Shown here piece after piece: positions 1 through 64,000 of a stretch of 64,000 nt of DNA; the first letter of the stretch is position 1; every line of letters begins with the position of its first letter. The position numbers were made by a program, and so were the translations under genes. The notes below the pieces were generated by a model. The model saw only the letters and a list, made by a program, of their open reading frames with translations, ran no database searches and was not told the DNA's origin. The stretch covers positions 58,346,034 to 58,410,033 of the forward strand of contig NC_092372.1 in NCBI RefSeq assembly GCF_030028105.1. Reading direction: 5' to 3'. The stretch comes from Mobula birostris (Eukaryota).

Positions 1-459
1 ATGGACGTGATATAGTCACCGCTGTCCTTTGACTGCAGCAAAGGGTTTTATGGGTGGCTGGAAGTACGTCATTACAATAAGATTTAATTATCTCTTATTG
101 ATTGGGTGTCCCAATCCTGTACATGCTGATGGTGATTAGCAGTATGTGACCCCTTGAAATAGAGCTGCCTTGCCCTTTTGCTCCGGTAGGTGTTGCTGCT
201 GAGGCTGGCTGTGCGCATGCGTCGGACTGTCGCGTCCCGATTTCCACGATGGCCGATCGGGTCTCAGGTGAAAGCCAGCCTGTTGATTTTTGGTGAATGA
301 GCAATTTTATAAGAATAACCCTGATCTTAGCCTGCATTCTGTAAGTTAGTACATTTTAATTCGATTTAGCCATAAAAAGTGCCACTGTAATGCAACGTTT
401 GCGTTAATTGGAGGTCACAAACAGACAGACAGAGCATGAGAGTTTTATTATTATATAGA
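1..459 (-). mobile_element. Possible Helitron-type element 5' end (extends past the left edge)
   Basis: Minus strand begins A|TCTATATAATAATAAAACTCTC followed by a (TCTG)n/TTTG microsatellite; CpG-rich relative to its flank. Confidence 0.45.
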
Positions 460-737
460 TAAATGGCTATCCAAGAGAACAATGGAATGGTCAAAACTGG
501 AGATTTGAAAAAGACATGGTCGTAGGCAAATTTTAGAAGGGGGGCGGGGAGGAAGATAATGCTCTCAGAAAAAAAAAGTCAAATATTGATTTCCATGATT
601 TGGTTCTTCCCAAAACTTAAGTATGATGCATCAGGCTGACAGACAAAATATGGATATAGATGAGAGTACCTCCTTTAATCAGATATCATCCATCAAAAAT
701 ATGCTTCGTGATTTACACACTTAAAGTTTGAAAATAC

Positions 738-821
738 CTGTACTCTTTCTGCTACCCATTCAAAGTTTCTCTTGACTACTTGCATAGCTTCAGGTGTTAC
801 TTCTTTGAGATCACGATAAAC
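738..821 (-). CDS. PAICS: PAICS coding exon 6
   Basis: 84 nt; [28 protein letters not shown]. Confidence 0.96.
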
Positions 822-3800
822 CTAAAAGGCAAAAATACAAACTGAACACAGCACTTCCATAAAAACAAACAAATGTTAGATTGTTTTTTTTTTTAAAAAA
901 AAGTTACTGGTAACATTAAAATACAAACTCAAAGGCAACACTCTTGCAAACTATGTCTGCAGTTAGGAAGCAACTAAAATGAAAGCACTTTATTTTTAAA
1001 TGAAGAAAACAATAGTCAGCTAAATTCCATTTCACTAAAACAATTAAATACAGGAGTTTCAAAAGTTATCATGAGCAAAGCAAAAATCTGAAGAATTTTG
1101 TATTTAAGTTAATGACAACAATGACAGCAAGTTACCAAATACTTCTCTAGTAGGAAGCATTTTTCAATATAAAAATTCATCAACTTCAGTTAGCATTGCA
1201 AATGAATATTTACAATGTTTCAAAGTTACAATGAAGTAGGAAATCTTCAAAAACATCCAATTTTGGTTGTGCTCAAGGATGAGCAGAATGTTGCTTACAA
1301 AAAGGGCATAGTAGGAATCTACACTGCATTCCAACCCTTCAAAATTGTAATCTAGGAGAAATGCTATTCTATTAGAAGACATTGTTGAACTGTATGATTA
1401 ATGAAAAATAAGCTGGTGAGATTGATTTGATTTTATAAAACAAAACCTACAAATGAGGAAATCACCAAAGACTAAAAGTAGTCAGCATAATTATGGCAAT
1501 ATTTATTTTAGCTTTCCTGCAGGCTAGAAGGAGACATACTATACCAATCCAAGAACTCTTTATACCTGTCTTTGCAACAGGTGCCTTAGCCACTGACAAA
1601 ATTTAGGAGCTTTGACCGAGATCATGTTGCGAGAAATTGAGATCTGGGATTTATGCTACACTTCTCAGAGGGTCTTCCCTTCAACTTGGAGTAAAAAATT
1701 TCAAATCTATAGACTAAATACTGACCTGTTTATCCTTTTGCAGGCTTCGATCCCCTAAAGGCCACAATCTCCAGGAGTCGTTGTCAATCACATCAGCAAG
1801 TAAAATCTCCTTGGTAGAAGCACAAACTCCAAATTCCACCTACCAAGAAGAAACTATTAATTAGTTCATGCAAAAAAATACTGCTTGCTTGTTTCATAGG
1901 AAGATAATTACTTACTTTCATATCCACAAGTGTACAGTCTTGAGTTGCCCAGGCCTTCTCCAATATCTCAAACACAGCCAAAGTGGTACGATTCATGATG
2001 TCTACTTCACACCGCTCAATTTGCAGCCCTCCACAGTTAAAATGAGCTTCAATCACTTGTTCTTCGGACCACTGTGGATCATTGTTGGCATCATCCTAAA
2101 AGAAACTTAGAAATTAGTTATTTGACATGAAAATCTCCTAGCATCAACCTTCATTAAACTTTTGTTGCTTTAGTCTAGGCTGACTATAGAACAATCGGAT
2201 CTCTTTATGGTTAGAGGTTCTGACCTTCAGATATTTGCTCTCAGGTAGATGTATTTTTTATCAAAAGGCTCAAAAGACCACAGGCAGTATTGTGATGATC
2301 CTCTGCCCTATTTGATATTTATCCCTCAACCTCACTAGTTACTTCACTTCTTGAGAAACTCACCTGTCAAATATTGGCACTTGGCTTTCCTCCACTACAA
2401 AAATGACAGCACCAATAATTTCATCTTAAAGTCAAATAGTACTGTACAGCACAAATCAGTAGTCTATGCTGCCCACAACCATCTATACTAATCTCATTTA
2501 CCTGCACTTGGTTAGAAGGTTTCTTTGTCTTGGTAATTGAAGTGCTGATCTAGATACTTATTTGACTTGAGTATCTGCCTTCAGGGACTATTCCAAATTC
2601 TAAACATCTTTAGGATGAGGAAAAACTTGTTCCACAGATCCCCTCTAAACCTCCTATCCTTATCCTAATTAGATGCTCTTTAGTCTTAGATATGTCCGTT
2701 ACCTAACCCAGGGCCCTCAGAGTTCTGTATACTTCTACAGGTTTCTCTTCCATTCCAAGGAGAACAAGCAACCAAAATGCTCCATCCCAGGCAACATTCT
2801 AGTATAACCTTCTGCACCCTCTCCAGTTTAATTACATCTTTCCTAGAGAGTGGTCATTTGAACTGTACACAGAACTCTGTGGCCGAAGCACTGCTTTAGA
2901 ATGTTTTTAACTAGACTTTTCCCTTAAGTCTTGGAAACTGCCCTATGTTCCAATCCCCATCTAATGATGGGGAAATCACCTATTTTCTGCTTTTACAACT
3001 TATCTACCACCATTGACTCCTTCAGATTCCTAGACAAAGGCCCCTGTTCTGCCACACTCCCTCGTGCACAACCATTTATTGCGTCATTTGTATTCTCATT
3101 GATTGCACCCTTTTGCACTTAGCAGGATTATATTCCCCCTATTATTGATCATGCATCTTTAAAATATCATAAGCAGCTTCAACCCAACCTGATAACATCA
3201 CTGAGAAAAAAAGTGTCCCTGGAGTCCACCTGTATACTCTATGAAATTTTATAGCGTAGTCAACTTCATTGGTTTATTAAGCCAAAATCAGTTTTAAAAT
3301 TTATTTTAACTGTCAGCTGATAAATACACAGCAAGGTTTGTAGAAAATGGTTCCATGCATCATCTCTACTACAGTTTCTTACGATTCTTTCTAAAATAAC
3401 ATTCCAAGGATGCAAAAGAGACTCAAAAGTTAATTGAAAATACTCTGTGCCTCAGACTTAAACTTACTGGTTAAACGATATTTAATGTTGTATTGCAGAG
3501 ATCATTACAATGTTTTTTTTCCATGCAGCTGGAGAATAAAAAGGACCACCCACATAAAGATTAACGGCAAAAAAAAAGAACAAGAGGAGAAAGTGTTACA
3601 AATACCTTAAAGAACATTTCCATCTTTGGAGGAAAAAACTTAAATCCTTCCTTTACACCGGGATTTCTTTTCAGAAAAGAGCCAGTGGCAACTCTTCTAC
3701 AGACCCACTCAATTGGAATCATGTGACAATTCGCTGCGACAAATGCCGTTTCTCCACACTGCTTCTCAAATGCAGTTTTTATCCCTTTTGAACAACAGAA

Positions 3801-6398
3801 ATAATTAGCATGGTAGCATTGCAATTTGTGCAAATGTTCTACAGCATCTGTGATCATCCATCAGAGTTCAATTCCCACGGCTGTCTACAAGAAGTTTGTA
3901 CATTCTCCCCGTGAGCTTCTTCTGGGTGCTCTAGTTTCTTCATAGATTCAAAAGTAATTTGATTTAGGGTTTATAAGTTGTTGGTGTCAGAGGCATAGCG
4001 ACCTGTGCGGGCTGCCTTCAGTACAATCCTCACATATGTTGGTTATTGATGTAAAAAGCAACACATTTCACTATGCTGCAATTGCCTTATGTGACAAGTA
4101 AAGGCTGGTCTTCAAAAATAAATTCTTCCAAAAAGACTTCAGCAGCAATGCTCTTTGACTCATTTATACAGTTAGAAACAGGTTCCATGGACCATTACTT
4201 TAAACCAACCATAATGCCTGTCGATACCACTCCTACTTTCCTGTATTCATTCCATGTAGCTTTATGCCCTGTTCATTCAAGTAGCAGCCCAAAAACTACT
4301 TAAACATTACTGTTCATGCCCCCAACACCTCCATATGCCGACGAAAATCTACCCCTGCGGACTCCTTATAAACTCCCCCCCCATCCATTTTGAATCTATA
4401 TCCTCTAGTTTTAGAGGCTCCTGCCACGGAAAACAGTTACTGGCGATCTTGCTTAGCCATGCCTTTTAATTTTATACCCTTATTCCCCATCACTTTCCAG
4501 CTTTCTTCACTGCAAGGAAAACAGACCGAGCTGATCCAATTACTCCTGATAACTCAAGATTTGCAATTCAGGCAAACACCCTGTGAATCTTTTCTGCATC
4601 CTCTCATTACCTTTCATGTGCGCTGACCAGAACTCTAAATGAAGCCAAACCAAAGTTTTGTACAACTGTAACAAGGCAACCCAATTCTTGTACTCCCATG
4701 TCTTGGCAGATGAGGCAAACTTATCATATGGATTGTTCATCACCCTATGCATTTTCATTTTCAGGGAACTATCTAATTTTAACAAAAGGTCTCTTCTGTT
4801 CTTACCAGCGTCCTGCAGTAGTCTGAAGACAGACACGGTAGTTTTAGTGGAGATAGCGGCCTTGCCAACCATTTGGTCTTTCCTGGCTGCATTTCCAGCC
4901 GTAATCTGGTCCTTGGATTTGATCAACACTTGTCCTGGACAATCCAGTAGTTCATAGACTTCCTTGGTCTTTCCTTCATTCAGTTTTTTCCCTATTTTAT
5001 GTTCTGAAAAAATGTTTTAACTTCAGATGTTTAAAAAGATCATTGGATGAAACTGAAGAAACAGCCTTACAGACAATAGTCCATTTAACAAGCTGTTGCA
5101 CTTGTCAGACTTACAGGGTTTATGTATCAGGAGGGAAATCAGTGGGTAGGGAAAAGTGCTACTCTTGCCCCTATATCTCTTCCCTCACTACTATTCAGGG
5201 ACCAAAACAATCCATCCAAAACAAAACTTCACCTGTGAGTCTGTCAGAGTCATCTATTGTACTCAGTGCTACCTATGTGGCCTCCTCTACCTCAAAGGAC
5301 CTCTTCTCTGTCTGCAGCAAAAGGCAGGCTCTTCCGATGGCTAGCCATTTCAATTTGACTTCACATTCCCATTCTGGCATATCTATCCAAGGCTTCCCCT
5401 ACTGCCATCATGAGGCAAAACTCCAAATTGAAGAAGCAACACCTTATACTCCATTATGGCAGCCTCCAACCCAATGGCATGAACACCAATTTACCCATCT
5501 TCTGGTAGTCTCTCCCCCCACCTTCCTTCTTTTTCTATTCCCCATTCTGGGTACCCTTCCACCTCACCTCCATGTGGTTTCCCTCTATGGACCACTGACC
5601 TCCAATATTCTTTCTTCAGCCCTTACCACTTCCATCTATTCCCCCTTTACCTGATTTCACCTATCATCTGCCAGTTTGAACTCCTCCCACACCCCCACCT
5701 TCTTATTCTCGTTTCGGACCCTTCCTTTCCAAGCCTGATACAGGGTTCAGTACGAACTGAAGTGTTATTCCCCTCCATCGATACTACCTGACTCGCTGAG
5801 TTTCTCCATCATTTTATTGCATCTGCAGAAGCTTGTGTTTAAAATAGCCAAATCATTTTTTAAAAATTTCAGGCCGGTTAAGTCCTGCACCCTAGAGTCA
5901 CTCTAGCTAGGATTAGTAATAGCTGTTGGTCGAGACCGTTTCCCAGGACAGCCTCAATTTTCATCAAGGTATGCGCCAGAGAGCAGCCCAAGACAACATT
6001 AAAGTTCGCGAAGCTGTTCTCCTCTTGCTTTGCATTTTAACAAAATCTCCTCCCGCAAAATCATGAGAGCTCAGACCACGAGACTCAGACCGCTTCTATC
6101 CCGCTATTATCACTTTTGTACGGACCTCTCAAATGTGAAAAGATAAACTTAATCGCCTAATTTACTTCGTTGTAGTCCTTATACTGTTTTTGCCTACTTG
6201 TACTTTCCCTTTAACCACAACATAATCTGCATTTCCTTTGTTTTTTAACTATCTTTGTTAACCTGTGTATGGCACACAAAGCACAAGCTTCTCTTTGTAC
6301 ATGTGACAATATAGTAACCAATTACCAAAAGGTGGCACATTGCGAAGGAGAAATTATCAAACAGGAAAACTTTTTCATTTACCTTCAATGTTCTCCAT
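738..6398 (-). CDS. PAICS: Bifunctional PAICS (SAICAR synthetase / AIR carboxylase), 5' part; gene continues beyond the left edge
   Basis: Coding exons 6383-6398, 4806-5003, 3606-3784, 1916-2095, 1726-1839, 738-821 splice in frame with GT-AG ends. Product: [25 protein letters not shown]...[14 protein letters not shown]...[21 protein letters not shown]...DDANNDPQW...LVDMKVEFG...[14 protein letters not shown]...[10 protein letters not shown], the vertebrate PAICS SAICAR synthetase domain. Confidence 0.97.
1726..1839 (-). CDS. PAICS: PAICS coding exon 5
   Basis: 114 nt after a 76-nt intron; [38 protein letters not shown]. Confidence 0.97.
1916..2095 (-). CDS. PAICS: PAICS coding exon 4
   Basis: 180 nt; [17 protein letters not shown]...[19 protein letters not shown]. 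Confidence 0.97.
2560..3130 (-). repeat. Degraded CR1 LINE 3' fragment
   Basis: CCATCCCAGGCAACATTCT...CTTCTGCACCCTCTCCAG, as in better-preserved CR1 copies in this window. Confidence 0.6.
3606..3784 (-). CDS. PAICS: PAICS coding exon 3
   Basis: 179 nt; [59 protein letters not shown]. Confidence 0.97.
3855..4105 (+). repeat. V-type tRNA SINE remnant
   Basis: B-box-like GAGTTCAATTCC and conserved core GTTTGTACATTCTCCCCGTG...GGGTGCTC. Confidence 0.6.
4190..4745 (-). repeat. Degraded CR1 LINE 3' fragment
   Basis: Translates to [19 protein letters not shown]...[11 protein letters not shown] (CR1 ORF2 C-terminus). Confidence 0.7.
4806..5003 (-). CDS. PAICS: PAICS coding exon 2
   Basis: 198 nt, ttttcag|AA...G|gtaag; [40 protein letters not shown]. 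Confidence 0.97.
5140..5840 (+). mobile_element. Penelope-like element 3' part (GIY-YIG remnant and tail)
   Basis: [27 protein letters not shown] motif, ASHFN, pyrimidine-rich UTR, degenerate hammerhead near 5734-5760, GCATCTGCAGA end. Confidence 0.75.
6383..6398 (-). CDS. PAICS: PAICS first coding exon (ATG GAG AAC ATT GAA G|gtaaat)
   Basis: 16 coding nt (phase 1) match the 2-nt overhang of the next exon; good Kozak context (aagATGG); acceptor tttcag at 6417 gives exon 6383-6416. Confidence 0.8.
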
Positions 6399-6729
6399 CT
6401 TGCGTAAAATTTACCTCTGAAACATAAAATCAAATAAAAAGTTGTCTACTCGATTTTGCGCGCGCGTTTTGCAACCCACAGAACATTCAGACTTCTTGTT
6501 TACACATTTTAGAATCAAATCGTACAATTACGACAAATGAAAATCCGCAAACACCCGGTCAGCAACCTACAAATAAAGGAGCAGGTCAGGGTTTGTTGAA
6601 AATACAAATAAACGCAGAGGGTAGTCCCACATCGCCATTACCACGTGGAACCGCACCGTCCAAAGGACGCGGTGCGGTGCCCCAGAGGCAGGCAGGCCGG
6701 TAGGCCCTCCCGTCCCCAAGTCGTGTTAC

Positions 6730-6800
6730 CTGCCGATACTCGCCACTGGTCTGCCGGCTCCAACCACCGATCGCCACAAAGGCAGCCGCGGCTTAAATGT
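6730..6800 (-). other. PAICS: Probable non-coding first exon of PAICS (5' boundary approximate)
   Basis: Strong donor CAG|gtaac at 6730/6729 inside the CpG island; matching acceptor upstream of the ATG exon at 6417. Confidence 0.55.
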
Positions 6801-7266
6801 GAGGGGAGGCCGGGGCCCGGGGGGGAGGGCCGCCGCCGCCAATCCGACTTCAGGGAGGAGTTCTGCCAAAAGAAGGGTGGGGGGGGGGAGAAGCGAGAGT
6901 TTCGGGAACAAAAGCAACCTGTGCGGGAAGCGGTTGAAAATAAGGTTGGACGACGTTAGTTTACATTTTTAAAGAAGTTCTGATTCTGGTTCTGAAGTAC
7001 AGTAGCGAAAGTCAGAGTTTCTTTTGCATTCATTTGCGCCGGGGGCTCCTTCGCAGCGCTGGTGCGGTCCAACTTCCGGGGCCGAGCATGTGCCGTCGGG
7101 GCGGGAACAGCCGGCTGACTTCTCTCATAACAGAACTAGCGAGTGGTCGTGTGTTGGTGTGGTTGGGGAAATATATGTGGTTTTTACCCCCCCTTTCCCC
7201 GTAGTTACTGTCAGAGTAGTAGAGGTTCAGAAGGGAGGGAGTTGGGCGAAGTTGTGCGGAGGGGTT

Positions 7267-7394
7267 ATGGAGTTTGAAGAGTCGGGCATCGGTGAGGAGT
7301 GCGGCGTGTTCGGTTGTGTGGCGGCTGGCACGTGGCCGACCCATCTGAACGTCCCGCACGTTATCGCCTTGGGTCTGGTAGCGCTGCAGCACAG
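7267..7394 (+). CDS. PPAT: PPAT exon 1
   Basis: [21 protein letters not shown]...LVALQHR; AG|gtaagt. Confidence 0.97.
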
Positions 7395-10300
7395 GTAAGT
7401 GCCTGGTGCAGACCGAGACCGGGAGCCTCTGCAGAGTCCTCCCCTCATTCTGTAGTTTTACAGTGGGGAAATCGGTGTTTTCCTTTTGTTCCAGTCTTTG
7501 CACAAACTCGTTAAACATTGCAGCTGTTGGAGATCTGAAACCAAACCAGAAAATGCAAGGCTGGGCAATTCATCAGGTGGCACGTGGAGGCAGAGAAACT
7601 TTTCAAGCCTTAAGACCTTCCGGCTGATCTCCTTGACGAGACTATTTAGATATATGGGGCGGGTAGTATAATTTTTTTCGTGTTATGTCTTTTAACTGCA
7701 AAAGCAGACCAACGCATGTGCTGAAATTCGATCACAAGCAAATCCAACAACATCTGTGGAGAGAGGAATAGAGCTACTGTAATGTTACCGCTGGACTATT
7801 TTGACATTATTGATTCCGGGGGGAAAAAAATTCACTGGCACCATTTGCAAACTGAATGGTTTGCTCAGTGAAAATCAGCTTCTTATAAACTTTTTGCACA
7901 TTTGTCAGTGCAGTAGTGATATTCAATATTTACAGTAAAATGCATTAAAACATCATTTTGGCCTCTTGGTTGAATCTATTGCAACTAGTTCATAGTGTTA
8001 AATGCAACAAAGTTAATAGCTTCAAGCATCGTTTTCCTGCCCTATCCCTACATCCTTTAATTAACTGAACTACAGATGGGAGAGTTTTATTAAGTTAGTG
8101 CGTCGCATTTTCATACACTTGCAGTGCCAGTCCTGTGCATAAAAGAAAGTTGCATTCCTGTGTTTGGATGAAGTTTTTTCCTTACTATTTTATTAGTTAA
8201 TTTTTATAAAATTAACTAATTTTATGGTCTATTTTCCAGAGCAATGTTCTGACCACATGTATTAGCTTCCGCCAATGTAATCTAGTTATTGATCATGTGG
8301 AACATACACACCATTCCAACCAAACATTTCTCTGCACGCAAGCTTTCTCTTACACATATATCTTATTTATCCTTATATATTCTTTTGTTCTTTATTTCAT
8401 TCATTAACGGGATTTATGTCTCGCACAAAGGACAGTTGTTATGGTTGCTGGATGTTTCATGCAGCAAGATCTAGACAACATGCAAGCAAGGGCCAAGTAG
8501 TAAGTAACAGGCATCCCTCAAAGGTGCTAGACAGTGACCATCTCCAAAAAAAACACCTACCTTCAAAGTTCCGAGTAAGTTTATTGTCAAAGTACAGATA
8601 TGTCAGCATATACAACCCTGTGATGCATTTTCTTGTGGGCATACTCAATAGGCCTAATAACTAAAATCAATGAAACGGCAGACCAGCCAGGGTATAAAAG
8701 ATGACAAATTATGCAAAAACAAAAAGAGAAATAAATAGCAATAATTATTGAAAACATGAGATGAAGAGTCCTTGAAAGTTAATCTATGGGTTGTGGCAAC
8801 AGTGAAGTAATGAGGCAAGTGAAGTGATTTACTCTGCTTTAACAGTATTTACTACTAAATTGTTCACTGAATTGTCTTGAGTGCCATCTTTCTCTCAAAG
8901 CTCAACTAGATCAGCTGCATAAATACTTAGGCTAAAATAATCAAAAATTACTTGCTTTCTGGTTCCTCGGAACCTATCCAGCATTTAAAAGCCAGAAATC
9001 AAGATCATAGTAGGATTTTCTTCACTTGACTGGTTGAGTACTGTTTCTACAACATGCAGGAAGCTCAGTCCCATCCAGAATAATGAAGCCTGGTTGATTG
9101 TCATTCCAGCGCCATCTTAAATGTTCAATCTCCATCGATGATATTCTGTGGCTACATTAACTTCTACAGTAGCCACTTTATTAGGGACACTTGCTCATTA
9201 ATGCAAATATCTAATCAGCCAAACGCAGCAATTCAATGCGTAAACACATGCAGACATGGTCAAGAGCTTCACTTGTCATTCAGACCAAATACTAGAATAG
9301 GGAAGAAGTGTGATCTAAGTGACTTTGACCATGGAATGATTGTGTCAGAGATGGTATAAAAGTTGCTGGTGAATGCAGCAGGCCAGGCAGCATCTCTAGG
9401 AAGAGGTGCAGTCGACGTTTCAGGCCGAGACCCTTCGTCAGGACTCACCTCTTCCTAGAGATGCTGCCTGGCCTGCTGCATTCACCAGCAACTTTTATGT
9501 GTGTTGCTTGAATTTCCAGCATCTGCAGAATTCCTGTTGTTTGTGTCAGAGATGAGGTGGTTTGAGTATCTCAGAATCTGCTGATCTGGGATTTTCATGC
9601 ACAGCAGTCTCTAGAATTTACGGAGAATTGTGCAAAGAAACATCCAGTGAGCAGCAGTTCTGTGGGCGAGAATGACTTGTTAATGAGAGAGGTCAGAGGT
9701 CAAGATCGACTAGTTCAAACTGGCAGGAAGGTTACAGTAACGCAGGTAACCATGCATTACAACAGTGATGTGTAGAAGAGCATCTCTGTACACACATGTC
9801 GAACCTAGAAGTGGATGGGCTACAGCAACAGAAGACCACAAACGTACACTCAGTGACCACTTTATAGGTACAGTTAGTGAGAGCTTTATCGTCATTGCTG
9901 AGGACAACGATATTGCAATGCTACTTTGTTCAATGCAAAGCAGCATAAAAGCACAATGACTAAATTTAAAATAATGTCTGAGTAATTTAGAGTGATATCT
10001 TGAGTTACAGCAGAATTAAAAAACAAGTAGTTCTAAAATTGAAAGAAACAGTGGCCACACCATTCAAGTGTTGCACATGCCGATGTTATAAAATATAATG
10101 GTTAAACATTAAATAGACTCAAGGGGACACATGAGAGTGTAGTGGTTAGTACAGTGCTTTACAGTACCAGCAATCCTTGTACCAGTTGATCTAGTTGTTC
10201 AATTACTGCACCTGCCTGTAAAGAGTTTGTACATTTTCTGTGTAACTGCGTGGGCTTCCTTTGGGTGCTCCGGTGTCCTCCCACAGTTCAAAGATGTACC

Positions 10301-13300
10301 AGTTGGTAAGTAAATTGGTCTTTGTAAATTGTCCCTTATTTAGGCTAGGATTAAATCGGCAGTTGCTGGGCTGTGTGGCTCGAAAGCCAGAAGGGCCTAC
10401 TCTGCACTTTATCACAGTAAGTAAAATTATGCTCATGTATTGTACTTGGAGGTTGCCCATACTGCCTGTGAACTATAGGTGGATGGAGGGGCATTGCTCA
10501 TTTGCACGATAGCCCCGGGGAGGGGTGGGGGTGAAAGCTGCTTTTCAGTCTGAATATCCATGCAAAGATATCTCTGTACCTCCTACCAGATGTTAGGAGA
10601 TTGAACAGGTTATTACTGGGGTTGGATGAGTTCACTGCGATTTTTCCGAGCCCGCTGTAGACATTGTGAGTTGTGGATGGTTTCCATATAAGCCCATAAG
10701 ACATAGGAGCAGAATTAGGCCCATCAAGTCTGCTCTGCCATTCAATCATGGCTGATCCTTTTTGTTAATCTCCTCGACCCCAGTTCTCAGCCTTCTCCCT
10801 GTAACCTTTAATGCCATGTCCAATCAAGAACCTATCAATCTCTGCCTTAGATACACCCAGTGATCTGGCCTCCACAGCTGCATGTGGCAACAAATTCCAC
10901 AAATTCACCATCTTTTGGCGGAAGAAATTTCTCTGCATCTGTTTTGAAAGGGCGCCACTCTATCCTGAGGTTGTGCCTTCTTGTCCTGGACTCTCCCACC
11001 GTGGGAAACATCCTTTCCACATCTACTCTGTCTAGGCCATTGAACATTCGAAAGGTTTCAATGAGATCCCCCCATCCTTCTAAATTCCAGCGAGTACAGA
11101 CCCAGAGCCCTCAAACCTTTCTCGTATGATACCCCTTTCATTCCTGGAATCATCCTTGTGAACCACCTCTGGACCCTCTCCAATGCCAACACATCTTTTC
11201 TAAAATGAGGATCCCAAAATTATTAACAATACTCAAGGTGAAGCCTCACCAGTGTCTTATCACATCCTTGCCCTTGTATTCTAGACTTCTTCAGATGAAT
11301 GCTAACATGGCATTTGCCTTCCTCACCACTGATTCTGATTCTGATTCTTTCTGATTCTCCAAGTTGTACATTATGTTGACTTGGAAGTGCATCATAATTC
11401 CTTCATGATTGCTGGATCTAAGTCTTGGAATTATCCAACAAACAGCTTTATGGAGTACTTTAACCAGAAAACTACAACAGTTATAGAAGGTGGGTTGCCA
11501 CCAGCTTTTCAGTAGGAATTGGTAATAAATATTTACCTTGCTATAGAAACATAGAAAATAGGTGCAGTAGCAAAATGATTTTCCTCTTGAATTCCATGTC
11601 TCTAATTTGGTGTGCGCTTTTCACACAGTTCCGTGTAGTGAGTTTGATGTTATGATCACTGTATGAGTACTTATTTCAAATAAAATATTTAATGGGAAAA
11701 TGTACTGGTGACCAGATTTGATCAAACTCTTGGTGCTGTGGAAGAGCTTAAAGACTAGAATCTTCCATGCCAAGGAAAAACTCCCAGCACAGATTCCTTC
11801 CGGTGCTTCCACTAAAACTCAGGTGTAACATGCTAAATTATAAGAAAAAAATAAACCAAAAAACTGAGTGCAATTCATTTAATTTTTTTTCAGTTAACCC
11901 TGCAATACTACTGATGGATTGGAAATGCTCCTAGTGCCAGTGTAATTATGTTGTTTGGCAATTATGCATGATCACTGATTGCATCAGAGGTAGTTTAGTT
12001 CTTGTATCCTCCACATTCCTATTTGAAAAGCTATTCAAAGGTTACACAAATAGTGTTCCTGACTGATTTGTTCTTTCTAGGCAATTAGTTCTGCAAAAAA
12101 AGTTTTTCCGTTACAGTTTGCTTCCTGAGTGCTTTCATACCTCTAACTATTCACTCCTTTTCTTCCCGTCAGACATTCCAAAACCTCTTTCTTTTGAAAA
12201 ATATTTGGAAATTTGCCTTAGAAATGCACTACAAAGATGCATCAATTTTTGTTTGATAATAAGAAATAGATTGTGATATTTGTTGCTCTATGACAAACAT
12301 CGTTATCAGAGTGGAACTGAAGCCAGGGAGACCAGTTAATATGGAAAGGTTTGTGTATGTTCAGTGGCTGTTTTATCTTGTAGATCTTCAGCATTCAATT
12401 TAAGTTTGCCCTTCTCAGCAGCATTCAGGATCTTTGCAAATTAAAGACTATTTTGGGTCCTCCTTGTAACTTCTATTTGCACTTTCATAAGAATGGTAGA
12501 AATAATACAGAAAAGCTGCTGTCAAATCCCGAGCAATTGTTCAAAAGAACAAATGAAGAGGAAGCCAAAGATCAGAGTCTGGATTAGAAAGTTTGCAAAT
12601 TCTTGTAGTGGAATGTGAGATGAAGCCAGAAATGGCTTCTGATTCCGGCAGGGAGCAGTCAAATTACTATGTATTAAGTATTATCAAATTGACCACATAT
12701 TTTCTACTAAATAATCAGACCCAAATTAAAAGAAACTTTAGGCAATGTCTTTGATTAATGTAACCAATGCTTGTCCTTGCTGGTCTGCGTATTGCAGATA
12801 CACATACCTAACAATATTCATTTTGCAATTAATAATTTCGGTTTTTGCAGTGTACTGCTGCTGCAACACGAACAAATTCAACATCATATAAGACGATGAT
12901 AATTCTGATTCTGAAATTTCAATTGCAGAGATATGGGCATTGGTGTTGGAGAGAATGAAAGGGAAGATCTGTGATAGGATGGTGATGCAGAGAGAAAGTA
13001 AATGGTTTTAAGTGTTGGTGCTGTCTGAATGAGAGTGGTAAAAGGCAGTGAATAACTTAAGCTGTGCCTGCTGGATGTGTGAGTAGGAGTTATAGAATGA
13101 AGTCTGAAATATTAGAGGTCTTACTGGAAATGGGATGAGAATCAGTGTTTGCAGATATTATTTTTTAATAATATGGGCACAGGCTAAGAAAAGCTTCAAA
13201 AGGTGAATGGAATGCTGGACTTTGTCTCAAAATAACAAATCAAAGCCCTGTTTAGACTGCATTACCCATGCTTAACATTCATAACAGGTATCTGTATGTT

Positions 13301-16300
13301 TCAGCTAAGGTTGTTTATATGTGGGAAACAATTTTGGTGCACATTCTGATTTGAGGAACATACCTCGTAAATCTACTTCATTTAATTTTGCAGAATACCT
13401 GGAAAGATAAGTTCACTATGGTGCTTGTTCATCATGTTTAAGTTGAAGCATTAGTGTAAAGCTTTGTGAGAAATGATTGAGAACAAATGTTAAGCATATT
13501 AATATGAAATTTAAGTGTATATTTACTTGGAATAGTTCTACCTCTTTGTTGGACTAGGATGTTCGAGATTAGTCAAATATATTAGGGTTATACAGAGAAA
13601 GGGGTTACTGACACTAAGACTTGATAGCCTGATGGTTATCCAGTGAAAAAACAACTGCGTAACAATGTTGTTTGCTCTTTGCTAGATTAAACCTATTTAT
13701 CAACAACTGCATGATTTATTTGTACTACAAAGTTCATTGTGTTACTTACACAGAGCACATTTTTTGTGTGTTAATAGTTTAATCTATTCCTATCAATATA
13801 AAATTGTGAAATAATTCATTTCCTTCTGAAATGTCTTCCCTCTGTTATCCCTCTGACCCGTAAATCTTTCTCCCGATGTAATAATTAATTTTGTTGTCTT
13901 TACTTTTCATTGAGTAAACTGTATTGATTATTATTTCAGATTTCCAGTGTCATAGAAAAAACAACTGCAGTAATGTTGCTTTTAATTTGTTAGCCTGAAT
14001 TTAATCTCAATTGTATAAACCAAATGTGCAATGCAAGATACACCAAAGTGTCTTGCCTATCAATTTTTAAGGCAGTAGTAAGGAATACAATTGTTTAACA
14101 AGAGAGATCCAAACTTCCTGTAGCAGATAAAAATATTAAGCGATTTATCTATGAGCTTTTGGGTATTACACTCTATTGCCAATCTCGGGTTCGTAATAGT
14201 AAGAGATTGTCGAGAAGTGATAAAATTGGCTATTGTGTGGTATTTTGCCAGATATAACAAACAGGTATGGAAGTAGTACTGCATGCATGAGACCTTCAGA
14301 ATATTTGTTTACATTGGAGAGTTTTTTGATACAAGATCCTCTTGCAATAGAAGTAACTCCTGAGTGTTAATTGTACATTATATTTTTATTAGTGGCTTGA
14401 ATTTCTACTTAAGAAAACTCAAAAGTTATGGAGTGATGAGGGTAATTGATTTCAGTGTAAAAACACTTGATCTCGTTTCTAAACCAAGTACTTATTATAA
14501 TGATTGTTGAAACTTCCAAAAATATTTTACAGAGGTCAGGAAAGTGCTGGAATTGTGACAAGTAATGGGAGTTCCTCACCATCATATATGACACACAAGG
14601 TATGTCTTAGTTGTTACATCATATTGATCTTTACAATATAAAGTAGTTAATTTAGTAGATTTTATTTGTTTACTCAATTTACAAACTAATTTCATTCTTC
14701 TTTGGGGCATCGAGGAATGAAAATTGTAGAAGTTAACATGTAGAAGTTAAATGTAGAAATTGGCTGAGTTTCTGGCATACATAGCTTATATATAGTGATC
14801 TTAAAAGTTAAGCAGTTGTATTCACTGTTCCCTCACTGCTCACCCACTAGAACGTCGGTCACCTGGCCAGGCTCATAACCCAACACCAGGTCAGATTCAG
14901 CTTCTCCTCTTATTGGACTATGTACGTATTTATTAAAGAAGCCCTCCCAATGCACCTAACAAGTTCTGCCAAATCTAAAGGTTTTGCACTAAGAGGTCCC
15001 AGTTTATATTAGGGAAGTTGAAGACCCCCATGACAACTACCCTATTTTCATATATAAGAGAAAATTTGCAGATGGTGGAAATCCAAGCAAACACACAGAA
15101 TGCTGGAGGAACTCAGCATCTATGGAAAGGAGTACAGCTGACATTTCGGGCTGAGAACTCAGCAAGCCAGGCAGCATCTATGGACAGGAGTACAGCTGAC
15201 ATTTTGGGCTAAGACCCTTCTGTACAACTGGAGACTTTATCTTTTCAATGATTTCATGTTCCCTGGCCCCGATCACCTTACTTGCACTATGGATGTCCAC
15301 TCCCTTTGCGTCTCCATCCCCCACCAGGAAGGCCTCAAAGCTTTCGGTTTCTTTCTAGACACTAGACCCACTGACTGACAGCTACCTGGACTATACCTCT
15401 TCCCACACTGTTACTTGTTAAAATGCCATTCCCTTTTCTCAATTCCTCCATCTCCACCACATCTGCTGTCAGGATGAGGCTTTTCATTGCAGAGCTAAGG
15501 AGTTGTACTCTTTCTTAAAAAAAGGGGGCTTCCCTTCCTCCACCATCAACACCCCCCTCAACCACATCTCTTCCATTTCATGCACGTCTGCCCTCACCCC
15601 ATCCTCCCACCACCCCACCAGGATAGAGTTCCTCTTGTGCTCACCTACCACCCCCACCAGCCTTCGTGCCCAGCACAAAATTCTCTGCAACTTCTGACAT
15701 CTTCAGCAGGATCCCACCAGCAAGCACATTTTTCTCCCTGCACTTTCTGCTATCTGCAGGGATCCCTATGCGACTCCCTTACCATTCGTCCCGTCATCCC
15801 TTCCCACTGATCTCCCTCCTGGCACATCCTTGAAAGCAGAACGAGTGCTACCCTTGGCACTACATCTCCCTTGCTACCATTCAGAGCCCCAGACAGTCCT
15901 TCCAAGTGTAGCGACACTTGACCTGTGAGTCTGTTATGGTCATCTACTGTATGTCGGGGAGACCACCTCACTGAGCACCTAGGCTCCATCCACCGGAAGA
16001 AGTGGTATCACCCACTGGTCACCCATTTTAATTCCACTTCCCATTCCCATTCTGATATGTATGTCCATGCCCTCCTTTACTGTTGTGATGAGGCCACACT
16101 CAGGTGGGAGGAATAACACCTTATATTCCATCACGGTAGCCTCCAACCTGATGGGATGAACATCAATTTCTTAAACTTCCGGTAATGCTCCTTCACCATT
16201 CCCCATTCCTATTTCCCTCTCTTATCTCATCTCCTTATCTGCCGATCCTCCGATCTGAATGTACTCCCTCCACCACCACCCTCTGCCTTCTGCAGGCAAG

Positions 16301-19300
16301 CCAATTCTGAATCCACCTGGCCAAACTTCCCTGGATCCCATGCCTTCTAACTTTCTGAATAAGCCTACCATGTGGAACCTTGTCAAATGCCTTACTAAAA
16401 TCCATATAGATCACATCCACTGCACTACCCTCATCTATGTGCCTGGTCACCTCCTCAAAGAACTCTATCAGGCTTGTTAGACACGATCTGCCCTTCACAA
16501 AGCCATGCTGACTGTCCTTGATCAGACCATGATTCTCTAAATGCCCACAGATCCTATCTCTAAGAATCTTTTCCAATAGCTTTCCCACCACAGACGTAAG
16601 GCCCACTGGTCTATAATTACCCGGACTGTCCCTACCACCTTTTTTGAACAAGGGGACAACATTCGCCTCCCTCCAATCCTCCAGTACCATTCCCGTGGAC
16701 AACGAGGACATAAAGATCCCAGCCAGAGGCTCAGCAATTTCTTCTCTCGCCTCGTGGAGCAGCCTGGGGAATATTCCATCAGGCCTCGGGGACTTATCTG
16801 CCCTAATGTATTTTAACAACTCCCAACACCTCCTCTCCCTTAATATCAACATGCTCCAGAACATCAGCCTCACTCATATTGTCCTCACCATCATCAAGTT
16901 CCCTCTCATTGGTGAAAACCAAAGAGAAGTATTCATTGAGGACCTCTCTCACTTCCACAGCCTCCAGGCACATCTTCCCACCTTTATCTCTAATTGGTCC
17001 TACCTTCACTCCTGTCATCCTTTTTTCCTTCACATTATTGAAGAATGCCTTGGGGTTTTCCTTTACCCTACTCGCCAAGGCCTTTTCATGCCCCCTTCTT
17101 GCTCTTCTCAGCCCCTTCTTAAGCTCCTTTCTTGCTTCCCTATATTCCTCAATAGACCCATCTGATCCTTACTTCCTAATCCTCACGTATGCTGCCTTCT
17201 TCCACCTGACTAGATTTTCTTCCTCACTTGTCACCCATGGTTCCTTCACCCTACCATTCTTTATCTTCCTCACTGGGACAAATTTATCCCTAATATCCGG
17301 CAAGAGATCTCTAAACATCGACCACATGTCCATAGTACATTTCCTTGCAAAAACATCATCCCAATTCACACCCGCAAGTTCTAGCCTTATAGCCTCATAA
17401 TTTGCCCTTCCCCAATTAAAAATTTTCCTGTCCTGTCTGATTCTATCCTTTTCCATGATAATGCTAAAGGCCAGGGAGCGGTGGTCACTGTCCCCCAGAT
17501 GCTCACCCACTGAGAGATCTGTGACCTGACCTGGTTCATTACCTAGTACTAGATCTAGTATGGCATTCCCTCTGGTCGGCCTGTCCACATACTGTGACAG
17601 GAATCCGTCCTGGACACACATAACAAACTCTGCTCCATCTGAACCCTTGGAACTAATCAGGTGCCAATCAATATTAGGGAAGTTAAAGTCACCCATGATA
17701 ACAACCCTGTTATTTTTGCACCTTTCCAAGATCTGCCTCCCAATCTGCTCCTCTGTATCTCTGCTGCTACCAGGGGGCGTATAGAATACCCCCAATAGAG
17801 TAACTGCTCCCTTCCTGTTCCTGACTTCCACCCATATTGACTCAAAAGAGGATCCTGCTACATTACCTACCCTTTCTGTAGCTGTAATAGTATCCCTGAC
17901 CAGTAATGCCACCCCTCTTCCCCTTTTTCTGCCCTCTCTATCCCTTTTAAAGCACTGAAATCCAGGAATATTGAGAATTCATTCCTGCCCTGGTGCCAGC
18001 CAAGTCTCTGTAATGGCCACTACATCATAATTCCATCTATGTATCCAAGCTCTCAGTTCATCACCTTTGTTCCTGATGCTGAGACGGGAGGAGAATGGGG
18101 TTGAGGGATAATCAATCAGCCATGATTGAATGGCGGAGCAGACTCTGGGCAGAATGACCTAATTCTGCTCCGATGTTTTACAGTCTGATCTTCAGTCAGC
18201 AATGAAACAAAAGACTTCATTGTTGGCCCAAGAAAAAATGCTCTTCAAAAGATTGAGTAATCTCCATGGCAAGCATTTTCTCTTTTTCAACTCTTAACCA
18301 GTAGTGAGTTCAAGAGTTCTTATAGTAGCAATGTCTAGAAGCAAAAAGAAACATTTTAAATTAATAAGGTTTCAAATGAAACTTGCCTCATTTGAAGATA
18401 TGGCATTAGTGCAACTTCTATTTCAATGAGCTCAGCTCTCTTTTTTTTAAACCCATGATATACAGTCTACTTCGTCTCCAACCTGCCATCCTAGGAAACA
18501 ATTTGGAGAATTCTCACTGTAGTCCCTCCTTTGCAAATGTACCGTTCCTTGTATAGGAATATCACACCTAAATAAAACATTCTAGTTCTAGTTTACATGC
18601 ATTGATGTTTTGTTTCACCAGGGCTCAAATTCATTAGAGCAAGCCCACAGTTCTCTTGTATTCAAATCCCCTTGCTAGTCAGACCATCATGCTGTTAGCT
18701 TTTTCTCATTAATTACTGAACCTGCACGTTAACCTTCATTGATTTGTGTAGCATACCTTGGTCCCTCTGATACCAATGTCTTTCAGTCTCTCACAATTTA
18801 TTTTGCCTTTTTCTTCCTAACAAAGTGGATAACTTCACATATTTCCACATTATGTTCCTTGCCCATTCACTTGTCTAAATTATAGTACACATATCAAAAT
18901 TAACTAAATTGTAATTTTGTAGGAATTTACAATGCCATGAAAAGCAAATCTGCAGAGTTCAAACCATTACATGAATAAGTTGTGCAACTGTGATTAACAT
19001 TGTGTCTAAATAAATACTTTCATCATAGAGGCCGTAACTAAAAGATAAAGATGCTCCAGGATGAACTTGGGTCTTTGCTCGCTGGTTTAAAAAATTTCTT
19101 GCTATGTCCATGATCTATTATTTGCTTTCATTATGGGTTTTCTCAACTTACTCCATGTTGCTTACCCAAAAATTCCCTCTCAGGTAAATGCACTTGCATG
19201 TGTTAGAGTAAATTGTAACAATAAATTTTATTTCTTTTTTTTAACTTATTTGAGGTATTGTTCAAATCCACAGTTATTGACAGTATTTTGGAGTGGTACT

Positions 19301-22300
19301 TCACAGAGTAGAAACACAACTTTATGATAAATATGCATTGAATGCAGTTGCTTATGTTTAGTTTCCAAAATACATTCAGAGAAACATTGTAAATATCATG
19401 AATTAAGAGGATTTTTTGTTCCCCTTTGAAACTGTGATAGTTTTTAACTCAACGTTACGGAAATCAAGAGCAGCTCTAAAAATGTTTTTTTTTAATAGGG
19501 AATGGGCCTCGTAAGCAATAACTTTCATGAAGATCAGATAAAAAAGCTTCGCAGTGGAAATCTGGGTATAGGACATACACGATATTCTACATCGGGTATT
19601 TCCGAGTTACAGAACTGTCAGCCATTCGTGGTGGAAACACTTCATGGAAAGATTGCTTTAGCTCACAATGGAGAATTGATCAATGCAAAACAATTAAAAA
19701 TGAAGGTATGGCATTGGTCTAATTACATCTGATGAAGTAATAATAAATGAAAATGTATTTTGAACTATTGTCTTTTAGTAAATGTTTACAACACAAATGA
19801 TTATGGATGAATAACTGAGATGAGATCCAGGTCCAAACTTCATTTCCTGGTAAATACGTTACGTAAGTGTCATGTTTGTTTGCAAGTAGCACTTGCCTCA
19901 TGTAAACACAAGAGATTTTGTAACTGATGGAAATCCAGATCTGCACATAAGAAATGCTGGAGAAACTCAGCAGGCCAGGCAGCGTGAATAAACAGTTGAC
20001 GTTTCAGGCTAAAACTTTTTCAGGACTGAACTTGCCTTGTGTCGCAGTTTTCAATACAGCTCCCATTTCACAAACTTGAGCTCAAACAGTACTGATGTTC
20101 CATTTCTGTAGTGAGGTGTGCATAAAGTAGGAAACATAGTGTTCTGACACAATTGAAGTTTATGGTGGGGGTTGATGAGGCCAATGACTAATTGTTCAGC
20201 TGCTGTTTCTTGTCTTGCACACTTAACTCAGCCTTGAGGTAAATTGTGCTGAAAGTAAACAATGGTGTAACTTTGCACCTCATTGTTATATTAATCTTTC
20301 ATTCATGTATTTATGGTCGCTGAAAAATTAGAGCATAAAGGATCGTTTGAGGTCAGTGAGACACCGCAACTAATGGTCTCTTCCTTGTAGAGAAGAGGCC
20401 TCTGTTGCAATGCTAATGGGTCATGTGTGATTGCTAGTAATTGTCTCATGGTCGCATGACCTTGTGCCATTAGATAGATAAATTGTAAATATAACTCTTG
20501 TTGCCCCTGAAGTATGGACATACATTGAAAACATATTTGACGGGCCAGCTGGTGGCGCAATGACATCGGTGCCGGACCTGAGAGTGGAGGTTCCCGGGTT
20601 CGAAACCAGTGGGGTCCGCTCCTGAGTAATTTTCCATCCGTGCCGGGTTGAGTGTGGAGATCGCAACTCGACCTCGTAAAGTAAAAAGGGGAAAATACTG
20701 TGAAAATGTCTGTGTGAGGAGTGGCACGCCACACAGTCTGTCTCTCGCTCCACGCCTTGTAAAAAGCCATGAAAAAGACATCATCGCGGACACGCACACG
20801 CATAGACGCACATGCACAGACTTGCACGCATGCAGGCACATGGCAAAAAAAAAGAAAACATATTTGACATCCAAGGCAGCCAGTTATTGCACAGGTATTT
20901 ATAGATGAAACAGAACCTCAAATTTAATGCAGCCAGTACAATTTGTTTGCTTGGCTTCCATGTGGCAAATCACCAAGCAGTAGCCCTAACAAGATTTGCA
21001 TTTCTGCAATTCACTGTTATAGATGCAATCTGAATTGAAAGATCCACTGAGAAGACATCAACTCCATTGCAAATTTTTCCACAAAACTTGCAATGGAGTG
21101 TTCAAGTTGGAGCATTGCCTAAGCACTAGATCATCAAGAACGTGCTGGCTCTTGTAGAATAGTCCCATTTGCTTGTTTTATTCTCAGCCCTGTTCAGTTT
21201 TTTCCCTCATGCCTATCCAACTTCCTTGTGAAATCATTGATCATTTTGGCTTTCACCAACATTATAGATGAGTTTGACTAGATTATCATTCTACTCACTG
21301 CACTTCAGTAAAGAAAAGTTCTTCCTCATGTATTACTCAAAGCCTTGAGTCTTTGTCTCTTAGCCCTTGCACTAGAAGCTTAATCAGAACAGTTCTCCTT
21401 TGCTTGACTTATGACAAACAGGTCATATAATCTTATCCTCATCACCTCTGTTACAGCTTTGATAAGGTATCTTGCTCTTGGATTGTCTGCTATAGAGCTT
21501 AGAAGCTCAAAATAATAATACTCAAATGTCAATATTAAAGAAAATGTTAAAACAGGTTATGTTTTGCAAAACCCTGCAGTTTCATTCCATCTGCAACCTG
21601 ATGGCATGAACATCAATTTCTCCAACTTCTGGTAGAGTCTCCCTTGACTCCCTCCTTCTATTTTTCAATTCCCCATTCTGGTTATCTTCTCACCTGCACA
21701 TCACCTCCCTCCGGTTACCTCCTTCCCTTTCTTCCATAGTCCACTGTCCTCTCCTATCAGATTCCTTGCTCTTCAACCATTTATCTCTTCCATCTCTCCC
21801 CTCCATCTTCTTATTTTATTGCTTCTCCCCTTAACACCCATCTTCGCCTACACATGGTCTCGCCTATCAACTGTCAGCTTGTTCTCCTTCTTCCTTCTGC
21901 TTTGTTTTTGTCTCTGCTCCCTTTTTTTCCAGTCCTAATTTAGGGTCTCATATGTCGACTGTTTATTTCCCTCCGTAGATGCTGCCTGATTTTCTGAGTT
22001 CTTCCAGCACTTTGTGTGTTGCTCAAGGTCTCTAGCCTCAACAGAATCTCTGTGTTCATCAATTTCAGAAGACTTATTTAAATTTATTCATTGTAGAAAT
22101 TGGACAGTTGGCTGAATCAAATGTTAAAATTTGCCATCAAATCAGTTACTTCCATGGAAATTTCACATTCTCCTTTATTTGGAATAAGCTGAACTTTGAA
22201 CTTGTACCCCCAGAATTGATTAACATTACAAACAATTGTGTGTAGTAAAGAATCCCAATAGTTTCTATATAATACGAGAACAAGCTTTTCAAGCTTTACC

Positions 22301-25300
22301 TGCAAGTTAATCGTGACTGATGTGTCCCAGGTCTTAACTCTTCTGGCAGTTCCATGAATTCCCCATGATTCAAATATTTATCTATGCTCCCGTTAAATAT
22401 CTTGTGATGTAGCCTCCACAACTGTACGCAGTAGAGAAATCCAGATAGTCAGGAGAACTTCCAGCACACCTCACTTTTGAATGAATACTCTGCCCCTTAC
22501 CTTGTAACTATGCAATTTCATTCAAATTCTCCCACTAATGGAAACATTTCAACAGACTCCTTAAGATATTATATGTTTCAATAAGAATACTCATAGAAAT
22601 GTAGAAACGTAGAAAACCTATAGCACAATACAGGCCCTTTGGCCCACAGTGCTGTGCCAAACATGTACTTAAATTAGAAATTACCTAGGGTTACCCATAG
22701 CTCTCTATCTTTCTAAGCTCCATGTACCTATCCAGGAGTCTCTTAAAAGACCCTATCGTATCCGCCTCCACCACCGTTGCCAGCAGCCCATTCCACGCAC
22801 TTACCACTCTCTGTGTAAATAAAACTTACCCTGACTTCTCCTCTGTACCTACTTCCAAGCACCTTAAAACTGTGCCCTCTTGTGTTAGCCATTTCAGCCC
22901 TGGGAAATATCCTCTGAATATCCACACAATCAATGCCTCTCATCATTTTATACAGCTCTATCAGGTCACCTCTCATCCTCCATCGCTCCAAGGAGAAAAG
23001 GCCAAGTTCACTCAACCTATTCTCATAAGGCATACTCTCCAATCCAGTCAACATCCTTGTAAATCTCTGCACCCTTTCTGTAGTTTCCACATCCTTCCTG
23101 TAGTGAGGTGACCAGAATTGAGCACAGTACTCCAAGTGGGGTCTGACCAGGGTCGTATATATCTGTAACATTACCTCTCGGTTCTTAAACTCAATCTCAC
23201 GGTTGATGAAGGCCAAAGCACCATATGCCTTCTTAAACTACAGAGTAAACCTGCGCAGTAGCTTTGAGTCTCTTATGGACTTGGGCCCCAAGATCCCTCT
23301 GATCCTCCATACTGCCAAGAGCTTTACCGTTAGTACTATATTCTGCCATCATATTTGACCTACCAAAATGAACTACATCAGGCTTATCTGGGTTGAACTC
23401 TATCTGCCACTCCTCAGCCCAGTTTTGCATCCTATTGATGTCTGGCTGTAACCTTTGACAGCCCTCCACACTATCCACAACACCCCCAACCTTTGTATCA
23501 TCAGCAAATTTACTAACCCATCCCTCCACTTCCTCACCCAGGTCATTTATAAAAGTCGCGAAGAGAAGGGGTCCCGGAATACATCCCTGAGGCACAGCAC
23601 TGGTCACCGACCTCCATGCAGAATATGACCTGTCTACAACCACTCTGCCTTCTGTGAGCAAACCAATTCTGGATCCACAAAGCAAGATCCCCTTGGATCC
23701 CATGCCTCCTTACTTTCTCAATAAGCCTTGCATGGGGTACCTTGTCAGATGCCTTGCTGAAATCCATATACACTACATCTACTGCTGTACCTTCATCCAT
23801 GTGTTTATCCTCAAAAAATTCTATCAGGCTCGTAAGGCACGACCTGCCCTTAATGAAGCTATGCTGACTATTTCTAATCATCATATGCCTCTCCAAATAT
23901 TCATAAATCCAGCCTCTCAGGATCTTTTCCTTCAAGTTACCAACCACTGAACTAAGATGCACTGGTCTATAATTTCATGGGTTAACTCTACTCCTTATCT
24001 TGAATAAGGGAACAACATCTGCAACCCTCCAATCCTCCAGAATCTCTCTTGTCTGATTGATGATGCGAAGATCATTGCCAAAGGCTCAGCAATCTCCTCC
24101 TTTGACTCCCACAGTAGCCTGGGGTATATCTTGTCCGGTCCCGGTGACTTATCCAACTTAATGCTTTCCAAAAGCTCCAGCACATCCTCTTTCTTAATAT
24201 CTATATGCTCAAGCTTTTCAGTCCGCTGTAAGTCATCCCTACAATCACCAAGTCCTTTTCCATAGTCAATACTGAAGCAAAGTATTCATTAAGTACCTTC
24301 ACTATCTCCTCCGGTTCCATACACACTTTTCCACTATCACACTTGATTGGTCCTATTCTCTCACATCTTATCCTCTTGCTCTTCACATATTCGTAGAATG
24401 CCTTGGGGTTTTCCTTAATCCTGCTCGCCAAGGCCTCTTATGGCCCTTTTTGGCTCTCCTATTTCTTAAGCTCCTTCCTGCTAGCCTTATAATCTAGATC
24501 TCTCTCATTATCTAGTTTTTTGAACCTTTTGTAAGCTTTTCTTCTGGACTAGATTTTCAACAGCCTATGTGCAATACGTTTTCTGTACCTTACCATTGTT
24601 TCCCTGTCACATTGGAACGTACCTATGCAGAATGCCACGCAAATATCCCCTGAACATTTGCCACGTATCAGAATCGGAATTAAGTTTAATATCACCAGCA
24701 TGTGATGTGATAATATTCAGGGGGTAGGAACATTATCCAAATGTTGCAGTTCAATGCAATACATAATCTAGCAGAGAAAAAATATTATAATAATTAATAA
24801 AGAAGTAAATCAATTTCAGTATACGTATATTGAATAGATTTTTTAAAAATGTACAAAGACAGAAATACTGTATATTTTTTTTTAAAAAGTGAAGTAATGT
24901 GGAAAGATTCAATATCCATTTAGGAATTGGATGGCAGAGGGGAAGAAGCTGTTCCTGAATCGCTGAGTGTGTGCTTTCAAGCTTCCGTACCTCCTGCCTG
25001 ATGGTAGCAGTGAGAAAAGGGTATGCCCTGAGGGCTGGAGGTCCTTAATAATGGACGCTGCCTTTCTGAGACACTGCTCCCTGAAGATGTCCTGGGTACT
25101 TTGTAGGCTAGGACCCAAGATGGAGCTGATTAGATTTACAACCTTCTGCAGCTTCTTTTGGTCCTGTGCAGTACCCTTCCATACCAGACAGTGATACAGC
25201 CTGTCAGAATGCTCTCCACTGTACAACTCTAGAAGTTTTTGAGTGTATTTGTTGACATGCCAAATCTCTTCAAACTCCTACTAAAGTATGGCCACTGTCT

Positions 25301-28300
25301 TGCCTTCTTTATGACTATACGGATATGCTGGGACCAGGTTAGATCCTCGGAGATCTTGACACCCAGGAACTTGAAACTGCTCACTCTCTCCACTTCTGGT
25401 CCCTCTGTGAGGATTGGTATGTGTTCCTTCATCTTACCCTTGCTAAAGTCCACAATCAGCTCTTTTGTCTTACGTTGAGTGCCAGGTTGTTGCTGCGGCC
25501 CCACTCCACTAGTTGGCATATCTCACTGCTGTACACCCTCTCATCACCACCTGAGATTCTACCAACAATGGTTGTATCGTCAGCAAATTTACAGATGGTA
25601 TTTGAGCTATGCCTAGCAACACAGTCATGTGTATATAGAGAGTAGAGCAGTGGGCTGAGCACACACCCGTGAGGTGTGCCAGTGTTGATCGCCAGCGAGG
25701 AAGATATGTTATCACCAAACCGCACGGATTGTGGTCTTCCTGTTAGGGTGTCGAGGATCCAATTGCAGAGGGAGGTACAGAAGCCCAGGTTCTGCAACTT
25801 CTCAGTCAGGATTGTGGGAATGATGGTAATAAATGCTGAGCTATAATTGATGAACAGCATCCTGACGTGGGTGTTTGTGATGTCCAGGTGGTCTAAAGCC
25901 ATGTGGAGAGCCATTGAGATTACGTCTGCCATACATTTCCCTGAGAACATCTGTTCCCAATTTATGCTTCCAAGTTTCTGCCTGATAGCTTCATATTTCC
26001 CCTTACTCCAATTAAATGCTTTCCTAACTTCTCTGTTCCTGTCCCTCTCCAATGCTGTGGTAAAAGAGATAGAATTGTGATCACTATCTCCAAAATGCTC
26101 TCCCACTGAGAGACCTGACACCTGACCAGGTGCATTTCCCATTTCCAGATCAAGTACAGTATCTCTTTTTGTAGGCTTATCTACATATTGTGTCAGGAAA
26201 CCTTCCTGAACGCTCATAACAAACTCCACCCCGTCTAAAGCCCTTGCTCTAGGAGATGCTAATTAATATTTGGGAAATTAAAATCTCCCATCACAACAAC
26301 CCTGTTATTGTTACGCCTTTCCAGAATCTGTCTCCCTATCCGTTCCTCGATGTCCCTGTTACTAATAGAGTTATTGATCCCTTCCTGTTTCTAACTTCCA
26401 CTCACAGAGACTCAGTAGACAATCCCTCCATGACTTCCTCCTTTTCTACAGCCGTGACCGTATTTCTGATCAACAGTGCCACGCCTCCCTCCCTGTCCTT
26501 TTTGAAACATCTAAAGTATGGCACTTCAAGTAACCATTCCTGCCCCTGAGCCATCCAAGTCTCTGTAATGGCCACATCATAACTCACGTACTGATCAGCG
26601 CTCTAAGCTCATCTGCTTTGTTCATGATGCTTCTTTCCTTAAAATAGACACATCTCAAACCATCGGTCTGAGCGCATCCCTTCTCTATCACTTGCTTATC
26701 CTCCCTCTCCCACTGTCTCCAAGCTTTCTCTATTTGTGAGCCAACAGTTCCTTCCTCCATCTCTTCAGGTCAGTTCTCTCCCCCCCCCCCCCCAGCAATT
26801 TAAACTCTCCCCAATAGCCTTAGCAAACCTCCCTGCCAGAATATTGGTCCCCCTCAGATTCAAGTGCAACCCATCCTTTTGGGACCGGTCATGCCTGCCC
26901 CAAAAGAGGTTCCAATGATCTAGAAATCTGAATCCCTGCCCCCTGCTCCAATCCCTCAGCCACGCATTTATCTTCCACCTCACTCTATTCCTGTACTTAC
27001 TGTCATGTGGCACAGGCAGAAATCCCGAGATTACTACCTTTGAGGTCATGCTTCTCAACTTCCTTCCTAACTCCCTGTAGTCTGTTTTCAGGACCTCCTC
27101 CCTTTTCCTACCTATGTCGTTGGCACCAATATGTACCACGACCTCTGGCTGTTCACCTTCCTGATTCAGGATATCATGGATACGATCAGAAACATCCCCG
27201 ACCCTGGCACCTGGGAGGCAAACTACCATCTGTGTTTCTTTCCTGCGTCCACAGAATCACCTGTCTGACCCCCTAACTATAGAGTCCCCTATTACTGCTG
27301 CCTTCTTCCTTTCCCTACCCTTCTGGGCCACAGGGCCGGACTCTGTGCCAGATGCGCAGCCACTGTTGCTTCCCCCAGGTAGGCCATTCCCCCCAACAGT
27401 ATTCAAACAGGAGTACTTACCGTTAAGGGGGTACTCTCTAGTATCTGACTCTTGCCTTTCTCTGTCCTGACTGTTACCCACTTAACTGTCTCTCGAAGCC
27501 CCTGTGTGACTACTTGCCTATAGCTCCTGTCTATCACCCAGTCACTTCTTCTGGAGGTTTCCTAACCCAGTCCCTAAGGAGCTGCAGCTCGACGCACCTG
27601 GCACTGATGTGGCTTTCCAGGAGGTTGCGAGTCTCCTGGACTTCCCACATCCGACACCCAGTACAGAACACTGGCCTCACAGACATGATTCCTATTTCTA
27701 TTCTTCACAGGTAACCTATCTTGCCTTGACCTGTTTTGCCAAAGCCCTCCTACTCTGTCTACCTCTACTTCAACATCCGCTGTTTCCGAGACCCGCTCTA
27801 TAAAGCTGTCTCCTTTTAAACTCTTCGCGCTGGTCTGACTTGCTGACGTCCACGCACTTGCGCAGTCGTCCCTTGATCCTTGTTTTTCTAACTCCAAAGG
27901 ATACATAACTAACCTCTTAGCTATTCTTGATTGTCAACTTTTTCATGTCTGGGGTTCTATGAGACAATGTTCGTTCCTTGCTGAGTAGTGCCAGTAAGCT
28001 CTGATGCCATGAAGGCCAGTTAAATTACAGCCTTGGTGGTGAAAATTAGCCCAGGTGTAGTTGCAATGCACTCCTTTCTGGAAGTTGTATTTATGTCCAT
28101 GTGCTGCTGGACAAAGAAAGTACTGTTTCTAGGCAAAGTTGTTTACACTCGGGCATTGGGGATGACAGGAGATGGGGATTAGGTGGAAGGGAATATAACA
28201 TCTTGTTGAATGGTGGCACATTTTTTTTGTGTGCTCTTCCAATGTAAGTAATTGCAAATTTAAAGCTTCACGTTGAACAATGAAATTGTAATTCATACCT

Positions 28301-31300
28301 GTTGTATGTTTCAACTGGAGTAAAATAAATTGCTTCTCAATTGCTATTGCAGGTATTACGTCATGGGGTTGGCTTATCAACCAGTTCTGACAGTGAACTT
28401 ATTACACAACTTCTGGCTCTGACACCTCCAAAAGAAGAAGCTGATACACCAGACTGGGTGGCCAGGTACAGGAAATCACTTTTCTCAGACTTTTAGCTTC
28501 ATTTTGCAGCATGGTCAATACTGCAGTAAAAATTAACCAATGAGAAAATAAACATTCACTTAATGAAAGGGACAAAGATACTTCTGAATTATATTTCGTA
28601 TAGCTGCTAGAGGGATATAAAACATGCATATAAAGCTACTTAAAATACAATCAGATAATTGATTGTTAACTGCAAAGAAAATGCAATTAAAATTAAACAG
28701 TTGGACCCAACAGTATATTTAACAAATATGTTTTCCATCATCTTTTTAAACATAATCAGTAAATATTTTAGCAACTGGAAAATTGAGGGATTTGGCTGCA
28801 TGTACAACAGATTAACCTAATATTGAAGTGTACTAAGAGTAGTAAAAAAGTAGATAATTGAGTGGTTAGCAATTCAGAGCTTGTGTTGGTGTGTTGATGT
28901 ATTTGACATTTTTCAAACTAAGCATCAATTTTTTTTCACACTTTCCCATTGCCAACTTGAAAAAAGTCATGTAATATGACTTTTAAAGATTATGCAGATG
29001 AATATGTTTTTATAATCATGTATTAATATTTGTTTTGCAAATTTCCCTAAATCAATCAATTAAATTAAATAAAATATTAATGTCTTTTATGTGTACAATA
29101 TAGAAATTACTGAGTGGGAAAAGAATTTTGTATGAACTTTGGAATAGTCATTAATATTAAAGTTACATTAAAAATAGTTTATTTGCTATGTTTGTTGAAA
29201 AGGGTATTGTCATTTATTGAACATTTAGCAAGAAGAAAAATCATGAACTAAAGTGCCTTCATGGAGTTAAGTTGCAGATTTACCTGGAGTACTGCATATT
29301 CACTAGCAAATGCAGTGCTGCGCAGCTAGCATGCTGAATGGTGTATTCTCATGGCATCAGCCCAGATACTGGAGCTTGACAGCTGAAATGTTACACCATG
29401 CGGCTGTTTACAGAATTATGCAAATTACATGAATTCATGAAATACAAAGAAGGTTTGTTATGAGCTACATATCAAAATTTCTTTTACTTTGTGGTTATTA
29501 TAGAAAGCAACTTAAGAGTACAGGGTTCACTATGTAAAGTAGTACTTGCCCTGTCAGTGAAATTGGTATTCAGAATACCCTCATTAAAAGATACTTATGG
29601 ACTCTATTTTCATCCTTGTGGTTTATAGAAGTATCTAGATTTCATCATTTTCTGCTTTGGAGCATCAACAAATAGTTCAATGGCAAATCCAGTGAATTAG
29701 TATCTTCAGCAATGCTAGGTGCTGATTGGAAGGTACATGAGTTAGATAGAATCAGATTTAATGTCTGAATGCATAAATATATTTTAGCTTACTTGCCAAA
29801 GAACAAATATAGTGTTCTGGGTAGCCAAGTTAAAAAAACATAACAGAAAGTTTCTTCTTCATGATTTTGGCTAAGATTTGTTGAGAAAGGAAATACAAAA
29901 ATCAATTAATGTATACTAGTTTTTTTTTAAAATGCTCACTAGATCAAGAAACATCAGTAGAGAGAGAAAAAATTAATGTTTCAGGAATGATGAACTTCTC
30001 TCGATTTAACTGGATGTTATGCCAATGTAAGTTGCCTCTCAAATTTGAAACAATAGAATGATTAATAGAATTTTTTTTCAAAAGCAACTTTTTCACATTG
30101 AGTTGAAATATGTATGTTAAGGGGAGGGATTTTTTTTTCAAATGTAACATTTGTGGAAAATGTTTCAAGTGCAGTGAATTCTAGTTAATTGGGACACACT
30201 GGGACCAGTACATTTTGGTCCAGTTAGCCGAATTTTCATGGAAATAGTTAAAAAGGTATTTTCTTTAAAAAAAAGATAACCTACCTACCGTTTAACTGAG
30301 TAATAAATTATGCAGAACACATCAGAACACTATCAATGCTGCTGCAGTAGTATAAAGCTATTGGTTCCTAATAGTTATCGATAGAGGATAATAGTCGTGT
30401 TCACATGATTGACTGTAAATAAATAAAGTCAGCACAGGCAACTAGTGCAGATAATGGACTGCCTTCAATCAATGCTTTCAATGATTGCATCCTCTAAAAC
30501 ATAACATTCAAGGCAATTCAAATTCTTCGTAATTCCTAACTTGTTAAAGAAGTAAAATTTCATTTTCACTCCCAGCGCTTTCTGACATCTTCAAGCCTGA
30601 ATGCCTGAAACGGCAGTGAACAAAACAGTTCTGAATTGTCTTACTGCTTATCTCTCTCCAACTATCAGCAACTAAAATCACAGCTTTTTGAACAAAAACA
30701 TGCAACTGATGCTATTTAAAAACTGTTCACTCTAAGCACAGTGTTGTGTCTAACAGCCACACAAGTGCATGTGACTGCCTCTAGTTAGAAAATGTTCGGT
30801 AACAGTCTCCTGTCCTAATTTAGCAGCATAGTGTCCCAAATAAATGTAGAGAATCCAGACTATTTTCTTGATTAGTTTCTGTTCTTTGAGTTGTCCCAAA
30901 TCAACGTCGTCCTGATAAACCGATGGCCTAGTTAACTGGAATGCACTGCATTAGTTTATAGTCCATGAAAACTAGCTGTGTGATCTAATGAATAGAATTT
31001 TGTGGTTTCCCTCTAAATTAATAGCTTATAATTAGGAGGCCCATATGGCCAGTTTTGATGAAAATGAAGAAAAAAACATGCTGAAAATATGAAATAAAAC
31101 AGAAAATCCAGAAAACTCTTGGCAGGTTAGGTAGCATCTGTGTAAAGCGAACCAGTTCATTTCATCAGAACTGGAGAAGAGAGAAAAGCAGTTTTAAGGC
31201 CAATGTTGAACTTCATTTCTAGGATTAGAAATTTGATGACAGCAACATCTACCTCTTACTCAATACTGCTTATGTATAAGGATGTAATCTATGCTGTCCG

Positions 31301-34300
31301 TGACCCTTATGGAAATCGTCCCTTGTGCATTGGCTGCCTTGTACCAGTTTCTGAACTGCGAAGTTCAGGTAAGAAAAAAATCTACGAATTAAACTGTATC
31401 TAACCAATTTGCTGTGATTGTCTAATATCCATTTTTTAATTTTCATTTATTGAAAAAGAGCCAAAATTCTATTTTTTAAAAAATTCAGACTCTGTTTCTT
31501 GTCCCAAGTTGCAGGAAAGTGCTAGAATAATGAAAGTGAAGAGTTTTGCTCAGAGTACTAATTTTATCTATAGTGGATATCAGGGTCAGTAGGTGCCTGG
31601 CAATGGAGAGGTGGGAGGTCCAAATGTTTTAAATTTGAATTACCTTTGGAATTTTAGGATTAGATTGGCACTATTCACTATGCTGAATGTAAACAAAAGT
31701 GAGAATGTACTTCATTTGTTATCTTTCCTGTTCATTATGGGGTGATATTTCATTGATTGTTGAAGGGAATTTGAAATTTTATTGCTTCATAAAATGTCAG
31801 TGGCCTTAACTAATTTGTGAGGAAATTCAAAATGCTAAAACAGTACATATTATGCCCTGACTATTATATAGAAGGTATTAAATTCTTGGCCAGTCAGTAT
31901 GAGACTATTTGTTCAATGAATGCTTCCAACTCGGATGAGTAGCTCATTACATGACAAAGATGATGTGTTGAGTTTAGTCATATACCCCAGAGAGAGAATG
32001 TGGTACCTGTAGTGGAAATCTTGGCACAGGAAGACAAAACAAATGAAGAAGACAGCCCAAATCACCCTAGTGTACCTGGTGTAAAAGGAAATAAAGTATT
32101 CATTCTCTATGTAACAACTGTTCAGAATAGAACAATGCCCTATGTAATGGCCCCAACTACTTTTTTAAAAAGGTGTATTTTATTAGGCTGCTCAATGTCC
32201 AGAAGAGCCTCTGAAAAATTGTATTTGATTTTCAAACTCAGACAAGCTTTCGCTTTCTAAAAGTTGTACTCTGGTTATTGTCAACACATGCTCTGTTCTC
32301 TTCCCCTATTTAAATCTTGGGCTCTAATTTTAGTGATCTGATGAGGTTACTAAGGCTAACAAACAGTTCCAAGCCAAGATAATAGTTGAGGTTGCTGGGT
32401 AGTCAGGAAATCACAAGTGCAATGACTTGCAAGAGATAACACTAACAAATAAAATTCTGTATGTAGAAGTGAACAGTATTGTACTATATTGCAATTCTGA
32501 ACTGGTAAGGTGTTACGAACCCCGTAACTGGGTTGCCAAACCAGCAGAAATGGATCAGTCAGTTGGAGTCTGGATTACTAGAACTAAGAAAGTTTTATTA
32601 AAGAAACAAGCAACACAGTACTCTAATCAAAAGGATAATAAATGCAACAGTTCAGCAATGATAAACACACATGTACACAGAATTAAGATAACAGGATCAA
32701 TCAAGCTCTGTCGTCGTCTAGGGGTAAATGACCAGTTTCAAAGTGATGCAAAGTTCAGTTCAATTTAGTTCAGTTCAGTTCGCAGTAACCACTGCCGTGG
32801 GAGATGGACAGTGTGGGGGAGGGAGAGAGAGAGCATAACGAATGAATATTCAAACGGCTTCCACACAAACCTTCGATATTCTTCGCAGTCAGCTTTCGGG
32901 CGAGCCCTTTGTGATGTCTTCTGAGGTCACCAACCGTGACCCCTCCATTTCCAGATACGATTGTTTTCTCTGCGGTGAACCTGGCACCCAGGCAAGGGCG
33001 GACACACACCAGGTTCCCGCTGATCGTGCCTTTCCACCCTGTGCGTCTATGGCTTGGTCCCGCGACCAGCCTTCCAAAACTTCCCACCAACTTGTGGGAG
33101 GTCTCGTGTGTGTCTTGCCTTAGCGAACCTGTCCTTTTTTATCCCCCTGCTGGGGTATCGCCTGTCCATCACTTCAAACAGTTCAGGGTTCAAAGGGGGA
33201 GACTATCTTGACAGTTCTCCTTCCGTTAAACTCTCCCATCCCTTCATTAACATCTCCAAATGCTGCTCCATTGTTTTCCTTATCTCTCTTTCTCCTGAAG
33301 ACAGGTGGCAGACCAACTGCTGATCCCACTGGTGCCAGCACAGGCCAGCTAACATCTTAATCTATGTGTATTCTCGTCACATAAGGCATCTAGGAACATT
33401 CTGCCACTCAAATGGAAATGATCAGATACAAATAATAGTGAGTTAGTGGTACAATAAATCCCAGTAAATTGAAAATACCTGAAGTACTTGGCAGCCAGTA
33501 TGTGTAGAGAGAGAAAAAAATTTCAGGTTGCTGACTTTTTGTCCTGATAAAGTTTGAGGTCCACGTGCGAATTTAAAGCTTGGTTCAAGTTATAACAGGA
33601 TGGGGAAAAAAGATTTGGTTAAGTCTATAAGTGGTTGGCCTATGAGGAAATGCAGGGAATTGAGGGTAGAATTTGTTCTGGGTGCTAAGTAGGAAAATGT
33701 TTTGACTCACTGGGGGCTTTGGATTTAGGAATTAAACTATGCAATTGATTTGGTGATAGGGAAGTAGTTTAAGAGTTAGCAGTTGTCAGTTGGACAGGAA
33801 ACAATTTATTTCTTCATTGGACAAGTAAATTACATTCTGTGAAAATTTTTAATGTTATTTTGGGTCAAAACTGTCTGCATTTGAAATTGAGATTGGTTAG
33901 CAATTTTTGGATGCTTTTTCTTTTGACTGTAGGAAAACCAGACATTGAAATGCATCCTGAAGGATGGGTGGTTTCTTCTGAATCATGTAGTTTCCAATCT
34001 ATTGGAGCTAGGTAAGGATTTATTTTATGTATTTTAATTTGGGCCTGATTTAACTAGGTTTGTAGCTTTCCTAGCATTAATAACATGAATGCTACACATG
34101 CTGATAGAATAAAGGCAGAACATGTGCTGAGTGATGTTGATTGCTGAGGCAGGTGTTTCCAAGGGATGAATCTGCCTCTGAAGCTGGCACCAACAGGCTT
34201 ATTCACAAAGCATGGTGTACCACAGTCAGCCCCCTCTGGAAGATACTGGCTGCCTACTCTATATCTATGCCTCTCAAGGTCTTATAAACCTTATCACCTT

Positions 34301-37300
34301 GACATTATCTGCTATTGCTTAATTTTGGTCACTAGGCATAGAAAAGGTAAGGACCTAATAAATGAGTGCAGTTGTACTCTTCGTTTTCTGATCATGCTGT
34401 TCTTGGTAGGGATAAAGTAGAACCATTAATCTCTCTCACGTTGGTGCAGATTATTGAATTATGTAAAACTGTAAGATCTGTGCATTATTCTGTACAACAG
34501 AATACATTTATGCAATGTCTTTAATGTCATAACACACAACAAAACAGTTCACAGAAGCATCAAACAAAATTTAATATAACCTATATCAGGAGATTTAGGG
34601 CAAGTGAGAGTTCACCATAGAAATTTACAATGCAGAATGAAGCGATTCATTGTAGCACCTCCCTGCCAGCCCTGGACAGCTTCTAGACATATCTCATTTC
34701 CTGGAGTTTCTACTTTGTCTTAGCTTGGTAGGTAATTATTTCCAGATCTGCCAAAATGGAGAAATTTTCTTCTTAACTACTTGGTAATCTTTCCACAATT
34801 ATTTTATTTTTCATTTGTGCTTCCTATTTACTGACTTCGCAGCTAAAGAAAATGCCTTCTTCTATCTTGGTTATCGATTGCCTTAAAATTTTATATCCCT
34901 TGAATTATTTGATGAGGAGAGCAATAATGGAGTATTAAGTTTTCTGTTAGCTTTATTTAAATCTTCTGCATGCAAGCTAGCTTTTGTTGAAGATGGTCAT
35001 TGCATATCACTTTAATGACCACTTATCATATTGTTATTTACTATTTATCGCTTCATATCTGAAACTGGTCTAGGTCTTGCTTACTGCATGCAGTTGTGCA
35101 CTATGTTTGCTGATTTGTCCTCACAACCATCTAGCTGGCACCATAGCAGCGTGAGTTGTTTCCTGTGAAAACATCTCCGTACTCTTGGGTTGTAAAAAAT
35201 CATTTGCTGCTTCATTTGACAGTAGAAATAATCATTTTGTGTAGTTTTTTGATGGGCTGGGTTTAAAGAATAGAGTGGTGATACTGAATGTGACACGCCA
35301 TTAGTTTGCCACCCCGGTGTAGCAAGTAGAGTTGAAGTTATAATACTGAAGGGAGAGTTGTACTAAAGTAAACAATAGTCTAACATAGGTGCCTTTACTA
35401 TCCAGGTAGCCCATAGATGAGTATAGGGCCACGAAAATTACCTGCTTCTATGGTAGGTGAATTGCAGTGTATCAAGATCATTTGGGAGGCTGAAGCTAAT
35501 CTGTGCCATGACACAAAGCACTCTCAAGGTTCATTTTCAAGGTTCTTCATTATGGTTCATTTCAGAGCCACTGGCAGTAGTCATTAAGACACCTTAACTT
35601 GTTTTTCTTAAGTACCTGTATAACAGTGGTCTTGAAAAAGATGGAAACCTCAGATCAAAACAGGGAGAGAATAAAAATGTTTGCATTAGGAAACAGCTCT
35701 GCTTCTAAGGAAAGGAAGTTAATTGATGAAGCAGCTGAAGATAATTGGATCTACGATACTGCCCTGAGAAGCTACCGTGAATCTGTAGGATTTGATTTCT
35801 TGATCTCCATACCCATGTTCCTTAATATGTGTTATGACTTCAGCGATTGGATTGTTTTTCCTCTGATGTCCAATGACATCAGTTTTACCAGGCTCCTTGA
35901 TGCCATACTATCAAATGCTTCCTTGATGTGAGGGGGAGTTGCCCTTTTCTTTCCTCTAAAATTATTTTAATTGATGCTAGAAGTAAGGCTAATAATGACG
36001 TCTTAGGCAGCGTGATCCTGACAAAACTCAAAATACACATTGAAGAGCAGGTACTAGTGAGTAAATGGCCCTTAATGTCATCATCGATGACACCTTGCTC
36101 TGAAGATTAAGTGCACATTGGTTGAGTGGTAATTACCCAGATTGAATTTATCCATTAGTAATTCCAGAACAGCTCTTAGGATCTCTATTAAACTCATTTC
36201 TCTTCTCTATCAATGACCTGGATAAATGTGTTGTATGAATTGCAGATACATTTGCAAATGACAACTGATGATGTATCTGAAATGGTAAGGATGAAAGGGA
36301 AGCTGTATCGGGAAGTTGTCATTTAGTGTAAAAAAAAAACATTGTGTGATTGACTTTGGGTCTCGTTTCCGGAATGAATAAGGGCAATGCGAGATTACAT
36401 GCTTGAAGGTGTTTAGAAAGAGATTGGAGCAATAAATGAGACTGGTTTTCAGGAATATGTTTATATCTACTATGAATGTTTATATTTTGACATTACTACC
36501 TAGTGCCATTTATGATTTTTTTTCAAACTTCACTGAAAACGTATAAATATTATTCGTCTTACTATTTTTTCTAGGTATTTTCGTGAAATATTACCAGGAG
36601 AAATAGTACAGATTTCTAGGGATGGAATCCAGACACTTGATGTTGTACCAAGAGCTCGGGGAGATCCACCTGCATTCTGTATCTTTGAGTATGTCTATTT
36701 TGCCAGACCTGACTCCATATTTGAAGGTAATAATGAATTTTATCTGAATTCTTTGGACAGCCATTTAAAAAAAAATTTCCAATTAATACAGTTGTAAAAT
36801 GTAACCTGGTTCACTAAATCTTCATTCAGCATTGCTGTAGTTAGAAAGTATTTTTAAAATCTTGTAATAAAGGTGGTTTGTGTGTTGTTACAAATTACCC
36901 TTCAAATGAATAAAAACTATACTTGTCTGCTGTAGTAATTACATTTTGGCTGGTGCTACTTTGACAGTTCTGTTTATAGTTACAGTACAAGTGGTCCTAC
37001 TAAACAAACCTACATTTTGACGAAGGGTCTCGGCCCGAAATGTCGACTGTACCTCTTCCTAAAGATGCTGCCTGGCCTGCTGCGTTCACCAGCAACTTTG
37101 ATGTGTGTTGCTACATTTTTGTTTTTGTTGAATTGAATTGACTTTTACTTATATCCTTCATATATATGAGTAAAAATCTTTGCATTACCTCTCCATCCAA
37201 ATGTGCCATTTATAGTAATTTATAATAAATAGTATGCCTTGCTTATGCACTCAATGTTAAATAAAATTTGTACTTTGTGTGTAGAGTGGTGTACAAATAA

Positions 37301-40300
37301 TTTGATTTGTTTAAAGGCAAAAGAATTATTATCCAAATTTCTTTGTTTTTACATGTTTTTTATACTTTTCAGTCGATATCTGTGCAATATTCATTTGTAT
37401 TTCTTTTTTTGATTAATAAGGGCAGATGGTATATACAGTCAGGCAGCGATGTGGGCGGCAACTTGCTATTGAGGCACCTGTAGATGCAGATTTAGTGAGC
37501 ACCGTTCCAGAATCCGCAACTCCAGCAGCACTTGGTTATGCACAGGAGGTATGTAAACTCCAGACTCTTAAACATGTTAGAATTATAAAACTTAGGAGCA
37601 GGCCACTTGAAGGATTATTCTGATAGCTGGCTATTTAGTGGAGCCATCCAATTAAACCCTTTTTTAGAAAATTACTATTGAAGTTACATTCACCAAACAA
37701 GGTAGCTTTGATGAGATCACTTCAAATAAGTAACAATGTTTAAAAACAAGTTTTCTTATGTCACTTCCTGATTCTTTTGTTAGCTGGCTTATATTTGTTT
37801 CTTGTAGTTACAAACTACCTATTAATAAGAGACGATTTCCTCATTTAACTTTACCAAAAATGTTCATGATTTTAGGCTGCTAAGTTTTTAAAAAATTACT
37901 TGCTCAGTTTTGATGAGAATGCCCATAGCTGCTTCAGTCTTGTCTTATTATTTTAGTCTCTTTTCAAATGCTAGTGCACAGAAATGAATGCGGAACTAAA
38001 TGGGATTTTTGAAGACTTGGGTATTTACTTTTGTGCTTTGTTTTTATTAATGAAGCCATGGATTAGGTATGTTTTTTAAAATTATCTCAAATGATCCTAC
38101 CATGTACAGAGTATTATGTTGCAAACACTTCATGTTCTCTCTGTTCCTGCATCCTTTTAAAACTATATAATTGGTTTGTCTGGTCATTTTATTCTTAACC
38201 AAAATGCATATTTCTCAGAATTTATTCCGTTTTACCATATTACCAGTCTTCTGAACTCGATTACTGTCTCCATAGTTCAGAATGTTTCACTGTTCTATGT
38301 CACCGACAAAATTGAATCATCCCCTGTTGATTGGCATTCAGACCATTAATCCATAAGGTGCAATGCAGCTAATTTTAAATCCCAGGAATTGCATTTAAAT
38401 AGGATTAGCAGAATTTTAAAAACTAACAGATGAATATTTAATTATCATTTTGTTTCTTTAATATCAGTCTGATAATTTGGATTTGCACAAAATTCGGAGT
38501 GTTATCTGAACAGTGTCAATAAAATGCCACTAAAGGTTTTGTGTGTGAAAATATAAAAAGTAAACATATAGCAATTAACTGTACAACTTTAATTCATTTT
38601 TATTTGACAACAATGCTGCATATGGGAAGTAGGGATGAAGAATCAGATTTTTTTTTACATTTATTAATGTTTTTAAATTTTTTGCTAATTTGAGAGTTGA
38701 AAAATTACTTATCCATGTTTACTGATTTACTTTTGAATCTGAGCTTGTCAAGTGCACACTTAATGCCTTCTGGCATTCTCAGTAACCCTGTTACTACATC
38801 AAGTTAGCTACTACAGTTGCTATGCTTTGACTATAAATAATATTGTATTGTCTTAGATGCTATACAAGTAGGTTTCAGTGACTCGAAACACTGAAGATTT
38901 CCCCAAAATAATAAGAGAATGACATTCTTGAAGAAAGTATAATTCTCCTCCTGCTAGCCACTTATTCCCAAATATTTTAAAGATATATCTTATAAATATA
39001 AAGGTGAGATAGTATTAATTTGGTTGGGGGGAATATTGATATTGTTCCTTTTGTTCTACAGGCCGGACTACCATATGTTGAAGTACTATGCAAAAATCGT
39101 TATGTGGGCAGAACATTCATTCAGCCAAATACAAGACTGAGGCAACTAGGAGTAGCACAAAAATTTGGAGCCCTGAGTGATAATTTTGCTGGAAAACGGA
39201 TTGTGTTAATAGATGATTCAATTGTGCGTGGAAATACAATTTCTCCAATTATTAAACTCCTGAAGGAAGCTGGTGCCAAAGAGGTATTAGTAAAAGAAGC
39301 TTTGGAACATTTTAAAAAAATGTAATATGATTATACTACATGCGTAGCATTAAATATGTATTTAAATTAAAATAACTGAACTTCAAAAAAAGTACCAGTT
39401 ATATCAATGTTGACATAGAGCTTTATTGAGCTTTGCTTACCTTTCAAAATGATGGAATATTTTAAATGATACTAAGATACCTTGCTTTTCTAAATTGTAT
39501 AAATTTGCTTTCAAAGGTACACATTCGTGTGGCTTCACCTCCAATAAGATTCCCTTGTTATATGGGTATTAACATTCCAACAAAAGAAGAATTGATTGCC
39601 AACAAACCAGAATTTGAAGACCTTGCAGGATATATAGGTTTGTTGAACTATCTCTTTTGACGTGAAAAGTGTAATTGCATGTCAGTAAGTTAATAATACA
39701 GCAATTTCCATTTTACAGGGGTTTATTGGGTCAGAAGTGAAATTCCACTTGATTTTGTTCTAGATTTGGACCACTGTCAATGAAACAACATTCATCAGCA
39801 AATTTAATCCTAATCCAGGGTGAGATCTGAAACAGCTTAATACCTTTTGCCACCACAGATGCTGCTTGATCCAGCAGGTTCTCCAACAATCTATTTTTTG
39901 TTTTGGATTTCATATCTCTGTTGTCCTTCCCAGAACATTAACAGTTTTGATAATTTCACGGTTTATCCCTGATAAATGTGCAAAAGATACAAACTCAATT
40001 GCCTCTAAGATTTAAAAAAAATACTTGCCTGGGCATTGCTCTGCGTATTTATTGATTAACAATTTGCTGTAAGCAGTGTTACTGCTAATATTAGAAAGCA
40101 TAAAAGGTATTTTGAATCCAGTCCTGCCAGTGCACTTCAGGAGAATGTAAAGGCCCTGGAGAGTATACAGTGGAGATTTATCTAAATGCTTCTTGGAACT
40201 TAATCTATAATGTTAGTTTGGAGGAGTTTGAGCTGTACCCCATGTACAAAGAAAGTTGGGAGGGGATTTAAAAAATTGTACAAGATCACAACCAGCTTAG

Positions 40301-43300
40301 CAAGAGTAAACAAATAAAAATTTTTCCCATAAGTGAATGGAAGAAGAACCAGATAAAGCAAATTCAATATAATGGACATGAGTTATGAGGATATGCAGGA
40401 AAGATTCTTTACAAAAAGAAAGGGTGTGATCTGAACTTGGCTGCTTATAAGGTTGTGGAAACACTCAGGAGTTCTAAAATTTAGTTAAATACCCATTTAA
40501 TTAAAGGTAGATTGCAAAGATGTTGGGAAAGAGTAGAGAGTTGGGACAGCTGGATTGACTATGGATTTTGTACTCCAAATGACCCTTCTTATGTTCTGTT
40601 CATTTTCTTGTATTAACTTGCATTTCTGGATCAGTCAATGTTAATTTATTGCCAGTAGGCACTCCACTCCAAATGGCAAAGCACTACACACTGGCAGAGC
40701 CCTGCTCAAGATACTGGCATGAACAACCAACCCTGGGCATCAAAACTTCTGAGATGGAAAGAAGCTTGACAGATGCCATATGTCCTTGACTTTCAAAATT
40801 TATTAAAAATCAATGAAAGCATTTACTCATTGAAATTGAGTGACTCAAAACAGTTTTCTGATTGTTAAAAAAAATAAAGCAAGCCCAGTTTATTACTTTT
40901 ATCCCTCCTCGGCTATTCCTCTACCTTCCATGGTCAACTACTCTAGCATAACTCCAGTTCAACCTTCGCTTTCTTGGCTGAAACCTGATCATTCTTCCAC
41001 GGCCAACCTACCATAAAGAACTTTCTTTTCACTTTTGTGAGTCCTAATTTTTCCTCAGAGTAATTGCTCTAACCTTCGGTTCTTCTTTCTTTCTTTATAA
41101 ATCTGTCTTTTTTCGCTGAGGTCTCATGCTTTTTGTCTAGTTTGTTTGATTGGAGTGTATTTCCATTTTAAAGTTCATTTTTGTGATCCCAGTTTGGTTG
41201 CTGTTATCATAGGAACATAGAAAGCATACAGCACAATATAGACCCTTCAGCCCACAAAGTTGTGCCGACCATGTCCCTACCTTAGAAATTACTAGGCTTA
41301 CCCATAGCCCTCTATTTTTCTAAGCTCCATGTACGTATCCAAAAGTTTCTTTAAAAACCCTATCGTATCTGCCTCCACCACCGTTGCCCATTCCACACAC
41401 TCACCACTCTCTGCGTAAAAAAAACTTACCCCTGACATCTCTGTACCGACTCCCCAGCACCTTAAACCTGTGTCCTCTTGTGGCAACCATTTCAGCCCTT
41501 GGAAAAAGCCTCTGACTATCCACATCATCAGTGCCTCTCATCATCTTATACACCTTTATCAGGTCACTTCTCATCCTCAATCGCTCCAAGGAGAAAAGGC
41601 CAAATTCACTCAACCTATTCTCATAAGGCATGCTCCCCAATCCAGGCAACATCCTTGTAAATCTCCTCTGCACCCTTTCTATGGTTTCCACATCCTTCCT
41701 TTAGTAAGGCGACCAGAACTGAGCACAGTACTCCAAGTGGAGTCTGACCAGGGTCCTTTATAGCTGCAACATTACCTCTTGGCTCCTAAATTCAATTCCA
41801 CAATTGATGAAGGCCAATACACCGTATGCCTTCTTAACCCCAGAGTCAACCTGCACAGCTGCTTTTGAGTGTCCTATGGACTCGAACCTCCTCTGATCCT
41901 CCACACTGCCAAGAGCCTTACCATTAATGCTACATTCTGCCATCATATTTGACCTACCAAAATGAACCACTTCACACTTAACTGGGTTGAATTCCATCTG
42001 CCACTTCTCAGCCCAGTTTTGCATCCTATCAATGTCCCGCTGTAACCTCTGACAGCCCTCCACACTATCCACAACACCTCCAACCTTTGTGTCATCAGCA
42101 AACTCACTAACCCATCCCTCCACTTCCTCATCCAGGTCATTTATAAAAATCATGAAGAGGAAGGGTCCCAGAACAGTTCCCTGAGGCATACCACTGGTCA
42201 CCCACCTCCATGCAGAATATGACCTGTCAACAACCACTCTTTGCCTTCTGTGGGCAAGCCAGTTCTGGATCCACAAAGCATGTCCCCTTGGATCCCATGC
42301 CTCCTTACTTTCTCAATAAGCCTTGCATGGGGTACATTATCAAATGCCTTGCTGAAATCCATACACACTACATCTACTGCTCTTCCTTCATCAATGTGTT
42401 TAGTCACATCCTCAAAAAATTCAATCAGGCTTGTAAGGCAGGACCTGCCCTTGACGAAGCCATGCTGACTATTCCTAATCATATTATATCTCTCCAAATG
42501 TTCATAAATCCTGCCTTAAATGTTGCTTCAGTTAGTTTTTATATTGCGAAACAGGCAATGTAGACCCACTTTTTGGGCAGCAATAAACATATTTATTGTT
42601 TGGAATGTATTTCTTATGATTAAAATATTATTCTATGTTTATTATTCCAGTTTAGTTTTTTATAGTGAAAAATATGCTTCATTTTAAGCTCATTTTCTTA
42701 AAAAAAATCTTAGGAAATTTTTAATGCTGGTAATATGATATAAGACATAGGGGCAGAAATAGGCCATTTGGCCCATCAAGCCTAGAATGTTCCCTCTAAT
42801 TTGTAATTTCTAATAAATCTTATGATGTTCAGTTTTTTGTCCAGTGACAATACTTGCACTGAATAACTTTTTCAATAAAAACAGTATAAATCATCGAGCT
42901 CTAAAATCTGTAGACAAATCATCGCAAACTCCACTTTGTCAGCACTGTCTGTAACAGAAACCAGAAAAGAAAATGGGATTGTGTACTATTGTGAAATATG
43001 CCTATCATGCCAATGAGGTAGAGTTTGTGTGCTATTAGTAAAAGATGTGTGTATGCACACACCTTCGAGGGATCATTGCGAGTTTGCTTTGCCATTCCAT
43101 CGTGGCTGATTATTACCCGTCTCAACCCATTCTCCTGCCTTTTCCCTGCAACCTTTGACACCCTTACTAATTAATCTCCACTTTAAATATACCCAATGAC
43201 TTGGCCTCCGCAGCTGGTTGTGGCAATGAATTCCATGGATTCACTGCCCTCCAGTTAAAGAAATTCCTCCTTGTCTCTCTTCTAAAGTAACGCCCTTCTA

Positions 43301-46300
43301 TTTTGACGCTGTGCCCTCTGGTGCTATATACGCCACAATAGGAAGCATCCTCTCCATGTCCACTCTTCCTAGACCTTTTGATATTCAATAGGTTCCAATA
43401 TGACCTCCCCCGCCACCGAACGGGCCCAAAGCCATCAAAAGCTCCTTATATATTAACCCTGGGATCATTCTCGTGCATCTTTTCTGGTCTCACTAATGCT
43501 AGCACATCCTTTTCAAGGAAACAAAAACTGCTCACAATACCCTAAGTGTAATCTGACCAATACCTTGTAAAGCCTCCGTACTTGCAACTCTGAATCCAAA
43601 TGAGCTTTCAAGGTTTTTTGATTGAGCTCAAGAATTGTGATGATAATAATTAAGTCAACTGGAAACTGAAAACAATAATTAAATGAATGAAATAGCAATA
43701 GTTCTGTCCAGTATTTTAATGTATAGAAATGAATAGCTAGGCCCAATATGACATTTTTTATGCCCTTTTAGACCTCTGTCAGATGCCCAATCTAGGTGAC
43801 TGTAGTCTCTTTAGTTCAAGTAATGAAAAGAAAATACAGAAAATCAGAAGTAGCAGAGTTGAATGATTTGAGTGGGGTTTGGGTTCATTCACATTGCTAT
43901 GGAGCAGCAGTGCTAATAACTAGTGCCTTAGAGAACTAATTGCAAAATTGTTCTGGTGTTGTACAGTAAGTACAATATTGAATTGGACTGTATCTTCAAA
44001 CATACTCTGTTTTCAGACAGTTGTGTAATTTTATTTTTGGACAGCTGTATTCTGGATTTCTAGCCTGGGCATCAAGTCTTTATGTACACCCAGTAGCCAC
44101 TTTATTGGGTACACCTATTCATCTGCTCGTTAATGCAAATATCTAATCAGTCAATCATGTAGCAGCAACTAAATGCATAAAAATATGCAGCATTGTCAAG
44201 AGGCTCAGTTGTTCAGAACAAACATCAGAATGAGAAGAAATGTAATCTAAGTTACTTTGATTGTAGAATGATCGTTGGTGTCAGATGGGATAGCTTGAGT
44301 ATCTCAGAAACTGCTTATGGGGTTTTCATCCACAGTGGTCTAGAGTTTACAGAGAATCGTGCAGAAAAACAAAAAACATTCAGTGAGCAACAGTTCTGTG
44401 GGTGAAAATACCATGTTAATGAGGGAGGTCAGAGTTAACACTGGTTCAAGCTGACAAGATGATGATGGTGATTCAAATAACCATACGTTACAACAGTGGT
44501 GTGCAGAAAGGCATCTTTGAATGCACAACACACCTAACTTTGAAGTGGATGGGCTATGGCAGTGGAAGGCCACGAACATCCCTTCAGCGACTCCTTTATC
44601 AGGTACAGGATGTACCTAATAAACTGGCCACTGAAGGTATACTTACTCTCTTTCTTGTAACAAAACGGATCCTGACCCGGATCTGGGCCGTACCCTCCAA
44701 ATATCCGGACCTGCCTCTCAGTTTTTTTGCACTGCCTTACTTTCCATTTTTTCTATTTTCTATTTATGATTTATAATTTAAAATTTTAATATTTACTAAT
44801 TTTTACTATTAATAAATTTAATATTTATAATCCAGGGAGCGGGAAGCACAGAATCAAATATTGCTGTGATGATTGTACGTTCTAGTATCAATTGTTTGGC
44901 GACAATAAAGTATAAAGTATAAACTATAAAAAATCTGAAAATTCAAGCAGAAACAGTAAAAGGTTTTGTGTGGTACATTTAGTAATGGTTTGAACTAGAA
45001 CTCTACTATTTTGTGTAATTAATAGTTTATTATTCACATTCTAAATACTTTATAAGCAGTTATAATTAGTGCCTAACTCTTGAGTTGGGTGATTTTTTAG
45101 TTACTGATTTTTGAAATGATTCACAGATTTTACGATGGATGTGGTGTAGAATTGTAGCTACTTTTACTTCCGTACTTTGTCAGTCTTTGTTTTGCATTCC
45201 CTTATCCTGACATTTCTTTATTGCTGTTTTATTATATTAATTCCCCATTTTTAATCTTTCTATTACCTTATCATACTGGAGGTAAATCTCAAGGTAAATG
45301 GTGTTAATATTCATTATTGTTCATAGGAAGATTCACAACAATTCACCATAGATGATCATCAGCATGAATCCACATGTATCTATACATTGAGCCAAATTGT
45401 CCTTCATCCAGCTTGACCCTTGCACTATGACATCAAAAGGTCTGGATTAGGTGGTAGTAGAGACGCTGTTCCCAAGAATCTGCGGATATGGCCTCACTGT
45501 AAAGGGACGATCTATTACAACTGAGATAAGGAGGAATTTCTTCAGCCAGGGGGTGGCAAGTCTGTGGAATTCATTGTCATAGAGGCCAAGTCATTTGGTG
45601 TATTTAAGCAGAGACTGAAAGATTCTTGATTGGTAAGAAGGTTAAAGGTTACAAGGAAAAGACAGGAGAATGGGATTGGAAACAACATCAGCCATGACTG
45701 AATGGTGCAGCAGACTTGATGGGCCCATTGGCTCAATTTTGTTCTTCTGTTATATAGCCTATTCTCCTGGCTCCATTTCCCTTTTGTGCCACAACAGGAC
45801 CATTGGCCCTGGTGCTGCAGTTGTGAAGCAGAATGGGTTATTAACTAGGGGGTAGATCACGAGGCTCCAGAATATCCTCATAGTGAGAGTTCACCACTTG
45901 CATGGTTTGCTCTAGATATCATTGATCAAAATTTAAAAATGGTTCTAAAGGACTGGTAAATTAAAATATTAAGAAAGAAAACTGAGCAAACCATTAATCT
46001 GTGCTCTTCAGATGATTGGGATTGCACTAATAGCACCAGTTAATAAATGCATAAAGTTAAGGGACTAAATATAAAGTGCATGTGGTTCTTCAACTCAGTA
46101 CATTTGTGTAGCTGCCAGACTTAGTGGTGAGTCCTGCAGCAAAGTGGCCTTCATGTTTGACCTTTGGCTTATCTAAAGAGCTGACAGTCAAAGATGAGTA
46201 CATTTTGGTCTGCTGAAAATAATGGTAATGCAAGCTGCATTTTCTTTTTTTTTTAACTTGAGCCTCCCTTTGAGAATTACTAGGAGCACTGAAACAGCTT

Positions 46301-47632
46301 CTGGGGCTTACTGACCTACATATTTTCTGAAATTACATAAGTAGGTACAAAATCAGAGGCGGCACAGTAGCGTAACTGTTGGTGTAACTCCTACAATTCT
46401 GCTGATGTCTGTAACAAGTTTGTGTGTTGTTCCTGTGATTGCTTGGGTTTCCACCAGGTGCTAATGTTTCCGCCCACATTCCAAAGACATAGGTTTGTAG
46501 GTTAATTGGTCACATGGCTGTAATTGGGCTGTGCAGGCTTGTTTGGCCAGAAGGGTCTGTTGGCGCACTGTATCTAAACAAGATAAATAAATTTCATCTG
46601 TTGGTATTATGCAACACACACAAGATGGTGGAGGAACTCAGCAGGCCAGGCAGCATCTATGGATGGTCTTGGCCCAAAACGTCAACTGTACTCTTTTCCA
46701 TAGATGCTGCCTGACCTGCTGAGTTCCTCAAGCATTTTGTGTGTGTGGCTTGGATTACCAGCATCTGCAGATTTTTCCTCTTGTTTCTGTTGGTATTATT
46801 TTATTTTTCAGAGATGTTCGTTCCTGCTGTCAATTATAAAAGCCATGTACTTTGTTATGTAAATAAATGTGCATATTGTATTTATTAAGTAGATCGTCCA
46901 TAGATTAGTTGAAGGGAAATAGAGGGATTTTAACCATAAATTTCTCAATTTTTGCCAGCCTCTAAAAGCACTATTACTGGACAGTCTGGCACATTGTTAG
47001 GTATTTTAGCACAAACTTTACTGAAAACAATTTTTATTGAACAAATTTCATACTAAATAATACTGAAAATTACCAAAATATGGTGAGAAAATGAATTTGT
47101 GTAACCCTGTGGAACTGGAGTGGTGAAGTTGCTTGGATTATATAGTTGTACTATTAAGTAATTTTTATTTAAGATGTGAAGGCATCCTCTAAGAACATGA
47201 AGGCGTTCTGTTACTTGTCAAATTAAGTATGTATAACTTTTCTGATGTACTTTGTGTTGCATTAGATTTGAGACTTTTATTACTTATTAATAATGCATTT
47301 GCATGAGTTCTTTCATTCAATCTTTATTCATATTGTACAAGATTCATGTTGTGGGCAGTGCTGCTTTTATCCATATAGTCATCATAAAATGACTTAACAG
47401 TTTGCAGCTTCACTTAATAATAACCACTTGTTGTTATCCCTTTTGTTTTGAAGGTGCATCTAGTGTGATTTATCTTTCTGTTGATGGATTGATATCTGCT
47501 GTACAAGAGGGAATTAAGAGGCAAACAAATTCCATACTATATGATACTGAAAATGACAAAACATCAGTGAGACAAATAGGTCATTGTACAGCTTGTCTCA
47601 CAGGAAAATATCCTGTGGAGCTTGAATGGTGA
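7267..47632 (+). CDS. PPAT: Amidophosphoribosyltransferase (glutamine PRPP amidotransferase), complete, 11 exons, 513 aa
   Basis: Exons 7267-7394, 14533-14599, 19499-19705, 28353-28465, 31223-31368, 33933-34011, 36575-36726, 37421-37548, 39062-39283, 39517-39637, 47454-47632 sum to 1542 nt in frame. 11-aa propeptide [11 protein letters not shown] then catalytic Cys; QHRGQES, GHTRYST, AHNG, PRPP loop [12 protein letters not shown], Fe-S cysteines (FCIFE, FPCYMG, CTAC), C-terminal YPVELEW. Confidence 0.98.
9354..9540. mobile_element. Short 5'-inverted Penelope tail insertion forming a 53-bp perfect hairpin
   Basis: 14-bp TSD TTGTGTCAGAGATG (9340-9353 / 9541-9554); arms 9356-9408 and 9446-9498 are exact reverse complements. 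Confidence 0.9.
9409..9445 (-). ncRNA. Minimal type I hammerhead ribozyme (Penelope-associated)
   Basis: Minus strand reads AGUC-CUGACGA-AGG GUCUCGG CCU-GAAAC-GUC-GACU: all core nucleotides, stem I AGUC/GACU, stem II AGG/CCU, palindromic ACGU stem III, GUC cleavage triplet. Confidence 0.8.
10130..10415 (+). repeat. V-type tRNA SINE
   Basis: A box GTAGTGGTTAG, B-box remnant GTTCAATT, core TGCGTGGGCTTCC...GGGTGCTCCGGTGTCCTCCCACA. Confidence 0.7.
10490..11330 (-). repeat. Rex1-like fragment plus CR1 3' end
   Basis: [11 protein letters not shown] (Rex1 C-terminus); [26 protein letters not shown] (CR1 C-terminus). Confidence 0.75.
14533..14599 (+). CDS. PPAT: PPAT exon 2
   Basis: 67 nt; [22 protein letters not shown]; ttttacag| ... 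|gtatgt. Confidence 0.95.
15060..16232 (+). mobile_element. Penelope-like element: inverted tail (15060-15230) plus RT C-terminus/GIY-YIG body
   Basis: YLDYTSSH...[22 protein letters not shown] and [10 protein letters not shown] remnants; leading segment is the reverse-complement tail with a tandem duplication. Confidence 0.8.
16235..18080 (-). mobile_element. CR1 LINE ORF2 fragment (APE endonuclease and RT N-terminus)
   Basis: MGDFNFP, LDLVL, SDH; [42 protein letters not shown]; frameshifted. Confidence 0.93.
19499..19705 (+). CDS. PPAT: PPAT exon 3
   Basis: 207 nt; GMGLVSNNF...[11 protein letters not shown]...[15 protein letters not shown]. Confidence 0.97.
19925..20030 (-). repeat. Penelope tail with degenerate hammerhead
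   Basis: Minus strand CAGTC CTGAAAAAG...CCTGAAACGTC AACTG followed by CTGCCTGGCCTGCTGAG. Confidence 0.7.
20542..20853 (+). mobile_element. Young tRNA-derived SINE
   Basis: Perfect 15-bp TSD GAAAACATATTTGAC (20527-20541 / 20854-20868); A box TGGCGCAATGA 20553; B box GGTTCGAAACC 20597; CA-rich 3' region and A-tail; CpGs retained. Confidence 0.88.
21580..22060 (+). repeat. Penelope-like 3' end
   Basis: [13 protein letters not shown] end of ORF, pyrimidine tract, degenerate hammerhead CAGTCCTAAT...GTCGACTG, AGATGCTGCCTGA. Confidence 0.75.
22591..27878 (-). mobile_element. Near full-length CR1 LINE (ORF1 zinc-finger/SGNH esterase, ORF2 EN-RT), inactivated, inserted in an older CR1
   Basis: ORF1 from ATG 27686 ([15 protein letters not shown]...ARCVELQLL), [31 protein letters not shown]2 AITETW...KFADD...[13 protein letters not shown]. 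(TTCTATGT)-like tail at 22591. Flanks 22300-22590 and 27879-28020 are contiguous older CR1 sequence. Confidence 0.92.
24667..25930 (-). mobile_element. Rex1/Babar-type LINE RT fragment nested in CR1
   Basis: [58 protein letters not shown]; ATTCTG-like tail. Confidence 0.88.
28353..28465 (+). CDS. PPAT: PPAT exon 4
   Basis: 113 nt; [37 protein letters not shown]. Confidence 0.96.
30172..30948. mobile_element. Non-autonomous DNA transposon (Tc1/mariner-pogo-like MITE)
   Basis: Imperfect TIRs CAGTGAATTCTAGTTAATT / AGTTAACTGGAATGCACTG; its right part recurs at 55265-55509. Confidence 0.7.
31223..31368 (+). CDS. PPAT: PPAT exon 5
   Basis: 146 nt; [37 protein letters not shown]. Confidence 0.96.
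32511..33381 (-). mobile_element. Solo LTR (871 bp)
   Basis: TG...CA termini with short IR TGTTACGA/TCGTCACA; 5-bp TSD TAAGG (32506-32510 / 33382-33386); AATAAA (~32595) and TATA-like motif (~33140) on the minus strand. Confidence 0.88.
33933..34011 (+). CDS. PPAT: PPAT exon 6
   Basis: 79 nt; [25 protein letters not shown]. Confidence 0.95.
36575..36726 (+). CDS. PPAT: PPAT exon 7
   Basis: 152 nt; [15 protein letters not shown]...[18 protein letters not shown]. Confidence 0.97.
37019..37110 (+). mobile_element. Minimal Penelope tail insertion truncated inside the hammerhead core
   Basis: 9-bp TSD CTACATTTT (37010-37018 / 37111-37119); begins GACGAAGGGTCTCGGCCCGAAATGTCGACTG. Confidence 0.85.
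37421..37548 (+). CDS. PPAT: PPAT exon 8
   Basis: 128 nt; [42 protein letters not shown]. Confidence 0.97.
39062..39283 (+). CDS. PPAT: PPAT exon 9
   Basis: 222 nt; [22 protein letters not shown]...[27 protein letters not shown]. Confidence 0.97.
39517..39637 (+). CDS. PPAT: PPAT exon 10
   Basis: 121 nt; [40 protein letters not shown]. Confidence 0.97.
41210..42515 (-). mobile_element. 5'-truncated CR1 (RT to 3' tail)
   Basis: [34 protein letters not shown]; same subfamily as 22591-24000. Confidence 0.92.
43050..43580 (-). repeat. Older CR1 3' fragment
   Basis: [16 protein letters not shown]; [10 protein letters not shown]...RRNFF. Confidence 0.75.
44087..44637 (+). mobile_element. Tc1-derived MITE
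   Basis: Ends CAGTAGCCACTTTATTGGGTACA / TGTACCTAATAAACTGGCCACTG with flanking TA; HTH remnant [27 protein letters not shown]. Confidence 0.8.
44667..44930 (+). repeat. LINE 3' UTR fragment with AATAAA and (AAGTATA)n tail
   Basis: CpG-containing start, T-rich body, GACAATAAAGTATAAAGTATAAACTATAAA end. Confidence 0.55.
45440..45750 (+). repeat. CR1 3' end
   Basis: GAGATAAGGAGGAATTTCTTCAGCCAG...TCAGCCATGACTGAATGGTGCAGCAGAC. Confidence 0.7.
46357..46592 (+). repeat. V-type SINE
   Basis: GGCGGCACAGTAGCGTA head; GGGTTTCC...CCCACATTCCAAAGAC core; AAATAAAT tail. Confidence 0.7.
46611..46785. mobile_element. Second 5'-inverted Penelope tail hairpin insertion
   Basis: 14-bp TSD TCTGTTGGTATTAT (46597-46610 / 46786-46799); imperfect arms ~46611-46663 and ~46697-46749; loop contains the 3' half of a hammerhead (GGTCTTGGCCCAAAACGTCAACTG). 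Confidence 0.85.
47454..47632 (+). CDS. PPAT: PPAT exon 11 (last coding)
   Basis: [19 protein letters not shown]...[17 protein letters not shown]. Confidence 0.97.
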
Positions 47633-48762
47633 ATTTGCATTAATTATGCCCCTGTTGTTATTCAGGTTTATTTTTGTCAGTATGTCACCATCCAGTCATT
47701 CTTCTTGAAGGTGCCAGAATTTAGTTCTCCTTGCACAAATCCATGTCCTCTATTACATTTTCTTTGCACCTCTATGGAACTGTTGAAGACTGTATCACTT
47801 GACTGTAGACATTCCAAGGATCGTCTTATGAAGTGCATTTATTAGAAATCATTTGATATCAGAGAAATACATCTTCAGATATTGACTACAATATTTTGGA
47901 AATTCTGACATAAACTTATTGTGGAGAAACACCAGACTGCAAGAGTTTAGAATACCCTTGGAAAATGAACATATTTTAAAATTTCTTCATTGGTTTGTTT
48001 CTTTTTTTAAGATGGCTAAATTTTGCAATGTTGCTTCTTGTCTCATATGTAACAGGGGCACAGTGTTTTGTAAATGCCACCAGATCAAAGAGATAGTAAA
48101 GTTGGGTGAAGAGACTTGTTTAAGATTTTTTTAAATTTTAGCTATATAAGACTTCATTTGAGTTAAGCCTTTGACTGTCCATAGGCTCTTAAACTGGCTG
48201 CTCAACAATTCATTAGCTAATTAAATTGCCAAAGGCTGTGTACATAGTTGAAAACAAAAGTAGTTTACTTTGTACAACTGGATGGCCTTTAGATATCAAA
48301 TGTGCCTTTTATTCCTAATTATAAGTATTTCGTTTATATGGTGAAGCTTTCAATCCCCGTATCTTTGATTTTAGAATATCAATTATCAACCATTGTACAT
48401 TATGAATGTGTTGTTATTTTCATCTTGTATAAAAACTTGTATGAAAAATGTAGATAGTAGGCTCAGTATATCTCATAACAGTGAGGCTTTTTTTAAAGTT
48501 AACGTTTTGTCCCATAAGATCAATTGTCTAAATAGTTTGTACCTTTAGAACAAATGTACTTCTTTTCTAAAAGTCCTTTTTTTGTTGTTTTAATGCATTG
48601 TTCCAATATTTATCTGATTTGTAATATTGACAATTGGTAAAAGAAAGTGAAGTCACTTTTTCATTTGTATTTTCCGACTAAATCATTTTGCATTCCACCA
48701 TTGCAATGTTAAGCATTAGTGGGTGTAGCAAATCCATGGTGGAAAATTGCAAGATGTTATGT

Positions 48763-48938
48763 AATAAATTACATAAAATATTTAGTTCCACCCTTTTTGC
48801 TTGTATGATATCCAGATGTGTGTGTGATAATTTTGTCCACTATATTTGAATTTGAAATTGAATAATTTTTTGTTACATTTGGGGGGGGGTGTTGAAACAT
48901 TTTTAATTCTATTTGGAATTTTAAATAAAAACAATAAA
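48763..48938 (+). terminator. Candidate PPAT polyadenylation signals
   Basis: AATAAA at 48763, 48924 and 48933 after an AT-rich, apparently repeat-free ~1.1-1.3 kb 3'UTR; repeats resume at ~49200. Confidence 0.5.
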
Positions 48939-49417
48939 TATTTAGAAAGCACAGTAGAGAAGTCAACATCTTCAAAGAAAATTAATTCTGTTGATGTCTT
49001 AGATTAGAAGCTCTTTGATTTAGATGTACAAATGTATGTCATTCTCGTTATCTTGGTGGTGCTTTGGGGATACTGGTTGTTTGATGTATTGTCAGGTGAG
49101 ACAAAACCATGATGGACTCTAGTTCCATGATCCACTGTTTAAGAAGAACATAGACTGGCACTTCTGGTAATTGGGCTATTGCTTTTGGTAAGTTGAGCTG
49201 CTTTACTTGTTTAGAGATACAGTACGAGAACAGGCCTTTCTTCGACCAATCTGTGCTGTCCAATTACACCCATGTGACCAATTAACCTACTAACGTACAC
49301 CTTTGGAATATGTGATGATGCTGGAGCACGTAGTAATGTACACACTCTGTAGACAGCACTGGAATTGGTACAGGTTCATTGGCACAGTAGTAGCATTTCC
49401 AGAGATATAGCAGCATA

Positions 49418-51006
49418 CAGTAGCATGCAGAAGTTTAGGCACCCCGGGCCCGGTCAAAATTTCTGTTACTGTGAATAGTTAAAGTGAGTAGAAGATGAAC
49501 TGATCTCCAAAAGTCATAAAGTTAAAGATGAAACATTCTTTTGAACATTTTAAGCAAGATTAGTGTATTATTTTTGTTTTGTACAATTTTAGTGTGAGAA
49601 GGGGGGAGGAAAGGAGCACCATGCAGAAGTTTGGGTACCCTAGGAGATTTGAGCTCTCAGATAACTTTTACCAAGGTCTTGTTAGGGCTATGGCTTGTTC
49701 AGAGTCATCGTTAGGAAAGGCTAGGTGATGCAAATTTCAAAGCTTTATAAATACCCTGACTCCTCAAACCTGTCCCAACAATCAGCAGCCATGGACTCCT
49801 CTAAGCAGCTACCGAGCACTCTGAAAATTAAAATGAATGATGCCCACAAAGCAGGAGAAGGCTATAAGAAAATAGCAAAGCGTTTTCAGGTAGCTGTTTC
49901 CTCAGTTCATAATGTAGTTAAGAAATGGCAGTTAACAGGAATGGTGGAGGTCAAGTTGAGGTCTGGAAGACCAAGAAAACTTTCCGAGAGAACTGCTCAG
50001 CATTGCTAGAAAGGCAAATCAAAACCCCTGTTTGACTGCAAAAGACCTTCAGGAAGACTTAGCAGACTGGAGTGGTGGTGCACTGTTCTACTGTGCAGTG
50101 ACACCTGCACAAATATGACCTTCATGGAAGAGTCATCAGAAGAAAACCTTTCCTGCATCTTCACCACAAAATTCAGCATCAGAAGCTTGCAAAGAAACAT
50201 CTGAACAAGCCTGATACATTTTGGAAACAAGTCCTGTGGACTGATGAAGTTAAAATAGAATTGTTTGGTTGCAGTGAGCAAAGGTATGTTTGGAGAAAAA
50301 AGGGTGCAGAATTTCATGAAAAGAACACCTCTCCAACTGTTAAAGCACGGGGGTGGATCGATCATGCTTTGGGCTTGTGTTGCAGCCAATGGCACAGGGA
50401 ACATTTCACTAGTAGAAGGAAGAATGAATTCAATTAAATACCAACAAATTCTGGAAGCAAATATCACACTGTAAAAAAAATGAAGATGAAAAGAGGATGG
50501 CTTCTACAACAGGATAATGATCCTAAACACACCTCAAAATCCACAATGGACTACCTCAAGAGGTGCAAGCTGAAGGTTTTGCCATGGCCCTCACAGTCCC
50601 CAGACCTAAACATCACTAAGAATCTGTGGATAGACCTCAAAAGAGCAGTGCATGCAAGAAGGCCCAAGAATCTCACAGAACTAGAAGCCTTTTGCAAGGA
50701 AGAATGGGTGAAAATCCCTCAAACAAGAATTGAAAGACTTAGCCGGCAACAGAAAGCATTTACAATCTGTGATACTTGCCAAAGGGGGTGTGATACTAAG
50801 TACTGACCATGCAGGGTGCCCAAACTTTTGCTTCGGGCCCCCGTTTTTTGTTATTTTGAAACAGTAAAAGATGGAAATAAAAAAAGTAATCTTCCTTAAA
50901 ATATTAAATGTGTCATCTTTAACTCTATGCGATTTGGAAATCAGGTAATCTTTTACTCGCTTAGCGAAATTTTGACCAGGGGTGCCCAAACTTTTGCATG
51001 CCACTG
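49418..51006 (+). mobile_element. Full-length Tc1-family transposon with IR/DR ends; transposase pseudogene
   Basis: TA TSD; ends CAGTAGCATGCAGAAGTTT / AAACTTTTGCATGCCACTG; ~200-bp IRs with inner direct repeat. Transposase 49791-50806 has GEGYKKIAK, RSGRPRK, WTDE, KHGGGSIMLW, QQDNDPKH, SPDLN with frameshifts. Confidence 0.95.
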
Positions 51007-51374
51007 TAATTAGGCCATTTGGCTCATTGAGTCTGCTCTGGCATTTTATAGCTAATCCATTTCCCTCTTGGCCCCAATTGGCTGCCATCACCCTGTGCCC
51101 CCTCATGCCCTTGCTAATCAACAATCTATCAATCTCTGCCCTTGGCTAAAGAAATTCCTCCTCATCTCCATTCTAAATGGACATCCCTCTATCTATGGAA
51201 AATGGTAAAGCAGTGGTTGTGGAGGGATGGTTTAGTAGCTGGTGGTGTTGAGCAGCCTTGCTGCTTGGGGAGAGTAATGGTGGAGTTCCCGGAGTGGATG
51301 GTATGTAGCCCACCCCCTGATGGAAGTGGGACAGACATGAGCAAGGTGGGTGGGATCCTTTATGATGTTACTGG

Positions 51375-52450
51375 ACCATCATTCCCACTATCCTGATTGA
51401 GAAGTTACAAAATCTGGGTCTTTGTACCTCCCTCTGCTTTTGGATCCTTGACTTCCTAACTGGAAGACCACAATCTGGATGGATTGGTGATAACATCTCC
51501 TCACTGACAATCAACACTGGTGCACCTCAGGGGTGTGTGATTAGCCTACTGCTCTACTCTCTCTATACCCATGACTACGCAAAGCTTAAATACCATCTGT
51601 AAGTTTGCTGATGATACACTCATTGTTGGTAGAAACTCAGATGGAGATGAGAGGGTGTACAGGATCAGGATATACCAACTAGTTGATTGGTGTCGCAGCA
51701 ACAACCTGGCACTCAATGTCAGTAAGACAAGAGAGCTGATTGTGAACTTAAGGAAGGGTAAAACGAAGGAGCACAAACCAATCCTCAAAGAGGGATTAGA
51801 AGTGGAGAGTGAACAGTTTCAAGTTCCGGGTGTCAAGACTGCTGAGGACCTAACCTGGTCCCAACATATCGATGCAGCTATAACGAAGGTAAGACAGCGG
51901 CTATACTTCATTAGGAATTTGAAGAGATCTGGTATGTCAACAAATACACTCAAAAACCTGTATAGATGTACCGTGGGGTGGGGGGGGGGCATTCTGACAG
52001 GCTTCATCACAGTCTAGTATGGAGGGGGGAGGGGCTACTGCACAGGACCGAAAGAAGCTGCAGAGGGTCATAAATTTAGTCGGCTCCGTTTTGGGTAACG
52101 CCCTCCAAAGTACCCAGGACATCTTCAAGGAGCGGTGTCTCAGAAAGCAGCGTCCAGGTCACGCACTTCTCTTACTGTTACCATCAGGTAGGAGGTACAG
52201 AAGCCTGAAAGCGCATACACAGCAATTCGGGAACAGCTTCTTCCTCTCTGACATCCGATTCTTAAATGGACATTGAACCCATGAACACCTTTTTTAATAT
52301 TTCTCTTTTTGCACTATTTTAAATCTATCCAATATACATATACTGTTATTTATTTATTATTCTATAATATGTATTGCATTGAACTGCCGCTGCTAAATTA
52401 ACAAATTTCCTGACACATGCCCGTGATAATAAACCTGATTCTGATTCTGA
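51375..52450 (+). mobile_element. Rex1/Babar-type LINE 3' part
   Basis: [36 protein letters not shown]; AATAAACCTGATTCTGATTCTGA tail. Confidence 0.88.
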
Positions 52451-53994
52451 CTTTGAATCTTTAAAAACATCTGTTCCATAACCCAAGAGAAAACATTGCC
52501 ACTTTGGGACCTGAGCGGCGACTCTTTCAAGCAGAGGGTGGTGAGTAAATGGAACAAACTGCCGGAGAGAGTGGTTTAGGCAGGTACAATATTTTTAAAT
52601 TAAAATAATAGATACATAGAAAGACTGAGAGAAATGGGCCAAATGTCGGCAAACGGCACTATCTTGGTCAGCATTAGCAAGTTGGGCGGAAGATCCCATT
52701 TCCATGCCGGATTATTCTATGACTAATGATAATTACTTATTTTATAAATTCGAATACCAATCCCGTTATTTTAGTAATCAAATGCAATTCAGATTTCTCG
52801 TTCAAAACAGAAAAAAAGTAAATTTTGTTGAGTACTGAAGTAACGATGCATTGTTATGGGCACAATTTAGTTATTAAGCAGAAGTCTCCATCTACCCTCT
52901 CAGCTGGGTGTGAAAGATCCCTTGTCACTGTACCAAGCCTAGTTTCATTCCAAGTGTTCTGGGCAATATCAGAAAACTAAAAAAATGCAGATGCTGTAAA
53001 TTTAAAACAATAACATAAAATGCTGGAAATATTTAGCAGGTTGGGCTACATCTGTTGTGAGAGAAAGAGTAAAAAGATTCTTCATCAGTTTGTTGCTGAG
53101 TCTTTCCAGCATTTTGTGCTTTTCATCACATTGCACTTTGTGTGGGCTTGTTTCGCACAAACTGACGACCACATAAAATACCTCATCTTTCATTGATTAC
53201 ACTTTTAAGGCATTTCATAGCTGCAAATTACCTTAGGGTAATCTAAGAAGGAGGTATTAATTTAAAAATACATTATTTCCATTTCAGATTCATAGAGCAC
53301 AGAAATGGGGCCGAGTCCGCCATGTTCATGCTGACCACGAAATATCGATCCTCTTTCCAGCAGTCAGACCACAAGCCTTTTCTACTACATGCCTTTGTCT
53401 ATCCAGTCTCTGCATGAGAGTGAAACACTGTCCCAAACAATATCCTGATGAATCTTCTCTGCTCTTTCTAGTGCAATCACATCCTTCCTACAATATGTCA
53501 ACTACACTTTCTGGGGGTCTAACGACTTCTATTCTTTGGAACTTCCCAGGATCTTGTCATTCATTGCATATGTACACACTTGACACAAGGATAAAATTCT
53601 TAATTTTTTCCATACACCTTACTGACTCATTAATTATATTAGCGGCGTCTGTTCCTACTTGTGGCCAGCAAAAAAAACCCATAAATTTCCATGTCATCTG
53701 TGAATTTGCTAATCCTGCGTACAGAGTGCCCCTTTGGTCGAGTTTCCTTTGTGTAAAAAATTCTAATTACTGAAACATCGTTAACTCCTTTTTCTCTGTA
53801 GATACTGCTCAACTTGCTGAAATCCTCCAGCAATTCATTTTGTTTCGCTCCAAATTCCAGTATCTGCAGTCTCCTGTGTCTCAATCTTTGGACTCATTTT
53901 ATATATAAAACAGTATACGGTACAATTTAGAATTTCTTGCAGAATTCGACATAAAGACAATATCAGCATGCAAAATAGATGCAAGAATCTCCAA

Positions 53995-54137
53995 TGCAGC
54001 ACATGACGTTTAATGCGCGCGGGGTTATCTCAACGTCATACAGCACGTCATGACGTTGTCGCAGCCAGTGGACGGTGTGACCTGCGACCGAGTGAGCCGG
54101 TGGCGGTCGGAGACCTCATGTGAACAAGCGTTCAGTG
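53995..54137 (+). promoter_or_regulatory. AASDH CpG-rich promoter/5' leader with clustered CRE/ATF half-sites
   Basis: TGACGT 54004-54009, ACGTCA 54033-54038, palindrome ACGTCATGACGT 54045-54056; CpG-rich through exon 1. Confidence 0.65.
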
Positions 54138-54430
54138 ATGTTTCAAACGGCCGAGGGAGAGGTTGGAGTTGACGCCGCTGGTCGTCCGGTAGCGAGAGCG
54201 AGCGGCTTGCACGATCTGGTGCTGCGAGCGGCGGCGGGTCGTGGCGAGAGGACCGCTGTGTGCTACGACAGCGGTGCGGATGGCGGTCGGTTGTCCTACA
54301 CCTATGGCCGGGTTATCGGCCTGGCTGACGAGCTCAGAGAGCGGCTGCAGCTACACTGTGATCTCAGCCGAGGTTATGCCATTGGGTTGTATTGCCAGCC
54401 AACTGTAAACCTGCCCAGCTGCATTTTAGG
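54138..54430 (+). CDS. AASDH: AASDH coding exon 1
   Basis: [10 protein letters not shown]...[10 protein letters not shown]...AVCYD...YTY...[17 protein letters not shown]|gtaat; the exact start codon is less certain. Confidence 0.88.
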
Positions 54431-57400
54431 GTAATAGTCGTTTTCTTACACTGCGCACTTCAGTTTTTTTTATCCGTCATCGATTTTCTTTTCATACACG
54501 CAAGGCAAGACCAAATTAGTGATGATATCCAACACTTTTTAAAATCAGTGTAAACGAGAAACACCCCTGCACGGCACCATTCATTTCGGCATGCACTTCC
54601 AGTGGGAAGTGCGATAGTTCATTGTGTAGTTCATATTGCTGGGGTCAGTGTGGTTAAGCATTCATGGGATGAATGAATGGGAATGGGTGGCGAGAGATTT
54701 TTCTGTTCTGGGTTGCTTGCCAATTCCAGAATACTGATGATCATTACAACCGGGAATCTGGAGCAACACACAATCTGCCGGAAGAACTCATCTTTACCCA
54801 GATGTTTTATCCACATTGTCATTGCTCATGAGCCACATGTACTTAAGTGGCCTTTCTGTAGAAGAGAAATAATTAAACAGAGAGCATTGCAAGATTATTT
54901 TTTAAACCCACTTACTATACTGGACAACATATGGCTGAAAGTAAATATTTCAGAAATAATGGTCTTTGATGTCTCTGTGCACTTTTAGAATTCTTCAAGC
55001 GGGAGCAGCTTTTTGTCCAGTTGATCCAGAAAGTTCACCTCGTTTCTCAGCATATTTTATTCAAATGTGCAAATTGAAATACATCCTTGTTCAGAAAGAT
55101 ATGATACAAGTGAGTTACTGTGCTGTAAAGATATGAGAAAATAATATTGATTAAAAATACTTATTTAATCAATTAACACACATCAAAGTTGCTGGTGAAC
55201 GCAGCAGGCCAGGCAGCATCTGTAGGAAAAGGTGCAGTCGATGTTTCAGGCCGAGAAACACATGACAGATGCTATTTTAAAAGTTTGCTGTAAGCACAGT
55301 GTAGTGTCTGACTACCATGCAAGTGCATGAGACTGATGCTATTTAGAAACTGTTCAGCAAAAATCTCCTGTCCCAATTACGTAGCATAGTGTCCCAAGTT
55401 AATGAAGGGAATTATGGCTATTTTCTCAATTAGTTTTTTTTCTTTAAGAGTTGTCCCAAATAAGTGGCTGCCTTGATTAACCAATGGCCCAATTAACTGG
55501 AATCCACTGTAGTTAATAGGACCAGAAAATTTTAAAGGTGAAGAAAAGTTGAGAATGGTTTTCTTTGAAACTGAGTTGTTGGAGAGGGGGCTTAGTTGAG
55601 AAATATGAAGTTATAAGTAAAGGATTTCATTCCTTCACTAACTCTATCGTACTGAAACATAACTGTTCTTATTTCCTCAGATGTTGCCTAACCTGCAGAG
55701 GGTTTCCAACATTTTGGTTTTTATTCTCATTTACATATTTAATTGGGGAAGGGCAAATTATGAGGCTAGAACTTGCAGGTGTGAATTGGGATGATGTTTT
55801 TGCAGGGAAATGTACTATGGACATGTGGTCAATGTTTTGAGATCTCTTGCAGGATGTTAGGGATAAATTTGTTCCAGTGAGGAAAATAAAGAATGGTAGG
55901 GTGAAGGAACCATGGGTGACAAGTGAGGTGGAAAATCTAGTCAGGTGGAATAAAGCAGCATACATGAGGTTTAGGAAGCAAGGATCAGATGGGTCTATTG
56001 AAGAATATAGGGTAGCAAGAAAGGAGCTTAAGAAGGGGGCATGAGAAGGCCTTGGCGAGTAGGGTAAAGGAACACCCCAAGGCATTCTTCAATTATGTGA
56101 AGAACAAAAGGATGACAGGAGTGAAGGTTAGGACTGATTAGAGATAAAGGTGGGAAGATGTGCCTGGAGGCTGTGGAAGTGAGTGAGGTCCTCAATGAAT
56201 ACTTCTGTTCGGTATTCACCAATGAGAAGAAACTTGATGACGGTGAGGACAATATGAGTGAGGTTGATGTTCTGGAGCATGTTGATATTAAGGCAGAGGA
56301 GGTGTTGGAGTTATTAAAATACATTAGGACAGATATTGTGTTGGGGAAGTCCAGAACGAGGGGTCACAGTTTGAGGATAGAGGGGAAGCCTTTTAGGACC
56401 GAGATTAGGAAAAACTTCTTCACACAGAGAGTGGTGAATCTGTGGAATTCTCTGCCACAGGAAACAGTTGAGGCCAGTTCATTGGCTATATTTAAGAGGG
56501 AGTTAGATATGGCCCTTGTGGCTACGGGGGTCAGGGGGTATGGAGGGAAGGCTGGGGCGGTGTTCTGAGTTGGATGATCAGCCATGATCATAATAAATGG
56601 TGGTGCAGGCTCGAAGGGCCGAATGGCCTACTCCTGCACCTATTTTCTATGTTTCTATAAGTCCCCGGGGCCTGACAGAATATTCCCCAGGCTGCTCCAC
56701 GAGGTGAGGGAAGAGATTGCTGAGCCTCTGGCTAGGAGACGATCTTTATGTCCTCGTCTACGGGAATGGTACCGGAGGATTGGAGGGAGGCGAATGTTGT
56801 CCCCTTGTTCAAAAAAGGTAGTAGGGATAGTCCGAGTAATTATAGACCAGTGAGCCTTACGTCTGTGGTGGGAAAGCTGTTGGAAAGGATTCTTAGAGAT
56901 AGGACCTATAGGCATTGAGAGTATCATGGTCTGATCAAAGACAGTTGGCATGGCTTTGTGAAGGGCAGACCGTGTCTAACAACCCTGATAGAGCTCTTTG
57001 AGGAGGTGACCAGGCATATAGATGAGGGTAGTGCAGTGGATGTGATCTATATGGATTTTAGTAAGGCATTTGACAAGGTTCCACACGGTAGGCTTATTCA
57101 GAAAGTCAGAAGGCATGGGATCCAGGGAAGTTTGGCCAGGTGGATTTGGAATTGGCTTGCCTGCAGAAGTCAGAGGGTGGTGGTGGAGGGAGTACATTCA
57201 GATTGGAGGGTTGTGACTCGTGGTGTCCCACAAGGATTGGTTCTGGGACCTTTACTTTTTGTGATTTCTATTAACGACCTGGATGTGGGGGTAGAGGGTG
57301 GGTTGGCAAGTTTGCAGACGACACAAAGGTTGGTGGTGGTGTAGATAGTGTAGAGGATTGTCAAAGATTGCAGAGAGACATTGGTAGGTTGCAGAAGTGG

Positions 57401-60400
57401 GCTGAGAAGTGGCAAATGGAGTTCAACCCGGAGAAGTGTGAGGTGGTACACTTTGGAAGGACAAACTCCAAGGCAGAGTACAAAGTAAATGGCAGGATAC
57501 TTGGTAGTGTGGAGGAGCTGTGGGATCTGGAGGTACATGTCCACAGATCCCTGAAAGTTGCCTCACAAGTAGATAGGGTAGTTAAGAAAGCTTATGGGGT
57601 GTTAGCTTTCATAAATTGAGGGACAGAGTTTATGAGTCATGAGGTAATGATGCAGCTCTATAAAACTCTGGTTAGGCCACACTTGGAGTACTGTGTCCAG
57701 TTCTGGTCGCCTCACTATAGGAAGGATGTGGAAGCACTGGAGAGGGTACAGAGGAGAGTTACCTGGATGCTGCCTAGTTTAGAGAGTATGGATTATGATC
57801 AGAGATTAAGGGAGCTAGGGTTTTACTCTTTGGAGAGAAGGAGGATGAGAGGAGACATGGTAGAGGTGTACAAGATATTAAAAGGAATAGATAGAGTGGA
57901 TAGCCAGTGCCTCTTCCCCAGGGCACCACTGCTCAATACAAAGGGACATGGCTTTAAGGTAAGGGGTGGGAAGTTCAAGGGGATATTGGAGGAAGGTTTT
58001 TTACTTAGAGAACGGTTGGTGCATGGAATACACTGCCTGAGTCAGCGGTGGAGGCAGATACACTAGTGACATTTAAGAGACTACTAGACAGGTATATGGA
58101 GGAATTTAAGGTGGGGGCTTATATGGGAGGCAGGGTTTGGGGGTTGGCACAACAATGTGGGGTGAAAGGCCTGTACTGTGCTGTACTATTCTATGTTCTA
58201 TGTACATATCACTGCTTGCTTATTTATTTATTAACATAAAATAAACATTTTACATCATGTTTGTTTTCAGCCATATTAGCTTTGTTTTTATTGAATAATT
58301 ATAGTTTTTTGAAGTCTATTGTTTTGAAAGACAATATATAATATTGTATCATAACTTTATATTACAGAAATTCAGAGACTCATTTTCAGCTTGGTTGTCC
58401 ATTAATGTTGAGTGTGATATACCAAAACTAAATTTCGTGCTTGTGAAGATTCAGTGGCTGCTGACGGATGTGGATTCCTTCGCTTCAGAGCCCAAAAGCA
58501 AAGAAAATGTCATTTGCAGTAATGTAGAAGCTTTAAAAGAAGGGAGGTTGCAGACAACTGATTCGGATAAAAGAAGTCATGAATATAAATATGTTGACTG
58601 CCGTGGATTTTTGGCCTATATTTTGCAAACTTCAGGTACTACAGGAGCTCCAAAAATTGTTCGAGTACCTCATCAATGCATTGTTCCCAATATACAGAAT
58701 CTCATGTAAGTTTAACCACAAGGGATGTTGTACTTTGAATTTCAGATTTTATCAATGTCACGGTGTTAAGGAGATATGATAAATTGGATACAACTGAATA
58801 ATTTCCACTGCTTGGGGAATTTTGGGCAAGAAGCAATAAGCTACATTTCAGTAGAGAAATTAGAAAATGCTTTGTACCTAAGGTTTAGAAGCGCAGAATA
58901 TATCTTGATGATCATTGATGTTGGTAGGTTGTTAACTTAATGTAAGGCTTATGGTTTAATGTTAGTCAAGTATTAAGGGATATGGGGAATCAGAGCAGAG
59001 TCAGGAAAGAATGCTCATCAGCCTTGGCATTCTTGAGAAACAAGATAATTTGCTCTCCCTATGAAGTAGTAGTAGTCGATGTCTCTGTGGGGCATTTTTT
59101 TCGGTCTGGGGTGCCATTGCACACCAGGTACTTTATCATTGTGACACAGCAAGATCTTGGGTCAATGGTAAAGAAACACAATATGATAGAAGGTCAGAAT
59201 CTGCTGCATGAATGTAACACCAACATGTCCAAGAGGATTCTTATAAGTAAATTGACACCAAGCCACAAATGTTATATTAGGGCAAATGACCAAAACATCT
59301 TGGCTAAAGAGATAGGTTTTACAAATATCTTAAAGGGAAAAAGAGATGTAGAGAGCCACAGATGTTCCAGCAAGGAAATTCCAGAACTCCACAGCCTAAG
59401 ATCTAGGTGGTTGAAGGCCTGACTGCTAATAACGAGCAATTAAATTTGAGGAAATGCAAAAGTAATTGGTGACTTTGGGGTTTTGGACAGAACAGCCAGT
59501 GCTCTTGAGGGTACATTGGAATTATTAGACATGGATAATGGCTTTTGCAATAGATCTGGCTGAAGTGTATCTGATGTTCTTAAAGAAAGGCCAGATTATC
59601 TTAATGAAATAAGTGCTTGGTTTAAAGCTGAACTTGTTTCGTGTTACACACAGGTTACCAATAATCTGGTTAATTTTCTGACATTGACATGGAAAATGAT
59701 GTGATCATTATCTGTGAAATAGTATTTTGTGATAAGAACTAATGGCAGTTGCTTTGGTTTTCCCAGTATTTAGTTGGAGGATATTCCTTCTCATTCATTA
59801 CTGGATATCGAGTAAGATGTTTGACAGAGGCAAATTGCTGCAGATGCATAGAACACAGAACATAGAAAACCTACAGCACAATACAGGCCCTTTGGCCCAT
59901 AATGCTGTGCCGAACATGTACTTACTTTAGAAATTACCTAGGTTACCCATAGCCCTCTATTTTTCCAAGCTTCAAATGTGGAAAGAATTCAAAAAATCAG
60001 GCAGAACCTGGTGGTGGAGATGTAGGGTTCTAGTTTTGGGAAATATGTTTCATCAGACTAACCATTCATCATGTCTTTGCCTGATGAAAGTTGGTCATAG
60101 ATACTGAAAGCTTTGTGACAGTGATAAATTCAATGATAATTATATAGAGTTGGTGATGAGGTAAAGATGGAAATCACAAGCATGCATCCGACAACTAACC
60201 TTTTGGAATATGTCACCAAGAAAACGCATAATAGTTAAGAGGTAGAACATATTCAGCAGGATAAATTTATTCAAGTAATTTTTAAGTTTCCAAATCTTTC
60301 TTGAGTCAAATACATAGTTCAAAATTCCCAAGTTTAAAGTAAATTTATTGTCAATGTATGTATATATCACCGAATACTACCTTGAGGTTCATTTTCTTGC

Positions 60401-63400
60401 AGGTATTCACAGTAGAACAAAGAAATGTATAATCAGTGAAAAACTACACACAAAGACCCACAAACTAAGTTCAATCAGATAAATGTCTGTATGCATATTG
60501 ACAACTAAAACAAACATATTGTGACAAAGAACCTACTGTGAAAAATGGAAACTCAGGCATGCTAATAAAATTGTCCAGGGAATCTGAGGTAGCATCAAAG
60601 ATTATTGCAATTTCTTTCAAAGATATTTTTGAAACTGCCCTTGTCAGTCAAACTTCTGCCTGTGCTTTTGGATAGTGTATCTTGAAGGTGTCAATTGAAA
60701 TCTTTGTCAGGGAGAGAGGCTGTTCATTTCACCCCTTCTTACTAGTACAGTACTGTGCAAAAGTCGTAGGCACTTGTAAAAAAAAATTCTCTGAAGCAAA
60801 GATGCTTTCAAAAATAATGAAATGAAAAGTTTCTAAATATCAAAAAATTACTGTAAAGAGCAGAAAACAGTTTAAAAAAAGTGAATCAAATCAATATTTG
60901 GTATGAGCACCCTTTGCTTTTAAAACTGCATCATTTTTCTTAAGTACACAGTCGTGCAGTTTTCCTAGAAAATCGGTTGGTAGGTTGCTTCAAACATATT
61001 GGAGAACTTGCTACAGTTTTTTTGCAGAGTTCGGCTATCTTGTTTGCTTCAGTCTCCAGGTAATCCCAATGATGTTGAGATCAGGACTCTGGAGGCTATA
61101 CCATCTGAAACTGTATATTTAAAAAAAAATTGGCTGCTTAAGACTTTTGCACAGTACTGTAGATGGAAGATACAAGAACTATTTAGAAATTTCAATTTAG
61201 AGGCAATCTTAAAATGGAATCTTAAGTTTTAACAGGCTTGGAAAATAAAACTAGCACATTTGTTTCAGGTCTATTAAAAACAGAAAAAAATGATATTTGT
61301 TTATTTAACAATTTGTTTATCTACCTCAGGGTGTCTAAAACTGTTCAGCCAATGAAATAATTTTCCATTCGATTCAGTGTTGTAGCAGGTATTCACAAGC
61401 ACTATTGTGATGAAAGGCAGATTATTTTTAATGATATGTTGGTAGGTTTACTACAATACAGAACTGAGATTAAACCACGCTTGTAGTGCCATGTGAGATA
61501 AATATTGGTCACGCAGTTAAGTTAATTTCCTGCTGCTTTTCTAAATAGTGCCTTAAAATCTTCTGAATCCCCCAGAGAAAGTAAGTAAAGCCTGTCACAG
61601 TGAGAACTATCTTCATACTAACCTGGAGTTTCACCATGCGGCATCATTCTCCAATGCTCAAAGTAGGAGTTGATCCCACAATTGAGAAATCACAGTCGAT
61701 GCAATTCTTTTTGTAATGGAAAGGTAGAAAATCTGGTAAGCCTGAAGGGTTGAGATTTACCTTGCCCAATCCCGTTTTCATGAGCTGAGGTTTTTCTCAC
61801 CTAGGCTTATTTAGTAGTATTCCAGCTATTTGTTATTATTGAATCTATTATGTTAGGGCCAACAAATAAGTAAAATAGCTTAACAGTTGGTGTTTTGATT
61901 AAACCAAAAGCCATACTCCGACTAGATTGAAGTATGAATTCCTTGTTTTGTTATTAATTTAAAATGAAAGTTTACCATCTTTCTTCCAATGTCAAATTAC
62001 TTCCAATTGCACATTCACTGTGATCTTACTGCAGTAAAATATTTCTTAAAATCTTGAACTTAGCAAGCTTCATTATTGCAGCTTTATTTACCTTTCTATT
62101 TGTTCTATTTAATTTTGTTTTGCAGGTCAATCTTTGATGTTTCATCAGATGATGTAATTTTTATGTCCTCTCCTCTGACATTTGACCCTTCAATTATTGA
62201 AATATTTATGGCCTTATGCAGTGGAGCCACACTGCTTATTGTTCCACCAGTTATTAAAATGATGCCAAAGAGACTAACAGAGATTCTTTTTAATCATCAC
62301 AAGGTGTCTGTAATGCAGGTATGGTGCTATCAGAGTGGTATGGAAGCTATCATTATGCTTGTCACATAACATTGGCTTGCAACTTATTTGTAAGCCTAAT
62401 TATAGTTTCTTTACATGAACCTACTTGTAAAAATATCGTCAAGTATTAAAACAAAACAAACTGATTAGCAGAGTGCTAATATTTATTGCATGGAGCAAGT
62501 TTGCTAAAGCTGAATAGAATTGTGGTTAACCACTTACAGTACATTGCTGAAAATGGTTGTGGGATCACACTAAATTGTCCATGATAATTTAAATAGTTAA
62601 TGAATGACCTAACTGTAGTTCTCAAGGTATTAAAGGTGGTTAATAGAGAGGAGAGCGAGAAGTTATTTACACTGTTTGAGCGTAAAATTTAGTATTTCAA
62701 GTCAAGAAAGACTGTATATGCAAAGGATGTATAAGTTTGCAGCTTTTGCAGAAAACAAAGTCATTTGATATTAAGTGATAAGGCTGAAGAAGAGGAATAT
62801 TACAAAACTGAAGTGAAGGGAAGGGGTATACAACAAAGTTAGTTGGTAATATAGAATTTGGTTTCAACTTTTCAGCCATGATCTCACTGAATGTTGAAAT
62901 AGGTTGAATGCACTAAATAGATTACTATCTGATCTTTCACCAAATATTGACTACTGTAGATTACAGCCATTTGATTTGAACTGCTGTTGCTTATCCACTA
63001 CTTTTTGAGCCAATATTTTTTTAATGATGTTTATGTAAGTACAGGATTGTGTTGGCTGTGGTGCTCATTCAAGTTAATTAGCCAATAGTACTTGCCACCT
63101 AACTTCATATTTGAGAAATAACCTTTTGAAAATGAAAGTTTAGCCAATGTTCAAAGAATTGTATCTCATTATGGGTTTGATTCTCAAGAAATGACGATGT
63201 AAAATTAGGAATCAAGCAACAAATTGCTGTAATCCTAGTGTAGATCTTTATAATGTGAATCTTGAAATATAATGACAAATTAATTCTATCTTTTTTAAGG
63301 TTACACCGACATTAATTAAAAGTTTTGGATCCAAAATTCTGGCCTCTGTAGTGCTTTCAGATAATTCACCTCTGCGTGTGTTAGCAGTTGGTGGTGAACC

Positions 63401-63541
63401 ATTTCCTCCATTGTGTGTACTGAACAGTTGGCGTGAAGAAGGAAACAAAACCCAAATTTACAATCTATATGGCATTACCGAAGTGTCATGTTGGGCCACG
63501 TACTACAAAATTCCTGAAGAAATCCCACATAGTACAAGACA
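54138..63541 (+). CDS. AASDH: AASDH / ACSF4 beta-alanine-activating enzyme, 5' part (adenylation domain); gene continues beyond the right edge
   Basis: Exons 54138-54430, 54989-55109, 58368-58705, 62126-62318, 63300-63541 splice in frame. Motifs [32 protein letters not shown]-binding [49 protein letters not shown]. Conserved position downstream of PPAT. Confidence 0.95.
54989..55109 (+). CDS. AASDH: AASDH coding exon 2
   Basis: 121 nt; [40 protein letters not shown]|gtgagt. Confidence 0.94.
55175..55258 (-). repeat. Penelope tail truncated in hammerhead stem II
   Basis: Near-identical to 9356-9430; stops at GGCCGAGA. Confidence 0.8.
55265..55509. repeat. Right part of the MITE family seen at 30172-30948
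   Basis: Shared sequence ending CCCAATTAACTGGAATCCACTG-TA. Confidence 0.75.
55739..58202 (+). mobile_element. 5'-truncated CR1 with a nested CR1 3' fragment (~56336-56656)
   Basis: Candidate TSD TACATAT (55732-55738 / 58203-58209); RT motifs; TTCTATG tail; highly similar to 16235-17430 in opposite orientation. Confidence 0.92.
58368..58705 (+). CDS. AASDH: AASDH coding exon 3
   Basis: 338 nt; KFRDSF...[31 protein letters not shown]|gtaagt. Confidence 0.94.
59845..59972 (-). repeat. CR1 3' terminal fragment
   Basis: Matches 22591-22720 (CATAGAAAACCTACAGCACAATACAGGCCC). Confidence 0.8.
60748..61159. mobile_element. Tc1/mariner MITE (412 bp)
   Basis: Perfect 18-bp TIR CAGTACTGTGCAAAAGTC; TA TSD on both sides. 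Confidence 0.88.
62126..62318 (+). CDS. AASDH: AASDH coding exon 4
   Basis: 193 nt; [40 protein letters not shown]...VSVMQ. Confidence 0.95.
63300..63541 (+). CDS. AASDH: AASDH coding exon 5
   Basis: 242 nt; [10 protein letters not shown]...[12 protein letters not shown]...[17 protein letters not shown]. Confidence 0.95.
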
Positions 63542-63689
63542 GTAAGTCTACATAATGTATAATATGAAACGTGGGAAATAAGTGTTCAGAAACACTCCAT
63601 GCTGAACTAATAACTTCAGAGGCTATTCAACTCATGGGGTCTATGCTGGGTCCCATTGTGGCACCAATTTTTGATTGGACTTATTTTTG

Positions 63690-64000
63690 CAGTAATGAGA
63701 CAGCCTACGGAGGACAGGTTGACACCCTGACACAGTGGTGCCAGGATGACAACCTCTTCCTCAGTGTCCAAAAAACAAAATAGCTGATTGTGGATTACAG
63801 GAGGAATGGAGACAGGCTCGGCCCAATCAAGATCAATGGGTCTGCAGTTGAGAGGGTGAGTAGTTTCAAGTTCCTCTGTTCCGCGTCACCAATGATCTCA
63901 CATGGACTGTGTACACCAGCTGTGTAGCAAAAAAGTACAACAGCATCTCTTCCACTTCAGACGACTGAAGAAGTTAGGCATGGGCCTCCAAATCCTCAAG
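63690..64000 (+). repeat. Rex1/Babar RT fragment
   Basis: NETAYGGQVDTLTQWCQDDNLFLSVQKTK*LIVDYRR...[10 protein letters not shown]. Confidence 0.75.

Follow-up and report, generated by a model that had tools for sequence, protein, structure and literature searches.

Penelope-like elements (PLE) that bear an endonuclease (EN+) leave insertions in which a terminal repeat (pLTR) is accompanied by an adjacent inverted, 5'-truncated copy, with a tail of 30–40 bp at one end and a target site duplication (TSD) (PMC3846280, PMC8557442). The layout of an inverted copy plus one tail is thus already published, and the second of these sources describes the way in which PLEs make inverted structures as undefined. 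For minimal hammerhead ribozymes (min-HHR), no cleavage was seen with lone copies and low cleavage with dimers; the pairing of stems I and III is intermolecular in the double hammerhead (PMC4209133; review PMC6765202). With the Poseidon element PAc of Anolis, the two strands of the target are each cut and extended in vitro, and reverse transcription begins internally at two sites bounding the tail. The PAc protein is a predicted dimer, and its hammerhead cleaves only with protein and is dispensable for insertion (PMC11167929). Retrozymes are described as units arranged head to tail in tandem, each of which has a hammerhead, that yield circular RNAs (PMC7229834; 10.64898/2026.07.22.740005).

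Here we analysed a 64,000-nucleotide stretch of Mobula birostris DNA (the window) that holds a 187-bp insert with a hammerhead motif. We are confident that this insert consists of two short pieces from the end of an abundant PLE encoding reverse transcriptase (RT) and GIY-YIG, both 5'-truncated and set head to head between TSDs; it likely arose in one event and is likely immobile, and we infer that it was primed from two nicks. As a fragment of a Penelope-like element it is unremarkable, and it faces backwards in an intron.

Architecture of the insert

The insert was located in the 4.0-Gb assembly, and its arms and TSD were read directly from the window (Table 1). The two 53-nt arms are 100% complementary with a spacer of 37 nt, just as a preliminary description of this DNA had reported. 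The 14-mers that bracket the insert are identical; however, the right duplication shares its first 3 nt with the element's natural end, so the true TSD is 11–14 bp rather than the 14 bp given earlier. On the minus strand the insert folds with −128.3 kcal/mol (z = −16.9, 0/200 shuffles as good), on the plus strand the hairpin reaches −126.7 kcal/mol. As had been noted before, stem I of the ribozyme runs on into the hairpin arms with one unpaired G.

Table 1. Features of the insert and of its host intron, in window positions
Feature	Position	Strand	Basis
PPAT intron 1 (host intron)	7395..14532	+	exon 1 at 7267-7394; donor GT at 7395; exon 2 begins at 14533
Host repeat with terminal inverted repeats, broken by the insert	9163..9871 (ends approximate)		second copy at ~44090-44608
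Left TSD copy (14 bp)	9340..9353		identity with 9541-9554
Two non-element bases at the tail-less junction	9354..9355		element match ends at 9356
Piece 1: 5'-truncated terminal-repeat (pLTR) fragment, element 0 to +89, tail-less end	9356..9445	-	93.5-96.6% identical to the pLTRs of five copies with long ORFs
Left hairpin arm, +37..+89 of piece 1	9356..9408		arm complementarity
Putative minimal type I hammerhead, predicted cut 9414/9413	9410..9445	-	sequence motif
Right hairpin arm, +37..+89 of piece 2	9446..9498		arm complementarity
Piece 2: inverted 5'-truncated pLTR fragment, +37 to about +131/+134, tailed end	9446..9540	+	alignment to element
PLE 'tail' of ~35 nt, bounded by the favoured 3' ends at about +98 and +133	9507..9542	+	3'-end histogram; L173, L174, L178
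Right TSD copy, first 3 nt common to element end	9541..9554		identity with 9340-9353

With the first nucleotide of hammerhead stem I as position 0, the insert joins 0..+89 (minus) to +37..+133 (plus), with 92–98% identity to the pLTRs of five copies with long ORFs. Piece 1 has the hammerhead and no tail, whereas piece 2 has the tail and no hammerhead; the arms result from the region +37..+89 that both pieces contain. The insert thus shows what marks an EN+ PLE insertion, namely pLTR origin, an adjacent inverted 5'-truncated copy, a tail at one end and a TSD. This agrees with the earlier view that the hammerhead is minimal, of Penelope type and dependent on a dimer, and that it was inserted by retrotransposition with duplication. 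With published EN+ PLE units the insert shares the head-to-head pLTR pieces, the single tail, the TSD around the whole, the min-hammerhead in the pLTR and a parent with RT and C-terminal GIY-YIG. It is unlike them in that both pieces are below 100 nt and no ORF is left; its TSD is 11–14 bp, compared with 8–10 bp in the rotifer examples described, and set against the published units, stubs of this size make up 24/91 sampled insertions here.

Palindromes can be homogenised or mis-assembled, and the hairpin might hence have formed after insertion, when a solo copy underwent gene conversion or a local inverted duplication, or be an assembly artefact. Contigs from four runs at 88% and from four at 99% were swamped by repeats, and no read record spanned the locus or either insertion junction. 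One 50-nt exact record, under a second species label, covers the central junction; it is too short to carry weight and is not specific to the locus. Nevertheless, each piece holds sequence that the other lacks, the TSD flanks the whole unit, and the one-tail rule and duplications of 13–15 bp recur at independent loci (see below), which makes a later origin or an artefact barely credible.

The parent element

Eight parent copies with long frames have ORFs of 768–1064 aa, with the hammerhead region ~290 nt downstream. These ORFs contain an RT (YIDD), a linker with CX5CxxC and a GIY-YIG domain with internal cysteines. In Pfam, neither the match of the 1064-aa ORF to RVT_1 (E=4e-5) nor that to GIY-YIG (E=8e-4) reached the curated cut-offs, and short PLE fragments gave no domain match. 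In near-full-length copies (L173, L174, L178) the tail continues into the 5' ORF region. A linker zinc finger and such motifs typify Neptune/Nematis-type PLE (PMC8557442). With CX5CxxC ahead of GIY-YIG, two cysteines inside the latter and a DKG motif in the ORF of L173, the parent would be a Neptune/Nematis-type PLE, a clade placement made by motifs alone.

PAc resembles the parent in three respects: the hammerhead lies at the pLTR–ORF junction, the tail is bounded by two favoured ends with ~35 nt between them, and 5' ends show no sign of falling at the cleavage site. It differs by belonging, as judged from the linker motif, to another clade, and in the sections of PMC11167929 at hand it is known from in vitro products, not from short genomic hairpins.

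The family is abundant, with 73,073 exact genome copies of the hammerhead 5' 15-mer and 60,361 of the arm 30-mer. A search with an RT fragment gave 38,420 first-look candidates, of which 150 were scored, and several copies had open frames of 850–1064 aa. These long frames indicate a young family or one with continuing activity. A second PLE family has the hammerhead 5' 15-mer in common and different flanks; it accounted for 10/30 sampled loci (L006, L007, L009, L016, L022-L025, L029, L033).

The hammerhead motif and its predicted folding

The minus-strand loop reads as a 4-bp stem I, CUGACGA, a 3-bp stem II, GAAA and a loop-less palindromic stem III. It thus has the conserved core, the short helix I and the palindromic, loop-less helix III by which min-HHRs are described (PMC4209133), and the loop sequence and putative cut site agree with those given in the preliminary description. 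The Rfam search proposed there found no hammerhead model at E<=10 in scans of 501 and 56 bases, and the insert yielded just hairpin-driven miRNA matches under gathering scores. Given this blank result, the hammerhead call draws on the conserved core of the motif and its agreement with the min-HHRs described in PMC4209133.

The preliminary description had regarded the hairpin as presenting the ribozyme. Folding predictions point to the opposite, namely that the hairpin would hinder it. In the monomer ensemble, stem I is paired in cis with a probability of 0.93–1.0 and stem II as drawn occurs at ~0.02; the fold drawn earlier lies 10 kcal/mol above the minimum. A double-hammerhead dimer would have to exchange the 53-bp arms and is placed 20.5 kcal/mol above two monomers, by a nearest-neighbour model that ranks such folds weakly, as it disfavours the active core in its native context too. 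By this prediction, cis pairing within the hairpin would hold stem I fast and oppose the dimer that the hammerhead needs, and the hammerhead in the insert is predicted to be inactive.

Hairpins of the same kind in the genome

Exact matches of the arm 30-mer were collected in the first 5.2 Mb of one chromosome (C1), where 102 matches corresponded to 91 insertions: 55 solo copies, 24 short hairpins and 12 longer inversions, two of which may be chance neighbours. Extrapolation gives ~14,000 short hairpins genome-wide, a rough figure that builds on one chromosome end and requires an exact 30-mer; the genome hence likely holds over ten thousand such stubs.

Solo copies were tailed or tail-less in similar numbers (26 and 29), whereas all 24 sampled short hairpins paired one tailed with one tail-less end (p=6e-8 versus random pairing). 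This one-tail rule was kept in 54/56 hairpins, comprising the 24 sampled ones and 32 of 33 junction loci (L040, with its left piece aligned to +40 only, was dropped). The loop belonged to the tail-less piece in 28 hairpins and to the tailed piece in 23, with three ties (n=54). Element copies in general end near +98 or at +133. TSDs of at least 11 bp were found at 22/33 junction loci and in 17/20 of the commonest junction class.

Arms tend to carry matching variants. They were identical in 13/54 hairpins with at least 30 nt of overlap, compared with 7.8% of random pairs, and agreed at the subfamily sites +49 in 44/49 (32 expected) and +87 in 38/45 (26 expected). The disagreements (5/49 and 7/45, respectively) could reflect either later mutation or two templates.

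The hammerhead lay wholly inside the loop in 5/24 sampled short hairpins. This can be understood from the 5' ends, since 31/67 short pieces begin within −6..+6. By contrast, starts within 6 nt of the cut were seen in 0/19 short solos and 7/48 hairpin pieces; piece ends derived from BLAST are off by a few bases. Piece 2 of the insert starts 5 nt downstream of the predicted cut, and we considered that it might be a cleavage product; given the counts near the cut, this was dropped as a general rule.

In the oriented locus L172 (6100-6140), a stretch that in long copies lies directly upstream of the hammerhead, the 5'-end hot spot falls on a pyrimidine tract whose last letters, CAG, stand two bases before stem I, and on an initiator-like hexamer, in keeping with splice-acceptor and initiator consensus motifs. 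In Penelope of D. virilis an intron ends at the 5' end of helix I (PMC4209133), and Penelope has an internal promoter within its repeat (PMC2377424). The hot spot may stem from a transcript start, a splice acceptor or RT stalling.

Is the insert a self-propagating unit?

The preliminary description had proposed a young, self-contained ribozyme–hairpin unit, retrozyme- or SINE-like and copied whole, and had suggested a genome-wide count of its junction. The exact 25-nt junction is not unique. It occurs at three loci, one with opposite polarity. At L002, the junction, polarity and tailed end are as in the PPAT insert, and whole-hairpin copying is possible for this pair; the insert also retains the tail, a likely RT start site. 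However, L002 has its own 13-bp duplication, its left end lies at +92 instead of +89, and its variants differ. At L003 the tail is on the hammerhead-bearing piece, which reverses the polarity. This locus (on C29) is a three-piece insertion with the same junction, in which a third pLTR piece follows in tandem and brings a hammerhead start of its own.

A looser pattern retrieved 541 junctions, so the exact one accounts for 3/541; the 100 listed were heterogeneous, with recurrent classes at short microhomologies. The commonest class (110 copies) differs from the PPAT insert just by being without the one-base loss and could come from cleavage as well as from microhomology. Among 20 of the 110 copies examined, polarity was 10:10, several subfamilies were represented, and both arms agreed at both subfamily sites in 20/20, the letters varying between loci. 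A copied master would fix the polarity; the 10:10 ratio hence indicates that hairpins arise anew.

The insert is non-coding, PLE-related and has a type I hammerhead motif like non-LTR retrozymes, for which the definition is a tandem array whose every unit has a hammerhead (10.64898/2026.07.22.740005). Unlike these, it is a single head-to-head inversion with one hammerhead and no copy family sharing its boundaries, and neither tandem units nor a tRNA-like gene were found at the insert. It gave no Rfam match of tRNA, 5S or 7SL type and maps to the pLTR over its whole length, which speaks against a SINE. We therefore regard a self-propagating unit as very unlikely.

How the hairpin may have arisen

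We propose that the element's enzyme would nick both target strands 11–14 bp apart and that each nick would prime a cDNA, one starting near +98 and the other at +133. Both cDNAs would stop early, their 5' ends piling up at the 5' edge of the hammerhead, and would be joined via the 4-nt self-complementarity of stem I with loss of one G. The hammerhead would thus fill the loop because a stop hot spot coincides with microhomology, and not by design. Priming from two nicks at two sites would account for the TSD, the single tail, the common template and the loop. L1 5'-inversions, which arise by twin priming, also place two opposed cDNA pieces between TSDs and join them at microhomology. In L1 the two pieces come from neighbouring stretches of the RNA; unlike these, the pieces here overlap, hence the hairpin.

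This mechanism is read from genomic end products, and a hairpin formed first and then trimmed by the endonuclease would yield the same ends. Such self-priming, in which a hairpin forms on an antisense template and the endonuclease removes the tail of one arm, has been considered for PLEs (PMC3846280, PMC8557442). It would explain the matching arm variants (44/49 at +49 compared with 32 expected; 20/20 in the commonest class), the use of stem I self-complementarity in the commonest junction (110 copies) and, through one-sided trimming, the single tail per insertion. On the other hand, simple snap-back of one target-primed cDNA must put the loop on the longer, tailed strand, and it cannot give the PPAT insert because each piece has sequence absent from the other. 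With the loop on the tail-less piece, here and in 28/54 hairpins, self-priming requires a longer free intermediate, and in vitro both strands were extended from two start sites (PMC11167929). Self-priming hence appears rather unlikely, if well worth keeping in mind.

Within two-nick priming, we tentatively suggest a more specific version, which we hold with less than even confidence: a two-subunit RT–endonuclease might prime both nicks on one RNA, with one active site per tail boundary. This would force one tail, arms from the same template and a stop at the 5' edge of the hammerhead rather than at the cleavage site. If true, the stubs would be a genomic record of PLE integration.

The host site

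The insert lies in intron 1 of a gene that we take to be PPAT from protein motifs, since exon 1 is found at 7267-7394 (plus) and exon 2 begins at 14533; the intron placement given earlier is thus correct. The host repeat broken by the insert, presumably Tc1-like, has a second copy that is 74–75% identical and unbroken across the insertion point, which supports a genuine insertion. At 4540-5016 (minus), a SAICAR_synt domain match marks PAICS, which stands head to head with exon 1 of PPAT in the arrangement conserved among vertebrates.

As double-stranded RNA of 53 bp, the stub might influence PPAT as an editing substrate, or else act as an antisense self-cleaving element. The plus-strand hairpin would indeed sit in the PPAT pre-mRNA. 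However, the hammerhead strand is antisense to PPAT, so that the catalytic strand is absent from this transcript, and a scan of the insert found no hammerhead core on the sense strand. Exon 1 is 1.9 kb away from the stub and exon 2 lies at a distance of 5 kb, the stub is one among thousands, and the same gene already holds an older hairpin of the same kind at 46611-46786. An effect on PPAT is thus extremely doubtful.

That older stub (46597-46799) belongs to a related subfamily with ~80% identity. Its pieces span +50..+98 (minus) and +13..+133 (plus), with an exact 14-bp duplication at 46597 and 46786. A decayed, complex insertion of a related PLE occupies 15056-16182, where inverted pLTR fragments (15056-15220) adjoin RT and GIY-YIG remnants with 58–71% protein identity. 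Further PLE scraps in the window lie at 5148-5502, 19904-20032, 37018-37112, 55169-55256 and 52986-53026, and comprise what is left of an endonuclease, near PAICS, and four short fragments of pLTR.

Age of the insert

The preliminary description took the perfect arms to imply a recent insertion. The arms show zero differences over 67 paired sites, which bounds their divergence at <=4.4% (95%). At a mutation rate of 7e-10 per base per generation, as reported for a shark (PMC10587355), this bound permits some 3e7 generations. Since identical arms also occur in 13/54 hairpins, the perfection stands, whereas a recent date is only loosely supported.

Implications for Penelope-like elements

The single locus matters little, being one among many inert-looking stubs. 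Our search, which covered the main texts of openly available papers, found no paper that counts such stubs or the one-tail rule, and the strict one-tail rule may be regarded as a modest new residue of this work. Counts at the population level, i.e., one tail in 54/56 hairpins, the loop on either piece, matched arms and 5' ends at the hammerhead edge instead of its cut site, provide targets for an in vitro integration assay. They also call for caution in genome scans, as genomes of this kind routinely yield ribozymes within perfect hairpins as a by-product.
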